A stretch of 64,000 nt of DNA from assembly GCA_051653405.1 (NCBI GenBank), contig JBOFWC010000062.1:1439-65438 (forward strand), given 5' to 3'. The DNA comes from Proteocatella sp. (GTDB taxonomy: Bacteria > Bacillota > Clostridia > Peptostreptococcales > Filifactoraceae). The notes beneath the pieces are model-generated. The model was not told the DNA's origin. It searched no databases and was given only the letters and a program-made list of their open reading frames with translations. Position 1 is the stretch's first letter; the number at the start of each line of letters is the position of its first letter. The translations under genes were made by a program, and so were the position numbers. Positions 1 through 64,000 of this stretch are shown here, one piece after another.

Positions 1-2028
1 ATCTTCATTTGCAAATAAACTAAATTCCTTGCCAGCCCCAAATATATTAGCTGAGCTCACATCTTTTCCATCAACTTTAACATTTATAGCAACTGCATCT
101 CCACCAGCTTTGTTATAAATTCCGCCATCTAATACAGTTTTTATATTAGCTAAAGTAGTTTGTACGTCAGCTCCTATAGCAAAATCTTTTCCTGCTTCAA
201 GTGAAACTTCAAATGTTGATCCGCCACTAAGCACACCTTTTAGATTAAACTTGTCTCCATTAGAGAAGTTTGGTCCATTTACATCAAACTCTGTAATACT
301 ATAGTAGTTAGTAGCTTTAGCTCCAGCTGAAGATGTTCCTGCTGTTGCTGCTGCTGCGTAAGTTGGTTGAGTTGCTGGCGCTAAAGTTCTTCCATCTATT
401 GCAGTCTGTGTAACTGAATCAAACGTTATAGCTCCACCAGCCTTAGCTCCTATATTTATAGAACCATCTTCCGCTGTTCCATCTGCTGGTTTAGCGTTTG
501 CTGTAACTGTAAACATATCAGATACTTTAAATTGGCTTTCGTCAGTAAGTGTACCTGCTGCATCTTTAAATTTAGCATTGTTTAATGCATCAACTATTTT
601 TTGTGTTCCATCTTGAGTATTAAGGTTTCCAGCTTGGAACATATCTGCAGTAAGTTCTACTCTTGCTTCAAGTGCTGTACCATTTACTGTAAAGTTAAAT
701 GTAAGCACATCGCCAACTTTATAATCTGAAGTTGCTTTAACTAGGCCAGTAAGTCCTGAATTTGCCATAGAAGTACCTGCCACTGCTGCTGCTGTATTTG
801 TATCAGTAGCTCCACTAGTGTTCGATGTCTTAGCAACTCCCGTACCACCAATAACTCCAAGTGCCGCTTTATCTGTCTTAGATTCAAATATTAATCGGTC
901 TCCATCAACCTTTACATTAAACGCATCTGTAAAATCTTTATTTTGATTTAATAGATTTGCAACTGACTGAGCTTGTTCTTCTTTAGTAGTAGCAACCGCT
1001 GGAGTTCCTGCCTTAGTAGCAAACTGATTAGGTCCAACTACTGAGTCTTTACCAGTAAGTGTAATCTGAGTCCCTGCAGTTCCATCTGCCTTAGTAAAAT
1101 CTATAGTTAATGTTTCGCCATCAGCAAACGCTGTATCTATACTTACAGTTGAAGAAGCTGTAAGCTGCGTATTTGTAACCTTAACTGAATCTATTGCTGC
1201 AATTCCTGTAGAAGTAGCCGTTCCATCAGCTGGCATTCCTTCTGTTTTTGCTTTTAAAGTTATTTTCGTACCTTCAACGCTTACATCGAATTCATTAGCA
1301 AACTTGCTGTTAAGTTCTGCTTTTAATGAATCTGCTTGAGCCTGAACAGTGTCTCCAGTTATCGCTATTTCTCCAGCACCTGTATTAGCTCCATATCTCT
1401 TAGCTACTATAGTTCCTGTAGTTCCATCAGTTTTTGTATACCCTATTTCAATCTTATCGCCTTGACCTAAAGCTCCTTTTAGATCAATTGTATATTCGCC
1501 TTTTGTTCCAGTTCCGTCAACAGCTTTACCAACTGTGATTCCACCGTTTATTTGAATTGTTCCTGCTGTTCCTTTTACTTCTGTTGTTGTTGTTTTTGAT
1601 GAAGAAAGTTTTCCGTCAAGAAGTGTTATTCCGTTGAAGTTAGTACCTTTTGATATACGGTCTATTTCTTCGTTAAGAGCTACAACTTCTTTTTGGATAG
1701 CTTCACGGTCAACTTCGTCTTGGATTGTTCCGTTTGCTGATTTTGTAGCAAGCTCTGTCATACGGTTAAGCATTGAGTGTACTTCTGTAAGTGCTCCCTC
1801 TGCTGTTTGTACTAGAGATATACCATCGTTTGCATTTGCTTGAGCTGTCTCAAGACCTTTTATCTGAGCTCTCATTTTTTCAGATATTGCAAGACCTGCT
1901 GCATCATCACCTGCGCGGTTTATTTTAAACCCTGATGATAATTTTTCTAGAGATTTTGACGTCGCAACGTTGTTGCTTCCTAATGCTCTGTGAGCATTCA
2001 TTGCCGAAATGTTGTTTTGAATACGCAT
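1..2028 (-). CDS. fliC: Flagellin, N-terminal 676 codons (C-terminus lies beyond position 1)
   Basis: ATG at 2028 is preceded by AAGGAGGA. My translation starts MRIQNNISAMNAHRALGSNNVATSKSLEKLSSGFKINRAGDDAAGLAISEKMRAQIKGLETAQANANDGISLVQTAEGAL, the canonical flagellin D0/D1 N-terminus. The frame stays open to position 1. It is absent from the ORF track because no stop lies in the window. Confidence 0.9.
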   Translation of the reverse strand, partial: MRIQNNISAMNAHRALGSNNVATSKSLEKLSSGFKINRAGDDAAGLAISEKMRAQIKGLETAQANANDGISLVQTAEGALTEVHSMLNRMTELATKSANGTIQDEVDREAIQKEVVALNEEIDRISKGTNFNGITLLDGKLSSSKTTTTEVKGTAGTIQINGGITVGKAVDGTGTKGEYTIDLKGALGQGDKIEIGYTKTDGTTGTIVAKRYGANTGAGEIAITGDTVQAQADSLKAELNSKFANEFDVSVEGTKITLKAKTEGMPADGTATSTGIAAIDSVKVTNTQLTASSTVSIDTAFADGETLTIDFTKADGTAGTQITLTGKDSVVGPNQFATKAGTPAVATTKEEQAQSVANLLNQNKDFTDAFNVKVDGDRLIFESKTDKAALGVIGGTGVAKTSNTSGATDTNTAAAVAGTSMANSGLTGLVKATSDYKVGDVLTFNFTVNGTALEARVELTADMFQAGNLNTQDGTQKIVDALNNAKFKDAAGTLTDESQFKVSDMFTVTANAKPADGTAEDGSINIGAKAGGAITFDSVTQTAIDGRTLAPATQPTYAAAATAGTSSAGAKATNYYSITEFDVNGPNFSNGDKFNLKGVLSGGSTFEVSLEAGKDFAIGADVQTTLANIKTVLDGGIYNKAGGDAVAINVKVDGKDVSSANIFGAGKEFSLFANED

Positions 2029-2031
2029 ATT

Positions 2032-2072
2032 ATTATCCTCCTTGAATTTTCCTTATGGGATATCCTTATCCC
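2032..2072 (-). promoter_or_regulatory. Flagellin mRNA leader with putative CsrA sites (GGA in a hairpin loop plus GGA in the SD)
   Basis: The minus-strand RNA reads GGGAUA-AGGA-UAUCCC (2057-2072), a 6-bp stem with an AGGA loop. It is followed by AAGGAAAA and the SD AAGGAGGA just before the AUG. This layout is like the two CsrA sites of the B. subtilis hag leader. Confidence 0.5.
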
Positions 2073-2095
2073 TAGGATTGCATTAAAACTCTGGT

Positions 2096-2113
2096 ATTAT
2101 TAGCGCTAATAAT
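2096..2113. promoter_or_regulatory. 18-bp perfect palindrome ATTATTAGCGCTAATAAT in the flagellin leader
   Basis: Read directly from the sequence. It lies between the predicted -10 and the CsrA-type hairpin. Function unknown. Confidence 0.4.
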
Positions 2114-2131
2114 TTATACCTTCTACATATG

Positions 2132-2158
2132 TTATCGTAATAAATTTCAAAAACTTAA
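2132..2158 (-). promoter_or_regulatory. SigD (sigma-28)-like promoter for the flagellin gene
   Basis: The minus strand reads TTAA-N16-ACGATAA. This is the same architecture as the sites upstream of cheA, fliD, fliS and the parA-like gene in this window. B. subtilis consensus is TAAA-N15-GCCGATAT. Confidence 0.45.
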
Positions 2159-2172
2159 TAGTTTTTAAAAAA

Positions 2173-2382
2173 TTATTTTAAAATTATTCTGTATTTTAAA
2201 TCTTTAATCTCATTATCTTCTGGCGCTATACTCTGAAGCTGAAGTATAACTCTTAATGCTTCTTTTTCTTTATTTTCAAGTATAAGCTCATATATCCTGC
2301 GTTTTATTCCTCTTACTATATTTTCAAGTTCTTTTTTTCGCAGCATTTCTTTATTTATACTATCATTTCCCTCGTTTTTCAT
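2173..2382 (-). CDS. Small hypothetical protein (69 aa, charged, helical)
   Basis: ORF-track frame 2173-2394. The internal ATG at 2382 has TGGAGA 5 nt upstream, whereas the first ATG has no RBS. No family recognised. Confidence 0.4.
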   Translation of the reverse strand: MKNEGNDSINKEMLRKKELENIVRGIKRRIYELILENKEKEALRVILQLQSIAPEDNEIKDLKYRIILK

Positions 2383-2448
2383 TGGTATCTCCATTTTAAG
2401 GTTTTCTATATTATTATTATCGTCATAAATTTGATTTTAAATAATACA

Positions 2449-2475
2449 TTATTATTTACCTATTTTTGTCGATAT
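2449..2475 (+). promoter_or_regulatory. SigD-like promoter upstream of fliD
   Basis: TTAT-N16-TCGATAT on the plus strand, about 100 nt upstream of the fliD start. Confidence 0.4.
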
Positions 2476-2574
2476 TATTATATAAAATATTTTTTTATTT
2501 AAAACACTTTTATTTTAATGTTAATATATTTTCGCTAATTAAAATTTTTATATTATATGATGGGGAGTGAAACT

Positions 2575-4923
2575 ATGTACTCTATAAACACCTTAACAAA
2601 CAGTCAAGCGCCTTCTTCAAAAGCTATTGGCGGACTTGCTACAGGATTAAAGACTGATGAGATTATAAAAGGAATGACCAGTTCTACTAGACTGAAAATA
2701 GCACGTCAAAAACAAAACAGTCAGCTTCTTTCATGGCAAACGGATGCTTTTAGAGGTATCAGTGATAAACTTATAAATTTTTCCAAAAAATTCACTTCAT
2801 TTACTTCTGATACCAATCTTATAAGTTCAAGTTTTTATACAAAAACCGACATAAAAACCCTTGGAACAAATGCCTCTAAGGTAAGTGTTTCTGGTAGCTC
2901 TGAAATGGCTGAAAATATAAAAATCCTTTCGGCTTCTAAAGCTACTGATGGAACTATTCTTTCTTCTAACACCGCTTCTGACAAACTTCTAAGCGGCAAA
3001 GATGCAGTTAATTTTGATAATGTCAGTGTAAGCTCCGTAAATGGCCAAAAAATGGTTATTAAGTACAGCGGGGTTAGCTACACGCTTTCTTTTGATGATA
3101 AGAAATATACTGATGCTACTGATTTTGCAAATGCTCTCAACACAAAACTTTCTGAAGTATCTATTGACGGAAGCAGCGAAAAACTTTCTGATATAATGAA
3201 TGTCTCTGTAGCTGATGGAAAAATAAGTATCTCAGCTAAGCAATCTGGTAAAAATTTTGAGCTTACCGAGTTTTCAGATAATATGAAACCTGTGCTTGGT
3301 TTTGAAAAAACTCAATTTACAGATGGAAAAAAATCAGTTGTTTTTGGAACTGATTTTACTGGCACTCAAAATACTGGTAGTTTTACTAAGGCAAGCACAT
3401 TTTCAGATGCACTTGCAGATAAAGCTATTAGATTTTCACTAAATAATACTTCCAAAAATATATCTTTTACAAAAGCTGAGCTTGATGAAACTAAAACAGA
3501 TGGCGTATATGATAAAACTAAATTTGAAGCTCTATTCCAAAAGAAACTTGATACGGCATTTGGCAAAGATGCTATTAAGGTGGATTTTGATGCTGGCGGC
3601 AAGCTTAAATTTACAACTTCAAATTCAGGTTCAGTATTAAAGGTTCCTGATATTTCTCACACTGCTCAGGATTTGTTAAAACTTGAAATTGGTTCTTCAA
3701 ACAGACTTACTGATTCTACTAAACTTAGTGATATTGCTAGTTTAAGTGCTCCATTTGAATTAAACATAGACGGTACTGCGCATACCTTTGGTGCCGATGC
3801 TACTCTAAAAGATTTAAAGGATTATATAAATAATTCTGGAAAAAATATAACCGTAAATTATGTTGAAAGCTTAGACCGTTTTGAGTTTAAGTCCACAAAA
3901 AAGGATGGCACACCTATTGAACTTAGTGGAAATCTTTCAGAAAAATTATTTGGTACAAATTCCCCTGATAATAAATTTACAGTTCAATCATCATCTAGTG
4001 CTACGCTTAAAATTCAATACGGAGATGGTGCCGCAATAGAATTAACCAGTGATAATAACACGTTTAATGTAGATGACCTAACTATAAATATAAATGATAG
4101 TTTTTCATCACTTGATGATGGGGGAGCTATTACTGGTGACCCAATAAGACTTTCTGCAAAGACTGATACCTCTAAAATTTTTGATGCAGTTAAAGATATG
4201 GTTAAAGATTATAATGATATCGTTGATAATGTAAACAAAGCTTATAGCGAAAAGCCAAATCGTAAATTCCCTCCACTTACTGATGAACAACGAAAAGAAA
4301 TGTCTGAATCTGAAATTAAAGCTTGGGAGGAAAAGGCTAAAACGGGAATGCTATTTGGAAGCCGTGAAATGTCTTCGCTTAGTTTAGAACTTCGAAATGT
4401 TTTTTATTCTTCAAAAGAAGCTATGGAAAAACTAAATTCTGTAGGTATCTCAACTTCTACAAATTGGAAAGATCATGGAAAAATAATTATTGATGAAACT
4501 AAGCTTAAGGCTGCCATAGATTCTGATCCCGAAAATATAAAGAACTTATTTTCAGCCCCTCTTTCTAATAAAAAAGATGCAAATGGCGATGATCTCCTAG
4601 TTAATGGTAAGACTGTTGTAGATACTACTTCAGGTGGAGTAATGGCTAGACTTCAATATTTAACAGATAAATATGCTAAAACAGAGGGCTCTAATAAAGG
4701 TATCCTCATCGAAAAAGCTGGTAGTACCTCATCTCCGCTTTCGCTTACTAAAAATGATTTATTTGATAAAATGAGTAGCATTGATAAAATAATAAAAGAC
4801 CTTAACAGCACGCTAAATAGAGAAACTCTTCGTTATCAAAAACAATTTGCCAACCTAGAAACTGCTTACTCTAAGTTAACTGCCCAAAGTGGATGGCTTA
4901 TGCAGCAATTTGGAGGTCAATAA
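2575..4923 (+). CDS. fliD: Flagellar filament cap protein FliD (large, about 782 aa)
   Basis: The C-terminal region (DYNDIVDNVNKAY...LTDEQRKEMSESEIKAWEEKAKTGMLFGSREM...LRYQKQFANLETAYSKL) is typical of FliD. The ATG at 2575 has GGGGAG 7 nt upstream. The middle carries several flagellin-IN-like modules. Confidence 0.9.
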   Translation: MYSINTLTNSQAPSSKAIGGLATGLKTDEIIKGMTSSTRLKIARQKQNSQLLSWQTDAFRGISDKLINFSKKFTSFTSDTNLISSSFYTKTDIKTLGTNASKVSVSGSSEMAENIKILSASKATDGTILSSNTASDKLLSGKDAVNFDNVSVSSVNGQKMVIKYSGVSYTLSFDDKKYTDATDFANALNTKLSEVSIDGSSEKLSDIMNVSVADGKISISAKQSGKNFELTEFSDNMKPVLGFEKTQFTDGKKSVVFGTDFTGTQNTGSFTKASTFSDALADKAIRFSLNNTSKNISFTKAELDETKTDGVYDKTKFEALFQKKLDTAFGKDAIKVDFDAGGKLKFTTSNSGSVLKVPDISHTAQDLLKLEIGSSNRLTDSTKLSDIASLSAPFELNIDGTAHTFGADATLKDLKDYINNSGKNITVNYVESLDRFEFKSTKKDGTPIELSGNLSEKLFGTNSPDNKFTVQSSSSATLKIQYGDGAAIELTSDNNTFNVDDLTININDSFSSLDDGGAITGDPIRLSAKTDTSKIFDAVKDMVKDYNDIVDNVNKAYSEKPNRKFPPLTDEQRKEMSESEIKAWEEKAKTGMLFGSREMSSLSLELRNVFYSSKEAMEKLNSVGISTSTNWKDHGKIIIDETKLKAAIDSDPENIKNLFSAPLSNKKDANGDDLLVNGKTVVDTTSGGVMARLQYLTDKYAKTEGSNKGILIEKAGSTSSPLSLTKNDLFDKMSSIDKIIKDLNSTLNRETLRYQKQFANLETAYSKLTAQSGWLMQQFGGQ

Positions 4924-5333
4924 TGGATGATCTTAAATCAACCCAAAATATAATGATCTTGCTTAAGAAAAAACAGAATTTTATTCAGCAACTTTTGAAT
5001 TGCACTAATGGTATATCCGATTCTATGTCTCATGATGATTTTGATAGTGTCAATATGCTTCTTGATATGAGAGCATCACTCATGAATGATGTAGATATTT
5101 GCGATCAAGAAATACACAATTCACTTTCATTATTGTCAGATGAAGCTAGAATAAGAGTGTCTTGTCAATTATCTGATGCTAAAATAAAATCTGATGTATC
5201 TTTTGAAGAATCTAAAATTAAGGAACTCCAGATTATGATTAAAGCTACAACTTCAAAAATAATTGAAATTAATAAGTTTTTAGAAATTCAAATTGATGCA
5301 AAAAGAAAACTTTTATCTTTAGAAAATTCTTAA
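4923..5333 (+). CDS. Helical protein downstream of fliD, possible FliT-like export chaperone
   Basis: The ATG overlaps the fliD stop (TAATG). The protein is 136 aa and helical, in the position where fliS/fliT usually sit. No firm family match by eye. Confidence 0.45.
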   Translation: MDDLKSTQNIMILLKKKQNFIQQLLNCTNGISDSMSHDDFDSVNMLLDMRASLMNDVDICDQEIHNSLSLLSDEARIRVSCQLSDAKIKSDVSFEESKIKELQIMIKATTSKIIEINKFLEIQIDAKRKLLSLENS

Positions 5334-5364
5334 ATATTATTAGAAAACCCTTAAGTTTTTAATG

Positions 5365-5427
5365 AAAAAATCCTACATTATTTAACACTCATAAAAAAGT
5401 GTGTTTAAAAATAATGTAGGATTTTTT
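5365..5427. terminator. Bidirectional rho-independent terminator
   Basis: AAAAAATCCTACATTATTTAACAC pairs with GTGTTTAAAAATAATGTAGGATTTTTTT, with A and T runs on either side. It lies between convergent genes. Confidence 0.7.
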
Positions 5428-5433
5428 TAAGTT

Positions 5434-7029
5434 TTAATATTTATCTGAATTAAAAAATGCATTTTGTCTAACTTTTGGTGCTTTTGAAGCTTCTACGTTA
5501 GTTTCTGATTTAGTATCAGGCTCCGCTTTATTTTCTGATACTTCTTTTCGTATCGGTCTTCTTACTTCTTTTTTTATTTCTTCTTTTTTTACTTCTTGCT
5601 TAGGTTCTTCCTCAGCTTTTTTAGAAAAGGTTCTTTTTCTTTCTGTTTTTGTCACTTTTGGCTTTAAGTCTTCAGCTACGTTATCAACTTTTGGCTTTTC
5701 TGATTGAGATTTTGGTTGTGGAGGTGACTGCGATTTAACTTTTCTTGTTTTTACTCCATTTAATGATTTTTGATACTTAAATCTTTGAAGCATTGCCTTC
5801 ATTACATTTGCTTGGCTTGATAATTCTTGACTAGCCGCTGCCGATTCTTCTGATGTAGCTGAATTCATCTGAACTACTGAAGAAATTTGCTCTATTCCAG
5901 AAGTAACTTGTTTTATAGACCCTGCTTGTTCTTGGGATTTTTGTGATATATGGTCTACGTTTTCAACAATCTCTTTAGAACCTTTTTCTATATTCTCAAG
6001 TACTTCTGCAGTTTCATTCGCAATTTTCGTACCATTTTCTACTGCTATTATAGAGCTTTCTATAAGAGCAGTTGTATTTTTAGCTGCCTCCGCACTCTTA
6101 TTCGCTAGATTTCTTACTTCATCTGCAACTACAGCAAAACCCTTACCTGCTGCGCCTGCTCTTGCAGCTTCTACTGCCGCATTAAGCGCAAGTATATTAG
6201 TTTGGAAAGCTATATCTTCTATTGTCTTTATAATTTTTCCAATTTCACTAGATTTTTGATTTATTTCATTCATTGCAATTAGCATTTCATCCATTTGAGC
6301 ATTACTTTTTTGAATTTCTTCTCCAAGGTTTGCCACTTTTTGATTTGCTGAGTTTGCACTATGAGCATTTTGGTTAACCTGATCTGATATTTCCATTATT
6401 GCTGAAGAAAGCTCCTCTATTGAACTCGCTTGCTCTGTAGCTCCTTGTGAAAGAGTCTGTGCTCCTGAAGCCACTTGTTCTGCTCCTGAAGACACCTGTG
6501 AAAATGACTCATTTATTTGGTGTATAGTTTGGCTAAGACTTACAGCAAGTTTTTCTAATGCTGTATCTATAGCTTTAAAGTCGCCTATACTTTCATTTTC
6601 AAATTCAATTTCAAAATCTCCGCTTGCCATCTGAGATGCTAGCCTTTGTATCCCGTTGATATATTCGTTTACTACAAAAACAAATCCTCTTAGATTTTCA
6701 GCAAATTCTCCAAGTTCATCATCTGAGGTGTGCCTAATTTTGGTATTTAAATTTCCTTCAGATATAGCCTTCATATCTCGCTCTAATTCTTCTAATGGAT
6801 TTAATACTCTCTTTTTTATAGCATATGAGCTTAATAATACAAATACTATAATTGCTGCAAGATTTATAAACATAACTGCTAATAGCGTTATATTTGTTCC
6901 CTCATGTGCTGTATTTTCTGTCCATACTATGAACTTCAGCATAATAAGCGTTGTTATAACACTTACAGTTATAAGTACTGTAAATATTAAATTCATAAGC
7001 TTTTTGATAGTCATATTTTTAATGTTCAT
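5434..7029 (-). CDS. Methyl-accepting chemotaxis protein with a minimal extracellular loop and a long K/E/P-rich C-terminal tail
   Basis: Two TM helices separated by about 10 aa, then a HAMP domain and the MCP tip [48 protein letters not shown]. The ATG at 7029 has AAGGAGAG 8 nt upstream. Confidence 0.9.
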
Positions 7030-7074
7030 ATCAAGGTCTCTCCTTATTCTCATTGAATAAATTTGAATATGAGC

Positions 7075-7521
7075 CTAAATCCCCTCATTTTTAAACTGCT
7101 TAAATTGGTGTCTTACGGCATATTCATTGTTTTCTAAAACGATCTGTTTTGCCTTCATGTTTTCTGGATTTACTATGATTGGGCTTTTTAGATTAACTGT
7201 ATTCTCGGTTATATTATCTTTTACAGTACATATCGCATAACAAAAAACCCCTTCTGTAGAATCACTTATTCCAAGTTCTTCTACATCTTCTTCTGTTAGC
7301 GATGGTGAGTAATCTGGTTTTAAATTAAAAGGGTTCACAAGCACAAATGCTAATTCTTTTTCATCTAAACTTTGGAGACACATCAAATCGTCACTTCCTA
7401 ATTCAAAATTTATCATTACATAATCTTTGAATTTTTCAAAACCTAAAATTCCGTTTTCAAACTTTAGAATTGAATCTTTTGAAATTGCAACTTCGTTGAA
7501 ATACTTTGTAGATATTTCCAT
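7075..7521 (-). CDS. fliW: Flagellar assembly factor FliW (copy 1)
   Basis: 148 aa with MEISTKYFNEV...FENGILGFE...LAFVLVNPF...TVNLKSPIIVN, the FliW pattern. It sits next to csrA. Confidence 0.9.
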   Translation of the reverse strand: MEISTKYFNEVAISKDSILKFENGILGFEKFKDYVMINFELGSDDLMCLQSLDEKELAFVLVNPFNLKPDYSPSLTEEDVEELGISDSTEGVFCYAICTVKDNITENTVNLKSPIIVNPENMKAKQIVLENNEYAVRHQFKQFKNEGI

Positions 7522-7572
7522 TTTTAAATCTCCTTTCTAACACATCCCTAATTTAAACCTTGTAAATTTTAA

Positions 7573-7815
7573 TTAAACCTTTTTATTTTTAGAATTTCCA
7601 AACACGTTCTTTATGTCATTTAATGATAATGTATTTGATTTTACTGCCTCTTTGTTTACTTCAGCGGCTGCTACAAGTTCTGTCCTCAGTATTGGTATTT
7701 CCTTTGGAGCTTCTATAGCTATTTTTACTTTTTCCCCAGTTATATCAACTATAGTAATCTTTATATTCTCATTTATCAGTAGTGATTCGCCTTTTTTTCT
7801 GTGAAGTATAAGCAT
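7573..7815 (-). CDS. csrA: Carbon storage / translational regulator CsrA
   Basis: MLILHRKKGESLLINENIKITIVDITGEKVKIAIEAPKEIPILRTEL is the canonical CsrA fold sequence, with a C-terminal extension as in the flagellar CsrA of Firmicutes. Confidence 0.95.
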   Translation of the reverse strand: MLILHRKKGESLLINENIKITIVDITGEKVKIAIEAPKEIPILRTELVAAAEVNKEAVKSNTLSLNDIKNVFGNSKNKKV

Positions 7816-7817
7816 AT

Positions 7818-8264
7818 TTACGACTCTCCTTCCGTAAACTGCCTTAATTCATGCCTAAACGTGTAATTTGAATTATCTAATATAATTTGTTTTGCCATCT
7901 TGTTTTGAGGATTAATAACGATTGGGCATTTTAGATTTACAGTACTTTCTGCTATAGTATCCTTTACAACACAGATTACATAATAAAGCACTCCTGTATT
8001 GTCACTTTCTATTTTTAGCGCCTTTATATCTTCTTCTGAAAGCTTTGGTTCATAGTCTGATTTTAAATCAAAGGGATTCATTAAAACAAATGCAAGTTCA
8101 CTATCTTCTATGTTTTGAAGACAGAGTATATTGTCGCTTCCTTTTTCAAATTCCATTATTACATATTTATGAACATATTCAAATCCAAATATTCCATCTT
8201 CAAAGTATATAATATCTGATTCTAAAACCTCGACATCATCAAAATATTTTGTAGATATCCTCAT
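7818..8264 (-). CDS. fliW: Flagellar assembly factor FliW (copy 2)
   Basis: MRISTKYFDDVEV...FEDGIFGFE...LAFVLMNPF...TVNLKCPIVINP. The ATG at 8264 has AAAGGAGAA upstream. The longer track ORF would overlap the upstream gene. Confidence 0.9.
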   Translation of the reverse strand: MRISTKYFDDVEVLESDIIYFEDGIFGFEYVHKYVIMEFEKGSDNILCLQNIEDSELAFVLMNPFDLKSDYEPKLSEEDIKALKIESDNTGVLYYVICVVKDTIAESTVNLKCPIVINPQNKMAKQIILDNSNYTFRHELRQFTEGES

Positions 8265-8274
8265 AGTTTCTCCT

Positions 8275-8895
8275 TTATGCTTTTGCAGAAAATTCTTTAT
8301 GTTCAGCATCTGGATCTGAACTTGGTGGTACATATATAGGTTTTCCAATATACTCTATTATTACATCAGGATATTGAGTTATGGTTATTTCTATATTCCC
8401 TGGGATAAATTCAAAATCTCCATTTTGAAGCTTGAATTCAAAATTTAATTTGTCCATCTCATATTGTATTGATATATTTGGCTCCGACCATGTTATTTCA
8501 GGTCTTTCTGATGGCAAAAATGTAAGTTCAAATTCTCCTGTTGGAAGTTCATTTCTATCCTTAAATATCTGGTTTAGTGCTTCTCCATCTAGTTTTGCAT
8601 CCATAAGAAGTGTTCCCTCCTGTGTAAACCTAGCCGTGGCCTCATAAGCTGATTTCTTACCTTTTTCTGCTGCTTGGTCTATGCTTCTTATAGCAGTCGG
8701 GGTAACTGAATTCCTAGCTTCAAAGGTGTCAATATTTACTTTTATATTCTGACTTTGGATTTTTAATCCTCCATCAGTTCTTGTAACATCAAGCTCTGCA
8801 GTTCCCGATTTCCTCTCAAATTTTGCATTATTTATTTTTAGTTCATATGCTATAGGTACATTTTTTATTTTTATAAGTTGCTCCAAAACAAGCAC
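8275..8895 (-). CDS. YviE-like protein (DUF6470-type) between flgL and fliW
   Basis: Same position as B. subtilis yviE (flgK-flgL-yviE-fliW-csrA). The start is GTG at 8895 or TTG at 8886, after a G-rich RBS. Family assignment rests on synteny and memory of the sequence. Confidence 0.6.
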   Translation of the reverse strand: MLVLEQLIKIKNVPIAYELKINNAKFERKSGTAELDVTRTDGGLKIQSQNIKVNIDTFEARNSVTPTAIRSIDQAAEKGKKSAYEATARFTQEGTLLMDAKLDGEALNQIFKDRNELPTGEFELTFLPSERPEITWSEPNISIQYEMDKLNFEFKLQNGDFEFIPGNIEITITQYPDVIIEYIGKPIYVPPSSDPDAEHKEFSAKA

Positions 8896-8925
8896 CCCCC
8901 GTATAATTTATTTAAATAATTCATC

Positions 8926-9948
8926 TTATCTCATAAAGTCAATGAATGATTGTGATAATATACTATTCCCTACTTTTAAAGCCGCATTATATGCATATTC
9001 TGCCCATGAAAATTCTGTTATCGCCTGTGCTAAATCTACGTTTTCTGTGTCTAATATCTTCTTGTTAAGGTTCATTCTTCCATCCAAAAGCCTTGTTTCT
9101 GTATCTTCTAGAAATTTAGAGTTAGTTCCATATTGAGTTACTTTATCTATGTTGGCATTAAAATTTTTATCAAATTGATCGTTCATTTTGTCTATTTTTT
9201 CTACATCTAGGGGGTCTTTTAGCATTTCTTTTGAAAGCTGAAGTGTAAGTGTTATCATATTTTTACTTATACCCTCTTGATCATTTCCAAAACCAAGAAT
9301 ATCTATCCCCGGTCTTGAAGTCTCGTAAGCTGTACCCTCTATAATATTTCCCGAAGCATCTTTTTTTAGCCCAAAACCAAGATCCATATAGTTAGTTTCT
9401 TTTGCTAGTTTCTCAAGTTCTGCAAGTTCTTCTGGTACTGTGGTATTTACATCAATCCCTCTATACGTAAGTACCCTTGTCATTACTCCATCTTTTTCAA
9501 TGTTTTTAAGTTCAAATGGCGCTTCCTTTGTGCTTGAGCCTCCAAATAAAAATTTGTCTCCATACTTGGCATTCATGCTCATTACCATTGATTCTGCAGT
9601 TTCTTCAAGATTTTGAGATATCGCAGTTCTAGCTTCTGCACTCGTGGTTCCTGTAATTCCTCTTAATACACTCTGCTTTATGCCTTTTCCCATTTCATTT
9701 ATCTGCATAAGACTTGACTCTGTAGCGGTTATTTCACCTTGGGCTACGCTTACATTGTGAATATAATCCTCATTTTTTAAATACTCTCTTCTTATCTGAA
9801 ATGCTTTAGTTGCTGCTGCAGGATCCTCTGAAGCCCTAACAAATTTTCTTTCGGTAAGCGTTCTTTCTCTTGCATTATTTAACTTATTTACAGAACTGCT
9901 AAGCCCACTTCTATAGTTTCGAAGTATTGCATTTGTGCTAATTCTCAT
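8926..9948 (-). CDS. flgL: Flagellar hook-filament junction protein FlgL
   Basis: MRISTNAILRNYRSGL at the N-terminus and a flagellin-like C-terminal helix. It follows flgK. Confidence 0.9.
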   Translation of the reverse strand: MRISTNAILRNYRSGLSSSVNKLNNARERTLTERKFVRASEDPAAATKAFQIRREYLKNEDYIHNVSVAQGEITATESSLMQINEMGKGIKQSVLRGITGTTSAEARTAISQNLEETAESMVMSMNAKYGDKFLFGGSSTKEAPFELKNIEKDGVMTRVLTYRGIDVNTTVPEELAELEKLAKETNYMDLGFGLKKDASGNIIEGTAYETSRPGIDILGFGNDQEGISKNMITLTLQLSKEMLKDPLDVEKIDKMNDQFDKNFNANIDKVTQYGTNSKFLEDTETRLLDGRMNLNKKILDTENVDLAQAITEFSWAEYAYNAALKVGNSILSQSFIDFMR

Positions 9949-9965
9949 CTAGTTAAGCCTCCTTT

Positions 9966-12071
9966 CTATCTTCCTACAACACCCATCTTATTTATTATTG
10001 TGTCTACAGCTTCATCAAGTGCTGTCATAAGTCTTGCCGCTGCATTATATGACTTTTGGTAGTGAAGTATATTCATACCTTCTTCATCAAGTGAAACTGA
10101 AGATATATTATCTCTCATATTAGCAATATCGTCTGCCACTGAAACAAAATTTTCTAATACCGATGTAGTTGATTTTATATCAAGTGCAAGTGTCGTGCTC
10201 ATATTAGTGTACATCTCTTGGAACGACCCTTCAAAAAGTCTTACTCCTGGAATTTCTGGTACTGGTGGTGGCCCTACTTGAGCTGGCGTTCCCGGCGTTG
10301 AATACACCTGTTTTTCACTCATCATAGATATCATATTTAAGACATTATCATTTGCGCCAAGTGGTGAACCATATTTTACAGATGTAGTTATACCTATTTT
10401 ACTACTTTTCCAATCTTGTGATATTGCAATATTTCTAGCATTTATTGCATCTGGATCTAATGAAACAAATAAATCTTTTTTGATATATACTTCATCATCA
10501 GCCAGCCCCTCTACCAATTTCCCATTTTTATCAAATCTTTCTATTGAAGTCGCTGGAGCGGTAGGCATTATAGATGTTGTACTTTCTGCCCCTGTAAGCT
10601 TATCTTTTTTGGTTACTAAAAATGCGCCTGCGTTTGCTGGATCTGGATCCGCTTCTATTTTGGTTATTTGATTTCCATTTGCATCAAAAGTATGTTCTCT
10701 ATTCATATCGTTAAATGATTTTGCAAATTGGTTTGCAAGAAGATCAAGTGATTTTTGATAATAGCCTATTCCTCTTGAAGTTTCGTTGGCATCATCAAAT
10801 TCGCCTGATTTGTTCAGCATATCTAACATCCCTTTGAATCTTCCTTGTAAAATTTCATCGTTTATTTCTTTATTTCCAGATTGAATTATTAAATCTGTAG
10901 CTGGAGGAACATTTGTAGCATTTATGGTTCCATCCGCATTTTGTGTAAGATTTGATACAAATGTACCACTTTTAAATAGTGGTACTGAATTTGGAGCTAC
11001 AGCTGGCGGCGTTGCTTCAAAATCTCCTAAAAAATTAATTTCTGTTAGCTCTGGCCCTGTTTTTTTTATTTCTATCTGCATACTGCTATCTAGTTTATCT
11101 AAAAGAAACTCCATCTTAAGCTCTGCATCTTTTGTCGGATCACCACTTGCCATAAGCGTTTTTATCTCTTCATTTACTGTATTTATTTTAGAGAGAAGAT
11201 CGTTTACCTTTGGAACATCTATCTTAGGTCTTGAAAAACTCATCATAATTTTTCCGTCTGCATTTTTCTCAGTGCTTATTGATGTTGCAAATTCTGAACC
11301 TCTTACAAGCGGCACTTCTCCATCTTTTCCTTCAAAAAATATATCCATTCTATCCACGGTCTGTGAATCCGAAACCTGAACTGGTGTATATTTAACTTTG
11401 ATTTTCATAAATACACTTAAATCATCCACAAGCAAATTCCTTTGGTCTTGTAGCTCTAACGCTGCATTTCCATGTATATGATTTTTTTCTATTGTTTCAT
11501 TTAATTTCTGTATATTTTGTAATATATCGTTTACTTTTCTTACATCTATGTCAAGGTTTGACTCCTGCTCTTTTCGTATTCCATCTAACTGATTTGCATA
11601 TTGATTCAGCATTTTTGTAAATACGTCCGCAGAAGACTTAACCATACTGTCAAATTCATTATTTCCTACTTCTGAGGACAATTTTTGAAGCATACTTGCT
11701 ATCTCACTCAGTTGATTCTGAGTTCCATTTTTTGTTATTTCATCAAATATTTGTTCCATATCCTTTAGCACTGCAAGTTTCTGATCTGCAGTTCCTACGT
11801 TTGCTGACTCTGTTCTAAATCTTATATCTAGAAACGGATCTCTTATTTGTGAAAGTCCTTTTGTAAGAACTCCATTACCTATTTTTGTATTAAGTTGAGA
11901 TTCGTATTTATTTACTCCTGAACTTGCATTTAAGCTTATTAAGTCCAGTCGTTGCCTAGTATATCCTTTTGTATTTATATTTGCTATATTTTGACCTGTA
12001 ACATCAAGCGCTTTTTGACTTGCTCTCATAGCAAGCTGCGCTGTCGTAAATCCCGCAAATGTTGAACGCAT
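9966..12071 (-). CDS. flgK: Flagellar hook-associated protein FlgK (701 aa)
   Basis: MRSTFAGFTTAQLAMRASQKALDVTGQNIANINTKGYTRQ at the N-terminus and ...HYQKSYNAAARLMTALDEAVDTIINKMG at the C-terminus. Confidence 0.95.
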   Translation of the reverse strand: MRSTFAGFTTAQLAMRASQKALDVTGQNIANINTKGYTRQRLDLISLNASSGVNKYESQLNTKIGNGVLTKGLSQIRDPFLDIRFRTESANVGTADQKLAVLKDMEQIFDEITKNGTQNQLSEIASMLQKLSSEVGNNEFDSMVKSSADVFTKMLNQYANQLDGIRKEQESNLDIDVRKVNDILQNIQKLNETIEKNHIHGNAALELQDQRNLLVDDLSVFMKIKVKYTPVQVSDSQTVDRMDIFFEGKDGEVPLVRGSEFATSISTEKNADGKIMMSFSRPKIDVPKVNDLLSKINTVNEEIKTLMASGDPTKDAELKMEFLLDKLDSSMQIEIKKTGPELTEINFLGDFEATPPAVAPNSVPLFKSGTFVSNLTQNADGTINATNVPPATDLIIQSGNKEINDEILQGRFKGMLDMLNKSGEFDDANETSRGIGYYQKSLDLLANQFAKSFNDMNREHTFDANGNQITKIEADPDPANAGAFLVTKKDKLTGAESTTSIMPTAPATSIERFDKNGKLVEGLADDEVYIKKDLFVSLDPDAINARNIAISQDWKSSKIGITTSVKYGSPLGANDNVLNMISMMSEKQVYSTPGTPAQVGPPPVPEIPGVRLFEGSFQEMYTNMSTTLALDIKSTTSVLENFVSVADDIANMRDNISSVSLDEEGMNILHYQKSYNAAARLMTALDEAVDTIINKMGVVGR

Positions 12072-12090
12072 ATCTACACCTCCATTTTAA

Positions 12091-12570
12091 CTATACTTTT
12101 CTACTGGTGAAGCTATGGTTCTGCTTTGATTCCTTGCTTCCATCCAGGGCCTCCTTGCCATTAGAATGTTTCTTATTTTCTACCATCTTCTGCATTGCGT
12201 TTTCCATGGCATACAGATTTAATTCTATTGTCTTTTTTATACCCTCGGTTGTCGATTTAAATGTTTCCAGGGAGTTTAAAAGTTGTTTGTACATAGCTTC
12301 AAGTTCAGGTTTTTTGTCTACTGTTGCTAAATCTATAATTTCTCTAAAAGTAGCATTCTCAAAACCCAATTCCTTTTGTATTTGAGCTTGTTTCCTTTCA
12401 AGCCCTCTAAGTAGCAAGATTTCTGCCTGCTCTTTTTTCATACAATTTTCTAGCTCGATTATATCATTTCTACTAACTGCATCAAGCTTTTCTTTTTCAA
12501 GTAGTTGAAATTGTTCAAAAAAATCAATCATTTCTTGTACTACTGCTTTGAACTTATCTATGTTTTCCAT
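12091..12570 (-). CDS. flgN: FlgN-like flagellar export chaperone
   Basis: 159-aa helical protein immediately upstream of flgK. The N-terminal pattern (F..F..LL..EK.AL...D...LE) resembles FlgN. Confidence 0.65.
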   Translation of the reverse strand: MENIDKFKAVVQEMIDFFEQFQLLEKEKLDAVSRNDIIELENCMKKEQAEILLLRGLERKQAQIQKELGFENATFREIIDLATVDKKPELEAMYKQLLNSLETFKSTTEGIKKTIELNLYAMENAMQKMVENKKHSNGKEALDGSKESKQNHSFTSRKV

Positions 12571-12602
12571 TCTCTCACTCCTTGATTTTTTAAGTCTAAT
12601 TT

Positions 12603-13715
12603 TTAAAGTTTACTTAAGTAATCCTTAAGCACATTTGCTATATTGTCTATACTTGTCTGCTTAGCTACAGCACCTATATCATAGGCTACCATAGGCATTC
12701 CATAAACTACTGATGTTTTTTGATCTTGACCTATAGTATACGCTCCAGCTTGTCTCATCTTTAATAGTCCATCAGCTCCATCTCGTCCCATCCCTGTCAG
12801 TATTATCCCTACAGAGTTTTTCCTTGCAGTCTTTGCTACTGAATTAAAAAGTACATCTACCGATGGTCTATGTCCACTTACTTTTTCGCCTTTTCTAAGC
12901 TCAATTTTATATTTTCCAAAAGATTCCACAAGTTCCATGTGATAATCTCCTCTTCCAATAATAACTCTTCCTCTTTTTACTTCATCCCCGTGCTCTGCTT
13001 CTTTTACTTCCATCGCACATATCTTATTTAATCTTTCTGCATACATAGAAGTAAAGCCTTCTGGCATATGTTGTACTACTACAATCGCAGGAGTATCCTT
13101 TGGAAGGTCTTGAAGAACACAAAGTGTAGCTTCTGTACCCCCAGTAGATGCTCCAATTGCTATTATAATAGAATCTAGTTTTGAAGATTTTAGCATTGGA
13201 TTTGAAGCCATTTTGTTTACAATATCCGTAAGTTTTGGCCCCGCCACTCTATTTTCTTCTTTCTTTTCTACATGTTCCTGAGCCTCAACTGTAGTAGCTG
13301 CTCTACCGACTTTAGTTCTTATATGTGCAGAATAAGCCATACTTATTTTTATCGATATGTTGTCTGTAAAATATTTTATACTTCGTATTGATTCATCTAA
13401 TGGTTTTTTGATAAAATCTACTGCACCTTCGGAGATGGCTTGCATCGGATTGTTGTTTTCTTGAGAAATTATTATTACGGGTTTTAGGGATATTTGTAAT
13501 ATTCTTCTGAGAAGTTCTTTATCCTTAGGTTTAGAAAGATCTGCCTCAAGAATTATTACATCTGGATTAAGTTCTTGAATTCTATTTTGAGCTTGAATGC
13601 TCTTGTCGGAAGACAAGACCACGTCTAAATATGTGGTCTTGTCAAGTTCTTCTGCAAATAGCTTTCTGAATCCCGACGAATCATCAAATATTGCTACTTT
13701 AACTTTTTTGCTCAT
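12603..13715 (-). CDS. cheB: Chemotaxis response regulator protein-glutamate methylesterase CheB
   Basis: N-terminal REC domain plus a C-terminal IIAIGASTGG...VVQHMP...GMGRDG methylesterase domain. Confidence 0.95.
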   Translation of the reverse strand: MSKKVKVAIFDDSSGFRKLFAEELDKTTYLDVVLSSDKSIQAQNRIQELNPDVIILEADLSKPKDKELLRRILQISLKPVIIISQENNNPMQAISEGAVDFIKKPLDESIRSIKYFTDNISIKISMAYSAHIRTKVGRAATTVEAQEHVEKKEENRVAGPKLTDIVNKMASNPMLKSSKLDSIIIAIGASTGGTEATLCVLQDLPKDTPAIVVVQHMPEGFTSMYAERLNKICAMEVKEAEHGDEVKRGRVIIGRGDYHMELVESFGKYKIELRKGEKVSGHRPSVDVLFNSVAKTARKNSVGIILTGMGRDGADGLLKMRQAGAYTIGQDQKTSVVYGMPMVAYDIGAVAKQTSIDNIANVLKDYLSKL

Positions 13716-13759
13716 AATAATCTAACTACCTTTCTGCCTAAGTTTGTGATTGTGTTAGC

Positions 13760-14572
13760 TTATTGTTTTCGATATATAGAAGGTCCCACCTGTTTATATG
13801 GAGCATCATCTCTGCTTAATGACTCTGAATGACCTATAAATAGATACCCTCCAGGATTTGTGGCTTCATAAAACCGCTTTATAAGCGCTGCTCTTGTAGG
13901 CTTATCAAAGTATATCATTACGTTCCTACAGAAAATAACATCAAATTTTAACTTGAATTTAATCGGGTCCATAAGATTAAACGTCCTAAATATTACATTA
14001 TCTTTTACTTCTTGAGAAATTTTATAAATCCCCGTCTTAGAGTCTTTTATAAAATACTTACTTTTCCATTCATTTGGGATATTTTCAAGATCTTGTTCGT
14101 CATAAGTTGCGGTTTGTGCTTTGTTCAATACATTTTGCGATATATCTGTAGCTAAAACTCTAGTGTCCCAGTTGCCAGATTTTTTTGAAAAATAGTCTTT
14201 AAGAACCATAGTCATAGTATATGGTTCTTCTCCTGAAGAACAACCTGCACTCCATATGCTAAGCACTCTATCTTTCTTTGTAGTCTCTAAATGAGGTAAA
14301 ATAACATTTTTCATATATTCAAAATGTTTTTCTTCTCTCAAAAAATGAGTGTAATTTGTAGTAAGTTTATTAAGCATTACTTCTATGTCGTCGATATTCT
14401 TGTTTTTAATTATATGATTTACATATTCACTAAAATCTTTAAAGCCTTTTTCAATGACAGTAAACTGAAGCCGACCTACAATTAACTGCTCTTTTTTCGA
14501 AAGATCTATCCCATAATTTTCTTGAACGAATTTTACTAGAGCTAGAAAATCTTTTTTTTCAATTGTAAGCAT
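13760..14572 (-). CDS. cheR: Chemotaxis protein methyltransferase CheR
   Basis: SIWSAGCSSGEEPYT SAM-binding motif and FCRNVMIYFD. Confidence 0.95.
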   Translation of the reverse strand: MLTIEKKDFLALVKFVQENYGIDLSKKEQLIVGRLQFTVIEKGFKDFSEYVNHIIKNKNIDDIEVMLNKLTTNYTHFLREEKHFEYMKNVILPHLETTKKDRVLSIWSAGCSSGEEPYTMTMVLKDYFSKKSGNWDTRVLATDISQNVLNKAQTATYDEQDLENIPNEWKSKYFIKDSKTGIYKISQEVKDNVIFRTFNLMDPIKFKLKFDVIFCRNVMIYFDKPTRAALIKRFYEATNPGGYLFIGHSESLSRDDAPYKQVGPSIYRKQ

Positions 14573-14586
14573 CTTGTCTCCTTAAG

Positions 14587-15063
14587 TTAACCTTTTATTA
14601 ATGTTTCGCAATCCAAGATAAGGATTACTTCTCCATTTGGCAGCGATATCATCCCACTTACAAGTTCTTCACTGTGATTAAGTGTGCTTGAAACTTTTTC
14701 TTCTTCGATATCAAGTACTTGTTCAACTGAGTCTACGATTATTCCCATATCAATGTTGTCCATATTAAGCACTATTATACAAGACTTGTCATCATAATCT
14801 ATTTCATATTTGCCCATTCTAAGTCTTATATCTACTATAGGAACAATCTGTCCTCTAAGATTTATTATGCCTTTTATAAAGCCTGGTACCATTGGAAGCT
14901 TTATAGGCTTTAAGTTTGTAATTATTTCCATTATATGGTTTGTATCTATACCAAATAACAGTCCATCAGAAAGAAAAGTCAGATACTTCTGATATTTTTT
15001 CGTATCTATCTGAACCTCTTCATCATCTTGTAAATCTTCATACTCAAACAATTCTGTTGACAT
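14587..15063 (-). CDS. cheW: Chemotaxis coupling protein CheW
   Basis: FGIDTNHIMEI...GIINLRGQIVPIVDIR, the CheW domain. Confidence 0.9.
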   Translation of the reverse strand: MSTELFEYEDLQDDEEVQIDTKKYQKYLTFLSDGLLFGIDTNHIMEIITNLKPIKLPMVPGFIKGIINLRGQIVPIVDIRLRMGKYEIDYDDKSCIIVLNMDNIDMGIIVDSVEQVLDIEEEKVSSTLNHSEELVSGMISLPNGEVILILDCETLIKG

Positions 15064-15083
15064 TTTTCCCCTCCGTTCTGATT

Positions 15084-17168
15084 TTAGTCATAATGTGCTA
15101 ATGTGTAAACATTCAGGATGTCCAGAATTATACTTATATTTCCGTCACCTAGTATTGTGCATCCAGCTATTCCAGAGTTCTTTATATTGTAATTATTCAA
15201 GAATGTTGGCAGCGGTTTTACTACGACCTGCTGTTCTCCTATAAGCTCATCTACAAATAGGCAGTATGATCTGTCTCCTGATTCAACCCATATAAGAATA
15301 CCATCTTCTATGCTTGTCACCTCTGTATCGATGCTATATAGATCATGAATTCTAATTATTGGATAAAATTCTTCCATTCGTTTTACAATTTCTCTTCCGC
15401 TTACATCATGAATTATTTCATCATTTGATACTCTGAAGCACTGTCTTATATTGTTTATAGGAATTGTGAATATTGATTTCCCTACAGCGGTTTCCATTCC
15501 CTCTACAATTGCAAGAGTCAGTGGTATCTTTAAGGTTGTGCAGCTTCCTTCTCCCCATTCACTGGTTATAGTTATAGTTCCTCCAAGAGCTTCTATACTC
15601 TTTTTAACTACATCCATTCCAACGCCTCTACCCGAATATTCTGTAACTGCTTCATTAGTAGAGAAACCTGGCATCATTAGAAGCTGAATGATTTCTTTTT
15701 GAGAATATTCACTCTCAGACTTAACAAGAAGTCCATTGTCCCTTGCTTTTGCAAGCACCCTATCTGTGTCTATTCCCTGTCCGTCATCACTTATTGTTAT
15801 TATTACTTCACTTCCTGTATGACTTGCAGAAAGTATAATTTCCCCTTTAGCTTTTTTGCCTCTAGCTAATCTTTCTTCTTTTGTTTTTTCTATACCGTGA
15901 TCCATAGAGTTTCTTACGATATGCATTATCGGATCCCCTATGCTATCGACGATAGATTTATCTACCTCTGTATCTTCTCCTATTATTACAAGGTCTACTT
16001 CTTTTTCAAGTTTCTTTGTCATATCCCTTACAATACGATTCATTTTTTGGAATACGCCAGATATAGGAACCATTCTAAGTGACATTGTTATATCTTGAAG
16101 CTCGTCAGTAAGCTTTCTAAGCTGTCTTGTTGATTTAAGGAAATTGTCAAGCTTTAGTCCTTGAATATCTGGAGATGAGGTAACCATAGATTCTGTGATT
16201 ACTATTTCTCCAACTAGTGCCATTAGCTTGTCTAACTTAGAAAGATTTACACTTATTAAACTTTGTTTGTTAGGTGCTTGAGTTGCAGCTACTTGTTTTG
16301 AAGCTACTGGATCTGCTTCACTTTTAGCTCCAAATAAGTTAGCGCCTAAATCTTGTGTTATTTTTTCTACCTTAGCTCCAACTTTTGAGTCTATTTTTTC
16401 TGGAGCTTCATTATCTTGTTTTTCTTTTTCCATAAGCTCATATGAACGTATGCCATTTGTGTGTTTTATTATAGATATAGCTTTTTCAGCAAGGTCTTTA
16501 GTTTCAAAATTCATGCAGAACCCTTTATCCAATATATAAGTCGCTGAGTCCATGTTTGTATCTATATCATCAGGATAATATGTGAATTCCATCTCTGACT
16601 CTTTAAGCGCTGTCACTAACATGAATGCTCTTATGTTTGCCATACCAGTTTCTTCATCAAAAAATACACATACCATATGATCCCCTTGATTTACAGGTTC
16701 TTCACTTATTGAAGCTTCTACAGATTCCTTTGAATCAGTAGATACCTTGTCCCCATTTTTAATTTTCTCAAGGAACATATTAATGTTTGCCGCAAAACTG
16801 TCGATATTCTCTGAGAGAGGTTCCCCTTTTTGGAGTTTGTCTACCTCAGACTTAAAATAATCCATTGACTGGAATACTATATCAAATAACTCTGAAATTA
16901 ATTTTTCATTCAGAGTCTCCATCCCGTTCTCACGAATAAAGAAGAATAAATCTTCTATTCTGTGAGCAATCTCCATAAGGGATACGAACTCCATCATTGC
17001 TGAAGAGCCTTTTATGGTATGCATTATACGGAATATTTCATCAATGTTGTTGCTAGATAAGGTTTTTTCCATCTCGGCACCAATAAATAACTCTTCTAAT
17101 TGTTCCAAAAGAGTGTTGGTTTCAAAAAGGTACATATCAAGCATAGTAGAATCAATGCTATTGTTCAT
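15084..17168 (-). CDS. cheA: Chemotaxis histidine kinase CheA
   Basis: Hpt motif MHTIKGSS, HATPase region (DDGQGID, GRGVGMDVV) and a C-terminal CheW-like domain. The ATG at 17168 has AAGAGGTGG upstream. Confidence 0.95.
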   Translation of the reverse strand: MNNSIDSTMLDMYLFETNTLLEQLEELFIGAEMEKTLSSNNIDEIFRIMHTIKGSSAMMEFVSLMEIAHRIEDLFFFIRENGMETLNEKLISELFDIVFQSMDYFKSEVDKLQKGEPLSENIDSFAANINMFLEKIKNGDKVSTDSKESVEASISEEPVNQGDHMVCVFFDEETGMANIRAFMLVTALKESEMEFTYYPDDIDTNMDSATYILDKGFCMNFETKDLAEKAISIIKHTNGIRSYELMEKEKQDNEAPEKIDSKVGAKVEKITQDLGANLFGAKSEADPVASKQVAATQAPNKQSLISVNLSKLDKLMALVGEIVITESMVTSSPDIQGLKLDNFLKSTRQLRKLTDELQDITMSLRMVPISGVFQKMNRIVRDMTKKLEKEVDLVIIGEDTEVDKSIVDSIGDPIMHIVRNSMDHGIEKTKEERLARGKKAKGEIILSASHTGSEVIITISDDGQGIDTDRVLAKARDNGLLVKSESEYSQKEIIQLLMMPGFSTNEAVTEYSGRGVGMDVVKKSIEALGGTITITSEWGEGSCTTLKIPLTLAIVEGMETAVGKSIFTIPINNIRQCFRVSNDEIIHDVSGREIVKRMEEFYPIIRIHDLYSIDTEVTSIEDGILIWVESGDRSYCLFVDELIGEQQVVVKPLPTFLNNYNIKNSGIAGCTILGDGNISIILDILNVYTLAHYD

Positions 17169-17219
17169 GGAAATTAACACCACCTCTTAATTTATGATTT
17201 TTAAATACGCTATACTAAT

Positions 17220-17246
17220 ATATCGGAAAATATTCGAATTTATTAA
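17220..17246 (-). promoter_or_regulatory. SigD-like promoter of the cheA...mcp operon
   Basis: The minus strand reads TTAA-N16-CCGATAT, the best -10 match to GCCGATAT in the window, about 50 nt upstream of cheA. Confidence 0.55.
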
Positions 17247-17272
17247 TAGTTTTTAATGGTAAAGGTGAAAAA

Positions 17273-18694
17273 ATGGCTAATATTTTAAAAGTAACAACCC
17301 CCCCTTCTCAATCTTACGAAAACTCCCCTAAGGGAAACCCTACTCAAATAAATAATACCAACGTAAAAAACATAATAGATCCTTCAAAAATAACTCGAAG
17401 TGACTTTAAAAATGACTTTGAAGATTCTACAAGTAATTTAGCGCCCCATTATGAATCTAATTTTGGGAAATTCCTTCAACTTGTAAAAAACTCTCCTGGT
17501 CTAATTGATATACTTCCACAGATGTTTTTCGGCCGCATGGAAATGCTTGTGTCTTCAGGAATAGATCAAGGGTTTGCTTCTGAAATTGCAAATTATATGG
17601 AAATGCTTAAAATGAGTCCTGAAGAATTCGCAACTTTTTTAAAGTCTCAATTTGAAAACTCAGTTGACTTTAAGGGAATATTTTTTGCTGAGCTTAGAAA
17701 TGCTTTAGATTCAAATATTTCTGCTGAATTCAAAAATAGTATCCTTGCTTTTTTAAAAAAATACAATGACATGAGTGCAAATGATAGAATTTTAAATTCT
17801 ATTTCTCAAAATATAAAAAACATTATAGCAAACATGCCTAAAAGTGAAGCTCGTGAAGTTGAAGCACTTTTTAAGTCTTTGAATCTTAATTCTAGTCCTG
17901 GCGATGTAGCTCAAAACCTAGCTCTTCTTAAGGGAGAACTTATTCCTAAAATAGCAAATTATATATCTAGAAATCATGACTTTGGTCCCGTAAGAAACTT
18001 TGTTACATTATTGACTTTAGATGTGTCTAGGTATGAAAATAGCTCTCGAAATGACGTTTTAAATTCTTTAAGAAACCTTAGCTCGTTCGGAGGATTCCGC
18101 GACCGATTTGGAAACCTTGACGAAAATGTTTTAAATTCTCTTTTGGATAAACTTTTATCTGAAAAACAATCAAATGAAAATCCGTCTATGGATAGACTCA
18201 TATCGATTATCCAAAAAGGGTTTGAAGGTCAAGCTGGTTATGAAAACAAACTTGTCTTTCAAAATGTAATGCAGTCAATCCTTATAAATTCAAGCGTTTA
18301 TATGCCGCTTCTTCATGTGCTTATACCAGTTGAAATGTTTGGCAAATTCATGTTTTCAGAAATATGGGTAGACCCAAACGAAAAAGGAAATCAAAGTTCT
18401 GATTCTGATTCTGATCGTTCAATCAAACTTCTATTAAAATTTGATATTGAAAATATAGGTTTTTTTGATATGATAGTTTATATGAACGGAAAAGAAGTTA
18501 GTATACAACTATATTACCCAGAAAAGCTAGACAAGTCACAAAAAGTTATTCAAAAAAACATTTCTGACATAGTTGAAAAGAATGGACTTAAATTTAATTC
18601 AATCCAACTTTCAAAATCTTCTAGAAGATTAACTATAAGCGAGGTATTTCCTCAAATACTAGAAAGGAGAAATAATATAAATGTCACTATATAA
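17273..18694 (+). CDS. YlqG-like protein with a FliK-C (Flg_hook)-like C-terminal region
   Basis: 473 aa. The C-terminal segment IKLLLKFDIENIGFFDMIVYMNGKEVSIQLYYPEKL...IVEKNGLKFNSIQLS parallels the window's own FliK segment YELQLDPENLGKIKVKLLFEDGKLTVSM...LGQAIQQN. It overlaps the next gene by 14 nt. Confidence 0.55.
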   Translation: MANILKVTTPPSQSYENSPKGNPTQINNTNVKNIIDPSKITRSDFKNDFEDSTSNLAPHYESNFGKFLQLVKNSPGLIDILPQMFFGRMEMLVSSGIDQGFASEIANYMEMLKMSPEEFATFLKSQFENSVDFKGIFFAELRNALDSNISAEFKNSILAFLKKYNDMSANDRILNSISQNIKNIIANMPKSEAREVEALFKSLNLNSSPGDVAQNLALLKGELIPKIANYISRNHDFGPVRNFVTLLTLDVSRYENSSRNDVLNSLRNLSSFGGFRDRFGNLDENVLNSLLDKLLSEKQSNENPSMDRLISIIQKGFEGQAGYENKLVFQNVMQSILINSSVYMPLLHVLIPVEMFGKFMFSEIWVDPNEKGNQSSDSDSDRSIKLLLKFDIENIGFFDMIVYMNGKEVSIQLYYPEKLDKSQKVIQKNISDIVEKNGLKFNSIQLSKSSRRLTISEVFPQILERRNNINVTI

Positions 18695-18953
18695 TAATGG
18701 TTCAAAAAAAGCTGTAGCGCTTACTTACGATGACAATAAAAATTTCGCACCTGTCATTGTAGCCTCTGGAATGGGTTATATCGCTGAAAAAATAGTAGAT
18801 GTAGCCTGCCAAAATAATGTTCCAGTTTACGAAGATACCTCCCTTGCTACACTTCTTACTCAATTGGAGCTAGGTCAGGAAATTCCAGAAGAACTCTACA
18901 AAACCATTGTAGACATATATGTATATTTTCTAAATTATTCTGTTGATAAATAA
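18681..18953 (+). CDS. Free-standing FlhB C-terminal (FlhB-CC / YlqH-like) domain protein
   Basis: KAVALTYDDNKNFAPVIVASGMGYIAEKIVDVACQNNVPVYEDTSLATLL...IPEELYKTIVDIYVYF aligns with FlhB in this window just after its NPTH site (YAVALRYDIEKDEAPILVAKGQDELALRIIKTAEENNVSVIENKPLARSLY...IPAEFYGEIAEILVYIY). Confidence 0.85.
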   Translation: MSLYNNGSKKAVALTYDDNKNFAPVIVASGMGYIAEKIVDVACQNNVPVYEDTSLATLLTQLELGQEIPEELYKTIVDIYVYFLNYSVDK

Positions 18954-19012
18954 CAATTTATCACAAATTTTAATTTTTAATTTTTAACTCTAACTATGAA
19001 AGGAAAGACATA

Positions 19013-21022
19013 ATGAAAAGCATTCGTTCTAAAATACTTGCAATGATAGGAGTCCCGCTTGTAATAGCCATGCTTCTATCAAGTATTTTAACATCAAGTA
19101 CCACAGGTAAATTATTTTTTCAAAGCAGTAAGGATTTAACACAAAGCGAAACCAACCTATTAGCAAGTAAAGCTGAAAATTACTTATCTCACTACCAATC
19201 TATGGTAATGCAGATGTCGCATAATGAAGATGTCAGAAAGCTGCTTTCTACAACCTCAAAAGGAGACGATATTACAAAATCTCCATATTTTACAAGCTCA
19301 AAAAATATGCTTGCTTCCACACAAAGTAAGGATACTGAAAATATAGTTACCGCATATATTGCAGACGTAGATCCAAGTGTTGTTTTTGATGGTGGAAATT
19401 ATGTTTCCGGAAAAGACTATATTTTAAGCGATAAAGACTATTGGTTTAAAGCTGGTGAGACAAGAAAAACTATAATCTCTGAACCCTATACTGATAGAAT
19501 AACTGGAAATATGGTTGTAGCAATCACTGCGCCAGTATATGATATGAGTAATACTAAAATCATCGGTATAACAGGCGTTGATATAAATATCAATACTCTA
19601 AATAATATGGCCCAAGAATATGTAGTTGGTAAGGAAGGCTACACAATTCTTTTAACTAGAAATAACACTGTATTATCTCACAAAAATACAGATAATGTCC
19701 TAAAAAATGTAACTGAAATAGGAATAGATGGTGATATTCTTTCTTGGGTTGAAAATAAAGATTCTTCAATCCAGACTTTTAAAAATAATGGCGAAATTGC
19801 GCTCGGCTGTTATTACCCTATAGGGTCTACTGGTTGGGGAATATTATCAAGCGTTTCTGAAGATGAATTAAAAGATAAAGTAAGTGCGGTTTCTAGCAAA
19901 GTACTATTCATAAATATATTTTCACTTATTGCTATGCTTTGCGTAATCATTGCTCTTTCTTCAAAAATAACAAATCCTTTAAAGAAACTTTCTGCAGTTA
20001 CAAATGAGCTTATAAAGGGTAACTTTGATGTAGAAATTCACTCTGAATCAAGTGATGAGGTAGGCCAGCTTGCCAATGGTATGAGTATCTTGGTAGAAAA
20101 GCTAAGAACTTACATGAATTATATTGATGAAATATCTGAATCGCTTGATAGTTTTGCAGAAGGAAATCTAGACATAAATCTAAAATATGACTACTCTGGA
20201 GAATTTGGAAAACTTAAAGATTCTCTAGAAAGAACTGTTGAAGCCTTTACTCGAATAATAGAAGACATAGTATCTATATCTTCACAACTTGCATCTGGCT
20301 CTATGGAAATTGCAAATGGTGCTCAACAACTTGCGAATGGTTCAACTGAACAATCTTCATCTATACAAAACCTTGCAAGTAATATAACCGAAATAACTGA
20401 ACATATAAATAAAAGTGCTGAACATGCAACTGTTTTAACTACTCAAGTAAGTATGGTGGAATTTTCAGCTCATACTAGCAATGACCAAATGGAACATATG
20501 GTAGATGCTATGGATAGGATAAATAGAGAATCCATGGAAATTGGTAAAATTATAAAAACCATAGAAGACATTGCTTTCCAAACAAATATCCTTGCGCTTA
20601 ATGCTGCTGTAGAGGCGGCTAGAGCAGGCGCTTCTGGAAAAGGCTTTGCCGTAGTTGCTGATGAAGTTAGAAATCTAGCTACAAAATCTTCAGAAGCGGC
20701 TAAAAACACTACTGCACTTATCGAAAATTCAGTACGTGCTGTTAAAGATGGGTCTCAAATAGTTAGTGATACCAAAGAATCTCTAGAAGAAGTAATTAAT
20801 GCTGTTAGACAAATAACCAGCATGATTCAAAGTATTTCAGATTCTGCAATGGAAGAAGCTGAAAAAATAGAATATATTCGTACCGCAGTAGATGAAATAA
20901 ACTCAGTTGTTCATAGTAACTCTGCGGCTGCTGAACAAAGTTCTGCCGCAAGTGAAGAACTTTCTGGACTTGCAGCTACCCTTGAAATGGTCGCAAAAAG
21001 ATTTATTATCCCAGAAAAATAA
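19013..21022 (+). CDS. Methyl-accepting chemotaxis protein with a double-Cache-type sensor domain
   Basis: N-terminal TM helix, about 270 aa of extracellular region with Cache-like motifs (YWFKAG...[17 protein letters not shown]), a second TM helix, HAMP, and the MCP tip identical in type to the other MCP. Confidence 0.9.
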
Positions 21023-21070
21023 TTATTTTTCTAAAAAGAATAACTATTTAAAAAAGAACAAATATTTTAA

Positions 21071-21114
21071 AAAAAAGACTGATTTCCTAAAGATAAAAGG
21101 AAATTGGTCTTTTT
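21071..21114 (+). terminator. Rho-independent terminator after mcp
   Basis: AAGACTGATTTCC and GGAAATTGGTCTT form an imperfect stem followed by TTTTT. It overlaps the last codons of the convergent ftsE-like ORF. Confidence 0.5.
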
Positions 21115-21806
21115 CTATTATTAAAATTATCGTAGGAACCATTATGTCTATCTGAAACAATGCGTCCCTTTTCTAACTTTATAACTCGTTTTCTCGTTAT
21201 ATCGACGAGCTTTTTAAAATGAGTCGCCATTATTACTGTAGTTCCGCTATGATTTATATGTTCAAAAAGATTCATTATATCCCAGGAATCCTCTGGGCTT
21301 AAATTTGCAGTAGGTTCATCTGCTATTATTATTGCTGGATCTGAGACAATAGCTCTTGCAATCATCACTTTAAGCTGCTCACCTCCTGAAAGTTCATCTA
21401 TGGCTGAATACATTTTGGATTTCATACCTACAGCTCCCAAAGCTCTATCTACACCTATCCTTATATTTTTTGAACTTTGACATGCTATATTTAACGGAAG
21501 TGCCACATTATTATACACATCGTAGGCATTTATTAGTGGTATCTGCGAAGATATAACTCCATAGCTTCTCCTATAATAAGGAATCTCTTCTTTTTCAAAA
21601 AACGATATATTTTCCCCGCCAATTATTATATCTCCCTCATCTGGCTTAAAAGATGCCATAATAAGGTTTAAAAGCGTACTCTTTCCACATCCACTAGGCC
21701 CCACTATATATACAAACTCTCCCTTTTGTATAGAAAATACTAGCTCTTTTACTCCACTTTGATTCTTATAAACTTTAGTTACATTTTCAAATTTTATAAA
21801 ACTCAT
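21087..21806 (-). CDS. FtsE-like ABC ATPase (orphan, no ftsX adjacent)
   Basis: Walker A GPSGCGKST, signature LSGGEQ, Walker B IIIADEPT and H-loop ATH. Overall similar to FtsE (IPYYRR..G, SWDIM, RKRVI.LE.GRIV.D). The ATG at 21806 follows GGGGGGA. Confidence 0.8.
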   Translation of the reverse strand: MSFIKFENVTKVYKNQSGVKELVFSIQKGEFVYIVGPSGCGKSTLLNLIMASFKPDEGDIIIGGENISFFEKEEIPYYRRSYGVISSQIPLINAYDVYNNVALPLNIACQSSKNIRIGVDRALGAVGMKSKMYSAIDELSGGEQLKVMIARAIVSDPAIIIADEPTANLSPEDSWDIMNLFEHINHSGTTVIMATHFKKLVDITRKRVIKLEKGRIVSDRHNGSYDNFNNRKRPISFYL

Positions 21807-21839
21807 AATTCCCCCCGCTAAAAACTTCAACTAATCCTA

Positions 21840-21868
21840 ATTATAACGCTGATACAATAACCTTTCAA
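21840..21868 (-). promoter_or_regulatory. SigA-type promoter for the ftsE-like gene
   Basis: The minus strand reads TTGAAA-N17-TATAAT. Confidence 0.6.
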
Positions 21869-21877
21869 TATGTATTA

Positions 21878-21906
21878 TTGATTGCCAATTGTTTTGATGC
21901 TATAAT
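21878..21906 (+). promoter_or_regulatory. SigA-type promoter for the C39-like peptidase gene
   Basis: The plus strand reads TTGATT-N17-TATAAT. Confidence 0.6.
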
Positions 21907-21948
21907 TTAATATATTATTTTTTAATTTCGTTTTTGGAGGTGTTTAAC

Positions 21949-22854
21949 TTGAAAAAATCTAATATTTCGCTATTTTTCAAATTAGCAACACCTTTCTCTT
22001 TAGTATTCCTAATAAGCTTTATTTTGGTATCTCATAGCTTTAATCAGCGATATGATGCTCAAATAGATTTAAGCTTTGTTCCTAAAACTATATATACCGT
22101 GGAAAAAGTTTCAAAAACATCTGCTATAAAAATTTCTTCCAAGGTTTCAGACATAAAAAAGAACTATAAAACTTACAAACAAGAAAAAGAATTAGCTGAA
22201 AAGCTTAAGCTCGAAAAAGAAGCTCAAGAACTACTTAATACCCAAAAATCACTATCAAATTCAAATAACTCAAACTCGAATAATATTGAAAAAAATATTT
22301 CTCCCAACTCTATTTATGACTTTAAAGTTGGAAAAAGTTTCCAATATATGAGCCAACATGATCCTAGATGGAAAAATATTTCATTCGGAAATGGTGACTC
22401 CATAGATATTCATGGATGTGGGCCTACCTCAGTCGCAATGCTTGTAACTAATCTTACTAGTGAAATCCTTACCCCTGAAGAAGCTGCGTTTTTCACATAT
22501 GACCGAAATTTATATATTCCTGGTTCTGGCTCAAGCCACTCTATATTTCTAAAAGCGCTTCCAGAGTTTGGAATAAAGACCTCTGCCTTTACTAACTATT
22601 CCGAAGCAGCCTTAAAAAAAGAGCTCCAAAAAGGTAATATGTTTGCTGTTCTTATGAAAAATGGTACATTTAGTTCATCCACTGGACATTTTATATTGAT
22701 ATTAGGCATAGACCAAAACGGAAGAGCAATTATTGCCGATTCTAACAGTGTTGAAAATTCTAAAAAAACATGGGATTTAAAACTTATATTAAATGAAGCT
22801 AAGTATAGTGCTAACAGCGGCGGTCCATTTTGGTTAATTAATAACCCTTTATAA
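21949..22854 (+). CDS. Membrane-anchored papain-fold cysteine peptidase (Peptidase_C39_2-like)
   Basis: TTG at 21949 lies 8 nt after GGAGGTG. The protein has an N-terminal TM anchor, a coiled-coil / SN-rich linker, then QHDPRW...HGCGPTSVAMLV (catalytic Cys), TGHFILILG (His) and IADSN. Confidence 0.7.
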   Translation: MKKSNISLFFKLATPFSLVFLISFILVSHSFNQRYDAQIDLSFVPKTIYTVEKVSKTSAIKISSKVSDIKKNYKTYKQEKELAEKLKLEKEAQELLNTQKSLSNSNNSNSNNIEKNISPNSIYDFKVGKSFQYMSQHDPRWKNISFGNGDSIDIHGCGPTSVAMLVTNLTSEILTPEEAAFFTYDRNLYIPGSGSSHSIFLKALPEFGIKTSAFTNYSEAALKKELQKGNMFAVLMKNGTFSSSTGHFILILGIDQNGRAIIADSNSVENSKKTWDLKLILNEAKYSANSGGPFWLINNPL

Positions 22855-22857
22855 AGT

Positions 22858-22882
22858 AAAAGAGACTCTTGATGAGTCTCTT
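22858..22882. terminator. Bidirectional terminator hairpin
   Basis: AAAGAGACTC-ttgat-GAGTCTCTT followed by ATTTTGTT, between convergent genes. Confidence 0.6.
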
Positions 22883-23252
22883 ATTTTGTTGATGCTATTC
22901 TATTTGCCTCTTTAAAAGCATCTCTCATTTCAACAACCATATCCTTAACTTCTAAAAGCGTATCGAGTTTCCTACCCGCTTTTATTCTACTAAATTCATA
23001 AAGAAAGAAATCATACATACGGTATAAATCTTGACTTATCGGAATACTTCTATCTAAAATTTGGATTAGATATCTTACTATGTCTGTCGCTTTTTGCATA
23101 GAGGCATCTAGCAATTCATAATTGTTTTCCTTTATTGCAATTTCAGATTTTATAAGACTCTTTACTACCTCATCAAAAAGCAATATAAGTTGTTCCCCTT
23201 TAGTCATACTGTTTACCGATTGTTGTTTGTACTGTTCATATCCATATTGCAT
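22881..23252 (-). CDS. fliS: Flagellin-specific chaperone FliS
   Basis: MQYGYEQYKQQSVNSMTKGEQLILLFDEVVKSL...ATDIVRYL...LYRMYDFFLYE is the FliS four-helix pattern. The internal ATG at 23252 is preferred over the track start. Confidence 0.85.
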   Translation of the reverse strand: MQYGYEQYKQQSVNSMTKGEQLILLFDEVVKSLIKSEIAIKENNYELLDASMQKATDIVRYLIQILDRSIPISQDLYRMYDFFLYEFSRIKAGRKLDTLLEVKDMVVEMRDAFKEANRIASTK

Positions 23253-23297
23253 TTTTTGGCCATCCTTTTCTAATTTATATAATTTAAAAATCAAGTG

Positions 23298-23324
23298 TTA
23301 TGTTTTATTTAAAATTGTCGATAA
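23298..23324 (+). promoter_or_regulatory. SigD-like promoter for the parA-like / comFB-domain operon
   Basis: TTAT-N16-TCGATAA, the same form as the fliD promoter candidate. Confidence 0.4.
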
Positions 23325-23389
23325 TAGTAGGTGTATGTAGTATTGATTATATATGTAAACAATACACCTACATATTTTCTTATCGACAA
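23315..23389. promoter_or_regulatory. 75-bp imperfect palindrome carrying both divergent CGATAA boxes
   Basis: TTGTCGATAA (23315-23324) pairs with TTATCGACAA (23380-23389). The inner arms GTAGGTGTAT (23328-23337) and ATACACCTAC (23362-23371) also pair. Confidence 0.7.
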
Positions 23390-23407
23390 CAATTCATAAT
23401 TTATTAA
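23380..23407 (-). promoter_or_regulatory. SigD-like promoter for fliS
   Basis: The minus strand reads TTAA-N17-TCGATAA. Confidence 0.4.
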
Positions 23408-23471
23408 TATGTTTTTATATTAAAAAAATAATTTTTTGGATTATTATTTATTTTTAAGTGAGGGTAAAAAT

Positions 23472-24230
23472 ATGTCAACAGTAATCACTTTTACAAACCA
23501 AAAGGGCGGAGTTGGAAAAACAACATCTTCAAGTGCTCTAATCTCAGGCCTTGCAATGAGAGGCCATAAGGTTTTAGGTATAGATTTAGATCCACAGGGA
23601 AATCTTGGATTCTATTTTGGAATAGATATAGAGAACAATATTTCAATATATGATGTATTTAAGGGAACTAATAGTATTGAATCGGCAATATACAAGACAG
23701 AAACCTGCGATATTATCCCTTCAAATATATTACTAAGCGGTGCAGAAATAGAATTTAATCAATTCGGAAGAGAATATCTTCTAAAAAACGAACTTGCTCG
23801 AGTAAGTAGTAATTATGACTATATCGTCATAGATACCCCTCCAGCATTAAATGTACTTACTGTAAACGCTTATGTTGCTGCTAATCATCTTGTAATTCCT
23901 ATGGTTCCTGAAATTTTAAGTCTTTTAGGAGTTTCTCAGCTTAAAGAAACCTTCATGGCGGTACAAAAATTTTATAATCCAGATCTTAAAATACTTGGAA
24001 TACTTCTAACAAAATTTAATGGCAGAACCATACTCGCAAGAGAAGTCCTTGAAATGGCACAGAAAATAGCTGTGCAGTTAGACACTTCTGTCCTTTCAGC
24101 TAAGATTCGTCCAGCTGTAGTAGTTGCAGAGTCTCCTGCTCATGGAGAAAGTATATTTGAATATGCACCAAATTCTAATCCTGCAATTGACTACAACGAT
24201 TTTATAGATGAAATACTATCTAAATTCTAA
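23472..24230 (+). CDS. ParA/Soj-family (deviant Walker A) ATPase
   Basis: ITFTNQKGGVGKTTSSSAL...KVLGIDLDPQGNL...YIVIDTPPALN...LLTKFNGRT...ESPAHGESIFEY. The ATG at 23472 follows GAGGG. Confidence 0.85.
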   Translation: MSTVITFTNQKGGVGKTTSSSALISGLAMRGHKVLGIDLDPQGNLGFYFGIDIENNISIYDVFKGTNSIESAIYKTETCDIIPSNILLSGAEIEFNQFGREYLLKNELARVSSNYDYIVIDTPPALNVLTVNAYVAANHLVIPMVPEILSLLGVSQLKETFMAVQKFYNPDLKILGILLTKFNGRTILAREVLEMAQKIAVQLDTSVLSAKIRPAVVVAESPAHGESIFEYAPNSNPAIDYNDFIDEILSKF

Positions 24231-24253
24231 CACTTTATATAAAGGGGGTTTTT

Positions 24254-25222
24254 ATGGCTAGAAAAACCAATAAAACAGCACATGTTCTTAACTTAATAAC
24301 AAATGCTTCAGCACCAGAAGAAAATGACCTTCCTGTAGAAAATTCACTTTCTGATGATACTATTCCAAGTAATTCACAAACTGAAAATAGTAGTTCTACT
24401 GATATTTCAAATCAAAATATTTCTAAAACAGAAACAACTTCGACTTCAGAAAATATCTCAGATAAATCCGAAAATATTAAATCGCAATCAAGTCATACCT
24501 CATCACCCGTAGTAGAGATACTATATAATGAACATGACCCATTATCAGATATAATAAAAAATGTACTTGAAGAAAATACTGATGAGATTCCATTAGAAGC
24601 TGCTAATATATCTGAGTACAAAATTGAATTTGATGATTTTGGAAATGAAATTGAGCTTCCTAATCAATCTGCTAATGAACCTAATATGGAAAACGAACCC
24701 GCTTCAGCTAATGATATTAACATAACAGAAGCTATAGCTGAACTAGAGCCTGTAGCTGAAACAGAGCCTGTAGCTGAAACAGAGCCTGTAGCTGAAACAG
24801 AGCCTGTAGCTGAAACAGAGCCTGTAGCTGAAACAGAGCCTGTAGCTGAACTAGAGCCTGTAGCTGAGAATGCTACACTTCTTGAAAGACTTGAAGCCTC
24901 AGGAAACTCGCATTTCCATGATAGGCAAGACTTAAATTCAATGCTAGATTTAGATTTTAAATATGTAAATGTTTACGAAAAAATAGTTCAAAATAAGCTT
25001 TTAGAGTATATGAAAAAGTTTGATATGTGTATGTGTGACAGATGTATAGTAGACACTTTTGCACTTGCCGTTACTGAACTTCCTCCGAAGATAGTTGTAG
25101 TGAATAAAAATGAAGTCTTTCCTCTTATAAACTTTTTTGAGGTTCAAAACACTGCAATAATATCTACAGCGCTTATAAAAGCTTGTATGCTTGTAAAAGA
25201 AAAACCTAATCATTCTAAATAA
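24254..25222 (+). CDS. Acidic low-complexity protein with a C-terminal ComFB-like domain
   Basis: Basic N-terminal peptide MARKTNKTAHVLNLI, then an S/T/N/E-rich region and 7 copies of EPVAE(T/L). The C-terminal YVNVYEKIV...CMCDRCIVDTFALAVTELPPKIVV...ALIKACMLVKEKPNH matches my memory of the ComFB domain (PF10719). Confidence 0.7.
   Translation: MARKTNKTAHVLNLITNASAPEENDLPVENSLSDDTIPSNSQTENSSSTDISNQNISKTETTSTSENISDKSENIKSQSSHTSSPVVEILYNEHDPLSDIIKNVLEENTDEIPLEAANISEYKIEFDDFGNEIELPNQSANEPNMENEPASANDINITEAIAELEPVAETEPVAETEPVAETEPVAETEPVAETEPVAELEPVAENATLLERLEASGNSHFHDRQDLNSMLDLDFKYVNVYEKIVQNKLLEYMKKFDMCMCDRCIVDTFALAVTELPPKIVVVNKNEVFPLINFFEVQNTAIISTALIKACMLVKEKPNHSK
24740..24865 (+). repeat. Seven tandem 18-bp repeats (in frame)
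   Basis: Five copies of GAAACAGAGCCTGTAGCT flanked by one GAACTAGAGCCTGTAGCT on each side, identical apart from that 2-nt difference. They encode ELEPVA / ETEPVA. Confidence 0.95.
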
Positions 25223-25234
25223 AAAATACTATCA

Positions 25235-25277
25235 AAAAACCTCTAAAAAATTACTAGCCAATTTTTTAGAGGTTTTT
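25235..25277. terminator. Bidirectional rho-independent terminator
   Basis: Perfect 17-bp stem AAAAACCTCTAAAAAAT / ATTTTTTAGAGGTTTTT with a 9-nt loop. Confidence 0.8.
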
Positions 25278-25293
25278 ATCTTAAAAAAACAAA

Positions 25294-26247
25294 TTATCTT
25301 GCTTCCGCTTTATTTCTCTTTGATTTTGCTAAAAGCATATCTATTATCTCTACTAAATGTCCTATCTCCGGCTTGCTAAGTTGTTCATCTGCTCCAAGAC
25401 TTCTTCCCTTTATTCTCATTTCTTCATTTATTAGTGATGAGAATATTATAAGGGGTATCTTTTTAAATGCAAGGTCATCCTTTACAAGCTTTGTGAGTCT
25501 ATGTCCATCCATCTTAGGCATCTCTATATCAGTTATTATTATACCTGGTTCAGGTATTGCTCCTTCAGGTGAATTTTTAACTTTATTTAAATAGTCCCAA
25601 GCTTCTTCTCCATTGTTACACTTTATTATATTAACATAACCCGCTCTTGTTAGCGCCTCTGTTATCATTTTAGATAACAGGACTGAATCTTCTGCTAAAA
25701 GTATTGGTACTTCATTTCGAGCTCTAACTCCCATTTTGGCTATAGTTTCTAGCTGAATTCCTGTTTCTGGAGCTATATCTGCCACGATTTTTTCAAAATC
25801 TAATATCGTTACTAAATCATCTTCGCACTGAGCTATTCCAGTAGCTATACCCTCTTCGCCCTCTCTGCTAAGCGTCTTATCTGGCTTTTGTATAGCTTTC
25901 CAAGATACTCTACTTATTCCAACTACCGTATGAACTCTAAACGCCATATATAGTTTATTGAAGTTAGTTATTATAAATAAGTCTTTTTCTTGTTTTTCAG
26001 TTTCTTTTCCAGATAAATACATTGGTAAATCTACTACAGTAAAAACTTTATCTCTAGGCTTAAAAATACCTTCTACTGCTGGGTGTGCATGAGGAATAGG
26101 TTTTACCTTACTAGCTGTCATAATTTCCTTTACTTTTGCAACATTTATCCCGTAAAGTTCATCATAAATAGTAAATTCCATTATCTCAATCTCATTTGTC
26201 CCTGATTCCAATAATATCTCACTTTTCCCTCTTTTTATGTTGCTCAT
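25294..26247 (-). CDS. cheV: CheV (CheW-like domain fused to a receiver domain)
   Basis: N-terminal CheW domain (YGINVAKVKEI...) and a C-terminal REC domain (ILLAEDS...TDIEMPKMDG...K). The ATG at 26247 follows GAGAGGTG. Confidence 0.9.
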   Translation of the reverse strand: MSNIKRGKSEILLESGTNEIEIMEFTIYDELYGINVAKVKEIMTASKVKPIPHAHPAVEGIFKPRDKVFTVVDLPMYLSGKETEKQEKDLFIITNFNKLYMAFRVHTVVGISRVSWKAIQKPDKTLSREGEEGIATGIAQCEDDLVTILDFEKIVADIAPETGIQLETIAKMGVRARNEVPILLAEDSVLLSKMITEALTRAGYVNIIKCNNGEEAWDYLNKVKNSPEGAIPEPGIIITDIEMPKMDGHRLTKLVKDDLAFKKIPLIIFSSLINEEMRIKGRSLGADEQLSKPEIGHLVEIIDMLLAKSKRNKAEAR

Positions 26248-26274
26248 AGCGTTCACCTCTCTAGTTAATTTGCT

Positions 26275-26757
26275 TTAAAACACTAAATCCGCTTTACCAA
26301 ACACTTTTATTCTAGCCATTCCTGTCCCTACATCAAAAGAAAGTGTACGTGCATAATTTGCCCCCGTATCTTCCTTTAATAGCTTTATTCCTTCCATTTT
26401 TAAGATACTTTTAGTGCTTAGTATATTTCTGTCCCCTATATTTCCAAGTGGTCCTGTCGCCTGAACATCGAACATTTTTGCCCCGCCTGCTATTTTTGCT
26501 ACTATTCGTTCTTTTCTGGCTCCAAAAACTTCCATTTTCCTTATTGTTTCTCTTATTCCCGTATCTGCATACTTAAAAACATTTTGGCCACCTGATGAAA
26601 GTGATTCTGGAAGCATTATATGAACCATTCCGCCAAGTTTTATAACTGGATCATAGAGGCATATTCCTATGCAAGAGCCAAGTGCATATGTTATTAAAGT
26701 CCCTTCGCTTCTTGCAATTTTCATATCTGCTATACCTACTATATATTTATTCTCCAT
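26275..26757 (-). CDS. cheD: Chemoreceptor glutamine deamidase CheD
   Basis: MENKYIVGIADMKIA...LGSCIGICLYD...GGAKMF. The start is uncertain (26757 or TTG at 26778) and overlaps the cheC stop. Confidence 0.85.
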   Translation of the reverse strand: MENKYIVGIADMKIARSEGTLITYALGSCIGICLYDPVIKLGGMVHIMLPESLSSGGQNVFKYADTGIRETIRKMEVFGARKERIVAKIAGGAKMFDVQATGPLGNIGDRNILSTKSILKMEGIKLLKEDTGANYARTLSFDVGTGMARIKVFGKADLVF

Positions 26758-27376
26758 TTTTAATACCCAATTTCTCAAACAGTTTATTTAATGATTCCAT
26801 TTCCGGTACTAATATCAAGTTGCCGCCTATTTCTTGATCATCGCAGATCAAACTTCCTCCTATCGTCATTATTTTATCTGTTTCATACCCAAATTCTATC
26901 ATCGGTACACTTAAAATTCCACCTAACATATTTGTTGATATTCCTGGAACTGAGAGTTTAACACTTATTCCAACTAAGCTAGTAAGTGAATTTATGTAAG
27001 AAGATATGATTATATTCCCAATTTCTATAAGTGCTGATGTCTCCATCTCTCCAATCTGTGAATAATCATCAATTTCTTCTGACATTAAATTCTTTAAAAT
27101 TACATTAATAAATGTAAGATCTTGGATATATAGCATCAACCCATTTATATCCCCTGTAATCCTAGTAAGTACCCCTACTACGATTTTTTCTGGTCCTCCA
27201 AGTTTGTATACAGCATCATTATATCCTAGTATGGATACATCTGGCTGTGTCATTTGAATTCTTCTAGAAAGCATGGAAGCAAGTGCTGTTGCTGCATTTC
27301 CTATACCGATACTCCCGATTTCTCTAAGAACATCGATTCCCATACTATCAATTTGTTCGTAATTGGTTATTCTCAA
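26747..27376 (-). CDS. cheC: CheY-P phosphatase CheC
   Basis: DVLREIGSIGIGNAATALASML and a second ALIEIGNIIISSY repeat, typical of CheC. TTG start after GGGAGG. Confidence 0.85.
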   Translation of the reverse strand: MRITNYEQIDSMGIDVLREIGSIGIGNAATALASMLSRRIQMTQPDVSILGYNDAVYKLGGPEKIVVGVLTRITGDINGLMLYIQDLTFINVILKNLMSEEIDDYSQIGEMETSALIEIGNIIISSYINSLTSLVGISVKLSVPGISTNMLGGILSVPMIEFGYETDKIMTIGGSLICDDQEIGGNLILVPEMESLNKLFEKLGIKNGE

Positions 27377-27395
27377 GTTAAACCTCCCTTATTAA

Positions 27396-28115
27396 TTATC
27401 TAAGTGAATTTACCATTCCTGTAATTTCATCTGATGTCTGTATCATTTTTATGGCAAATTGATATGCTCTTTGGGTTTCAACTATTTTTGACATTTCTCT
27501 AGCTAAATCCACATTTGACATTTCAACTGAACCTCTCTCAAGTATTTCTCCTTCTAAAACTAACTCTGGTGTCCCATTTTTAGGTGTGGGTTTGAATTTC
27601 CCATCTCCCAAACTCTCCATACCATTTAATATTTGAAATGTAAACACCCCTATATCCGGCAACTCCTCTGCATTTGCAATTACTATAGGTTCCTGATTAG
27701 AATCTAGAACATAATAGCCTTCTTTGCTAACTAAATTAAAATTATCTCCATCAAAATCTACCGGTTGAGACATCATAAAACTTCCATCTCTAGTATAAAA
27801 AACTTCTCTTGTAACCGGACTTTGAACTGCAAAATACCCAGCACCTCTAATTGCATAGTCTAAATTACTTCCTGTATTGCTCAGTTGCCCCTGACTAAAA
27901 TCAGTTTCTGTTTGATCTACTTTAATTCCAGTTCCTGACTTTAAGCTTCTTGACTGTTGCGCTTCATTTATATTATTGTATATTAGATTTGAAAATACTG
28001 AGTTTTTTGTTTTGTATCCATCTGTATTTATATTGGCTAAATTGTTCGATATTATATCAAGTCTAGATTGATGCATTCCTGCACCAACTGATGCCGTATA
28101 AAAAGATTGATTCAT
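27396..28115 (-). CDS. flgG: Flagellar basal-body rod protein (FlgG/FlhP-like)
   Basis: ISNNLANINTDGYK N-terminal rod motif and C-terminal VDLAREMSKIVETQRAYQ. Confidence 0.85.
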   Translation of the reverse strand: MNQSFYTASVGAGMHQSRLDIISNNLANINTDGYKTKNSVFSNLIYNNINEAQQSRSLKSGTGIKVDQTETDFSQGQLSNTGSNLDYAIRGAGYFAVQSPVTREVFYTRDGSFMMSQPVDFDGDNFNLVSKEGYYVLDSNQEPIVIANAEELPDIGVFTFQILNGMESLGDGKFKPTPKNGTPELVLEGEILERGSVEMSNVDLAREMSKIVETQRAYQFAIKMIQTSDEITGMVNSLR

Positions 28116-28125
28116 ATTTTACCTC

Positions 28126-28872
28126 CTATACTCTTCCTATTTCTGTAGTAGATTTCTCCATCAGTCTGTCGTACATCTTTAAAATTTGAGAGGCACTTTG
28201 TATAGCTCTTTGACTTCTCATCATAAGCGTCATCTCATCTACCATAGATACATTTGCACGTTCTAATGCCCCCTGAAGAATTCCGCCATCTACTTCTACT
28301 GGATTATTCCCTACTATATGTCCTTCTCTATTTTTATTTATCTGATCATAATTTCCAAAATTTACCACTCTTATATCATCTATATAATTTCCTGCACTAT
28401 CTGTTATCGAGCCAGCGGAATCTATTGCGATATCTTCTGTAGTTAAAAGTATAGGTCCACCTGATTTTCCCACAACTCGCCCTACTCCTGGAAGCGTCAA
28501 GTAACCCTCATTATCAGTTATAAACGATCCATTTCTTGTATAAATATTTCCATTTCTTGTTTGAATCTCAAAAAAACCAGGATTCCTTAAAGCTACATGA
28601 AGCATATTGCCAGTCTGTTCAAATCCCCCTTGAGAAAAATTTGTTATAGTTTCTTCTGCTGTCACTATCATCGATGTCGTGTTAAGTTCTGTCTTATTGC
28701 TTCTATCCGTATTCCCTGTTCTTGCAAGCATTTGCTCTTTAAATGTAGTTGCTGTCATTGTATCTTTTTTAAAACCTGGCGTTGATACATTGACCATATT
28801 ATTACTTACTACATCTAAGTTTCTATTCTGGGTTATCATCGAAGATGATAGATTGTAAAATCCTTTTAACAT
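28126..28872 (-). CDS. flgF: Flagellar basal-body rod protein (FlgF/FlhO-like)
   Basis: VVSNNMVNVSTPGFKK N-terminal rod motif and C-terminal VDEMTLMMRSQRAIQ. Confidence 0.8.
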   Translation of the reverse strand: MLKGFYNLSSSMITQNRNLDVVSNNMVNVSTPGFKKDTMTATTFKEQMLARTGNTDRSNKTELNTTSMIVTAEETITNFSQGGFEQTGNMLHVALRNPGFFEIQTRNGNIYTRNGSFITDNEGYLTLPGVGRVVGKSGGPILLTTEDIAIDSAGSITDSAGNYIDDIRVVNFGNYDQINKNREGHIVGNNPVEVDGGILQGALERANVSMVDEMTLMMRSQRAIQSASQILKMYDRLMEKSTTEIGRV

Positions 28873-28892
28873 ATTAATCCCTTTCAGTAAAA

Positions 28893-29669
28893 CTATAGCA
28901 TAAATTTTTTCATCTCTTGTCTAAGTTTCTTTATTGCATTCGCATGGATTTGTGAAATTCTTGGTTCACTAACATTTAGGTCTTCCGCTATTTCTCGCAT
29001 ATTTTTGTTTTTATGATAATACATTATAATAACTTGTCTTTCTCTATCCCTCAATATATCTAAACAATGCTTAAGCACTTTCTCCATTTCATCATTTAAT
29101 AGGATATTTTCTGGAGAATACTCTATGTCCGCTGGAGGAATTTTTGAAGCTTTTCTATTATCTCCTGTATCTTCAGTTATAAGCTCTAATGACAATACTC
29201 CAAAAAAATTACTTTTAGAAACCTTTTCTCTATATTGATCTATTGTTATGCCAAGATGGTTTGCAATATCATTTTCTGAAGGCATACGCCCATTTACTGC
29301 ATAGAGTTGATTTATTGCTTCACTTATTTCTTTTGCTGATTTTCTAATGCTTCTAGGTACCCAGTCTTGTTTTCTAGCCATATCTATTATAAGCCCTTTG
29401 ATTCTTTTGTTTATGTAAGTGTCAAACTTAACATTCTTTTCTAAATCAAACTTGTCTATGGCCTTCATAAGTGCAATCACACCTTCATTAACAATATCTT
29501 CAGTTTGTGCAAATCCAGAATATACATCTTTCATCTTTATTGCAATTTTTCTTACAACTGGCACATATCTAAGCACAATTTCCTGCTTTATTACATGATC
29601 ATGAGTTTCTTTATATTCTGCCAGTAATTCTTCACTGCTTTTAGATTCAATATCTCTGTAAAAAGTCAT
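28893..29669 (-). CDS. sigD: Flagellar sigma factor SigD/FliA (sigma-28)
   Basis: Sigma-70 regions 2, 3 and 4 (LRYVPVVRKIAIKM..., GVIALMKAIDKFD, MREIAEDLNVSEPRISQIHANAIKKLR). 258 aa, located after flhA. Confidence 0.9.
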   Translation of the reverse strand: MTFYRDIESKSSEELLAEYKETHDHVIKQEIVLRYVPVVRKIAIKMKDVYSGFAQTEDIVNEGVIALMKAIDKFDLEKNVKFDTYINKRIKGLIIDMARKQDWVPRSIRKSAKEISEAINQLYAVNGRMPSENDIANHLGITIDQYREKVSKSNFFGVLSLELITEDTGDNRKASKIPPADIEYSPENILLNDEMEKVLKHCLDILRDRERQVIIMYYHKNKNMREIAEDLNVSEPRISQIHANAIKKLRQEMKKFML

Positions 29670-29695
29670 CTTTTACTCCCGATTAATATAATTAT

Positions 29696-31798
29696 CTATG
29701 CACTTATATTCCCAATTGATTGTATTTGAACATTGTTTGCAATTTCATTGAACGAAATTACATAGATATTTGGAAAAAATTGTTCTATAAGCCTATAAAA
29801 ATAAACTCTTACTACATGACTTGTAAGTATTATTGGTCTCTGTGCTAATTCATTGAAGACCTTCATATGTTCTGAAAGCTGCATTATTATTTTTTGCATT
29901 ACATCTGGGCTAAGCGCTAGATATATTCCATTCTCACTTCTTGCCAAACTATTTACTATAGTCTTTTCTAAATCTGCATCCAGTGTAACTACCTTTAGCT
30001 GACCATTTTCACAAAATCTTCTTGTAATAGTACGCTTAAGTGCAACTCTTATATTTTCTGTAATAGTGTCTATATCTCTACTAGTAGCCGTGGTATCTAT
30101 TATGCTTTCAAGTATTGTAGATATATCTTTTATAGGCACACCTTCCTTTAGTAAATTGGATAATATTTTTTGAAAGTTAGCATAGCTTATGATATCTGGA
30201 AAAGCCTCTTCCACAAGTTCTGGAATCTGTTGCTTGGTGTTTTCTACAAGCTGCATAACCTCAGCTCTTCCCAAAAGCTCATATGCATGTTTTTTTACTG
30301 TCTCTGACAAATGGGTAAGCATAACTGAAAGTGGATCTATTACTGTATATCCATATATTTCAGCAATTTCCTTTTTATCTGGAGTTATCCATTTACTTGG
30401 TATCCCATAAGCTGGTTCTATAGTTTCTATACCATCAACATCACCTGATGGTTTTGAGGGCTCAAGTGCAAGATAGTAGTCTACAAGCAACTCCCCTTTT
30501 GCAATTTCTTCACCTTTTATCTTTATCGTATATTGATTTGTGCTTATATTTGAGCTGTCTCTAAGTCTTATGGATGGAATTACAAATCCCATTTCCTGTG
30601 CATATTGTCTTCTAAATATAACTATACGACTTATAAGGTTTCCTCCACTCGCTTCATCCACAAGTGGTATAAGACTATATCCAAATTCCATTTCTATCGG
30701 CTCTACTGTAAGTAGCTGATATATATTATTTACATCTTTATAATACTCATTTTCGTCTATGGCCTGTTCTACGGGAACCCCTTCTGGTAATCCCCCTACA
30801 GCTGTCCCCCCTGCTAATGAAGCATCTTGAATTCCACCTTCAGTTGCAAGCATATTCTCCTTCATCGTTTTAGCACTATTATATCCAAGCCCTAAAAGCA
30901 TAGATGATATGATTATAAGCTGTAAATGTGGCATTCCTGGAGCAATTGCAAGTGCTCCAAGTAACCCTCCAGCTGTCATAAGCGCTTGTGGCTGTGCTAA
31001 AAATTGTTTCGATACGTCTTTATTTAAGCTTCCTTCAGAAACTGCCCTTGTAACTATCATTCCAGTTGCTACTGATATTAAAAGTGCTGGAATCTGAGAT
31101 ACCAAACCATCTCCAATAGTTGCAATTGAATATACCTGTAAAACTTCTCCAAAGGCCATACTTGACTGAACTATACCAATTATGGTTCCTGCTATAAAGT
31201 TTATCATAGTTATAAGTATGGACATTACCGCATCACCTTTTACTATCTTAGTGGCTCCATCCATCGCTCCATAAAAGTCTGCTTCTTTTTGAATCTTGTA
31301 TCGTCTTCCTCTTGCCTCTTGTTCATCTATAAGTCCTGAGCTTAAGTCCGCATCTATTGCCATCTGCTTCCCTGGCATTGCGTCTAGTGTAAATCTTGCT
31401 GCAACTTCTGCTACCCTCTCAGCACCTTTTGTAATTACTATAAATTGAACCAATACTATAATTAAAAATATTATAACCCCTACAATTATATTCCCCTGAA
31501 GTACAAATGTACCAAATGCCTTTATTACTTCTCCTGCTTCTCCTTGTTTTGTTAATATAAGTCTAGTTGAGGATATATTAAGTCCAAGTCTGAAAAGCGT
31601 AGTTATTAAAAGTAGAGAAGGGAATATGGAAAATTCTAGTGATTCTTTTATATTCATACTTATTAATAAAATTACAAGTGATACCGATATGTTTAATATA
31701 AACATAACATCCAGAATAAACGGACTAAGCGGTATTACAAGTAATAAAACTATCACTATTACGAATAGGGATACAGCGTTGTTTAAAAGTAGTTTCAT
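29696..31798 (-). CDS. flhA: Flagellar export gate protein FlhA
   Basis: FPSLLLITTLFRLGLNISSTRLIL, AMPGKQMAIDADL and FVLPSIR-type motifs. The ATG at 31798 is preferred (GGAGA upstream) over the GTG at 31816. Confidence 0.95.
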   Translation of the reverse strand: MKLLLNNAVSLFVIVIVLLLVIPLSPFILDVMFILNISVSLVILLISMNIKESLEFSIFPSLLLITTLFRLGLNISSTRLILTKQGEAGEVIKAFGTFVLQGNIIVGVIIFLIIVLVQFIVITKGAERVAEVAARFTLDAMPGKQMAIDADLSSGLIDEQEARGRRYKIQKEADFYGAMDGATKIVKGDAVMSILITMINFIAGTIIGIVQSSMAFGEVLQVYSIATIGDGLVSQIPALLISVATGMIVTRAVSEGSLNKDVSKQFLAQPQALMTAGGLLGALAIAPGMPHLQLIIISSMLLGLGYNSAKTMKENMLATEGGIQDASLAGGTAVGGLPEGVPVEQAIDENEYYKDVNNIYQLLTVEPIEMEFGYSLIPLVDEASGGNLISRIVIFRRQYAQEMGFVIPSIRLRDSSNISTNQYTIKIKGEEIAKGELLVDYYLALEPSKPSGDVDGIETIEPAYGIPSKWITPDKKEIAEIYGYTVIDPLSVMLTHLSETVKKHAYELLGRAEVMQLVENTKQQIPELVEEAFPDIISYANFQKILSNLLKEGVPIKDISTILESIIDTTATSRDIDTITENIRVALKRTITRRFCENGQLKVVTLDADLEKTIVNSLARSENGIYLALSPDVMQKIIMQLSEHMKVFNELAQRPIILTSHVVRVYFYRLIEQFFPNIYVISFNEIANNVQIQSIGNISA

Positions 31799-31852
31799 AT
31801 CTATTTCTTTCTCCACTATGCTCTATATAATGGTGTTACCCTTATTGTCTAT

Positions 31853-32920
31853 CTAAAATTTAAATTCCTTATTGTTTAATTTGTAAATATATACTAAAAT
31901 TTCTGCTATTTCTCCGTAAAATTCTGCCGGTATTGCCCTATCCAACTCTGTAGTTGAATATAGACTTCTCGCTAAAGGCTTATTTTCGATTACAGAAACA
32001 TTGTTTTCTTCAGCTGTTTTTATTATTCTAAGCGCAAGTTCATCTTGACCCTTAGCTACTAATATAGGCGCCTCATCTTTTTCTATATCATAACGCAAAG
32101 CAACTGCATAATGCGTAGGGTTTTTTATTACTACATCCGCACTTGGAACTGCTTGCATCATTCTAGACATAGCTCTCTGCCTTTGAATCTCTTTTATCTT
32201 TCCTTTTATTTGAGGATTTCCCTCCATTTGTTTGTATTCTTCTTTAACATCATGCTTTGACATTTTTATTTGACGTTCATAATCCCACCACTGATAAAAA
32301 TAGTCTATTGCTGCAATTGCTGCAAATGCTATACTTACATTAAAAACCATATCTATTACAGATTCTAACATAAATTTACTTGAATACATTATTCCCATAT
32401 CTAAAGTTCTACTAAATAATACAAATCTTTTTTGTATAAATTTATATAAAACTATTAACAGTATGGTTATTTTTATAATTCCTTTTAAAACTTCAACAAT
32501 ACTTTTTAAAGAAAATAATTTTTTTATTCCTTCCAAAGGATTTAATCTGCTGAATTTAGGTCTTAAGCTTTCTGTAGAAAATAATAATCTAGTTTGAGCT
32601 AATGTAACGATTACTCCTATTAACATTGCTATAACAATTATCGGAATAGCTGCTCTTATAAAAGCATCTAAGGAAGTAACTGCAATTTCTTTAACAAAGC
32701 TATCCGTTATTTCAGTTCTATTTGAGGCATATCCCATGTATGTTAACATAAAGGCTTTTACCGTTTTATAAATCCCTGGGAAAAGCAGTTTAAGTGAATA
32801 AAAAATTCCTAATATGGATACAAGCGAGGTCACATCTTTACTTGTAAAAATATTCCCTTTCTTCCGCTCGTCTTTTCGTTTCTTGGGGGTGGCTTTTTCC
32901 GTCTTAGAATCCCCTGCCAA
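31853..32920 (-). CDS. flhB: Flagellar export protein FlhB
   Basis: GDSKTEKATPKKRKDERKKGN at the N-terminus and the NPTHYAVAL autocleavage site. Confidence 0.95.
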   Translation of the reverse strand: MAGDSKTEKATPKKRKDERKKGNIFTSKDVTSLVSILGIFYSLKLLFPGIYKTVKAFMLTYMGYASNRTEITDSFVKEIAVTSLDAFIRAAIPIIVIAMLIGVIVTLAQTRLLFSTESLRPKFSRLNPLEGIKKLFSLKSIVEVLKGIIKITILLIVLYKFIQKRFVLFSRTLDMGIMYSSKFMLESVIDMVFNVSIAFAAIAAIDYFYQWWDYERQIKMSKHDVKEEYKQMEGNPQIKGKIKEIQRQRAMSRMMQAVPSADVVIKNPTHYAVALRYDIEKDEAPILVAKGQDELALRIIKTAEENNVSVIENKPLARSLYSTTELDRAIPAEFYGEIAEILVYIYKLNNKEFKF

Positions 32921-32948
32921 ATCATTTCACTTCCTTCTATATAACAGT

Positions 32949-33713
32949 TTATTGCATCAATAACGCTAGCTCTCTTATTGAATTTATCATATAAATTACT
33001 GCATTATTTAAAAAATCCCCAATAGGTGAAAACATAAACACTAAAATCACCATAGCAATTAATATTTTAGCCTGTATATTTACTACAAAGACATTTATTT
33101 GCGGAATTGCTTTCATAAGGATTCCTACACCTGCTTCTGTTAAAAATATTATTATAATTATTGGAAATGCAAGTTGTATCGCTAGTACAGTAAAATCAGA
33201 AAACGTCTTTAGTAAAAAAGAGGCTATATTAGCAGTAAATTCAAATGATCCATATGGAACTATATCTGCGATTTCTATAAATATCCTTATAAGTGCCAAA
33301 TGGGCATCTACTGCAAAAAATATGAGCATACACAATATATTGAATAAATTTCCTGTAAGTGGCATTTGAACATTATTTTGAGGATCATATATCGTTGACA
33401 TAGAAAGTCCTACCTGAAAATCTATAAACCCACCTGCATAAACGCACATATATGTTATCATTTGCATAATATAACCTATACAATAACCAATCATAAGCTC
33501 TTTTAACAATAAGAGCATATATTCCATTGGTCCAGTAATTCTAACGCTTTGAACTGGGCTATATACAAATAATAGAAAGCTCAGTGCCATTATAAATCCA
33601 GATTTTACTATTGGAGGCAAATTTCTTCGTCCTAAAATAGGATTTAAAAGAATAAACCCTGTACATCTAATAAAAATCAAGGTCCATAGAAGCAGCTGTT
33701 CTTCGTTTATCAT
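32949..33713 (-). CDS. fliR: Flagellar export protein FliR
   Basis: Polytopic membrane protein in the conserved fliP-fliQ-fliR-flhB order. Confidence 0.9.
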   Translation of the reverse strand: MINEEQLLLWTLIFIRCTGFILLNPILGRRNLPPIVKSGFIMALSFLLFVYSPVQSVRITGPMEYMLLLLKELMIGYCIGYIMQMITYMCVYAGGFIDFQVGLSMSTIYDPQNNVQMPLTGNLFNILCMLIFFAVDAHLALIRIFIEIADIVPYGSFEFTANIASFLLKTFSDFTVLAIQLAFPIIIIIFLTEAGVGILMKAIPQINVFVVNIQAKILIAMVILVFMFSPIGDFLNNAVIYMINSIRELALLMQ

Positions 33714-33730
33714 ATTTCCTCCAAAGCTTC

Positions 33731-33991
33731 TTATTTTAACATTAACTCAAATATATACTTAAAAAAATCTTGCATCTCTTCAAGCATCACCCCTCCTGTT
33801 AAAAGCATTATTACTGCTATTAAAATCAGTTTAGGTACAAATGTTATAGTCTGCTCATGAATTTGTGTAGCTGCCTGAAATATTGAAATTATTAGTCCTA
33901 CACCCATACTAATTAACAATACGGGGGCAGAAATCTTTGTGGCAACTATAAGCGCTGCCTGCATCAGCATTATAGCTTCTGAGTTTGTCAT
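33731..33991 (-). CDS. fliQ: Flagellar export protein FliQ
   Basis: 86 aa with two TM helices. ISIFQAATQIHEQTITFVPK is the FliQ signature. Confidence 0.9.
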   Translation of the reverse strand: MTNSEAIMLMQAALIVATKISAPVLLISMGVGLIISIFQAATQIHEQTITFVPKLILIAVIMLLTGGVMLEEMQDFFKYIFELMLK

Positions 33992-34009
33992 AACCTTCTC
34001 CTTGTTATT

Positions 34010-34666
34010 TTAGTTAAAGCCCTTTATTAATGTACTAAACAACATATTCCAACCATCTATTGTTATGAATAGTAGTAACTTAAACGGAAGTGCAATCATT
34101 GTAGGTGGAAGCATCATCATCCCCATTGACATTAATGTACTTGCAACTATCATATCAATTAATAAAAATGGTATAAATAGAAGAAAACCTATAACAAAAG
34201 CTCGCTTTAATTCAGTTGTCATAAAAGCAGGCACTACAATCTTCATCGGTATAGCTTCTGTATTTTGTGAAATTTTTTCACCTGCAAACTCTGCATACAT
34301 ATTTAAAGTTTCTATTTCCGTCTGCTTAAGCATAAATTTTTTAAGAGGTATTTGAGCTCTTTCAAGTGCTTGAGTTTGAGAAATTTGTTGATTTTTGTAA
34401 GGTGTATATGCAGTCTGATTTATTTCTTCGATAACAGGTGTCATTATAAAAAAGGTTAAAAAAAGCGAAATGCCAATTAAAACCATGTTAGGCGGAAGTT
34501 GTTGCACTCCTATTGCATTTCTTAAAAACGAAAGTACAATTATTATTCTTGTAAAAGAAGTCATCATTACCAATATAGATGGTAATAATGACACTGTTGT
34601 TAATAGGAACAATATCTCAAGAGTCTGTACACCATCTCCATTTACATTTATTAGTGCTTGTCCCAT
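34010..34666 (-). CDS. fliP: Flagellar export protein FliP
   Basis: LLPSILVMMTSFTRIIIVLSFLRNAIG, and a GFLLFIPFLLIDMIVAS-type motif. Confidence 0.95.
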   Translation of the reverse strand: MGQALINVNGDGVQTLEILFLLTTVSLLPSILVMMTSFTRIIIVLSFLRNAIGVQQLPPNMVLIGISLFLTFFIMTPVIEEINQTAYTPYKNQQISQTQALERAQIPLKKFMLKQTEIETLNMYAEFAGEKISQNTEAIPMKIVVPAFMTTELKRAFVIGFLLFIPFLLIDMIVASTLMSMGMMMLPPTMIALPFKLLLFITIDGWNMLFSTLIKGFN

Positions 34667-34691
34667 TACTATAATCCCTCAAATTCTAATG

Positions 34692-35042
34692 TTATTTGTT
34701 TTTTACATTTTTTATTATATCTTTAAACTTTTCTGCTATATCTAAAGTTTCTTTTTTTTCAAACTCAAATTCTTGAATATTTTCTGGGGATAATTCAGCT
34801 ATATTATTTATTCCCCCTGGAGTTATTCCTAATACAAAATATTTCTGTCCAATTTGAGCAATTGATATAGCTTTGTCTTGCCCAACTGCCATAATATCAA
34901 TCATTTTTATATATTTAGATTGATTTTGTTTTATGGCTATGTTTCCAAGATATCTGCTTACTATAAAGGCTAAGTATAATATTCCTAAAAGTATGAGCAG
35001 AGTAACAAACATCGATGAAGTTTCTCCTAAAATGTTGCTCAC
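34692..35042 (-). CDS. fliO: FliO/FliZ-like small membrane protein
   Basis: 116 aa with a single N-terminal TM helix, immediately upstream of fliP. Confidence 0.65.
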   Translation of the reverse strand: MSNILGETSSMFVTLLILLGILYLAFIVSRYLGNIAIKQNQSKYIKMIDIMAVGQDKAISIAQIGQKYFVLGITPGGINNIAELSPENIQEFEFEKKETLDIAEKFKDIIKNVKNK

Positions 35043-35048
35043 TTCCTT

Positions 35049-36131
35049 TTATTTTATTATTTCTGTAATCCTAACTCCAAAATTATCGTTTACAACCACG
35101 ACATCCCCTCTTGCTATGCAGCGCTCATTTGCATATATTTCTACTTGATCCCCTGCAAGTTTATCTAAAACGATAAGTGTTCCCTGCGTAAATTCTATTA
35201 TCTCCTTAACAAGTTTTTTGGTTCTACCTATTTCAACTGAAATTTCAAGAGGTACATCCATAAGGAGTTTTAAATTGTCTTGTGGGATATCTAGTTCCGC
35301 TTCTTTTGCTACAAAAGAACTTGGTATTGGCTGAACTTCCACAACTTTATTCTGAACTGGTTGTGGTGGCGGTGTTGGCGCTGCCACTGGTGGCGGTGTT
35401 GGCGCTGCCACTGGTGGCGGTGTTGGCGCTGCCGCTGGTGGCGGTGTTGGCGCTGCCGCTGGTGGCGGTGTTGGTGCTACCGCTGCTGGAGCCATCTCTA
35501 CTTCTGGCGGTTCTGTAATGCTCATATCAGAAATCATCTCTGGTGGTATCATTCTTGATACAAGCATCTTAACTAATGGTATTGCCATTAAATTGACAAA
35601 TTCACATCTTATAGAGCCTTCTATTGATAAGCTAAATTCTATGCTTACAAAACTCATGTTTGGTTCAAAATATTTTTCTTTAAATTGTTGTGAATTTTCT
35701 ATTTCAAAAGATGTTGGTGTAGTTATATTAACGGACTCTCCTATAAACTCCGACATTGCTGTCGCAGAAGCGCCCATCATTTGATTCATTACCTCGCATA
35801 TTGCACTCACATAGAGTTCGTTCATTGAAAAATCTTCGTCAGCAATTTCACTTCCCATAAGCAGACCAACTATTGTTTTTACATCTGCTTTTTTTATAAT
35901 CATGACGTTATTTCCAGAAAGTCCGTGAGTATAAGTAATTTCAACTGCTATTGCTGGTTCAAGTCTTGTAAACTCAAATTCCTCAAAAGTAACTACTTTG
36001 ACATTTGGAGTAGTTATATCTACCCTTCTATCAAGCATTGTAGCTACAGCTGTTGCAGAGGCTCCCAAACTTATATTTATTATTTCACCTATCGCATCTA
36101 TTTCTATAGAACTTAGATATTCATGGCTCAT
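35049..36131 (-). CDS. fliY: Flagellar switch protein FliY (CheC-like plus FliN domains)
   Basis: N-terminal IDAIGEIINISLGASATAV (CheC-like), a Pro/Ala repeat linker, and a C-terminal FliN/SpoA region (VPLEISVEIGRTKK...LDKLAGDQVEIYANERCIARGDVVVV). Confidence 0.9.
   Translation of the reverse strand: MSHEYLSSIEIDAIGEIINISLGASATAVATMLDRRVDITTPNVKVVTFEEFEFTRLEPAIAVEITYTHGLSGNNVMIIKKADVKTIVGLLMGSEIADEDFSMNELYVSAICEVMNQMMGASATAMSEFIGESVNITTPTSFEIENSQQFKEKYFEPNMSFVSIEFSLSIEGSIRCEFVNLMAIPLVKMLVSRMIPPEMISDMSITEPPEVEMAPAAVAPTPPPAAAPTPPPAAAPTPPPVAAPTPPPVAAPTPPPQPVQNKVVEVQPIPSSFVAKEAELDIPQDNLKLLMDVPLEISVEIGRTKKLVKEIIEFTQGTLIVLDKLAGDQVEIYANERCIARGDVVVVNDNFGVRITEIIK
35365..35484 (-). repeat. Five tandem 24-bp repeats inside fliY
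   Basis: GGTGGCGGTGTTGGCGCTGCC(A/G)CT repeated five times on the plus strand. They encode APTPPP(A/V)A units. Confidence 0.9.
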
Positions 36132-36178
36132 TTCATCCTCCTGCTTTATTTCTTTGAATTCTTTATGTCATTTTGACA

Positions 36179-36619
36179 TTATCGTCCTATTTCCAATGCT
36201 TTGGTCGCCATCATTTTAATTGCATTAAAAGCCGTTATATTTGCATCATAAGACCTTGTAGCCGACATTGCGTCTACTGTTTCCTTTATTAAATCTACAT
36301 TTGGCATAAGCACATATCCGTCTGCATCTGCATCTGGGTGTTCTGGATTATAGACTGCTTTAAATTCTCTCGCATCCTCTACAACTTGAGTTATCTGTAC
36401 TCCACCCTTTGCTGAAGCTTCCTTTGCTCTTTTGCTCAAAACACTTCTAAAACTATTTTCTTCGATGGGCTGAAAAACAACCATCTTTCTTCTGTATGGC
36501 CCTCCGCCTTCAGTTCTTGTTGTTTCTATATTAGATATATTTTCTGATATTATATCTAGTCTTTGTTTTTGTGCCGTAAGTCCAGATGCACTTATATTCA
36601 TAGAACTTAAAAAAGACAT
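36179..36619 (-). CDS. flgC: Flagellar basal-body rod protein FlgC (in a non-canonical position)
   Basis: [51 protein letters not shown]...[54 protein letters not shown] is the FlgC signature throughout. Confidence 0.9.
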   Translation of the reverse strand: [146 protein letters not shown]

Positions 36620-36640
36620 CTATACCTCCTTTTTATATTT

Positions 36641-37000
36641 CTATCCTAGTATCTGTTGAACAGCTTTAAGAATTCTATCTGGTTTAAAAGGTTTAACTAT
36701 GAAATCTTTTGCTCCCGATTTTATAGCTTCTACAACCATAGCCTCTTGCCCCATTGCTGAACACATTATTATTTTAGCATTTGGATCCTGTGCTTTTATA
36801 GTTTTAAGCGCTTCAAGTCCATCCATATTAGGCATTGTTATGTCCATTACTACTAAATCAGGCTGTATTTCCTGATACTTTGCTACTGCCTCTGCTCCAT
36901 CTGCAGCTTCAAACAATTCTGTGTATCCATTTTTTGTAAGTGTATCCTTAACTACCATTCTCATAAATGCTGCATCATCTACTAATAATATTTTTGCCAT
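36641..37000 (-). CDS. cheY: Chemotaxis response regulator CheY
   Basis: 119-aa single REC domain: ILLVDDAAFMR, DITMPNMDG, and K at FIVKPF. Confidence 0.95.
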   Translation of the reverse strand: MAKILLVDDAAFMRMVVKDTLTKNGYTELFEAADGAEAVAKYQEIQPDLVVMDITMPNMDGLEALKTIKAQDPNAKIIMCSAMGQEAMVVEAIKSGAKDFIVKPFKPDRILKAVQQILG

Positions 37001-37039
37001 GTTATTTACCTTCCTTATCTCTTTTATAAATTGTTTTTA

Positions 37040-38038
37040 TTATTGTTTTACATGTTTTATTTTAACGGCTACATTCTTCTTGTGTACTCCAAGTGTGCCG
37101 GTAAACCATGCGGAATCATCTACATACATGTAAACTTCTGAGTCCTTAGGTCTGCCTAAATTAATTATATCTCCTACTCTAAGATTATATGCATCTCTCA
37201 TTTTCATTTCTGCTTCGCCTAATCTTACTCTTATCTCCATCTCAGATGATTTTATGTTATTTAATATTATTTCATCTTCTTTTCCTACTTTAGTTCCTTT
37301 TGCTCTTATGCTTTCACTCTCATGTACTTCAAATATTAAGCTCAATAAGCTTCCTGGAATACAAACAGTCAATTTGCTTTCACTAGTTCCTATTTTTGCA
37401 TTAATTATTATTATTACTACAGTTTCATCCATGCCTATTACTTGACCTACATTTTGATTCATTCTTGCTGCTACATATCTAAAGCTTCCTTCCTCAAGAT
37501 AGTTTGACCAAGCCTCTTTCATGTTAGGCACAAGTCTAGTCATTATATAATCATAAAGTGCGATTTCTACCTCAGTGTATTTGTAATCTGTTTTTATATC
37601 TATATCTTCACCTTCACCACCAAGGATTCTATCTATCATACCCAGCATTAATCTATTGTTTACATGCATGAGTATAGGCGCACCTTTGTCTATCTCTGGA
37701 ATTTCTAAATCTACAAATGATAATATATCATTATCATTTACTGCATTACTGAATTCATAATACCTTTGCTCTTCTACCCCAATAACTTCAAATTCACAAT
37801 TTGTTCTCAACATATTACTTGCTTTAGATGCGAGAATTCTTGAATAGTTTTCATATACTCCATTTAGTAATTTCAGCTTATCTCTTGTAAATTTTTTAGG
37901 ACTGTAGAAATCGTATTTTTTATAATTGACTTCTTCCTGTATTTCTTGCTCTACAGTTTCCTGAGGTTCATCTCCTCCACCACCCATCATAGAGCTCAAT
38001 AAAAGGTCTATCTGACTCTGAGATAATACCTCTGACAT
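37040..38038 (-). CDS. fliM: Flagellar switch protein FliM
   Basis: N-terminal SEVLSQSQIDLLL CheY-P binding motif. 332 aa with a C-terminal SpoA-like region. Confidence 0.95.
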   Translation of the reverse strand: MSEVLSQSQIDLLLSSMMGGGGDEPQETVEQEIQEEVNYKKYDFYSPKKFTRDKLKLLNGVYENYSRILASKASNMLRTNCEFEVIGVEEQRYYEFSNAVNDNDILSFVDLEIPEIDKGAPILMHVNNRLMLGMIDRILGGEGEDIDIKTDYKYTEVEIALYDYIMTRLVPNMKEAWSNYLEEGSFRYVAARMNQNVGQVIGMDETVVIIIINAKIGTSESKLTVCIPGSLLSLIFEVHESESIRAKGTKVGKEDEIILNNIKSSEMEIRVRLGEAEMKMRDAYNLRVGDIINLGRPKDSEVYMYVDDSAWFTGTLGVHKKNVAVKIKHVKQ

Positions 38039-38061
38039 TCAATTCTCACCTCCTCTGCTTC

Positions 38062-38826
38062 TTAACTATTGTACACTTCTTTATAGTACTCATCAAGCGC
38101 TCTGTTTATAGAATCATTTTTTGTTATTATTATCTCTACCCTTCTATTCTTAGCTCTATTCGCCGAGGTATCAAAAGGACTTATCGGTCTAAATTGTCCA
38201 AAGGATGTAGCTATTAATTTTTCTGGACTTATTATATTTTTTTTCTGAAGATATATAAGTACTTCTGTCGCTCTATTTGAGGATAAAACCCTATCAAACC
38301 TTATATCATTTGGCTTATCTGGTCTCGCCTGTGAAGTATGTCCTAATATCTGAATTTCTCCAATTATATTTGAAGAACTTTTTATTACTTTAGAAAAACT
38401 ATCTAAAACTTTTTTCCCCTCATCTCTTAATACATAACTATCTCCATCAAAAAATATATTATTTTTAAAGGTTATAAAGGTATACCCATCCCCTTTTTTT
38501 ATTTCTACATCGCTTTGAACATTCTGTTCTTCTGAAGCTTTTTTTAAACTATAATAAAGATCATCAAAATTTTCTATTATTTCCTGTGGCTCCCTAGCTC
38601 CTTCAACATCATATTCTCCTGCATTTTCTTGTTCACCTTCTACAATCTGAGAAGTGGCCTTTGCATTAGGGTTAAAGCTTTTTACGATAATTTCGTACTT
38701 TGCTGCATCTACTGAACTTATTGAATATAGTAGTACAAAAAAACACAATAATAAAGTAATCGTATCCCCATATGTGGCCAGCCATTTTTCTTTATTTTCA
38801 GGTGCTTGTGCTTTTTTCTTTAACAT
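38062..38826 (-). CDS. motB: Flagellar stator protein MotB
   Basis: WLATYGDTITLLLCFFVLL with the conserved Asp, and a C-terminal OmpA-like region (NRAKNRRVEIII). Confidence 0.9.
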   Translation of the reverse strand: MLKKKAQAPENKEKWLATYGDTITLLLCFFVLLYSISSVDAAKYEIIVKSFNPNAKATSQIVEGEQENAGEYDVEGAREPQEIIENFDDLYYSLKKASEEQNVQSDVEIKKGDGYTFITFKNNIFFDGDSYVLRDEGKKVLDSFSKVIKSSSNIIGEIQILGHTSQARPDKPNDIRFDRVLSSNRATEVLIYLQKKNIISPEKLIATSFGQFRPISPFDTSANRAKNRRVEIIITKNDSINRALDEYYKEVYNS

Positions 38827-38835
38827 AGTGTCACC

Positions 38836-39651
38836 TTATTTCTTAGATTTTTTACCTTTTTTACCGCCACCTTCTGAACCTTCTCCTTCGACGCCTCTTT
38901 CATGGTGTGCTAAAAACGAATTAAGCTTTTCATTTAAAAACTTAGGATTGTCTCCTGATTGTATGGCAAGCGCCCCCTCTATTATTATACTTTTATATAA
39001 TATCTCTTCATCATGTTTTTGTTTTAACCTTCTTGATATTGGTCCTAACAATACATTCGCAACAATAACTCCATAAAGTGTAGTAATAAGAGCTACAGAC
39101 ATATCCTGTCCTATACTGCTACTCCCGCCTGAATCCATTGACATTCCTTTAAGCATATTTACTAGTCCTATCAGAGTTCCTATCATACCAAATGCTGGAC
39201 CTAAAGCTTCTCCTGTTTCATAAAAGGCTACTGCCTTTCCATGTCTTTCATCCAAGTACATAAGTTCCATTTCAAGCATTTCTTTTATCCTTGATGCATC
39301 TGGAACGTCTACTATAAGTATGAGACTTTGTTTAAAAAATGGATCTTCTACTTTTTTGGATTCTTCTTCTAATGCTAGCAATCCCTTTTTTCTTGCTACT
39401 TGAGCCATCTCTACAATCTGTTCTATACATTCCTTTGAGTTGTATTTATTTTTAGCCATTATGATTTTAATGTGCTTTGGCACATTTTTAAATGCCGTTA
39501 TTCCATAACCTGCAAAAAGTGCTATTATCGTTCCCAGTATTACTATTACAAAACTTGGTAAATCTATGAAGTTTCCAATTTTGGAAATCCCCATTCCATA
39601 AACCATCAATACGACGGCTAATGCCATTCCTATAAACATAGTAAAATCCAT
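38836..39651 (-). CDS. motA: Flagellar stator protein MotA
   Basis: GPAFGMIGTLIGLV and TTLYGVIVANV motifs. G/K-rich C-terminal tail. Confidence 0.9.
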   Translation of the reverse strand: MDFTMFIGMALAVVLMVYGMGISKIGNFIDLPSFVIVILGTIIALFAGYGITAFKNVPKHIKIIMAKNKYNSKECIEQIVEMAQVARKKGLLALEEESKKVEDPFFKQSLILIVDVPDASRIKEMLEMELMYLDERHGKAVAFYETGEALGPAFGMIGTLIGLVNMLKGMSMDSGGSSSIGQDMSVALITTLYGVIVANVLLGPISRRLKQKHDEEILYKSIIIEGALAIQSGDNPKFLNEKLNSFLAHHERGVEGEGSEGGGKKGKKSKK

Positions 39652-39703
39652 ACGACTCCTCCAAAATTTATGTCTTATATTTTAAATACAATTTCAGAAA
39701 ATT

Positions 39704-39910
39704 TTATACTATGACACTGCTCTTTCTAAATTCCAATAATATTCTATTATATTCTACAATTCTATCTATTATTTCATCAACACTTTCTTTAACAATAAAA
39801 TGTTCCTTGTTCATAAGTGTAATTTTCGACTCTGGTATTATATCTATGGTCATTATTTGATAACAATTTATTACAAACTCTTCATTATTTAATTTTGTTA
39901 ATTTTATCAT
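39704..39910 (-). CDS. flbD: FlbD
   Basis: MIKLTKLNNEEFVINCYQIMTIDIIPESKITLMNKEHFIVKESVDEIIDRI matches the FlbD family. The ATG at 39910 follows AGAGG. The longer track ORF is an artefactual extension. Confidence 0.85.
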   Translation of the reverse strand: MIKLTKLNNEEFVINCYQIMTIDIIPESKITLMNKEHFIVKESVDEIIDRIVEYNRILLEFRKSSVIV

Positions 39911-39988
39911 TTTTGAAAACCTCTGTTTCTTTAGATAAAATATGTATTCGTGTGAAGCCGAAAATATCGGCCTCACACTTTAACTAAT

Positions 39989-40888
39989 CTATCTCTTCAT
40001 TGAAAGTAGTTCCTGTAGCATTTCATCTGATACAGTTATTATTCTTGTGTTTGCTTGAAACCCTCTTTGTGTAGTTATCATTTCTGAGAATTCTTTTGCT
40101 AAATCTACGTTTGCCATTTCAAGTCCATTTGATTTTATCATCCCTGTTCCTCGATCCCCAGGTATTCCTACAATCTTAGTTCCTACGTTTGATACTGCTT
40201 TGTAGTATGGTCCCTGAGATTTTTCAAGTCCATTTTGATTTGTCATATTCGCTAACAGAATCTGGCCTATTGTTATAGGTCCTTTAGAATCTATCCCTAT
40301 TACGTTTCCTGATGAATCTATTCTTATACTGTTTATATCAGATCTTGGCTCTACATTTTCTTCTGTTCTATCTCCACTTATAGATGGTATTCTTATAGGC
40401 TTTAGTGTTGTATCTTCAGGAAGTGATTTTCCGTATACTAAATATCCATTTGAGTCTACTAAAAATCCATTTCCATCAAATCTAAAATCCCCTAATCTAG
40501 AAAGGCTTAACTCCTTAAAATCAGTTACTCCTCCAGTAGTAGCATCTACCGCTATATCTTTTTGTTTTTTAGGTCCTACTATGAAAAATCCGCCGCCATC
40601 TATCATACAGTCTGTCGGACTATCTGTTGGTGCATAACTCCCCTGAGAAAACATAAGGTCTATTGCTGCAATTTTAGAACCATATCCTACCTGAGAAGCA
40701 TTCTTTCCTCCAAAGGTATTCCCTCCATCACTTGCAGCACTTACTGTCTGATATATTGAGTCTTGAAACGTTGCTCTAGAAGCTTTATACCCGTAGGTAT
40801 TAACGTTTGCGATATTATTTCCTATGGTATCCATTTTTGATTGATGTGCTCTTAAGCCCGATACCCCTGAAAACATTGATCTAATCAT
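39989..40888 (-). CDS. flgE: Flagellar hook protein FlgE (short, 299 aa)
   Basis: MIRSMFSGVSGLRAHQSKMDTIGNNIANVNTYGYK at the N-terminus and VDLAKEFSEMITTQRGFQANTRIITVSDEMLQEL at the C-terminus. Confidence 0.9.
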   Translation of the reverse strand: MIRSMFSGVSGLRAHQSKMDTIGNNIANVNTYGYKASRATFQDSIYQTVSAASDGGNTFGGKNASQVGYGSKIAAIDLMFSQGSYAPTDSPTDCMIDGGGFFIVGPKKQKDIAVDATTGGVTDFKELSLSRLGDFRFDGNGFLVDSNGYLVYGKSLPEDTTLKPIRIPSISGDRTEENVEPRSDINSIRIDSSGNVIGIDSKGPITIGQILLANMTNQNGLEKSQGPYYKAVSNVGTKIVGIPGDRGTGMIKSNGLEMANVDLAKEFSEMITTQRGFQANTRIITVSDEMLQELLSMKR

Positions 40889-40915
40889 TTTGATTCCCTT
40901 TCTTCCGTATTAAAT

Positions 40916-40940
40916 GAATTTTATCATTCGGATAAAATTC
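40916..40940 (-). other. Perfect 10-bp hairpin in the orf-flgE intergenic spacer
   Basis: GAATTTTATC-attcg-GATAAAATTC, read directly. No U-tract follows it in the minus-strand sense. Confidence 0.6.
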
Positions 40941-40961
40941 AACGCCTCCATTACGGTCCAG

Positions 40962-41342
40962 CTATATAATAACGGCACTATCTATATTGGTAAAAATGTT
41001 ATTCTTTAGCTCTAAATATGACATAGCTGTGATAACTGTATTGTTTGGCACATTGACTATAAATGCTTGGTCTTTGCCTATGACCGCTAAATCTTTGGCA
41101 CCTTTTTCTCTTGCTTTATCTACTGCTTTTTCTATTTCTGAAATAAGAGACGGTGTGACTTCTATGCCTCTTTCTTGAGCTCTTTCTTTGGCATGTTTAG
41201 AAAATTTTAGTTCCTTTGTCTCGTTTATCTGATCTTTTAGTATCTGTTCGAAACTTTGATTTCTGCTTACATAGCCTAATTTATCAACAAACTTATTGTC
41301 AAGTTTGCTATCTCTTATACTAATTTTATTTATCAAGTGCAC
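40962..41342 (-). CDS. Conserved flagellar operon protein of unknown function (flgD-flgE spacer gene)
   Basis: About 125 aa, lying between flgD and flgE as in many Clostridia/Bacilli (I recall a TIGR02530-type family). The start is GTG at 41342 or TTG at 41336. Confidence 0.5.
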   Translation of the reverse strand: MHLINKISIRDSKLDNKFVDKLGYVSRNQSFEQILKDQINETKELKFSKHAKERAQERGIEVTPSLISEIEKAVDKAREKGAKDLAVIGKDQAFIVNVPNNTVITAMSYLELKNNIFTNIDSAVII

Positions 41343-41362
41343 TCACTCCTATTTAAGTTTCC

Positions 41363-41875
41363 TTACTTAGCTACCTCCGTAGGCACCGCTGCAGGTTTCT
41401 CTGTAGGCTTTTCTACAGGCTTTTCTGTAGGCTTTTCCTCCTTCGGTGGCAATTTCCCTATTGCCATAATTTGAGTCAAATAATAACTTTTCCCGTCTAT
41501 GAAAACTACTTGTTGTCCGCCGTATATCGCAGCCCCTGTAACTTCTCCCACAATCTCCTTTATGTTTCCATCGGTTCCTACTTCTGCAACAGTCACTTCT
41601 TTTCCTACAAGTGATGCTGAATATGTGGTCACCGATATATCTGTAAAAGTATTCATCGCCTGTATGGTTGCCATCTGAGTCATTTGATTCATAAAGGCCG
41701 TTTCATCCATTGGATTCATCATGTCTTGATTTTGGAGTTGTTTTACTAGAAGCTGTAAAAAGTCGTCCATTGTAAGTTCTGTTTTAGTGGTAGATTTTGT
41801 CTTTAGTTTTGCGTCTTGAGCTTCTTTAGATTTGTCCACGCCTCTGAGGTTTACATTACCTATTATATCTGCCAA
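41363..41875 (-). CDS. flgD: Flagellar hook capping/assembly protein FlgD
   Basis: LTMDDFLQLLVKQLQNQDMMNPMDETAFMNQMTQMATIQ is the FlgD N-terminal signature. TTG start after AAGGAGA. EKP-repeat C-terminal tail. Confidence 0.9.
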   Translation of the reverse strand: MADIIGNVNLRGVDKSKEAQDAKLKTKSTTKTELTMDDFLQLLVKQLQNQDMMNPMDETAFMNQMTQMATIQAMNTFTDISVTTYSASLVGKEVTVAEVGTDGNIKEIVGEVTGAAIYGGQQVVFIDGKSYYLTQIMAIGKLPPKEEKPTEKPVEKPTEKPAAVPTEVAK

Positions 41876-41888
41876 TTTTCACATCTCC

Positions 41889-43124
41889 TTACATAAATTT
41901 AAATTCTGAAGAAAATTGTCTTTTCAAATTTTCAATCTCCCAAAGTCCTAGTTTTACTTGATCTGCAAATTCAGCATCTTCTCTGTGATTCTGTTGATTT
42001 TGATTTTGCTGATTTGAACCATTTTGTCCTTTTTGTTGGTTTTGATTGTTATTAAGATAGTTTTCTTCTCTTACATTAACGGTTACTTCTGATTTAGTGT
42101 TTTGCTGTATTGCTTGGCCTAGACTTGAAATTCCTTCTGACAACAAATTAGCTGTCTTGCTATTGCTACAAAGCATTGAAACGGTAAGCTTTCCATCTTC
42201 AAAAAGAAGTTTTACTTTTATTTTACCTAAGTTCTCAGGGTCAAGCTGTAACTCATATTCATTAGATTTTTCGGCTTTTATTACTACATTTTTAGAAATT
42301 TCTTTTATAAGGTTTTCTGAAGAAACCTCTTGAGCATCTCCAACTTTTATCTTTATAGTTTCCACTGGCTCTGTCTTTTCTGATTTTGCAGAATTAAGCA
42401 TTTCTATTGAAATGTCATCTCCTGATTCGTCATTTTTCTCAAAACCAAACTGATCAGACTTATCATTTTTTTCAATATTTTTTATGCCTTTGTCTTCATT
42501 CTCTCCTAAAGCTTTGACTTTATCTGACGCATCTTCTGTTTTTGTTTTGCCAAAATCTTTATTTTGAACATCTTTAGATGAGACAACATTTGCCATATCC
42601 AGCTCGGAATCAGATTTTAAAGCCTTAGATTCATTTACATTTTGAGTTGTGTTTTCTGCATTAAGTGAAGCTGTTTTAGAAGTATCTACATTTATTATCT
42701 CTTGCTTTGTAGCCTCTTGGTTTAAACCTTGAATAGTCGATATGCTCGATATAGGTTCTGAACCCTTTTCTAATTGGACATTTCTTACCTTAGATCTTAA
42801 CTCAAGGTCAAGTGCATTTGCTGAAAAAACTGCTTGATTTAATATACTCTCAGGTTTGACTTCCTCTTTAGCTTCGGTTTCTACACTATTTAGATTTTCA
42901 TCCTCAGGTTTTTTTGATACATTCTCATCTGTTGTTTGAGTGTTATCTTTCGATTGGATGTCTTTCTTTGAGTTATTTTGATTTCCATAATCTTGTTCTT
43001 TAACCTTACTGTCTAGTGCATTTTTAAAATCAAAATTGTCATCACTTGAACGTTTCCTACTACTTTTGTTTGTAGCTTTTGGGGCATTACTCTGAAGTAT
43101 TTGTAGCGTTTCGATCTTCTTCAC
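41889..43124 (-). CDS. fliK: Flagellar hook-length control protein FliK
   Basis: Low-complexity N-terminal and central region, then a C-terminal Flg_hook-type segment LQLDPENLGKIKVKLLFEDGKLTVSM. Located between fliJ and flgD. Confidence 0.8.
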   Translation of the reverse strand: MKKIETLQILQSNAPKATNKSSRKRSSDDNFDFKNALDSKVKEQDYGNQNNSKKDIQSKDNTQTTDENVSKKPEDENLNSVETEAKEEVKPESILNQAVFSANALDLELRSKVRNVQLEKGSEPISSISTIQGLNQEATKQEIINVDTSKTASLNAENTTQNVNESKALKSDSELDMANVVSSKDVQNKDFGKTKTEDASDKVKALGENEDKGIKNIEKNDKSDQFGFEKNDESGDDISIEMLNSAKSEKTEPVETIKIKVGDAQEVSSENLIKEISKNVVIKAEKSNEYELQLDPENLGKIKVKLLFEDGKLTVSMLCSNSKTANLLSEGISSLGQAIQQNTKSEVTVNVREENYLNNNQNQQKGQNGSNQQNQNQQNHREDAEFADQVKLGLWEIENLKRQFSSEFKFM

Positions 43125-43142
43125 CTCCTTTCTCCTTCTTTT

Positions 43143-43586
43143 TTAATTTACTGCTGACATTGAGTTTGAAACAAACTCTTCGATGAACAGTTCTTCGCTC
43201 TTCTTTACGTCTTTGTTGTACTGTTCTATCTTTTTTTCCTTCAGCTTTTCTATTGCAGCCGCTTCTTTTCTGGCCTCAATAACCTCTTGTCTTTTCTTTT
43301 CTTCTAGCTTTCTTATCTGAGCTATTTTCTGCATTTGAAATTTCATTTGATCATCGATCTGCTTTATATACATCTCAAATGCTCTTGCTTCTATTATAGT
43401 AATTCCTGAAAGCTTTTTTTCATTAAATTCATTTACATATCCCAAATACTTTTGTTTTAACTCCTCTAAAATAGATTCTTGCTGATTAAGTTCTGCTATG
43501 ATTTTACCATGTTCTAATTTTAGATTGGAAAGTATTTGATTTTTATAGTCTAGCACAGTGTCTAGGCCAAACGTAAATTTCTTCAC
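43143..43586 (-). CDS. fliJ: Flagellar export chaperone/stalk protein FliJ
   Basis: 147-aa coiled-coil protein (FTFGLDTVLDYK...) directly after fliI. Confidence 0.8.
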   Translation of the reverse strand: MKKFTFGLDTVLDYKNQILSNLKLEHGKIIAELNQQESILEELKQKYLGYVNEFNEKKLSGITIIEARAFEMYIKQIDDQMKFQMQKIAQIRKLEEKKRQEVIEARKEAAAIEKLKEKKIEQYNKDVKKSEELFIEEFVSNSMSAVN

Positions 43587-43617
43587 CGACTTTACTCCTT
43601 TTCTTTAATTCATAAAG

Positions 43618-44919
43618 CTAATCTAGAATCTCTTTAAGCTTTTGAAGAGTTTCTTCAAAACCAAAATTCTCATGAATTCCTTGTTTTAGAAAATCGTTGA
43701 CTCTATCTATTTTTGAAATCGCATAATCAAGTCTTGGATTTGTGTTTGGTTTATATGCTCCTATTGATATTAGGTCTAAATTCTTGTCATATACGCTTAG
43801 TATATCTCTTAGAGATGAGGCCATTTTTTGATGTTCGGGGTCTGCTATGGTGCTCATTAGTCTGGATATACTTGCATTAACATCTATCGCAGGGAAATGA
43901 TTTTCATTTGCTAACCTTCTTGTAAGTACTATGTGACCATCTAATATTCCCCTTACCATATCAGCTATAGGTTCATTGGTATCGTCCCCTTCTACTAGCA
44001 CAGTATATACTCCTGTAATAGAACCCTTTTCAAAATTACCACTTCTCTCTAGAAGTTTTGGAAGCTCTGCATAAATTGATGGGGTATATCCTCTTGCAAT
44101 TGGTGGTTCTCCTATTGCAAGCCCTATTTCTCTTTGAGCCATTGCAAATCGTGTAAGGGAGTCCATCATCAAAAGTACATCTTTCCCTTGATCTTTAAAA
44201 TATTCTGCTATAGTAGTTGCAACTAGAGGACATTTAAGCCTTAACATTGCCGGTTGATCTGATGTGGCTACTACTACTATGGATCTTTTTAATCCTTCTT
44301 CGCCAAGATCTTTCTCAAGAAACTCTCTTACCTCTCGCCCTCTTTCTCCTACGAGTGCGATTACGTTTATATCGGCTTTAACATTTTTTGCTATCATTCC
44401 AAGTAATGTACTTTTTCCAACCCCACTACCTGCAAATATTCCAACTCTCTGGCCTTTTCCTATTGTAAGCATTGAATCTATTGCTTTTACGCCAAAATGA
44501 AGTTTATCTTTTATTGGTGGCCTTGAAAGCGGATTTGTATATTTGCTGTCTACATAATAGTACGATTCTGGCTTTATCTGCTTGGTCCTATCTATAGGCC
44601 TTCCCATAGCATCAAGTACCTGCCCTCTCAGGCTATTTCCTACTGGAATCTTAAGTCTATTTTTTGTATTTCTTATAAAACTTCCTGCTGCAATGCCTCC
44701 CATTTCACCATAGGGCATCAATAATATCTTATCATCCTTAAACCCTACAACTTCAGCTGGTATATGTTGATTTTTATTCTCGCTATATATCATTCCTATA
44801 TCGCCTATACTGGCTTTCCCGCCTGATGCTTCAATTGTCATTCCAACTATATTTTCTATCTTTCCAATATGACTTATAGTATCCGATTTAGCTATTAGTT
44901 TTGGTAAGCTTTTTAGCAT
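43618..44919 (-). CDS. fliI: Flagellum-specific ATPase FliI
   Basis: Walker A GSGVGKST, Walker B LLMMDSLTR. F1/T3SS ATPase family. Confidence 0.95.
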   Translation of the reverse strand: MLKSLPKLIAKSDTISHIGKIENIVGMTIEASGGKASIGDIGMIYSENKNQHIPAEVVGFKDDKILLMPYGEMGGIAAGSFIRNTKNRLKIPVGNSLRGQVLDAMGRPIDRTKQIKPESYYYVDSKYTNPLSRPPIKDKLHFGVKAIDSMLTIGKGQRVGIFAGSGVGKSTLLGMIAKNVKADINVIALVGERGREVREFLEKDLGEEGLKRSIVVVATSDQPAMLRLKCPLVATTIAEYFKDQGKDVLLMMDSLTRFAMAQREIGLAIGEPPIARGYTPSIYAELPKLLERSGNFEKGSITGVYTVLVEGDDTNEPIADMVRGILDGHIVLTRRLANENHFPAIDVNASISRLMSTIADPEHQKMASSLRDILSVYDKNLDLISIGAYKPNTNPRLDYAISKIDRVNDFLKQGIHENFGFEETLQKLKEILD

Positions 44920-44932
44920 TTTTACACCTGCT

Positions 44933-45751
44933 TTACATTCTTGAACTGCTGATTATTTCTTTTATGTTCTCTATTTGCGTATTTGCGCTTGCATCTATAA
45001 CTTTGTCTGGAAGCTCTATTATGCATGTTCCTGAAGCTTCATCTTCCATAAGGATTATTTTTATCCTATCTGAAACATATGAAAGTGAACCAATTAGATC
45101 AGAATCTCCATTTACTGCAAGTTCTGCATCACATTTTGCAATATATATTTTAACCCATTCTTTTGAAAGTATTCCTTCTGTAGCAGATACTATCATTCGT
45201 TTTATTACATCTCCACTTGATTTTAGACTCACATGTATAACTTTTTCTGCTATTGCTATTGCTATATCTTTAAGATCGTCTTTATATTCTTCAAGTAAAT
45301 CTTTCTTGCTTTGTTCTACAGATTCTATAAGGTTCTTTAGATCTAAAAGTAAATTGTCAGCCTCTACTTTTAATGTCTGATTGACTTCATTTTCAGCTTC
45401 TTTATATCCATTTGCGTAACCATTTTCATAGCCAGCTGTATATCCATCTCTACTAGCTGACTCAAAAGCTTCTGCTTTTATAGCTTCTGCTTCTTGTAAG
45501 GTGTTTTCCATCATTTGCTTTATTTGTTTTTCCATTTCAAGAATTTCAAGCTTTAATTTATGTTTTTCTTCTTTATATTTTTCAAGATCCATACCATAAT
45601 TTTCTTTATGGTCTGATTCTCCTTCAATATTTGCTTCGAGCTCTTCTAATTCTTTTTCTAGCTGTTCTTCTTTATCAAAATCTACTAAGATATCATATAT
45701 ATTTAAATTTACCTTAGTTTCTTCTTCAACACCCTTAATCTGACTATGCAA
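44933..45751 (-). CDS. fliH: Flagellar assembly protein FliH
   Basis: Charged coiled-coil N-terminus, an A.GY..GY..GY motif, and a C-terminal FliH/YscL-like domain. Overlaps the fliG stop. Confidence 0.85.
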   Translation of the reverse strand: MHSQIKGVEEETKVNLNIYDILVDFDKEEQLEKELEELEANIEGESDHKENYGMDLEKYKEEKHKLKLEILEMEKQIKQMMENTLQEAEAIKAEAFESASRDGYTAGYENGYANGYKEAENEVNQTLKVEADNLLLDLKNLIESVEQSKKDLLEEYKDDLKDIAIAIAEKVIHVSLKSSGDVIKRMIVSATEGILSKEWVKIYIAKCDAELAVNGDSDLIGSLSYVSDRIKIILMEDEASGTCIIELPDKVIDASANTQIENIKEIISSSRM

Positions 45752-46754
45752 TTATATCATCCTTTCCACCTTTAGAAAGTACAATAGCGCCTTCTTCATC
45801 TAGCTTTCTTATTACAGCAACTATCTTCTGTTGAGCTTCTTCAACTTCTTTAAGTCTTACATTTGTTGTAATCTCAAGCTCATCCTTGATATTTTCTGCC
45901 ATCCTTACTGACATATTTGCAAAAATAAGTTTTGCAACTTCTTCTGTGGTTCCCTTAATAGCAAGCACAAGGTCTTTGATGTCGCACTCTCTGACAAATA
46001 TCTGAATAGCTCTTCCGTCCATCCCAGCAATGTCTTCGAATACAAACATTTTCTTTTTGATTTCGTCTGTAAGGTCCTGATCTTTTTTCCCCATCTCGTC
46101 GAATATGAATTTTTCATTACTTCTATCCATGTTATTCATAACTTCCGCAATGTAGTCTATACCACCAACTTTTGCAAAATCTGTAGTCATAACGGATGAG
46201 AATTTATTTTTAAGTTGTGCTTCTACTACTTTAATCGCTTCTGGAGAAGCACTTTCCATTTTAGCTATTCTTTCAACTACAGCTACTCTTTTATCCTCAG
46301 GAAGCGATGCAATTACTTGTGCTGCTTTTGTAGAATCTACATAGGCAAGTACAAGTGCTATTATCTGGGGTCTTTCATACTGAAGCACTGAGTAAAGACT
46401 CTTTATATCTGTTCTTCTTAGATAATCGAAAGCCTTAACTTTTAGGCTCTTTGATACTTTTTCTAAAAGTGCATGTGCTGTGTTTTCATCGAAGGCTTTT
46501 TCAAGTACGGTTCTTGCGTACTCCATACCCCCTTCGGTTACTACTTTTTGTGTAAGACACATCTTGTAAAAATCATCTAATATTTCTTCAGTCTGCTCTA
46601 CTGATATATACCCAAGTTTTGCAATTGCTATAGTTAATTGTTCTATATCTTCTTCTGATAAATATTTATAAATTTGTGAGGCCTTATCCACTCCCAGCGA
46701 TATTATTACAGCCGCTGCTCTCTCTTGATTTGAAATTCTTTTTTCACTACTCAT
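45744..46754 (-). CDS. fliG: Flagellar motor switch protein FliG
   Basis: ERAAAVIISLGVDKASQIYKYLSEEDIEQLT and a C-terminal torque-helix region (MSVRMAENIKDEL). Confidence 0.95.
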   Translation of the reverse strand: MSSEKRISNQERAAAVIISLGVDKASQIYKYLSEEDIEQLTIAIAKLGYISVEQTEEILDDFYKMCLTQKVVTEGGMEYARTVLEKAFDENTAHALLEKVSKSLKVKAFDYLRRTDIKSLYSVLQYERPQIIALVLAYVDSTKAAQVIASLPEDKRVAVVERIAKMESASPEAIKVVEAQLKNKFSSVMTTDFAKVGGIDYIAEVMNNMDRSNEKFIFDEMGKKDQDLTDEIKKKMFVFEDIAGMDGRAIQIFVRECDIKDLVLAIKGTTEEVAKLIFANMSVRMAENIKDELEITTNVRLKEVEEAQQKIVAVIRKLDEEGAIVLSKGGKDDIIA

Positions 46755-48429
46755 CCGATCTGTCTCCTTTTAACCAAGATTTAAGAAGTTGAGCTGATAT
46801 TTCTGGATTTTGTTCTGCAAATTCTCTTATATTTGTTCTAAGTTCCAAACTTTTTTCATTCTTAATATTTATAAGATTGTCTTTTGCATCATCCTTATCC
46901 GCCTCCATAAGCTTAACTAGTTCCTCTGGAATTTCTACTAAAGACTCTTCTTTTGGAATTTGTACCGCTTTAAGTTTGGCTTTCTTCTTCTTCATTCTTA
47001 AGAAGATTAGTAGTGTTGCTATAAGTGCTATTAGAAGCGCTATTGCCACTGCTGCAATTATAAGTATTTGCTTCTTGTCAAAAGTTTTCTCTTCTGTAAC
47101 TCCTTCATTAGGATCAAAGAATTCACCTTTTACTATAGATATTTTGTCAACTCTCTTTTGAGGATCTATCCCCGCTGAATTCCCTACAAGTTTTAACAGG
47201 TCGTCATTAGACACTGTATCTGCATTGCCCTTATTATTTATTGATACTGATACAGTAAGATCGTCTATCATACCTGCATCAATCTGAGTCTGCTCTTTTA
47301 TTTGATCCACCAAATAGTCTATGTCATTTTGATTTATTATCTGAGTTTCATTTCCATTAAGCTCTATATTTCCATAAATTGGAATATCTGCGTTTGTCTC
47401 TGTCCCAGGAACTCCACCCGTGGCATTTTTATCCCTTACGACCTCTTGATTTATAGATTCTTTTGAGGGTATCCCTCTTTTAATCTCATTTGTTTGAGCC
47501 TGGTCATCTTGTCCTGCAGCATTAGGATCTGCAACTCCTGCATTTTGATTCTGAACTCCATCGTTTACGTCAGGTTGAAAATAGTTTATAGTTTCACGTA
47601 TCTTTTTATTCATGTCAATTTTAGCTTTTACTGAAACTTTTACATTTTCTTCCCCATAGAATGGTATAAGTACATTTGTTACTTTTGCTTTTACTGAATT
47701 TTCTAGCTGTTTTTCAAACTCTGCTCTAAGTTGGTTTAATTCAGTCTGAAGGTTTGGTGTCACTGAAACATCATTTCCTTCTCCATCTATTACGACTACA
47801 TTCTCCATAGCAAGTTCTGGAATACTTTTTGCAACAAGTCTTTGAATAGCTTTGACCTGTTCTGGAGTAGGCGAGCCTCCATCTTTCATAATAACTACTA
47901 CAGAAGCTGTCGTTTCTGTAATATTTTTACTATCAAGCACATATTTTCTATCTTCACCTAAAGCTATGGTTACCTTGGCATCCTTTACCCCATCAAATAG
48001 GGTTATCGTGGATCCAATTCTATCTTGAAGCTCAAAAAGCTTGTAGTTATTTTTTTCAAAATCTGTGGTCATAAGATCTATATTGTCTTTGAAAACATTA
48101 TATGTGAATCCACTCTTGGGATAGCCTTCATATACTAGCTGAGCTTTTAATTTTTGTTCCTGCTCAGCTGGAACCAATATGGTTCCTCCATTTTCAAATT
48201 TATAATCTATTTTAGATTCTTGAAGTTTTCCTATTATCTCACTAGCTTCTTGATCATTAAGACCCGTAAATAATACCTCATAATCTTTATTATTTAAAAT
48301 AAGTGCTGCCGCTACTGAAAATATTATTACTCCTAGAGTTCCTGCGATTATAATTTTTCTTGTTCGCCCACTAAATTTTGACCAAAATTCCTTAGCCTTA
48401 TCTATATAAACTTTTATTTTGTCTTTCAA
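46747..48429 (-). CDS. fliF: Flagellar MS-ring protein FliF
   Basis: N-terminal TM helix, YscJ/FliF domain (LFTGLNDQEASEIIGKLQE) and a C-terminal TM helix plus FliG-binding tail. Confidence 0.95.
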   Translation of the reverse strand: MKDKIKVYIDKAKEFWSKFSGRTRKIIIAGTLGVIIFSVAAALILNNKDYEVLFTGLNDQEASEIIGKLQESKIDYKFENGGTILVPAEQEQKLKAQLVYEGYPKSGFTYNVFKDNIDLMTTDFEKNNYKLFELQDRIGSTITLFDGVKDAKVTIALGEDRKYVLDSKNITETTASVVVIMKDGGSPTPEQVKAIQRLVAKSIPELAMENVVVIDGEGNDVSVTPNLQTELNQLRAEFEKQLENSVKAKVTNVLIPFYGEENVKVSVKAKIDMNKKIRETINYFQPDVNDGVQNQNAGVADPNAAGQDDQAQTNEIKRGIPSKESINQEVVRDKNATGGVPGTETNADIPIYGNIELNGNETQIINQNDIDYLVDQIKEQTQIDAGMIDDLTVSVSINNKGNADTVSNDDLLKLVGNSAGIDPQKRVDKISIVKGEFFDPNEGVTEEKTFDKKQILIIAAVAIALLIALIATLLIFLRMKKKKAKLKAVQIPKEESLVEIPEELVKLMEADKDDAKDNLINIKNEKSLELRTNIREFAEQNPEISAQLLKSWLKGDRSDE

Positions 48430-48474
48430 TTAACTTACCCCTCACCATTTTGTTAAACTTTAATCCTTAGGCTT

Positions 48475-48789
48475 TTAGAAATTTATTCGCATTATTTCAC
48501 TATATGATTCCATCGCTCTATTTCTCAATTGAACCATATAGTCAACTGAAATTTGAGCTTTCGTAGCCGCTATTGTAAGGTTATGCACATCATCTGTTTG
48601 CCCTGTTGCTAAAAGATATTGTTGTTTAGAAACTTCATCATCAGTCTTTTTCACATTGTTTACCGCTTCCATAAAAACGTCTTTAAAAACAGCATCTCCA
48701 TTTCTGCTTGTTTGTTCAGAACCTACTGTTTTCCCAAATTTTTGAATTTCCGATAATGAAGTTATCTTCTGCATTTCATTTATAAACAT
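48475..48789 (-). CDS. fliE: Flagellar hook-basal body protein FliE
   Basis: C-terminal LHNLTIAATKAQISVDYMVQLRNRAMESYSEIMRI is FliE-like. The ATG at 48789 lies 5 nt after GGAGG. Confidence 0.85.
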   Translation of the reverse strand: MFINEMQKITSLSEIQKFGKTVGSEQTSRNGDAVFKDVFMEAVNNVKKTDDEVSKQQYLLATGQTDDVHNLTIAATKAQISVDYMVQLRNRAMESYSEIMRINF

Positions 48790-48804
48790 AACTGCCTCCA
48801 AATT

Positions 48805-49206
48805 TTATCCTCTTATAGCACTTCTTATTCGTGCAAATTCATCAGATATAGCTCTTACGCTATATTGATACTGTAAGCTCGCTCTAGCTAATTCTACATA
48901 TTCCGCATCTGTATTTACATTATTTTCATCCATTCTTACGCTCTCATCTTCTGGAATATTAAGCTTAAAGTCTGTAGCACCTATAATTTCTGTAAATTTT
49001 CCTTTTGCTCCAGGTTCTTCCCCTGTCAATGAATTGTTTTCTCTTACTAATCTAGACCTAAGTTCATCCTCAAATGTCAAAAACCTAGTTTTATATCCTG
49101 GCGTGTCTTGATTCGCTATGTTTTCTGATATAACCCCCTGTTTTTTCCAAAGATAATCTAATGATTTTTGAGTTAAATCTATAGAATTGCTAAATAACTT
49201 ATTCAT
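48805..49206 (-). CDS. flgB: Flagellar basal-body rod protein FlgB
   Basis: ISENIANQDTPGYK rod motif and a C-terminal VNTDAEYVELARASLQYQ segment. Confidence 0.9.
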   Translation of the reverse strand: MNKLFSNSIDLTQKSLDYLWKKQGVISENIANQDTPGYKTRFLTFEDELRSRLVRENNSLTGEEPGAKGKFTEIIGATDFKLNIPEDESVRMDENNVNTDAEYVELARASLQYQYSVRAISDEFARIRSAIRG

Positions 49207-49244
49207 AAACTTCCTCCCTTAAGTAAGCTAGATACGATTTTCTA

Positions 49245-49946
49245 TTAAATAATATCATTATCTTCCTCAAACTTTGACTTTCCTCTTTTATTCTCAATAT
49301 CTATTCTAAATATAGCTTGTTTAAGCATGCTTTCTTCTACAAGATTTAGTGATATTATCTTGCACCCATAGTAATAATGCGGATCCTTAGGATATCTTTC
49401 TCTCCTTATTACTTCTAATTTTACCGGAAGGGGTTCTTTTGTAAATTCAAATAACATATCTACAACCTGCCCAACTTTTAGAGATTCCGATGTAAAAAAG
49501 CATACGCCTCCTCCACTTACATCCTTCATTACCACAGGTATTGCAACCTCTTCATCAGTTTCTTCATCTTCAAAAGTAACCTTAGTCTTATAAATATAGT
49601 CTACTTTAAGATCATTTTTTAGTTCATTGCTTATATTCTCAAAATCCTTAAAGAATACAGCATTGCCATCTATATACTCAATTTCACCTCTATATATTTG
49701 ATCATATTTTTCAAGCGATTTAAAATAGAGTGTCCCTTTATCTTTGATCAATTTTACATCCCAAATAGAAAGAAGTTGGATAACCGCTATCTTAGATCCT
49801 ACATAATCTAAATAAGCTCCTATAAGCTCATTACCTTTTTCATCTGAAATTATTACATTTTTATAAGGCTCAATATTTCGCTTGTCTGTAAAAGTATCGC
49901 TAGCTTTAGTCTCCAAATTATTGTCTTTAAGTGATTCTTTTGACAT
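49245..49946 (-). CDS. PilZ-domain protein (YcgR/MotI-like) as first gene of the fla operon
   Basis: DVSGGGVCF matches the D/NxSxxG half of the PilZ motif, but no RxxxR lies 20-30 aa upstream (KNDLKVD instead). About 120 aa of N-terminal beta-rich domain. Confidence 0.7.
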   Translation of the reverse strand: MSKESLKDNNLETKASDTFTDKRNIEPYKNVIISDEKGNELIGAYLDYVGSKIAVIQLLSIWDVKLIKDKGTLYFKSLEKYDQIYRGEIEYIDGNAVFFKDFENISNELKNDLKVDYIYKTKVTFEDEETDEEVAIPVVMKDVSGGGVCFFTSESLKVGQVVDMLFEFTKEPLPVKLEVIRRERYPKDPHYYYGCKIISLNLVEESMLKQAIFRIDIENKRGKSKFEEDNDII

Positions 49947-50578
49947 AGTCTAAATTTTTCCTTTCTCTCTTAAAAATAAAATTTGTTATTTTTAAGCTCA
50001 AACTATTAATAGCCAAAAAGTGTTTTTCTTAAATTAAGGGAATTAAAACTAGAACAAGGTTATAATCATCAAATTTAAGTTTTTAAAATTTATGTAACTT
50101 GCAAATTTGATCTATGGATTTGATAAAATTTAAAATCGTTGAGTTTTGATTAAAATTAAAATAGGTAAAATATTATTTTTTTATTATATTAACATTATAC
50201 CTTTTTATATACCCTTGTTCAAGAAAATCACGTGGTTTTTTACGACTATTTTAGTGGCTTTTTTATGTCTTTTTTGTGTCTTTTTTGCACCATTCTTATT
50301 ATTTAAAAACCTATTCACATCATCATTAATTATGATTTTAATAATAAATATAGAATTATTTGTAATCGTTGATATTATCTTAATTTTCGATAAGTATACT
50401 AATTTTAATTATATATTAATCTTTCTTAGCAGTCAAACTATTAATATCCTATATTTATATATTTTTCATACGTTTAGTATCTACCCCTCAAAAATAAAAT
50501 ACAAACTATTTAAAAAAATTAAATAAGCAGATATCCCAATTAGCTAAAATATAGTTTAAGCTTAATGATAACTTACTT

Positions 50579-51499
50579 TTAGGCAATCTTATTAAAGTCC
50601 TTAAAAGCTTTTGTACGCTTTGTGTCTAAAACCGATACAGACAGTCCTAGAAGTATTATTAACCCGCCAATCCACTGTAATGTCGATAGACTCTCCCCCA
50701 GTACAATCCTTGCCGATATAAGGCCTGTCACTGGAACCATAAGCGAAAGTGGTGATATCTTAGAAGCTTCATATTTACCAAGAAGAATACTCCACATTCC
50801 ATATCCGAATATTGTCGCGCCAAGCGCTAAATACAGTATTGAAAACAACGATATGGGTTTTAATGCAAAAATCGAATCTAAAATCACCTTAGGTGAATCC
50901 ATAAAAATTGCCATTATTAAAAGTGGGATTGGCGGAATTAGGCTGCTCCACACAACAACTCCCATCATGTCAAGCTTCTGACCTTTTTCTTCAGCCTTAT
51001 TTGAAGCCGATTTGATTACTATATTGGAAATAGCCCAAAACCCTGCCGCTGAAAGCGTCAAAAATAGTGCAAAAAAAGATATTCCTCCAATGCCATCCAA
51101 TGCACTTTTACCTATAAAACAAAGTCCTGTAAGCGATATTAAAAGCCCTACAAACTGCTTTGCTTTTATCTTTTCTTTAAGTATTATAAATGCTACTATA
51201 GGAGTCATAAATGCAGCTGATTGCAATAATATTGACGATAATCCTGCTGGCATGCCTATCTTCATCGCATAAAATAGACACGAAAACTGTCCCACCCCTA
51301 CCGAAAATCCATAAAGCACAATATCTCTTAAGGAAATATTTGGCCTTTTTACGAAAAATATCGCCGGTATGACACACAAATATCTCAACGCTGCTAAAAG
51401 CATTGGGGGTACTCCAGAAAGTCCGAGTTTTATGACTGTAAAATTTGCTCCCCACACAATAACAACTAATAACGCTAATAATAAATCCTTCTTCTTCAT
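50579..51499 (-). CDS. EamA/DMT-family transporter
   Basis: Ten predicted TM helices in two EamA-type halves. The start overlaps the cca stop (ATGA). Confidence 0.8.
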   Translation of the reverse strand: MKKKDLLLALLVVIVWGANFTVIKLGLSGVPPMLLAALRYLCVIPAIFFVKRPNISLRDIVLYGFSVGVGQFSCLFYAMKIGMPAGLSSILLQSAAFMTPIVAFIILKEKIKAKQFVGLLISLTGLCFIGKSALDGIGGISFFALFLTLSAAGFWAISNIVIKSASNKAEEKGQKLDMMGVVVWSSLIPPIPLLIMAIFMDSPKVILDSIFALKPISLFSILYLALGATIFGYGMWSILLGKYEASKISPLSLMVPVTGLISARIVLGESLSTLQWIGGLIILLGLSVSVLDTKRTKAFKDFNKIA

Positions 51500-52716
51500 C
51501 TATCCTCCTCATTTGAAATAATTTTAGCTCTAGCAAGTAATTCTTCCTTTGAATTACTTAGTTTTTCTTCAACTACCTCTTCCAATAATCTATCAAGTAA
51601 ATCCCCTAAAGACTTCCCCTTTTGTATCCCTATTTCTAATAAATCATTACCATTAATCGCTAACTGACTAAGAGAAAAACACAGTTTTTCTTCCTTAATC
51701 TGCATTAAAAGTGATTTGAAAGGTTCTATGTTTTCCTCAAAATAAACATTTCTTAAATCAAGTAAATCTATAAAATCTTCGTCGCCATATTCTCTAAGCA
51801 TACGTTTTATAAAAACTTTATCTCTTTTAAGGGATATTCTCATTCCCGATATAAGTTTAATTACTTTATTTCGAGTCTTATTATCAAGTCTTAAGCTATC
51901 TATAGCTTCCCTTATCACAACTATATCTAAATTCTCAAGATATTGATTTATAAATAATGATGCTAGTCTAGACTCAAAAGCGTTTAGATGTGTAAACTTC
52001 ATACTCAAATTTTCAAAAAGTTTATCCTCTAATTTTAAACACGGGAATATAACTGTAAGTGGTTGGCCATATTTTTCCAATGTGCCCCCTACATATTCTC
52101 CCATCAGAAGTTTTTTTAATTCCTCGGAAATTCTTTCTCTAGATATATTTTTTAACAAAGCTTTGTATTCACAAATATACGCATAGGTATTTTCATCTAT
52201 TTCAAACCCTTTTTCACTAGAAAATCTTAAAGCTCTAAGTATTCTAAGCGCATCTTCCTTTAATCTTTCGCTTGGGTCTCCTACACATCTTATTTTTCTA
52301 TTTTCTATATCTTTAATGCCTCCAAATAAATCTATTAGGCCTTCCTTATGATTATAAGCCATAGCATTTATCGTAAAATCTCGTCTACTCAAATCCAACT
52401 TTATATCTTTTATAAAATTTACATGCTCAGGGCTTCTGTTTTTTATATAGTCCCCTTCAGACCTATAGGTTGTAATCTCATATATAGATCCATCTAACAA
52501 AACTCCAACTGTTCCATGTCTAATCCCTATGTCAATTATTTTAAAATCGTTAAAAATATATCTTATCTTTTCTGGAACAGCATCCGTTGTAACATCCCAG
52601 TCTTTTGGAGTAGAATCCATCAAAATGTCTCTTACACATCCACCTACTATGTAAGCCTCGTATCCATATGACATAAGACGTTCAAGTATCATAGTTACAG
52701 TATTAGGTAGCATCAT
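51496..52716 (-). CDS. cca: CCA-adding tRNA nucleotidyltransferase
   Basis: YIVGGCVRDILMDSTPKDWDVTT, RDFTINAMA and an ALRILRALRF-type motif. Confidence 0.9.
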   Translation of the reverse strand: MMLPNTVTMILERLMSYGYEAYIVGGCVRDILMDSTPKDWDVTTDAVPEKIRYIFNDFKIIDIGIRHGTVGVLLDGSIYEITTYRSEGDYIKNRSPEHVNFIKDIKLDLSRRDFTINAMAYNHKEGLIDLFGGIKDIENRKIRCVGDPSERLKEDALRILRALRFSSEKGFEIDENTYAYICEYKALLKNISRERISEELKKLLMGEYVGGTLEKYGQPLTVIFPCLKLEDKLFENLSMKFTHLNAFESRLASLFINQYLENLDIVVIREAIDSLRLDNKTRNKVIKLISGMRISLKRDKVFIKRMLREYGDEDFIDLLDLRNVYFEENIEPFKSLLMQIKEEKLCFSLSQLAINGNDLLEIGIQKGKSLGDLLDRLLEEVVEEKLSNSKEELLARAKIISNEEDR

Positions 52717-52860
52717 AAGTTCAACCCTTTCTTGCGTTTCAAATTTTATGCTTTAAATTATATTTTATCATATACTTTAGCTATATTTAAATTAATTTAT
52801 TTTTTTATTTGCTAAATCTGTAAAAATAATCTAATTAGCAATAGTTTTTATTTTTAACCA

Positions 52861-52876
52861 GCTATAAATTTATAGC
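52861..52876. promoter_or_regulatory. 16-bp perfect palindrome GCTATAAATTTATAGC abutting the metF promoter
   Basis: Read directly. It ends 2 nt before the -35 hexamer. Confidence 0.5.
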
Positions 52877-52878
52877 GC

Positions 52879-52907
52879 TTGCATTTAAATAAACTGTCTG
52901 TTATAAT
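52879..52907 (+). promoter_or_regulatory. SigA-type promoter for the metF operon
   Basis: TTGCAT-N17-TATAAT, about 70 nt upstream of metF. Confidence 0.65.
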
Positions 52908-52980
52908 TATAAAAATGTTTTATTTGTTTAATAATTAACAATTTTATATAATATATCTCAATTTAGACAGGAGGCCTGCT

Positions 52981-53838
52981 ATGTATATCAAAAATCTATA
53001 TGCCCTAAAAAAACCAGTTATGTCCTTTGAAGTTTTTCCCCCTAATAATGAAGCCTCGATAGAAACGCTTTATGAGCCCTTGGAAAAAATAAACAATTTA
53101 AATCCAGCTTTTATAAGTGTTACCTATGGCGCTGGTGGAAGTAATAATAGTAGCAATACAATTGATATAGCGTCTCATATAAAGAACACCTTATCTACCG
53201 AATCTCTAGCTCACCTAACAGCTATCAACTCAAGTAAGTCTGATATTAAAAAGCTTCTTGATGATATGAGTTCTAAAAATATTGAAAATATACTTGCATT
53301 AAGAGGAGATTTGACTCCTGGAAGCACTAATAAAGGCGATTTTGCACATGCGAGTGATTTGATAAAGTTTATAAAAGAAAATGGAAATTTCAGTATCGGT
53401 GCAGCATGTTATCCAGAAGGGCATGTGGAGTGTGATGATTTATGCGATAACTATAGACACCTTTATAAAAAGCAAGAAAATGGAGCTGACTTTTTTATAT
53501 CTCAGTTGTTTTTTGAAAATGGAAAATTCTTTAGATTCTTAGAAATGGCCCAAAGCAAGGGAATAAAAGTTCCTATAATCGCGGGTATTATGCCTGTATT
53601 ATCAAAATCTCAGGTAGAGAAAATGATATTTAAATGCGGCGTAAGTCTTCCTTCTGCTATAGTTAAAATTCTATACAAGTATGAAAACAGCCCTGAGGAC
53701 TTAAAAAAAGCAGGCCTAGAATATACACTTATGCAGATAGAAGACCTTGTAAAAAATGGTCAAAGTTTTATTCACGTATATTCTATGAATAAGCCTGAAA
53801 TCGCACAAAAATGCAAACAATTCTTTGATTCCCTTTAA
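52981..53838 (+). CDS. metF: 5,10-methylenetetrahydrofolate reductase
   Basis: SFEVFPP...FISVTYGAGGS...ILALRGD...YPEGH...ISQLFF, the MetF family pattern. Confidence 0.9.
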   Translation: MYIKNLYALKKPVMSFEVFPPNNEASIETLYEPLEKINNLNPAFISVTYGAGGSNNSSNTIDIASHIKNTLSTESLAHLTAINSSKSDIKKLLDDMSSKNIENILALRGDLTPGSTNKGDFAHASDLIKFIKENGNFSIGAACYPEGHVECDDLCDNYRHLYKKQENGADFFISQLFFENGKFFRFLEMAQSKGIKVPIIAGIMPVLSKSQVEKMIFKCGVSLPSAIVKILYKYENSPEDLKKAGLEYTLMQIEDLVKNGQSFIHVYSMNKPEIAQKCKQFFDSL

Positions 53839-53851
53839 TATTGGAGTATAT

Positions 53852-54556
53852 ATGATCCAAAACCTAGATGTAGATATAATACTAAAAAAAATATGTACGG
53901 AAAATCAACCATTTCCACAAGATTTAATTTCAGATGTATCTGATTTGATTGCTAAATGTATAAAATATTCAAAACCAAAATACTGTTATAGAATTCTAGA
54001 TATTGAACATATTTCTGAAACTGAAATAAAACTATCTAATTCAAATTATTCGCTAACAGGAAAGCATATATCCTCTCATTTAAGAAACGCTTCAAAAGTG
54101 GCTGTTTTTGCAGCCACACTTGGCGTTTCTTTTGACAATTATTTAAAAGTTTTGCAATTAAAAGAATTGTATGGCGCCTTTATTTTAGATATATGTGCTA
54201 ATGAATACATTGAAAATTTCTGTGATTTTGTTCAAGAGGATATAAGAACGTTAGAAGATTTATCTGAGTATATGCTTCTTCCTAGATTCAGCCCTGGATA
54301 TGGAGATCTTCCGCTGTCATCTCAAACAGAACTTCTAAATTTGCTTGGTGCCCAAAGAAAAATCGGACTTACCTGCACCTCATCACATATAATGATTCCA
54401 AGAAAATCGGTAACTGCGATTGTCGGTCTTGTGAATAAAAATATTTCCAAAATTCCAAATGATAAATCCGTATGTGATATTTGTCAGTTTAATAAAAATT
54501 GTGAGCTTAAAAAAGGAGGCTTAAGCTGTGGACGTAAGAGAATACATGAAAGATAA
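53852..54556 (+). CDS. Stand-alone methionine synthase activation (SAM-binding) domain protein
   Basis: RFSPGYGDLPL and IMIPRKSVTAIVG motifs of the MetH activation domain. Cys-rich C-terminus CDICQFNKNCELKKGGLSC. The ATG at 53852 follows TGGAG. Confidence 0.7.
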   Translation: MIQNLDVDIILKKICTENQPFPQDLISDVSDLIAKCIKYSKPKYCYRILDIEHISETEIKLSNSNYSLTGKHISSHLRNASKVAVFAATLGVSFDNYLKVLQLKELYGAFILDICANEYIENFCDFVQEDIRTLEDLSEYMLLPRFSPGYGDLPLSSQTELLNLLGAQRKIGLTCTSSHIMIPRKSVTAIVGLVNKNISKIPNDKSVCDICQFNKNCELKKGGLSCGRKRIHER

Positions 54557-56915
54557 CATTTTAATTTTTGATGGAGCTATGGGTACCATGCTTCAAAAAA
54601 AAGGACTTATTTTAGGAGAACTTCCAGAAAGCTTTAACATCACTCATCCAGAAGTAGTACTTTCAATTCACAAAGAATATGTACTTGCTGGCGCAGATGT
54701 TATAACCACTAATACCTTTCAGGCCGGAGAGTTAAAACTTCATTCCTGTCCTTACAGTCAAGAAGAAATCATCACAAGTGGAGTTAAGCTTGCAAAAAAA
54801 TCTGGAGCCAAATATATAGCCCTTGACATTGGTCCCACAGGTCAGCTTCTAGAGCCTTTAGGGACTTTAAAATTTGAACAAGCGTATGAACTTTTTAAAT
54901 CCCAAATGATAATTGGAGAAAAAGCAGGTGCAGATATCATTTTAATTGAAACTATGTCAGATATTTATGAAATGAAGGCCGCCATCCTCGCTGCTAAAGA
55001 AAATACCCACCTTCCCGTATTTGCCACTATGACCTATCAGGAAGACGGTAGAACTTTCACTGGCACTGATCCAGTGTGTGCTGTGTTTAGCCTCCAAAAT
55101 CTTGGCATTGACGCAATAGGTGTAAATTGTTCTCTAGGCCCTAAAGAAATAATGCCTATTGTAAATCAAATTCTAAAATATTCTAAAATCCCAGTAATGG
55201 TTCAGGCCAATGCTGGACTTCCTAAAATAAGCGAAACTGATGCCGTATACAATATAAGTTCTTCTGAATTTGCTTATTATGCGGAACAAATGATTGATAA
55301 GGGCGTAAATATAATTGGAGGATGCTGCGGAACAAATCCTGATTTTATAAAAAAATTAAAACAGGTTTCTAATTCAAAATTTCCAGTAAAAAGAATAGTA
55401 AAAAAAGCATGCGCCGTAACCTCATCTACACGCACTGCTTTTTTGGATAATAAAATTACTGTAGTAGGAGAGCGAATTAATCCTACTGGAAAAAAAGTTT
55501 TAAAAGAAGCGCTAAAAACAGAAAACCTTGAATATATATTATCCGAAGCCGTATCTCAGGCAGAAACTGGTGCTGATATCTTGGATATAAATGTAGGCCT
55601 TCCCGACATAAATGAGGTTTACATGATTAAAAAAGTTATAAGAGAGGTACAAAGTATATGTGACCTTCCTTTACAAATCGATAGTGCGGATTATAAGGTT
55701 TTGGAAGAAGGCCTTAGAATATATAACGGTCGTCCTATAATAAATTCAGTTAACGGAAGTTCTGAAAATATGGCTAAAATCTTCCCTCTTGCCAAAAAAT
55801 ATGGTGCGGTAATAATAGGCCTTACACTCGATGAATCTGGAATTCCCTATGACGCTCAGGCTCGCTTTGATATAGCCAAACGAATCGTGGAAACCGCCGC
55901 CCTATATGATATTCCAAAAGAAGATATAATTATAGACTGTCTAACCCTTACCGCTTCAGCTCAGCAGTCCTATGTCTTAGATACGCTAAAAGCTATAAAG
56001 CTTGTTAAATCAAACCTTGGCGTAAAAACAATTTTAGGAGTAAGCAATGTTTCCTTCGGTCTTCCAAATAGAGCCCTTCTAAATGGCGCCTTTTTACTTA
56101 GTGCTTTTGGTGCCGGACTAGATATGGCAATAGTAGACCCTACTTCAGAAGATATAAGAAGATCAGTAGATATGTTTAGGGTCTTTAATACCGAGGATAA
56201 CGATTCTTTAAATTATATACAAAACTACGCTACCCTATCACTTAAATCAGATACTGTCATTGTTCAAACAGAAGAAACGATTGCAAAAGATTTAAAAAAG
56301 CTCATTTTACAGGGCAGAAAATCGGAAGCGGCAAAAGAAACTTCACAACTCTTAAAATCAAACGATGCGCTTTCTATAATAAACGAATACTTCATCCCCG
56401 CGCTTGATATCGCTGGGAAAAATTTTGAAACTGGAGTCTCATTTCTACCTCAGCTAATAAAATCTGCGGAGGCCGTAAAAGCATGCTTCGATATAATAAA
56501 TAGTTCAGAAAATCCAAATGTCTTAGAATATAACTCCTCTGTAAAAAAAGATAAGATAATCGTAGCTACAGTTGAAGGTGACATCCACGATATAGGCAAA
56601 AATATTGCAAAGATGTTAATGCAAAACTATGGCTATGAGGTTATAGACCTTGGGAAAGATGTCCCTGTATCCGAAATAGTAGACGCTGCTAAAAAATACG
56701 ATGTAAAATTAATTGGCCTCAGCGCGCTAATGACTACAACTGTAAAGAGCATGCAAAAAACTATATCAGAACTTAAAAGTGCAGGTCTTGAATGTCAGGT
56801 CATGGTAGGGGGAGCCGTGTTAAATAAGGAGTATGCCGATTTTGTAGGCGCAGACTTTTATGTAAAGGATGCAAGAGAAAACATTATAGTTGCTAAAAGA
56901 ATTTTCGATAATTAA
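54528..56915 (+). CDS. metH: Cobalamin-dependent methionine synthase (Hcy-MT, pterin-binding and B12-binding domains; no activation domain)
   Basis: FDGAMGT...NTF...GGCCGT (Hcy S-methyltransferase), VGERINPTG (pterin binding) and GDIHDIGKNI (DxHxxG B12 binding). GTG start 8 nt after AAAGGAGG. Confidence 0.9.
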   Translation: MDVREYMKDNILIFDGAMGTMLQKKGLILGELPESFNITHPEVVLSIHKEYVLAGADVITTNTFQAGELKLHSCPYSQEEIITSGVKLAKKSGAKYIALDIGPTGQLLEPLGTLKFEQAYELFKSQMIIGEKAGADIILIETMSDIYEMKAAILAAKENTHLPVFATMTYQEDGRTFTGTDPVCAVFSLQNLGIDAIGVNCSLGPKEIMPIVNQILKYSKIPVMVQANAGLPKISETDAVYNISSSEFAYYAEQMIDKGVNIIGGCCGTNPDFIKKLKQVSNSKFPVKRIVKKACAVTSSTRTAFLDNKITVVGERINPTGKKVLKEALKTENLEYILSEAVSQAETGADILDINVGLPDINEVYMIKKVIREVQSICDLPLQIDSADYKVLEEGLRIYNGRPIINSVNGSSENMAKIFPLAKKYGAVIIGLTLDESGIPYDAQARFDIAKRIVETAALYDIPKEDIIIDCLTLTASAQQSYVLDTLKAIKLVKSNLGVKTILGVSNVSFGLPNRALLNGAFLLSAFGAGLDMAIVDPTSEDIRRSVDMFRVFNTEDNDSLNYIQNYATLSLKSDTVIVQTEETIAKDLKKLILQGRKSEAAKETSQLLKSNDALSIINEYFIPALDIAGKNFETGVSFLPQLIKSAEAVKACFDIINSSENPNVLEYNSSVKKDKIIVATVEGDIHDIGKNIAKMLMQNYGYEVIDLGKDVPVSEIVDAAKKYDVKLIGLSALMTTTVKSMQKTISELKSAGLECQVMVGGAVLNKEYADFVGADFYVKDARENIIVAKRIFDN

Positions 56916-57011
56916 ATTATGATTTATTTTCTAAATTTTAGGTTTAAATTTGTTTTTTTGGGTATGTATAAATGGTGACTAAGAAAAAAATTATTTTAGG
57001 GGGTAATTAAA

Positions 57012-58202
57012 ATGTTTAGTATGTGGAACAATGCTTTTGATCCAAACGAAGCTATGAAAACATGGTCTGATGGAATGAAAAAAATGTACGGTGTTTCTGA
57101 AGAAACTACAAAAGTATTTACTGATAATTTCAAAAGAATTTACGGTGAAAGAGATGAAATATTTAAGAGCTGGACTGACAGCTTTGGTAAAATGTACGGT
57201 TCAGAAGAATGGGCAAAAACTTTTGGAAAAGGTGTATTTAATCTAGACGAGCAAAAAGCTATTTTCAAAAGATTGCTTGGAAGTACTGAAGTTTACAATT
57301 CACTTTTTGAATTTTGGAACAGAGTAATGAAGGAAGCTCCATATGATTCTCCTGAAAAAGTGGTTAAATTTTGTAAAGATTACAGAGAAACTTACATGAA
57401 CTCTGTAGGTAGCTTGTTAAAAGCATCTGCAATGGGAGAATACGCTCCTGCTGTAGATCAGTATATGGAGCTTTACAAAAGCTACATCAGCTTTTTTGAT
57501 AAACTTTCTATTCCTTGGACTGATGGCGTAGAAGACTTCCAAGATGTTTATAAACGCATGATGTCTGGAAATCCTGATGCTATGAAAGAATACTTCAACA
57601 TGCTTAACGAAACTTACAAAAATTCTTTTGGTCAAGTTTTCAACATGTCTAGTTTTGGACTATATAAGGAAAATGTAGAAACTCAAATGCAGGGCATAGA
57701 TTCCTATCTACAATTCGTTAATATATACAACGAACTTATCGCACTTGTATATAAAGTATTTTCTGAATCTATGGAAGTTTTAGTTGATAAATACTCTAAG
57801 CTCATGAGCGAAGACAAGCAGCCTAAAACATTCAAAGAATTTTATGATTTATGGCTAGATATCAATGAAAATAATTTAGTTAATCTTTTTGGAACCGAAG
57901 AATTTTCAAAAGTTTACTGTGGTGTTGCAGAAAAATACTGTGATTTTAAAATAAAATTTGATAAACTTGCCGGATTATACCTAAAAGTTCTTCCACTTCC
58001 TTCAAAAGAAGATATGGATAGCCTTTATCAGACTGCTTACAATCAAAGAAAAGAAATCAAATCGCTAAAAGCTGAAGTTGCTAGCCTAAAAGCTATGACT
58101 GATGAAGTTGATTTACTTCGTAAGGAAGTAAGCAAACTTAGTAGCTTAGAGAAAGATTTTGCAGACTTTAAAAAAAGTATGTCAAAAAAAGCGGAGGTAT
58201 AA
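57012..58202 (+). CDS. phaE: PHA synthase subunit PhaE-like protein
   Basis: About 45 kDa protein with a coiled-coil C-terminus, immediately upstream of and coupled to a class III phaC. Assigned mainly from context. Confidence 0.6.
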   Translation: MFSMWNNAFDPNEAMKTWSDGMKKMYGVSEETTKVFTDNFKRIYGERDEIFKSWTDSFGKMYGSEEWAKTFGKGVFNLDEQKAIFKRLLGSTEVYNSLFEFWNRVMKEAPYDSPEKVVKFCKDYRETYMNSVGSLLKASAMGEYAPAVDQYMELYKSYISFFDKLSIPWTDGVEDFQDVYKRMMSGNPDAMKEYFNMLNETYKNSFGQVFNMSSFGLYKENVETQMQGIDSYLQFVNIYNELIALVYKVFSESMEVLVDKYSKLMSEDKQPKTFKEFYDLWLDINENNLVNLFGTEEFSKVYCGVAEKYCDFKIKFDKLAGLYLKVLPLPSKEDMDSLYQTAYNQRKEIKSLKAEVASLKAMTDEVDLLRKEVSKLSSLEKDFADFKKSMSKKAEV

Positions 58203-58207
58203 TTTAA

Positions 58208-59296
58208 ATGGAAAACATGGGGTTTAATTTCAACAATGGTTTTGACTTCAAAAAGTCAATGACTGAAATGATGGAGTTTCAGTCTCAAATGTTAAAAGGG
58301 CTTAAAAATATGGTTGAGATTGAAAAAGAAAGCATTAAATCTGACCAGTTAGAAAAAGAAGTTGTTTATAGTGAAGATAAAATGAAGTTATTCCACTATA
58401 CACCACTAAAGAAAAAAGGTTGTAAAATACCTGTTCTAATAACATATGCACTGGTAAATCGCCAGTATATGATGGATATTCAGCCCGATAGAAGTGTTAT
58501 AAAATCCTTTTTAGATCAAGGCCTTGATGTATATATAATTGATTGGGGATATCCAACTGCTCAAGATAAGTATCTTACTATGGATGATTATATAAATGAT
58601 TATATGAACACCTGCGTAGATATAGTAAGACAGCGTGCTAAAGTAGATAAAATAAACATGCTTGGAGTTTGCCAAGGTGGAACTTTTACTACAATATACT
58701 GTGCGCTTAACCCTGAAAAGGTAAACAGCATGGTTACTATGGTTACTCCAGTTGAATTTTCAAATAATGATACTCTGCTTTTTGCATGGAGTAAATTTAT
58801 GAATATCGATAAGATGGTTGATGCCTTTGGTGTAATTCCTGGTGACGTAATGAACTCAAGCTATCTTATCCTAAAACCACTATCACTTACTCTAGATAAA
58901 TATGTAAGCTTAGCAGAGCAAATGCATAATAAAGAATTCCTTCAAAACTTTATAAGAATGGAAAGCTGGATTTTTGATAGTCCAGATCAGGCTGGCGAAA
59001 CTATAAGACAGTTTGTAAATGACCTTTATAAAGAAAATAAGCTTGCTAAAAACGAACTTGTTATCGGGGATAAAAAAGTAAATCTAAAAAATATAACCAT
59101 GCCTGTACTTGATGTATATGCAGAATATGATCACCTTGTACCTGCTTCTTCAAGCAAGCCTCTTGCTGACTTAGTTGGTTCTAAAGATGTGGAGGTCGTA
59201 TCTTTTAACGTGGGCCATATAGGAATGTATGTTAGCTCTAAATCACAAAAAGATATCGCACCAAAAATATCAGATTGGATTCTAAGCCGTAGCTAG
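58208..59296 (+). CDS. phaC: Class III poly(R)-hydroxyalkanoate synthase PhaC
   Basis: 362 aa alpha/beta hydrolase with the lipase-box variant GVCQGG (catalytic Cys) and a late GHIG His. Confidence 0.85.
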   Translation: MENMGFNFNNGFDFKKSMTEMMEFQSQMLKGLKNMVEIEKESIKSDQLEKEVVYSEDKMKLFHYTPLKKKGCKIPVLITYALVNRQYMMDIQPDRSVIKSFLDQGLDVYIIDWGYPTAQDKYLTMDDYINDYMNTCVDIVRQRAKVDKINMLGVCQGGTFTTIYCALNPEKVNSMVTMVTPVEFSNNDTLLFAWSKFMNIDKMVDAFGVIPGDVMNSSYLILKPLSLTLDKYVSLAEQMHNKEFLQNFIRMESWIFDSPDQAGETIRQFVNDLYKENKLAKNELVIGDKKVNLKNITMPVLDVYAEYDHLVPASSSKPLADLVGSKDVEVVSFNVGHIGMYVSSKSQKDIAPKISDWILSRS

Positions 59297-59307
59297 GAGG
59301 AGACTTA

Positions 59308-59718
59308 ATGGGAAAAACATATGAACTTTTAAATATAGGAGATACAGATTCTTTTGAAAAAACACTTTCAGAAAGTGATGTATATCTATTTTCTGGAATA
59401 ACGGGAGATTTTAATCCCGCTCATATAAATGAAAAAGAATCTATGCAGACTAAATTCGGTGGAAGAATTGTCCATGGAATGCTTACTGGAAGCCTTATAT
59501 CTACAGTTATCGGAACAAAACTTCCTGGTACAGGTACTATTTACCTAAAACAGGATCTTGAATTTCTAAAGGCTGTAAGAATAGGTGATACTATAAGAGC
59601 TGAGGTTCAAGTTATTGAAAAACTTGAAAAAGGACGTGTAATGCTTCAAACAAGATGCTACAATCAAAATGATGAAATCGTAGTTGATGGCAAAGCGCTC
59701 GTACTTCCTCCAAAATAA
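59308..59718 (+). CDS. phaJ: MaoC-like (R)-specific enoyl-CoA hydratase
   Basis: FSGITGDFNPAHIN...GGRIVHGML hot-dog fold motif. 136 aa. Confidence 0.8.
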   Translation: MGKTYELLNIGDTDSFEKTLSESDVYLFSGITGDFNPAHINEKESMQTKFGGRIVHGMLTGSLISTVIGTKLPGTGTIYLKQDLEFLKAVRIGDTIRAEVQVIEKLEKGRVMLQTRCYNQNDEIVVDGKALVLPPK

Positions 59719-59739
59719 TAGTTAAATAAAATGTATTTA

Positions 59740-59771
59740 AAAAGGATTCAGCAAATGCCGAATCCTTTTTA
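59740..59771 (+). terminator. Rho-independent terminator after phaJ
   Basis: AAAAGGATTC-agcaaatgcc-GAATCCTTTT followed by T. Confidence 0.7.
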
Positions 59772-59898
59772 ATATAAATTTGAAATCTATAAAAATATAA
59801 TACAAATGTACACAATTCATTTATATTATATAGTGTATTTATAGTATATATGATATTATTTATAGCACAAATAAAACTATTCCAATAAATTAAGGACG

Positions 59899-60927
59899 GT
59901 GAAAAGCGTGATTAAAAAAATACGACAACACTATGTTTTTCAATCATATTTATCTTCATGGTGCGTAAATAATCAATTATATAGTTTAACAAATAATAAA
60001 ATTTATCAACGTGGTCCACGTGCAGTTGCATTTGAAAATAATTTCTATAAGATTCCTAAGCTTAATGAATCTGAGATTAGTTTTCTAAATTCATATTTTG
60101 AAATAATTGATAATTCCAATTATATGAAAATGAAAAGATTTATTGAAGAAACCCAAAATTTCATGAGATTAGAATCTTTTCTAGATCCCCTCAAAGAAAT
60201 GATGATAAAAGAAATAAACTTAGAAAGTAAAATATCTATCGATGACTTGTCTTTAGAGTTCGATAGATTAAGGAAAGAACACGATATAATATCAAACAAT
60301 ACTTTTGAAGATTTTTTATCAAATATCGAAAGAGGTTTTCCTATATGGTTAAATAAATTAACTAATAAGGATTTATCATTTTATAACTCTAAAACTTTAG
60401 AAAATAGTGAAGAAAAAAATAACTTTACTTTCTTCTTATCAATGCAATATTTCAGAACTAAATCCATAAAAAAACGAATATATTCAATTATTATTAATGA
60501 AATTGAAAAATCGAAAAATAAATATAACACCAAAATAAATTTTTTAAATAATATTGATATCTATAATATATTGTTTTATATAATATGGTATTATCAGCAG
60601 ATTTTTAATTATTCGATAACTGAATATAATTTTCGACTTACCATATTAATTAATGATACTAAAATTCCGTTCATAACATCAGACCAACCAGTCGTAAATT
60701 TAAATGGAGATTATGAAAATTTTGAACAGGAAATTAAAGAACTAATATTATACTATCCAATAAGGCCTAATCTAGGGTTACTTTTAAAAGAAAACTGCCC
60801 CTTTGATACAATTAATATCACCGAAAAAGATGTGATTTATTATAATGACTTTATTGCAAATTCTTCTTATGAAAATATTTTTGCTAACAATAAAAATACG
60901 CTTGAGAAATATATCATAAATAATTAA
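59899..60927 (+). CDS. DUF4238-like protein (singleton)
   Basis: N-terminal HYVFQSYL and internal FITSDQPVVNL resemble the two conserved DUF4238 motifs as I remember them (HYVPQFYL, SDxPV). Very AT-rich. The start is GTG at 59899 or 59908. Confidence 0.6.
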   Translation: MKSVIKKIRQHYVFQSYLSSWCVNNQLYSLTNNKIYQRGPRAVAFENNFYKIPKLNESEISFLNSYFEIIDNSNYMKMKRFIEETQNFMRLESFLDPLKEMMIKEINLESKISIDDLSLEFDRLRKEHDIISNNTFEDFLSNIERGFPIWLNKLTNKDLSFYNSKTLENSEEKNNFTFFLSMQYFRTKSIKKRIYSIIINEIEKSKNKYNTKINFLNNIDIYNILFYIIWYYQQIFNYSITEYNFRLTILINDTKIPFITSDQPVVNLNGDYENFEQEIKELILYYPIRPNLGLLLKENCPFDTINITEKDVIYYNDFIANSSYENIFANNKNTLEKYIINN

Positions 60928-61005
60928 ATAATATTAAGCAAAATTTTAAGAAAAATTACAATGACAAATTGAACTAATTTCTATACTATAACAAAAATTA
61001 TAAAT

Positions 61006-61099
61006 AAATTGGAGGCATATATTCCCCTGAATGAATTCTGCAGCCTAGAATGAAATTCTAGGCGAAGCCCTAATGAAGGGGAATATATACCTCCAATTT
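61006..61099. other. 94-bp nested palindromic element
   Basis: 23-bp arms AAATTGGAGGCATATATTCCCCT / AGGGGAATATATACCTCCAATTT with one mismatch. They enclose an 8-bp hairpin CCTAGAAT-gaa-ATTCTAGG (61044-61062). Confidence 0.8.
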
Positions 61100-61187
61100 C
61101 AAATATAACTACAAATACTACGTAAAAAAAGAAGGATAATCCTAAATAAACATTAAGATATATCCTTCTCATATTTAAGGCTATCGC

Positions 61188-62378
61188 CTATAGTCCTAAT
61201 TCTTCTTTTGTCTCTTTGAATGCCTTAAGTGCTCTATCTAGATCTTCTCTTGAGTGACCTGCTGATATTTGAGTTCTTATTCTAGCTTTTCCTTTTGGAA
61301 CTACTGGGAAGAAGAATCCTACTACATAAACGCCTTTTTCAAGCATCTTCTCAGCAAATTTCTGAGCAAGAACTGCATCTCCAAGCATTACTGGGCATAT
61401 TGGATGCTCAGACTCTATTACTTCTAGACCAATCTTCTTGATTTCTTCTCTAAAGTATTTAGTGTTAGCTTCAACTTTATCTCTAAGCTCTGTGCTTTCC
61501 ATAAGCATATCAAGCACTTTTATAGTAGCACCTGCAATTGCTGGAGCTAGTGTGTTAGAGAATAGGTATGGTCTTGATCTTTGTCTTAAAAGGTCTATTA
61601 TTTCTTTTCTTCCTGAAGTGTATCCGCCGCTTGCGCCGCCTAATGCTTTTCCTAATGTTCCTGTTATGATGTCTACTCTATCCATACAGTTTCTGTATTC
61701 ATGAGTTCCTTTTCCAGTTTTTCCTACAAATCCAACTGCATGAGAATCATCTACCATTACAAGGGCATTGTACTTATCTGCTAAATCACAGATTTTATCA
61801 AGGTCAGCTATTATTCCGTCCATTGAGAAAACTCCGTCAGTTGCAATAAGTTTAAGTCTTGCGCCATCAGCATCAGCTTGTTTAAGCTGAGCTTCAAGAT
61901 CTGCCATGTCATTATTAGCATATCTATATCTCTTAGCTTTTGAAAGTCTTACTCCATCTATGATTGAAGCATGGTTAAGTGCATCTGAGATTATAGCATC
62001 ATTTTCAGTAGTTATAGTCTCAAATAATCCTCCATTTGCATCAAAGCATGAAGAATAAAGTATAGTATCTTCCATTCCTAAGAATTCAGAAATCTTATCT
62101 TCAAGTTGCTTGTGTATTCCTTGAGTTCCGCATATAAAACGTACTGAAGAAAGTCCAAAGCCCCATTTATCATAGCTATCTTTTGCTGCTTGAATTACCT
62201 CTTGGTTGTTTGAAAGTCCAAGATAGTTATTTGCACACATGTTTATAACATTATTTACTTTTGTTGTATCTATTACACTCTTTTGAGCTGTAGTTATTAT
62301 TCTTTCATCTTTCCAAAGGCCTGCATCTTTTATTTCTTGAAGCTGAGCTTTGTAAATTTCCATTGCTGATTTGTACAT
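61188..62378 (-). CDS. kbl: 2-amino-3-ketobutyrate CoA ligase (glycine C-acetyltransferase)
   Basis: Class II aminotransferase fold with DDSHAVG and TLGKALGG (PLP lysine). Paired with tdh. Confidence 0.9.
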
Positions 62379-62424
62379 ATTTCCTCCTAATATCTAGTTA
62401 TTCAAAATTATATCGTTATACAAC

Positions 62425-63459
62425 CTATATCCAGTTAAGTACAACTTTTCCTGAGTTTCCTGATATCATAGCCTCAAAGCCTTTTTCAAATTCAGTGTAG
62501 TGGAACTGATGAGTAACTATTGGTGCTAAATCTAGGCCTGATTGAAGCATAGCCTGCATTTTGTACCAAGTCTCATACATTTCTCTTCCGTAGATTCCTT
62601 TTAGGAATAATCCGTTAAATACTATCTTATTCCAGTCTACATGAGTTCCAGGTCCTTGAATTCCAAGCATAGCTATTTTTCCACCATTAACCATATTGTT
62701 TATCATAGAGTTAAATGCTACTCCGTTTCCTGACATCTCAAGACCTACGTCAAAGCCCTCTTTCATTCCAAGCTCTGCTACAACATCTTCAAGCTTTTCT
62801 TTTGCTACGTTTACGGCTCTAGTTGCACCCATTTTAAGTGCAAGGTTTAATCTATATTCATTTATATCAGTTATTACGATATGTCTTGCACCTGCATGCT
62901 TTGCTATTGCTGCTGCCATTATTCCTATTGGACCAGCGCCTGTTATAAGCACATCTTCTCCAAGAAGATCATATGAAAGTGCTGTATGTGTTGCATTACC
63001 AAATGGGTCAAATATACTTAATAACTCTTCTGGTATACTCTCGTCACAAAGCCATATGTTTGAAGCTGGAATTGCTGCATATTCTGCAAATATACCAGTT
63101 CTGTTTACTCCGATACCTTGAGTATGCTTACATAGGTGTTGTCTTCCACCAAGGCAGTTTCTGCATTTTCCACATACTATATGGCCTTCTCCAGATACTA
63201 AATCTCCTACCTGATATCCTTTTACGCCTTCTCCAAGCTCTACAATTTCTCCTACAAATTCATGTCCTATAGTCATCGGTACTGGTATTGTAGCTTGAGA
63301 CCACTCATCCCAGTTATATATATGAACGTCTGTTCCACAGATAGCTGTCTTGTGAATTTTTATAAGTACTTCTCCTTCTTTTGCCTGTGGTTTCTCTACC
63401 TCTTCAAGCCAAAGTCCTTTTTCTGGGTACTTTTTTACAAGTGCCTTCATCATTTCCAT
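62425..63459 (-). CDS. tdh: L-threonine 3-dehydrogenase
   Basis: Zn-dependent alcohol dehydrogenase family with [15 protein letters not shown] and the GKCRNC structural Zn site. Upstream of kbl. Confidence 0.9.
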
Positions 63460-63562
63460 TAGATAATTCCTCCTACATTTTACAAAAATTCAATATGTTC
63501 ACAGCATTTACTAAATTTATGTCATTTGTTTTTGATTTCTAAGTAAATACGCTCTCTTGTAT

Positions 63563-63591
63563 ATTGTACGCCTACATTTTTATATTTGCAA
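63563..63591 (-). promoter_or_regulatory. SigA-type promoter for tdh-kbl
   Basis: The minus strand reads TTGCAA-N17-TACAAT. The -35 lies in the small inverted repeat TTTGCAAG...CTTGCAAA (63585-63606). Confidence 0.55.
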
Positions 63592-63650
63592 GTGTTTTCT
63601 TGCAAACAAAGCATATTTTTCTCTTTTTTTGTATGTATTACTAATTTACA

Positions 63651-64000
63651 TTAATTTATATTCATAATTTCGGTTGCCCATACAAGCGCTTCAAAATATC
63701 CTTTCATTATAGCTTCTTCATTAAGTCCAATTTTAGAAGATATCTTATTAACTTTTTCCCAGTCTGCACTTTCATAAGAACATACCAATTCAAAAACTGG
63801 CAATAAGTTTCCAGATCTATTTATAAGCGCTTCTTTTACATCCTCCGAAAGTAATAATCCATCTAGAGCTTCTTCCATTGGAATATCTAAAATAGTATCT
63901 ATCATGCTCAAAAGACACATTATTGAAATTTCAAGCTTTCTATTTCTATAATAGCTGTTTTCTGATATATATTCACTAAACTTTGCTCTTACAAGAGATA
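63651..64000 (-). CDS. C-terminal part of an HDOD-type (EAL-HDOD, COG3434-like) signalling protein; N-terminus beyond the window
   Basis: LDIPMEEALDGLLLSEDVKEALINRSGNLLPVFELVCSYESADWEKV...GYFEALVWATEI resembles the C-terminal end of EAL+HDOD proteins. The frame stays open upstream to position 64000. Confidence 0.55.
   Translation of the reverse strand, partial: SLVRAKFSEYISENSYYRNRKLEISIMCLLSMIDTILDIPMEEALDGLLLSEDVKEALINRSGNLLPVFELVCSYESADWEKVNKISSKIGLNEEAIMKGYFEALVWATEIMNIN

Follow-up and report, generated by a model that had tools for sequence, protein, structure and literature searches.

Firmicutes lacking FlhF and FlhG pose the question of how the number and placement of their flagella are determined, and the Proteocatella sp. 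motility locus analyzed here raises it as well. Within the whole stretch of 64,000 nucleotides (hereinafter the window), no FlhF-type GxxGxGKT protein is encoded, and the sole protein with a KGGxGK motif in the 64 kb is the product of a parA gene. A sequence-only reading of this DNA had singled out parA and a downstream gene for a ComFB-domain protein as a candidate module for placing flagella or chemoreceptor arrays or for coupling them to cyclic dinucleotide levels. Below, we evaluate this proposal and its alternatives using profile, structure and gene-neighborhood comparisons.

A parA-ComFB gene pair in a locus without flhF-flhG

The core features of the locus are:

22881-23294, minus strand: fliS, flanking the pair on one side
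23460-23464: GAGGG, the ribosome-binding site of parA
23472-24230, plus strand: parA, coding for a Soj-like ParA ATPase of 252 aa that contains NQKGGVGKTT and DLDPQGN
24254-25222, plus strand: partner gene, coding for 322 aa that comprise an N-terminal peptide, an acidic disordered tether and a ComFB domain
25235-25277: hairpin that separates the partner gene from the convergent cheV as a bidirectional terminator (-18.3 kcal/mol, z -6.9, with a T run behind it)
28893-29669, minus strand: sigD, adjoining flhA where flhF-flhG normally sit
29696-31816, minus strand: flhA, followed by sigD after a 26-nt gap

Both ORFs lie on the plus strand at the coordinates given by the sequence-only reading, with the partner gene starting 23 nt 3′ of parA, and the neighbors likewise match its description: fliS on one flank and cheV-cheD-cheC on the other, with the hairpin sealing off the operon from the convergent cheV. 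A PilZ protein is encoded by the first gene of the flgB operon, and no Rfam families were detected in the window. The lack of flhF-flhG, which had been noted for this motility locus, extends to every flhA-sigD junction visible in related loci. The two genes are separated by -3 to 137 nt in all 34 related genome loci and show the same junction in six metagenome loci; therefore, wherever both are seen, there is no space for flhF-flhG between them. In the literature, we found no paper combining flhF, flhG and Lachnospiraceae, and the papers examined on clostridial motility loci make no mention of ParA, ComFB, flhF or flhG.

The ATPase belongs to the Soj-like ParA class

The parA product was recovered by the Pfam profiles AAA_31 (4.6e-52) and CbiA (7.8e-24). 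Among structures in the PDB, it matches the mycobacterial ParA-like protein 4PFS (1.8e-44) and 8RAY (9e-41), and is homologous over its full length to the Soj structures of T. thermophilus and H. pylori (1WCV and 6IUB) with E-values on the order of 1e-36 (about 2e-36; 2.2e-36 for T. thermophilus Soj), as against just 1e-11 to 1e-16 for MinD structures. No FlhG- or FleN-named chains are present among its PDB matches at E<=1e-3. These comparisons uphold the proposed assignment to the ParA/Soj rather than the FlhG/MinD class. All NCBIfam equivalog models scored under their respective cut-offs; hence, the protein fits no named equivalog. The deviant Walker A with its signature lysine (NQKGGVGKTT), the Walker A′ (DLDPQGN) and the Walker B (VIDTPP) motifs are all present and invariant in 75 orthologues. 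Judged by these motifs, the protein is a catalytically complete Soj-like ParA.

The orthologues are 251-269 aa long; the N-terminus is strand β-1 itself (MSTVITFTNQKGG) and the C-terminus is a Soj-like last helix. The protein is akin to FlhG (FleN, YlxH) in being a ParA/MinD-superfamily ATPase from a flagellar locus. However, it has neither the N-terminal FlhF-activating helix of FlhG nor the C-terminal amphipathic membrane-targeting helix of FlhG/FleN, and an SRP-type GTPase partner is absent from the window. In Soj, R189 and R218 (B. subtilis numbering) are the surface arginines for non-specific DNA binding. The equivalent of the former (R185) is invariant in the orthologues, while that of the latter is a valine with an invariant R213 nearby; with one of the two arginines kept, binding of this ParA to the nucleoid is putative.

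Strict conservation of the pair in flagellar loci

Relatives of the partner are encoded in 282 species-level genomes from, among others, Peptostreptococcaceae, Filifactoraceae, Lachnospiraceae, Oscillospiraceae and Anaerotignum. Of the 79 genome loci, 78 have a co-directional parA gene immediately ahead of the partner gene, mostly with gaps of -20 to +30 nt, and parA is directly upstream in 42 of 43 metagenome loci, which were found by the N-terminal peptide alone; the exceptional 43rd locus retains a C-terminal remnant of ParA on a rearranged contig. In all loci examined, the pair sits inside a flagellar/chemotaxis locus, flanked by fliD/fliS versus a cheV-cheD-cheC-flgG-flgG-sigD-flhA block. 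Thus, the parA-ComFB pair is strictly conserved, and we found no earlier description of it, nor any publication that meaningfully connects ComFB to ParA.

The closeness of the ATPase to Soj and to orphan ParA proteins might prompt the view that it is an ordinary DNA-partition ParA, or a chance neighbor of an unrelated ComFB gene. However, no ParB gene is adjacent, Pfam detects no ParB domain in the downstream partner, and both the adjacency and the flagellar surroundings are repeated in over 120 independent loci, which come from several families. This synteny in effect refutes such a reading, which we regard as extremely improbable.

The che genes on one flank suggest a further possibility, namely that the pair positions chemoreceptor arrays in the manner of ParC-ParP (Vibrio) or PpfA-TlpT (Rhodobacter), with the ComFB end holding the arrays and ParA distributing them at division. 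As in those systems, the pair is encoded beside che genes: it adjoins cheV-cheD-cheC in the window and has an MCP gene directly downstream in many Lachnospiraceae. ParP, moreover, is built on the same plan, with an N-terminal ParC-binding peptide, a Pro-rich linker and a C-terminal cargo domain. Yet the partner has no CheW-like or MCP signaling domain detectable with Pfam, the linkage to fliD/fliS is as tight as that to the che genes, and in several loci the pair is part of a co-directional run of flagellar genes, with an EAL-HDOD gene on one side and fliD on the other. Accordingly, we consider array positioning unlikely.

An invariant peptide on a variable acidic tether

The partner protein contains the following elements:

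24254-24298, plus strand: codons 1-15, MARKTNKTAHVLNLI, a candidate ParA-binding, ATPase-activating tag
24503-24577, plus strand: a second short conserved motif, ..V.I....DPLSDxIKxxLE, at residues 84-108 in the linker
24724-24867, plus strand: an 18-bp tandem repeat of 8.0 copies, from which the acidic linker receives its EPVAE(T/L) units
24965-25207, plus strand: the ComFB domain (PF10719), residues 238-318, with four invariant cysteines

The 15-mer with which the protein opens is nearly invariant: K7, T8, H10, V11, L12, N13 and L14 are shared by all of 22 distant homologues, and variants across 59 loci are confined to R/K3, K/R4, T/S5, residue 9 and I/L15. This degree of conservation across distant homologues indicates that the peptide is functionally constrained. 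The linker behind it is hypervariable and disordered, spanning 117-381 aa across the family, with about 79% disorder-promoting residues and a net acidic charge in 61/61 orthologues. The seven EPVAE(T/L) units that the sequence-only reading had counted are there and derive from the 18-bp tandem repeat, which is missing from relatives. The second conserved motif is present in at least 41 of 61 orthologues, with L105 invariant in the 22 distant homologues, and the AlphaFold2 model has a helix at residues 96-107 (pLDDT about 71).

ParA/MinD ATPase partners employ a positively charged, disordered N-terminus (bioRxiv 10.1101/2022.06.09.495121). The ParB motif in particular combines aliphatic residues with a central Arg/Lys, its site is the ParA dimer interface, and ParB peptides act better when two are paired (PMC12462528). 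Viewed at the level of sequence, an invariant peptide followed by a variable, acidic and disordered linker is the usual plan of such partners. With ParA-ParB (Soj-Spo0J), the present pair shares a partner whose N-terminus is a short disordered peptide of basic and aliphatic character and whose body is of a dimerizing type. The 15-mer resembles the ParB motif by composition, but has no sequence match to the LG(R/K)GL-type motif. Other differences are that the partner has neither a ParB/Srx nor an HTH domain, its body being ComFB on the acidic tether, that there is no sign of a parS site, and that the genes belong to a flagellar regulon. The same plan is seen in ParC-ParP, PpfA-TlpT and McdA-McdB, in which an orphan ParA is combined with an adaptor consisting of an N-terminal ATPase-interacting peptide, a disordered linker and a C-terminal domain that binds cargo or self-associates; the cargo domain differs, being ComFB here rather than CheW-like, MCP or coiled-coil.

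We also considered whether the tag is reused on other domains; the metagenome peptide scan returned ComFB proteins alone, to which the 15-mer is thus restricted in that sample. Five short peptide-bearing ORFs without a ComFB domain appear to be frameshifted; they come from short contigs, the coverage of which is mostly low. When 1.84 billion representatives were searched with the N-terminal 30 residues, a single low-complexity match was returned, the motif being too short for HMMER at this database size, and a 25-residue peptide had no match in the PDB.

A divergent ComFB domain and the second-messenger connection

The C-terminal domain matches PF10719 over all 83 profile positions (1-83) with an E-value of 1.1e-11 and 45.1 bits against a gathering cut-off of 25; the one other Pfam match in the protein is sub-threshold (Abhydrolase_7, E 0.061). 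AlphaFold2 models residues 235-316 with pLDDT >90, and Foldseek superposes the predicted fold on B. subtilis ComFB (BsComFB; 4WAI, E 7.6e-5, TM 0.77, rmsd 2.1-2.5) and next on CdgR (8HJA, E 2.7e-3), with the following match at E >1. The ComFB identity, which had been recognized by eye, is thus firm, and of the computational outcomes that the sequence-only reading had named as counting against its proposal, none was observed. The score against the NCBIfam B. subtilis ComFB equivalog is 28.9 versus a cut-off of 120; hence, this is not the Bacillus orthologue.

The ComFB family comprises dimeric receptors for c-di-GMP/c-di-AMP, and its members in B. subtilis and S. oneidensis act as inhibitors of flagellar motility (PMC12448109). 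The cyclic-dinucleotide receptor family named in the earlier reading is therefore borne out by published work that includes motility effects, and we concur that the B. subtilis comF operon lies just upstream of the flgM locus. Like family members such as BsComFB, Synechocystis Slr1970 and Anabaena CdgR, the partner retains the cysteine cluster, the residues of the dimer interface (Tyr46 in most cases) and a portion of the ligand pocket, along with a link to motility genes. By contrast, its tag-tether architecture and obligatory ParA neighbor do not feature in the architecture and neighborhood sections of the 2025 family survey.

We compared the domain across 81 orthologues in BsComFB numbering. 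C259, C261, C264 and C311 (numbered as in the window protein) are invariant. Of the dimer-interface positions, Asn4 is conserved in 80, Glu7 in 72 and Asp33 in all 81, position 40 is T/N/S, and Tyr46 is kept in 72 (Ile in the window). The c-di-GMP ligand residues of BsComFB are Asp33, Ala36, Leu37, Asn40, Arg/Lys41, Val47 and Tyr55 (PMC12448109). Asp33, Ala36, Leu37 and Val/Ile47 are retained, and Asn40 is found in 36/81, but position 41 is mostly G (46), N (14) or R (6), with Glu in the window, and Tyr55 is not retained. A new feature is that Lys or Arg invariably occupies the position of Bs Ser45. Since Lys/Arg41 and Tyr55 are not conserved, the domain may bind nucleotides weakly or in an altered manner, or may have lost this ability, as far as residue comparison can indicate.

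The inhibitory role of ComFB elsewhere raises the alternative of a motor brake not involving positioning, wherein ComFB inhibits rotation in a c-di-GMP-dependent manner and ParA merely recycles it or buffers it, holding it at the nucleoid via the tag until c-di-GMP rises. c-di-GMP-bound BsComFB indeed inhibits flagellar function and not production, and c-di-GMP-related genes are close by: an EAL-HDOD gene follows cheV in 49/80 related loci, and the PilZ gene lies in the window. Against this, the ComFB proteins of B. subtilis, Shewanella and Vibrio are stand-alone domains without ParA, the buffering of a brake would be an expensive use of an invariant tag, a tether of 200 aa and a dedicated ATPase, and the ligand residue Lys41 is not conserved. 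We therefore view such a brake as rather doubtful.

Cyanobacterial ComFB works via ligand-sensitive protein-protein contacts, and this brings up control of gene expression. In this scenario, the ATPase and c-di-GMP receptor would tune flagellar genes, as in FleN-FleQ or CdgR-CRP, for example via SigD, FlgM or DNA. FleN-FleQ of Pseudomonas indeed pairs a MinD/ParA-type ATPase with a c-di-GMP receptor to control flagella, complexes between cyanobacterial ComFB/CdgR and transcription factors are broken up by c-di-GMP, Soj-type ParAs can regulate DNA-bound processes, and sigD is about 3.7 kb from the pair. However, FleQ is an enhancer-binding transcription factor, whereas the receptor here is a ComFB protein devoid of a DNA-binding module; Pfam finds no DNA-binding or sigma-factor-binding domain in either protein, and the tag-tether-domain plan fits cargo adaptors and not transcription cofactors. 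Hence, we deem this improbable, to about the same degree as array positioning.

A predicted ParA-adaptor system for flagellar placement or regulation

The conserved presence of the pair in flagellar loci without flhF-flhG after flhA makes it a strong candidate for a new system of flagellar placement or regulation. We propose, with the chances about evenly balanced, that it is a dedicated ParA and adaptor system belonging to the flagellar regulon, in which the ComFB end attaches to a motility target and may be controlled by c-di-GMP. By analogy to the N-terminal peptides of ParB, MinE, McdB and PomX, the 15-mer would dock on the ATP-bound ParA dimer and stimulate its ATPase activity. Dimerization of the ComFB domain would present two tags per ParA dimer, while the same domain would bind the target, most likely part of the flagellar basal body or motor, or else a factor that regulates such a part; owing to the flexibility of the tether, nucleoid-bound ParA could reach this target at the membrane. 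If the ComFB dimer bound c-di-GMP (or c-di-AMP), target binding or dimerization might shift, which would couple the level of the second messenger to the placement, number or activity of flagella. In this capacity, the ParA-ComFB system may assume the part that FlhF/FlhG have in other Firmicutes.

A more specific version, in which c-di-GMP on ComFB switches the hold on the basal body or the pairing of the tags, and the nucleoid-bound Soj-like ParA sets flagellar number and spacing in Clostridia in place of FlhF/FlhG, is offered tentatively, as a rather unlikely possibility. If it holds, an output partner of a ComFB receptor, namely ParA, would have been identified for the first time in Firmicutes, the partner would represent a new adaptor class for the ParA/MinD field, and this would possibly be the first positioning ATPase tied to a cyclic dinucleotide. 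ComFB has been seen as a widespread motility-inhibiting c-di-NMP receptor family just since 2023-2025, and a ParA-type tag on it along with a constant ParA neighbor offers a directly testable output pathway. More generally, the pair is a concrete and near-universal candidate in loci of Firmicutes without FlhF/FlhG, which include those of many gut-associated taxa (e.g., Lachnospiraceae, Dorea, Mediterraneibacter).

Promoter motifs upstream of the pair

Three elements are discernible between fliS and parA:

23298-23324, plus strand: TTAT-N16-TCGATAA, a motif resembling sigma-D (sigma-28) promoters, some 145 nt ahead of parA
23380-23406, minus strand: divergent sigma-D-like promoter motif towards fliS
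23315-23389: imperfect palindrome with 24-nt arms (23315-23338 and 23366-23389) bearing both divergent -10 boxes

TCGATAA by itself shows no enrichment in the window (10 observed versus 7.8 expected) and was dropped as a promoter signature in favor of the composite T[TA]A[TA]-N16-NCGATA[AT]. The latter has eight matches, five of which fall in intergenic DNA, which makes up 6.6% of the window; each of the five lies upstream of and points to flagellin, fliD, cheA, parA or fliS. Facing flagellar and chemotaxis genes in this manner, they indicate that the motif class reported earlier for these five genes is real in the window. The accompanying suggestion of SigD dependence survives in part. Three Proteocatella relatives keep the plus-strand box only in degenerate form, as TTATGTTTT...TG(T/A)CGAAAA, and a CGATA box within 260 nt upstream of parA occurs in 5/72 orthologous loci. 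In most of the family, a conserved CCGATAA box upstream of parA is oriented to fliD, away from parA, and in Lachnospiraceae a conserved 45-nt block upstream of parA bears GCCGATAA on the opposite strand, towards fliD. SigD dependence of parA is therefore not shown family-wide. In the window itself, the oriented motif makes it plausible. The fliS-facing motif at 23380-23406 also has an upstream element, ATTAATAAA, in common with the cheA motif at 17220-17246.

Organization and conservation of the ParA–ComFB pair

The stretch is a clostridial flagellar and chemotaxis region of low GC content (33%) with Proteocatella species as its closest relatives. Within it, a two-gene plus-strand unit had been placed between fliS and cheV-cheD-cheC from the sequence alone, and annotation recovers it at the same coordinates:

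22881-23294, minus: fliS, one flank of the pair
23315-23389: imperfect palindrome between parA and fliS, with 24-nt arms carrying the divergent TGTCGATAA boxes of the two genes
23460-23464: ribosome-binding site of parA, GAGGG
23472-24230, plus: gene 1, parA
24254-25222, plus: gene 2, encoding the ComFB-domain partner; starts 23 nt past the parA stop
24503-24577, plus: second conserved short motif of the partner (gene 2 residues 84-108), a predicted helix within the acidic and otherwise unalignable linker
24724-24867: 18-bp tandem repeat, 8 copies, the source of the seven EPVAE(T/L) units already read in the gene 2 product
25235-25277: strong hairpin (-18.3 kcal/mol, z -6.9) separating gene 2 from the convergent cheV
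25294-27376, minus: cheV-cheD-cheC, the other flank

With each GTDB species represented by one genome, a scan found gene 2 relatives encoded in 282 genomes; 80 loci, retrieved by BLAST comparison with the window proteins, were annotated. Of 79 loci, 78 have ParA (53-92% identical) directly upstream of the partner and in the same orientation, mostly with -20 to +30 nt between the two; the remaining locus is a contig of 937 nt. The pair is always located between fliD/fliS and cheV-cheD-cheC-flgG-flgG-sigD-flhA, either divergent from fliD or co-directional within one long flagellar gene string. An independent metagenome scan, for which the query was a degenerate DNA pattern for the N-terminal 15-residue peptide of the partner alone, yielded 58 loci. 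All complete ORFs on sound contigs among these end in a ComFB domain. Enough upstream sequence is available at 43 loci: in 42 of these, the partner gene is preceded by ParA, and in the other, where the contig is rearranged, the C-terminus of ParA is retained. Thus, peptide, ComFB domain and ParA form a single inherited unit, and the conservation and motility linkage anticipated for the pair hold across related genomes.

The ComFB-domain partner

Residues 238-318 of the gene 2 product match the Pfam ComFB domain (PF10719) across the whole profile (45.1 bits against a cut-off of 25). An AlphaFold2 model built with 49 homologues as input has pLDDT >90 at residues 235-316 and a single helix at 96-107, the remainder being disordered, with the N-terminal peptide at pLDDT ~55. 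Foldseek searches of the PDB with this model recover only B. subtilis ComFB (4WAI; E 7.6e-5, TM 0.77, rmsd 2.1-2.5) and Synechocystis CdgR with c-di-GMP (8HJA), the next match having E >1. Profile and predicted fold thus agree on the ComFB identity that had been recognized by eye.

Homologues were aligned as sets of 22 (down to 27% identity) and 49 sequences (down to 25%). The 22 share a near-invariant MARKTNKTAHVLNLI, in which K7, T8, H10, V11, L12, N13 and L14 are invariant; four cysteines are likewise invariant, and the rest of the middle is unalignable. Across 61 full-length orthologues, this linker spans 117-381 aa (median 205), always carries a net negative charge (0.08-0.28 per residue) and consists of ~79% disorder-promoting residues. 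At least 41 of the 61 contain the motif (V/I)xVID..DP(L/V)(S/A)(D/E)xI(K/Q)xxL, a candidate second interaction site.

The ParA ATPase

The parA product matches the Pfam domains AAA_31 (4.6e-52) and CbiA (7.8e-24); the NCBIfam equivalogs all stay short of their cut-offs, with ParA_partition scoring best (104.6 bits against 180). Among solved structures, its closest matches are mycobacterial orphan ParA-like proteins (4PFS, 1.8e-44), followed by a ParA (8RAY, 9e-41) and the T. thermophilus and H. pylori Soj proteins (~2e-36), whereas McdA and archaeal MinD (~1e-15) and bacterial MinD (~1e-11) are weaker, and no FlhG- or FleN-named chain appears at E<=1e-3. The initial assignment as ParA/Soj-like rather than FlhG/MinD-like is thereby upheld. 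As the protein begins with strand beta-1 and ends with the Soj-type helix, and orthologues are 251-269 aa long, the C-terminal membrane helix and N-terminal extension of the MinD/FlhG type are absent.

The Walker A (including the signature lysine), A' and B motifs do not vary in 75 orthologues. Of the two arginines that we take to be needed for DNA binding by Soj, R189 corresponds to an invariant R185, and R218 to a valine. The vast majority of orthologous loci (L004-L080) start parA with TTG, and ATG is used in the window and its Proteocatella and Filifactoraceae relatives; the TTG starts suggest that ATPase translation may be deliberately held low relative to the partner.

A proposed ParA-plus-adaptor system

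In partners of ParA/MinD ATPases, a positively charged, disordered N-terminus generally makes the contact with the ATPase, while the remainder holds the cargo (bioRxiv 10.1101/2022.06.09.495121). The ParB motif is made up of large aliphatic residues and a central Arg/Lys, and ParB peptides activate much better when two are held together (PMC12462528). The gene 2 product resembles such partners in its basic and aliphatic invariant 15-mer, flexible tether and terminal domain of a dimer-forming family. Given this fit, we propose that the two proteins might constitute a ParA-plus-adaptor system, in which the ComFB end, perhaps controlled by c-di-GMP, would engage a target involved in motility. That target could be a component of the basal body or motor, the chemoreceptor arrays or a regulator.

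A 2025 survey of the ComFB family describes flagellar, pilus, hfq and GGDEF neighborhoods and fusions to REC, CheR, PATAN and Ig-like domains; neither the gene 2 architecture nor a ParA neighbor figures in its main-text architecture and neighborhood sections. Our literature search found no paper connecting ComFB with ParA, in line with the initial reading, to which no characterized pair of this kind was known, and some published accounts of clostridial motility loci mention neither gene. As both halves belong to known families, the novelty lies in their combination and not in a new category.

Links to cyclic dinucleotide signaling

The role of ComFB proteins as cyclic-dinucleotide receptors, invoked in the initial reading, is indeed published: PMC12448109 describes them as dimeric, binding c-di-GMP and often c-di-AMP, and inhibiting swimming in B. 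subtilis and S. oneidensis. The B. subtilis ComFB target is reported as unknown (bioRxiv 10.1101/2025.07.11.664319); cyanobacterial CdgR is published to act via protein contacts that c-di-GMP disrupts.

Ligand and interface positions in 81 gene 2 orthologues (B. subtilis ComFB numbering)
Asp33, Ala36: invariant
Leu37: 79/81
Asn40: T 37, N 36, S 8
Lys41: G 46, N 14, R 6; Glu in the window
Ser45: Lys/Arg in 80/81, a new conserved basic residue
Val47: Ile or Val in 73/81
Tyr55: not kept

Judging from these residues, cyclic dinucleotide binding by the gene 2 ComFB domain is plausible. Of 80 related loci, 49 carry a gene for an EAL-HDOD protein (Pfam) immediately behind cheV. The window lacks this gene and contains a PilZ-domain gene:

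49245-49946, minus: PilZ-domain gene (233 aa; PF07238, 1.9e-10), directly upstream of flgB and heading the long flagellar operon

The latter is likely a c-di-GMP motor effector of the YcgR/MotI type. Both context genes suggest that motility is controlled by c-di-GMP in these organisms. The EAL-HDOD proteins are 410-440 aa long (e.g., L049:8845-10080, minus; L044:5896-7206, plus; L081:4872-6185, plus, in three related loci), and co-directional loci have the order cheV, EAL-HDOD, parA, comFB, fliD. Their EAL motif is degenerate by eye (GYELL, NDFQF), and hence they may be c-di-GMP receptors rather than phosphodiesterases.

Absence of flhF-flhG from the window and the flhA-sigD junction

The window encodes no KGGxGK protein other than ParA and no FlhF-type GxxGxGKT protein. 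The relevant junction is tight:

29696-31816: flhA, followed after 26 nt by sigD
28893-29669: sigD

In all 34 genome loci showing both genes, flhA and sigD are -3 to 137 nt apart, and they also abut in six metagenome loci. The absence of flhF-flhG first read from the sequence holds for the window and for the flhA-sigD junction of related loci.

The region upstream of parA

TCGATAA alone is not enriched in the window. The composite T[TA]A[TA]-N16-NCGATA[AT] has eight matches, five of them intergenic (intergenic sequence being 6.6% of the window) and each of these facing flagellin, fliD, cheA, parA or fliS, which by simple binomial reasoning is far beyond chance. The plus-strand box of the three closest relatives reads TTATGTTTT...TG(T/A)CGAAAA, with a degenerate -10; a CGATA box occurs within 260 nt upstream of parA in only 5/72 orthologous loci, and in Lachnospiraceae a conserved block upstream of parA carries GCCGATAA facing fliD. 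Hence, the proposed SigD-type control of parA is plausible in the window, where the motif class is present, but is not demonstrable as a family feature. A head-to-head overlap of a few tens of nucleotides would result between the predicted parA and fliS transcripts.

Other features of the locus

Several further genes were observed:

1-2028, minus: very large flagellin (>670 aa), cut off by the start of the window, whose long central region is rich in Thr/Ala/Gly
2173-2394, minus: 73-aa ORF between this flagellin and fliD
7075-8348 and 8275-8895, minus: tandem fliW paralogues with ~300 nt between, possibly csrA; adjoined by a DUF6470 protein (2.1e-47) downstream of flgL
17273-18953, plus: 473-aa protein without a Pfam match, overlapping by 14 nt a 90-aa stand-alone FlhB C-terminal-domain protein (PF01312, 8e-20); divergent from cheA and conserved in Proteocatella loci
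21087-21830, minus, and 21934-22854, plus: FtsE-like stand-alone ABC ATPase and Peptidase_C39_2 protein, divergent and adjoining fliS; also beside fliS/fliD in most related loci
36179-36619 and 48475-49206, minus: a FlgC-like rod protein (by eye), its gene lying between cheY and fliY, and the operon head, where fliE comes directly after flgB

By eye, flgC therefore seems to have moved from its usual flgB-flgC-fliE place.
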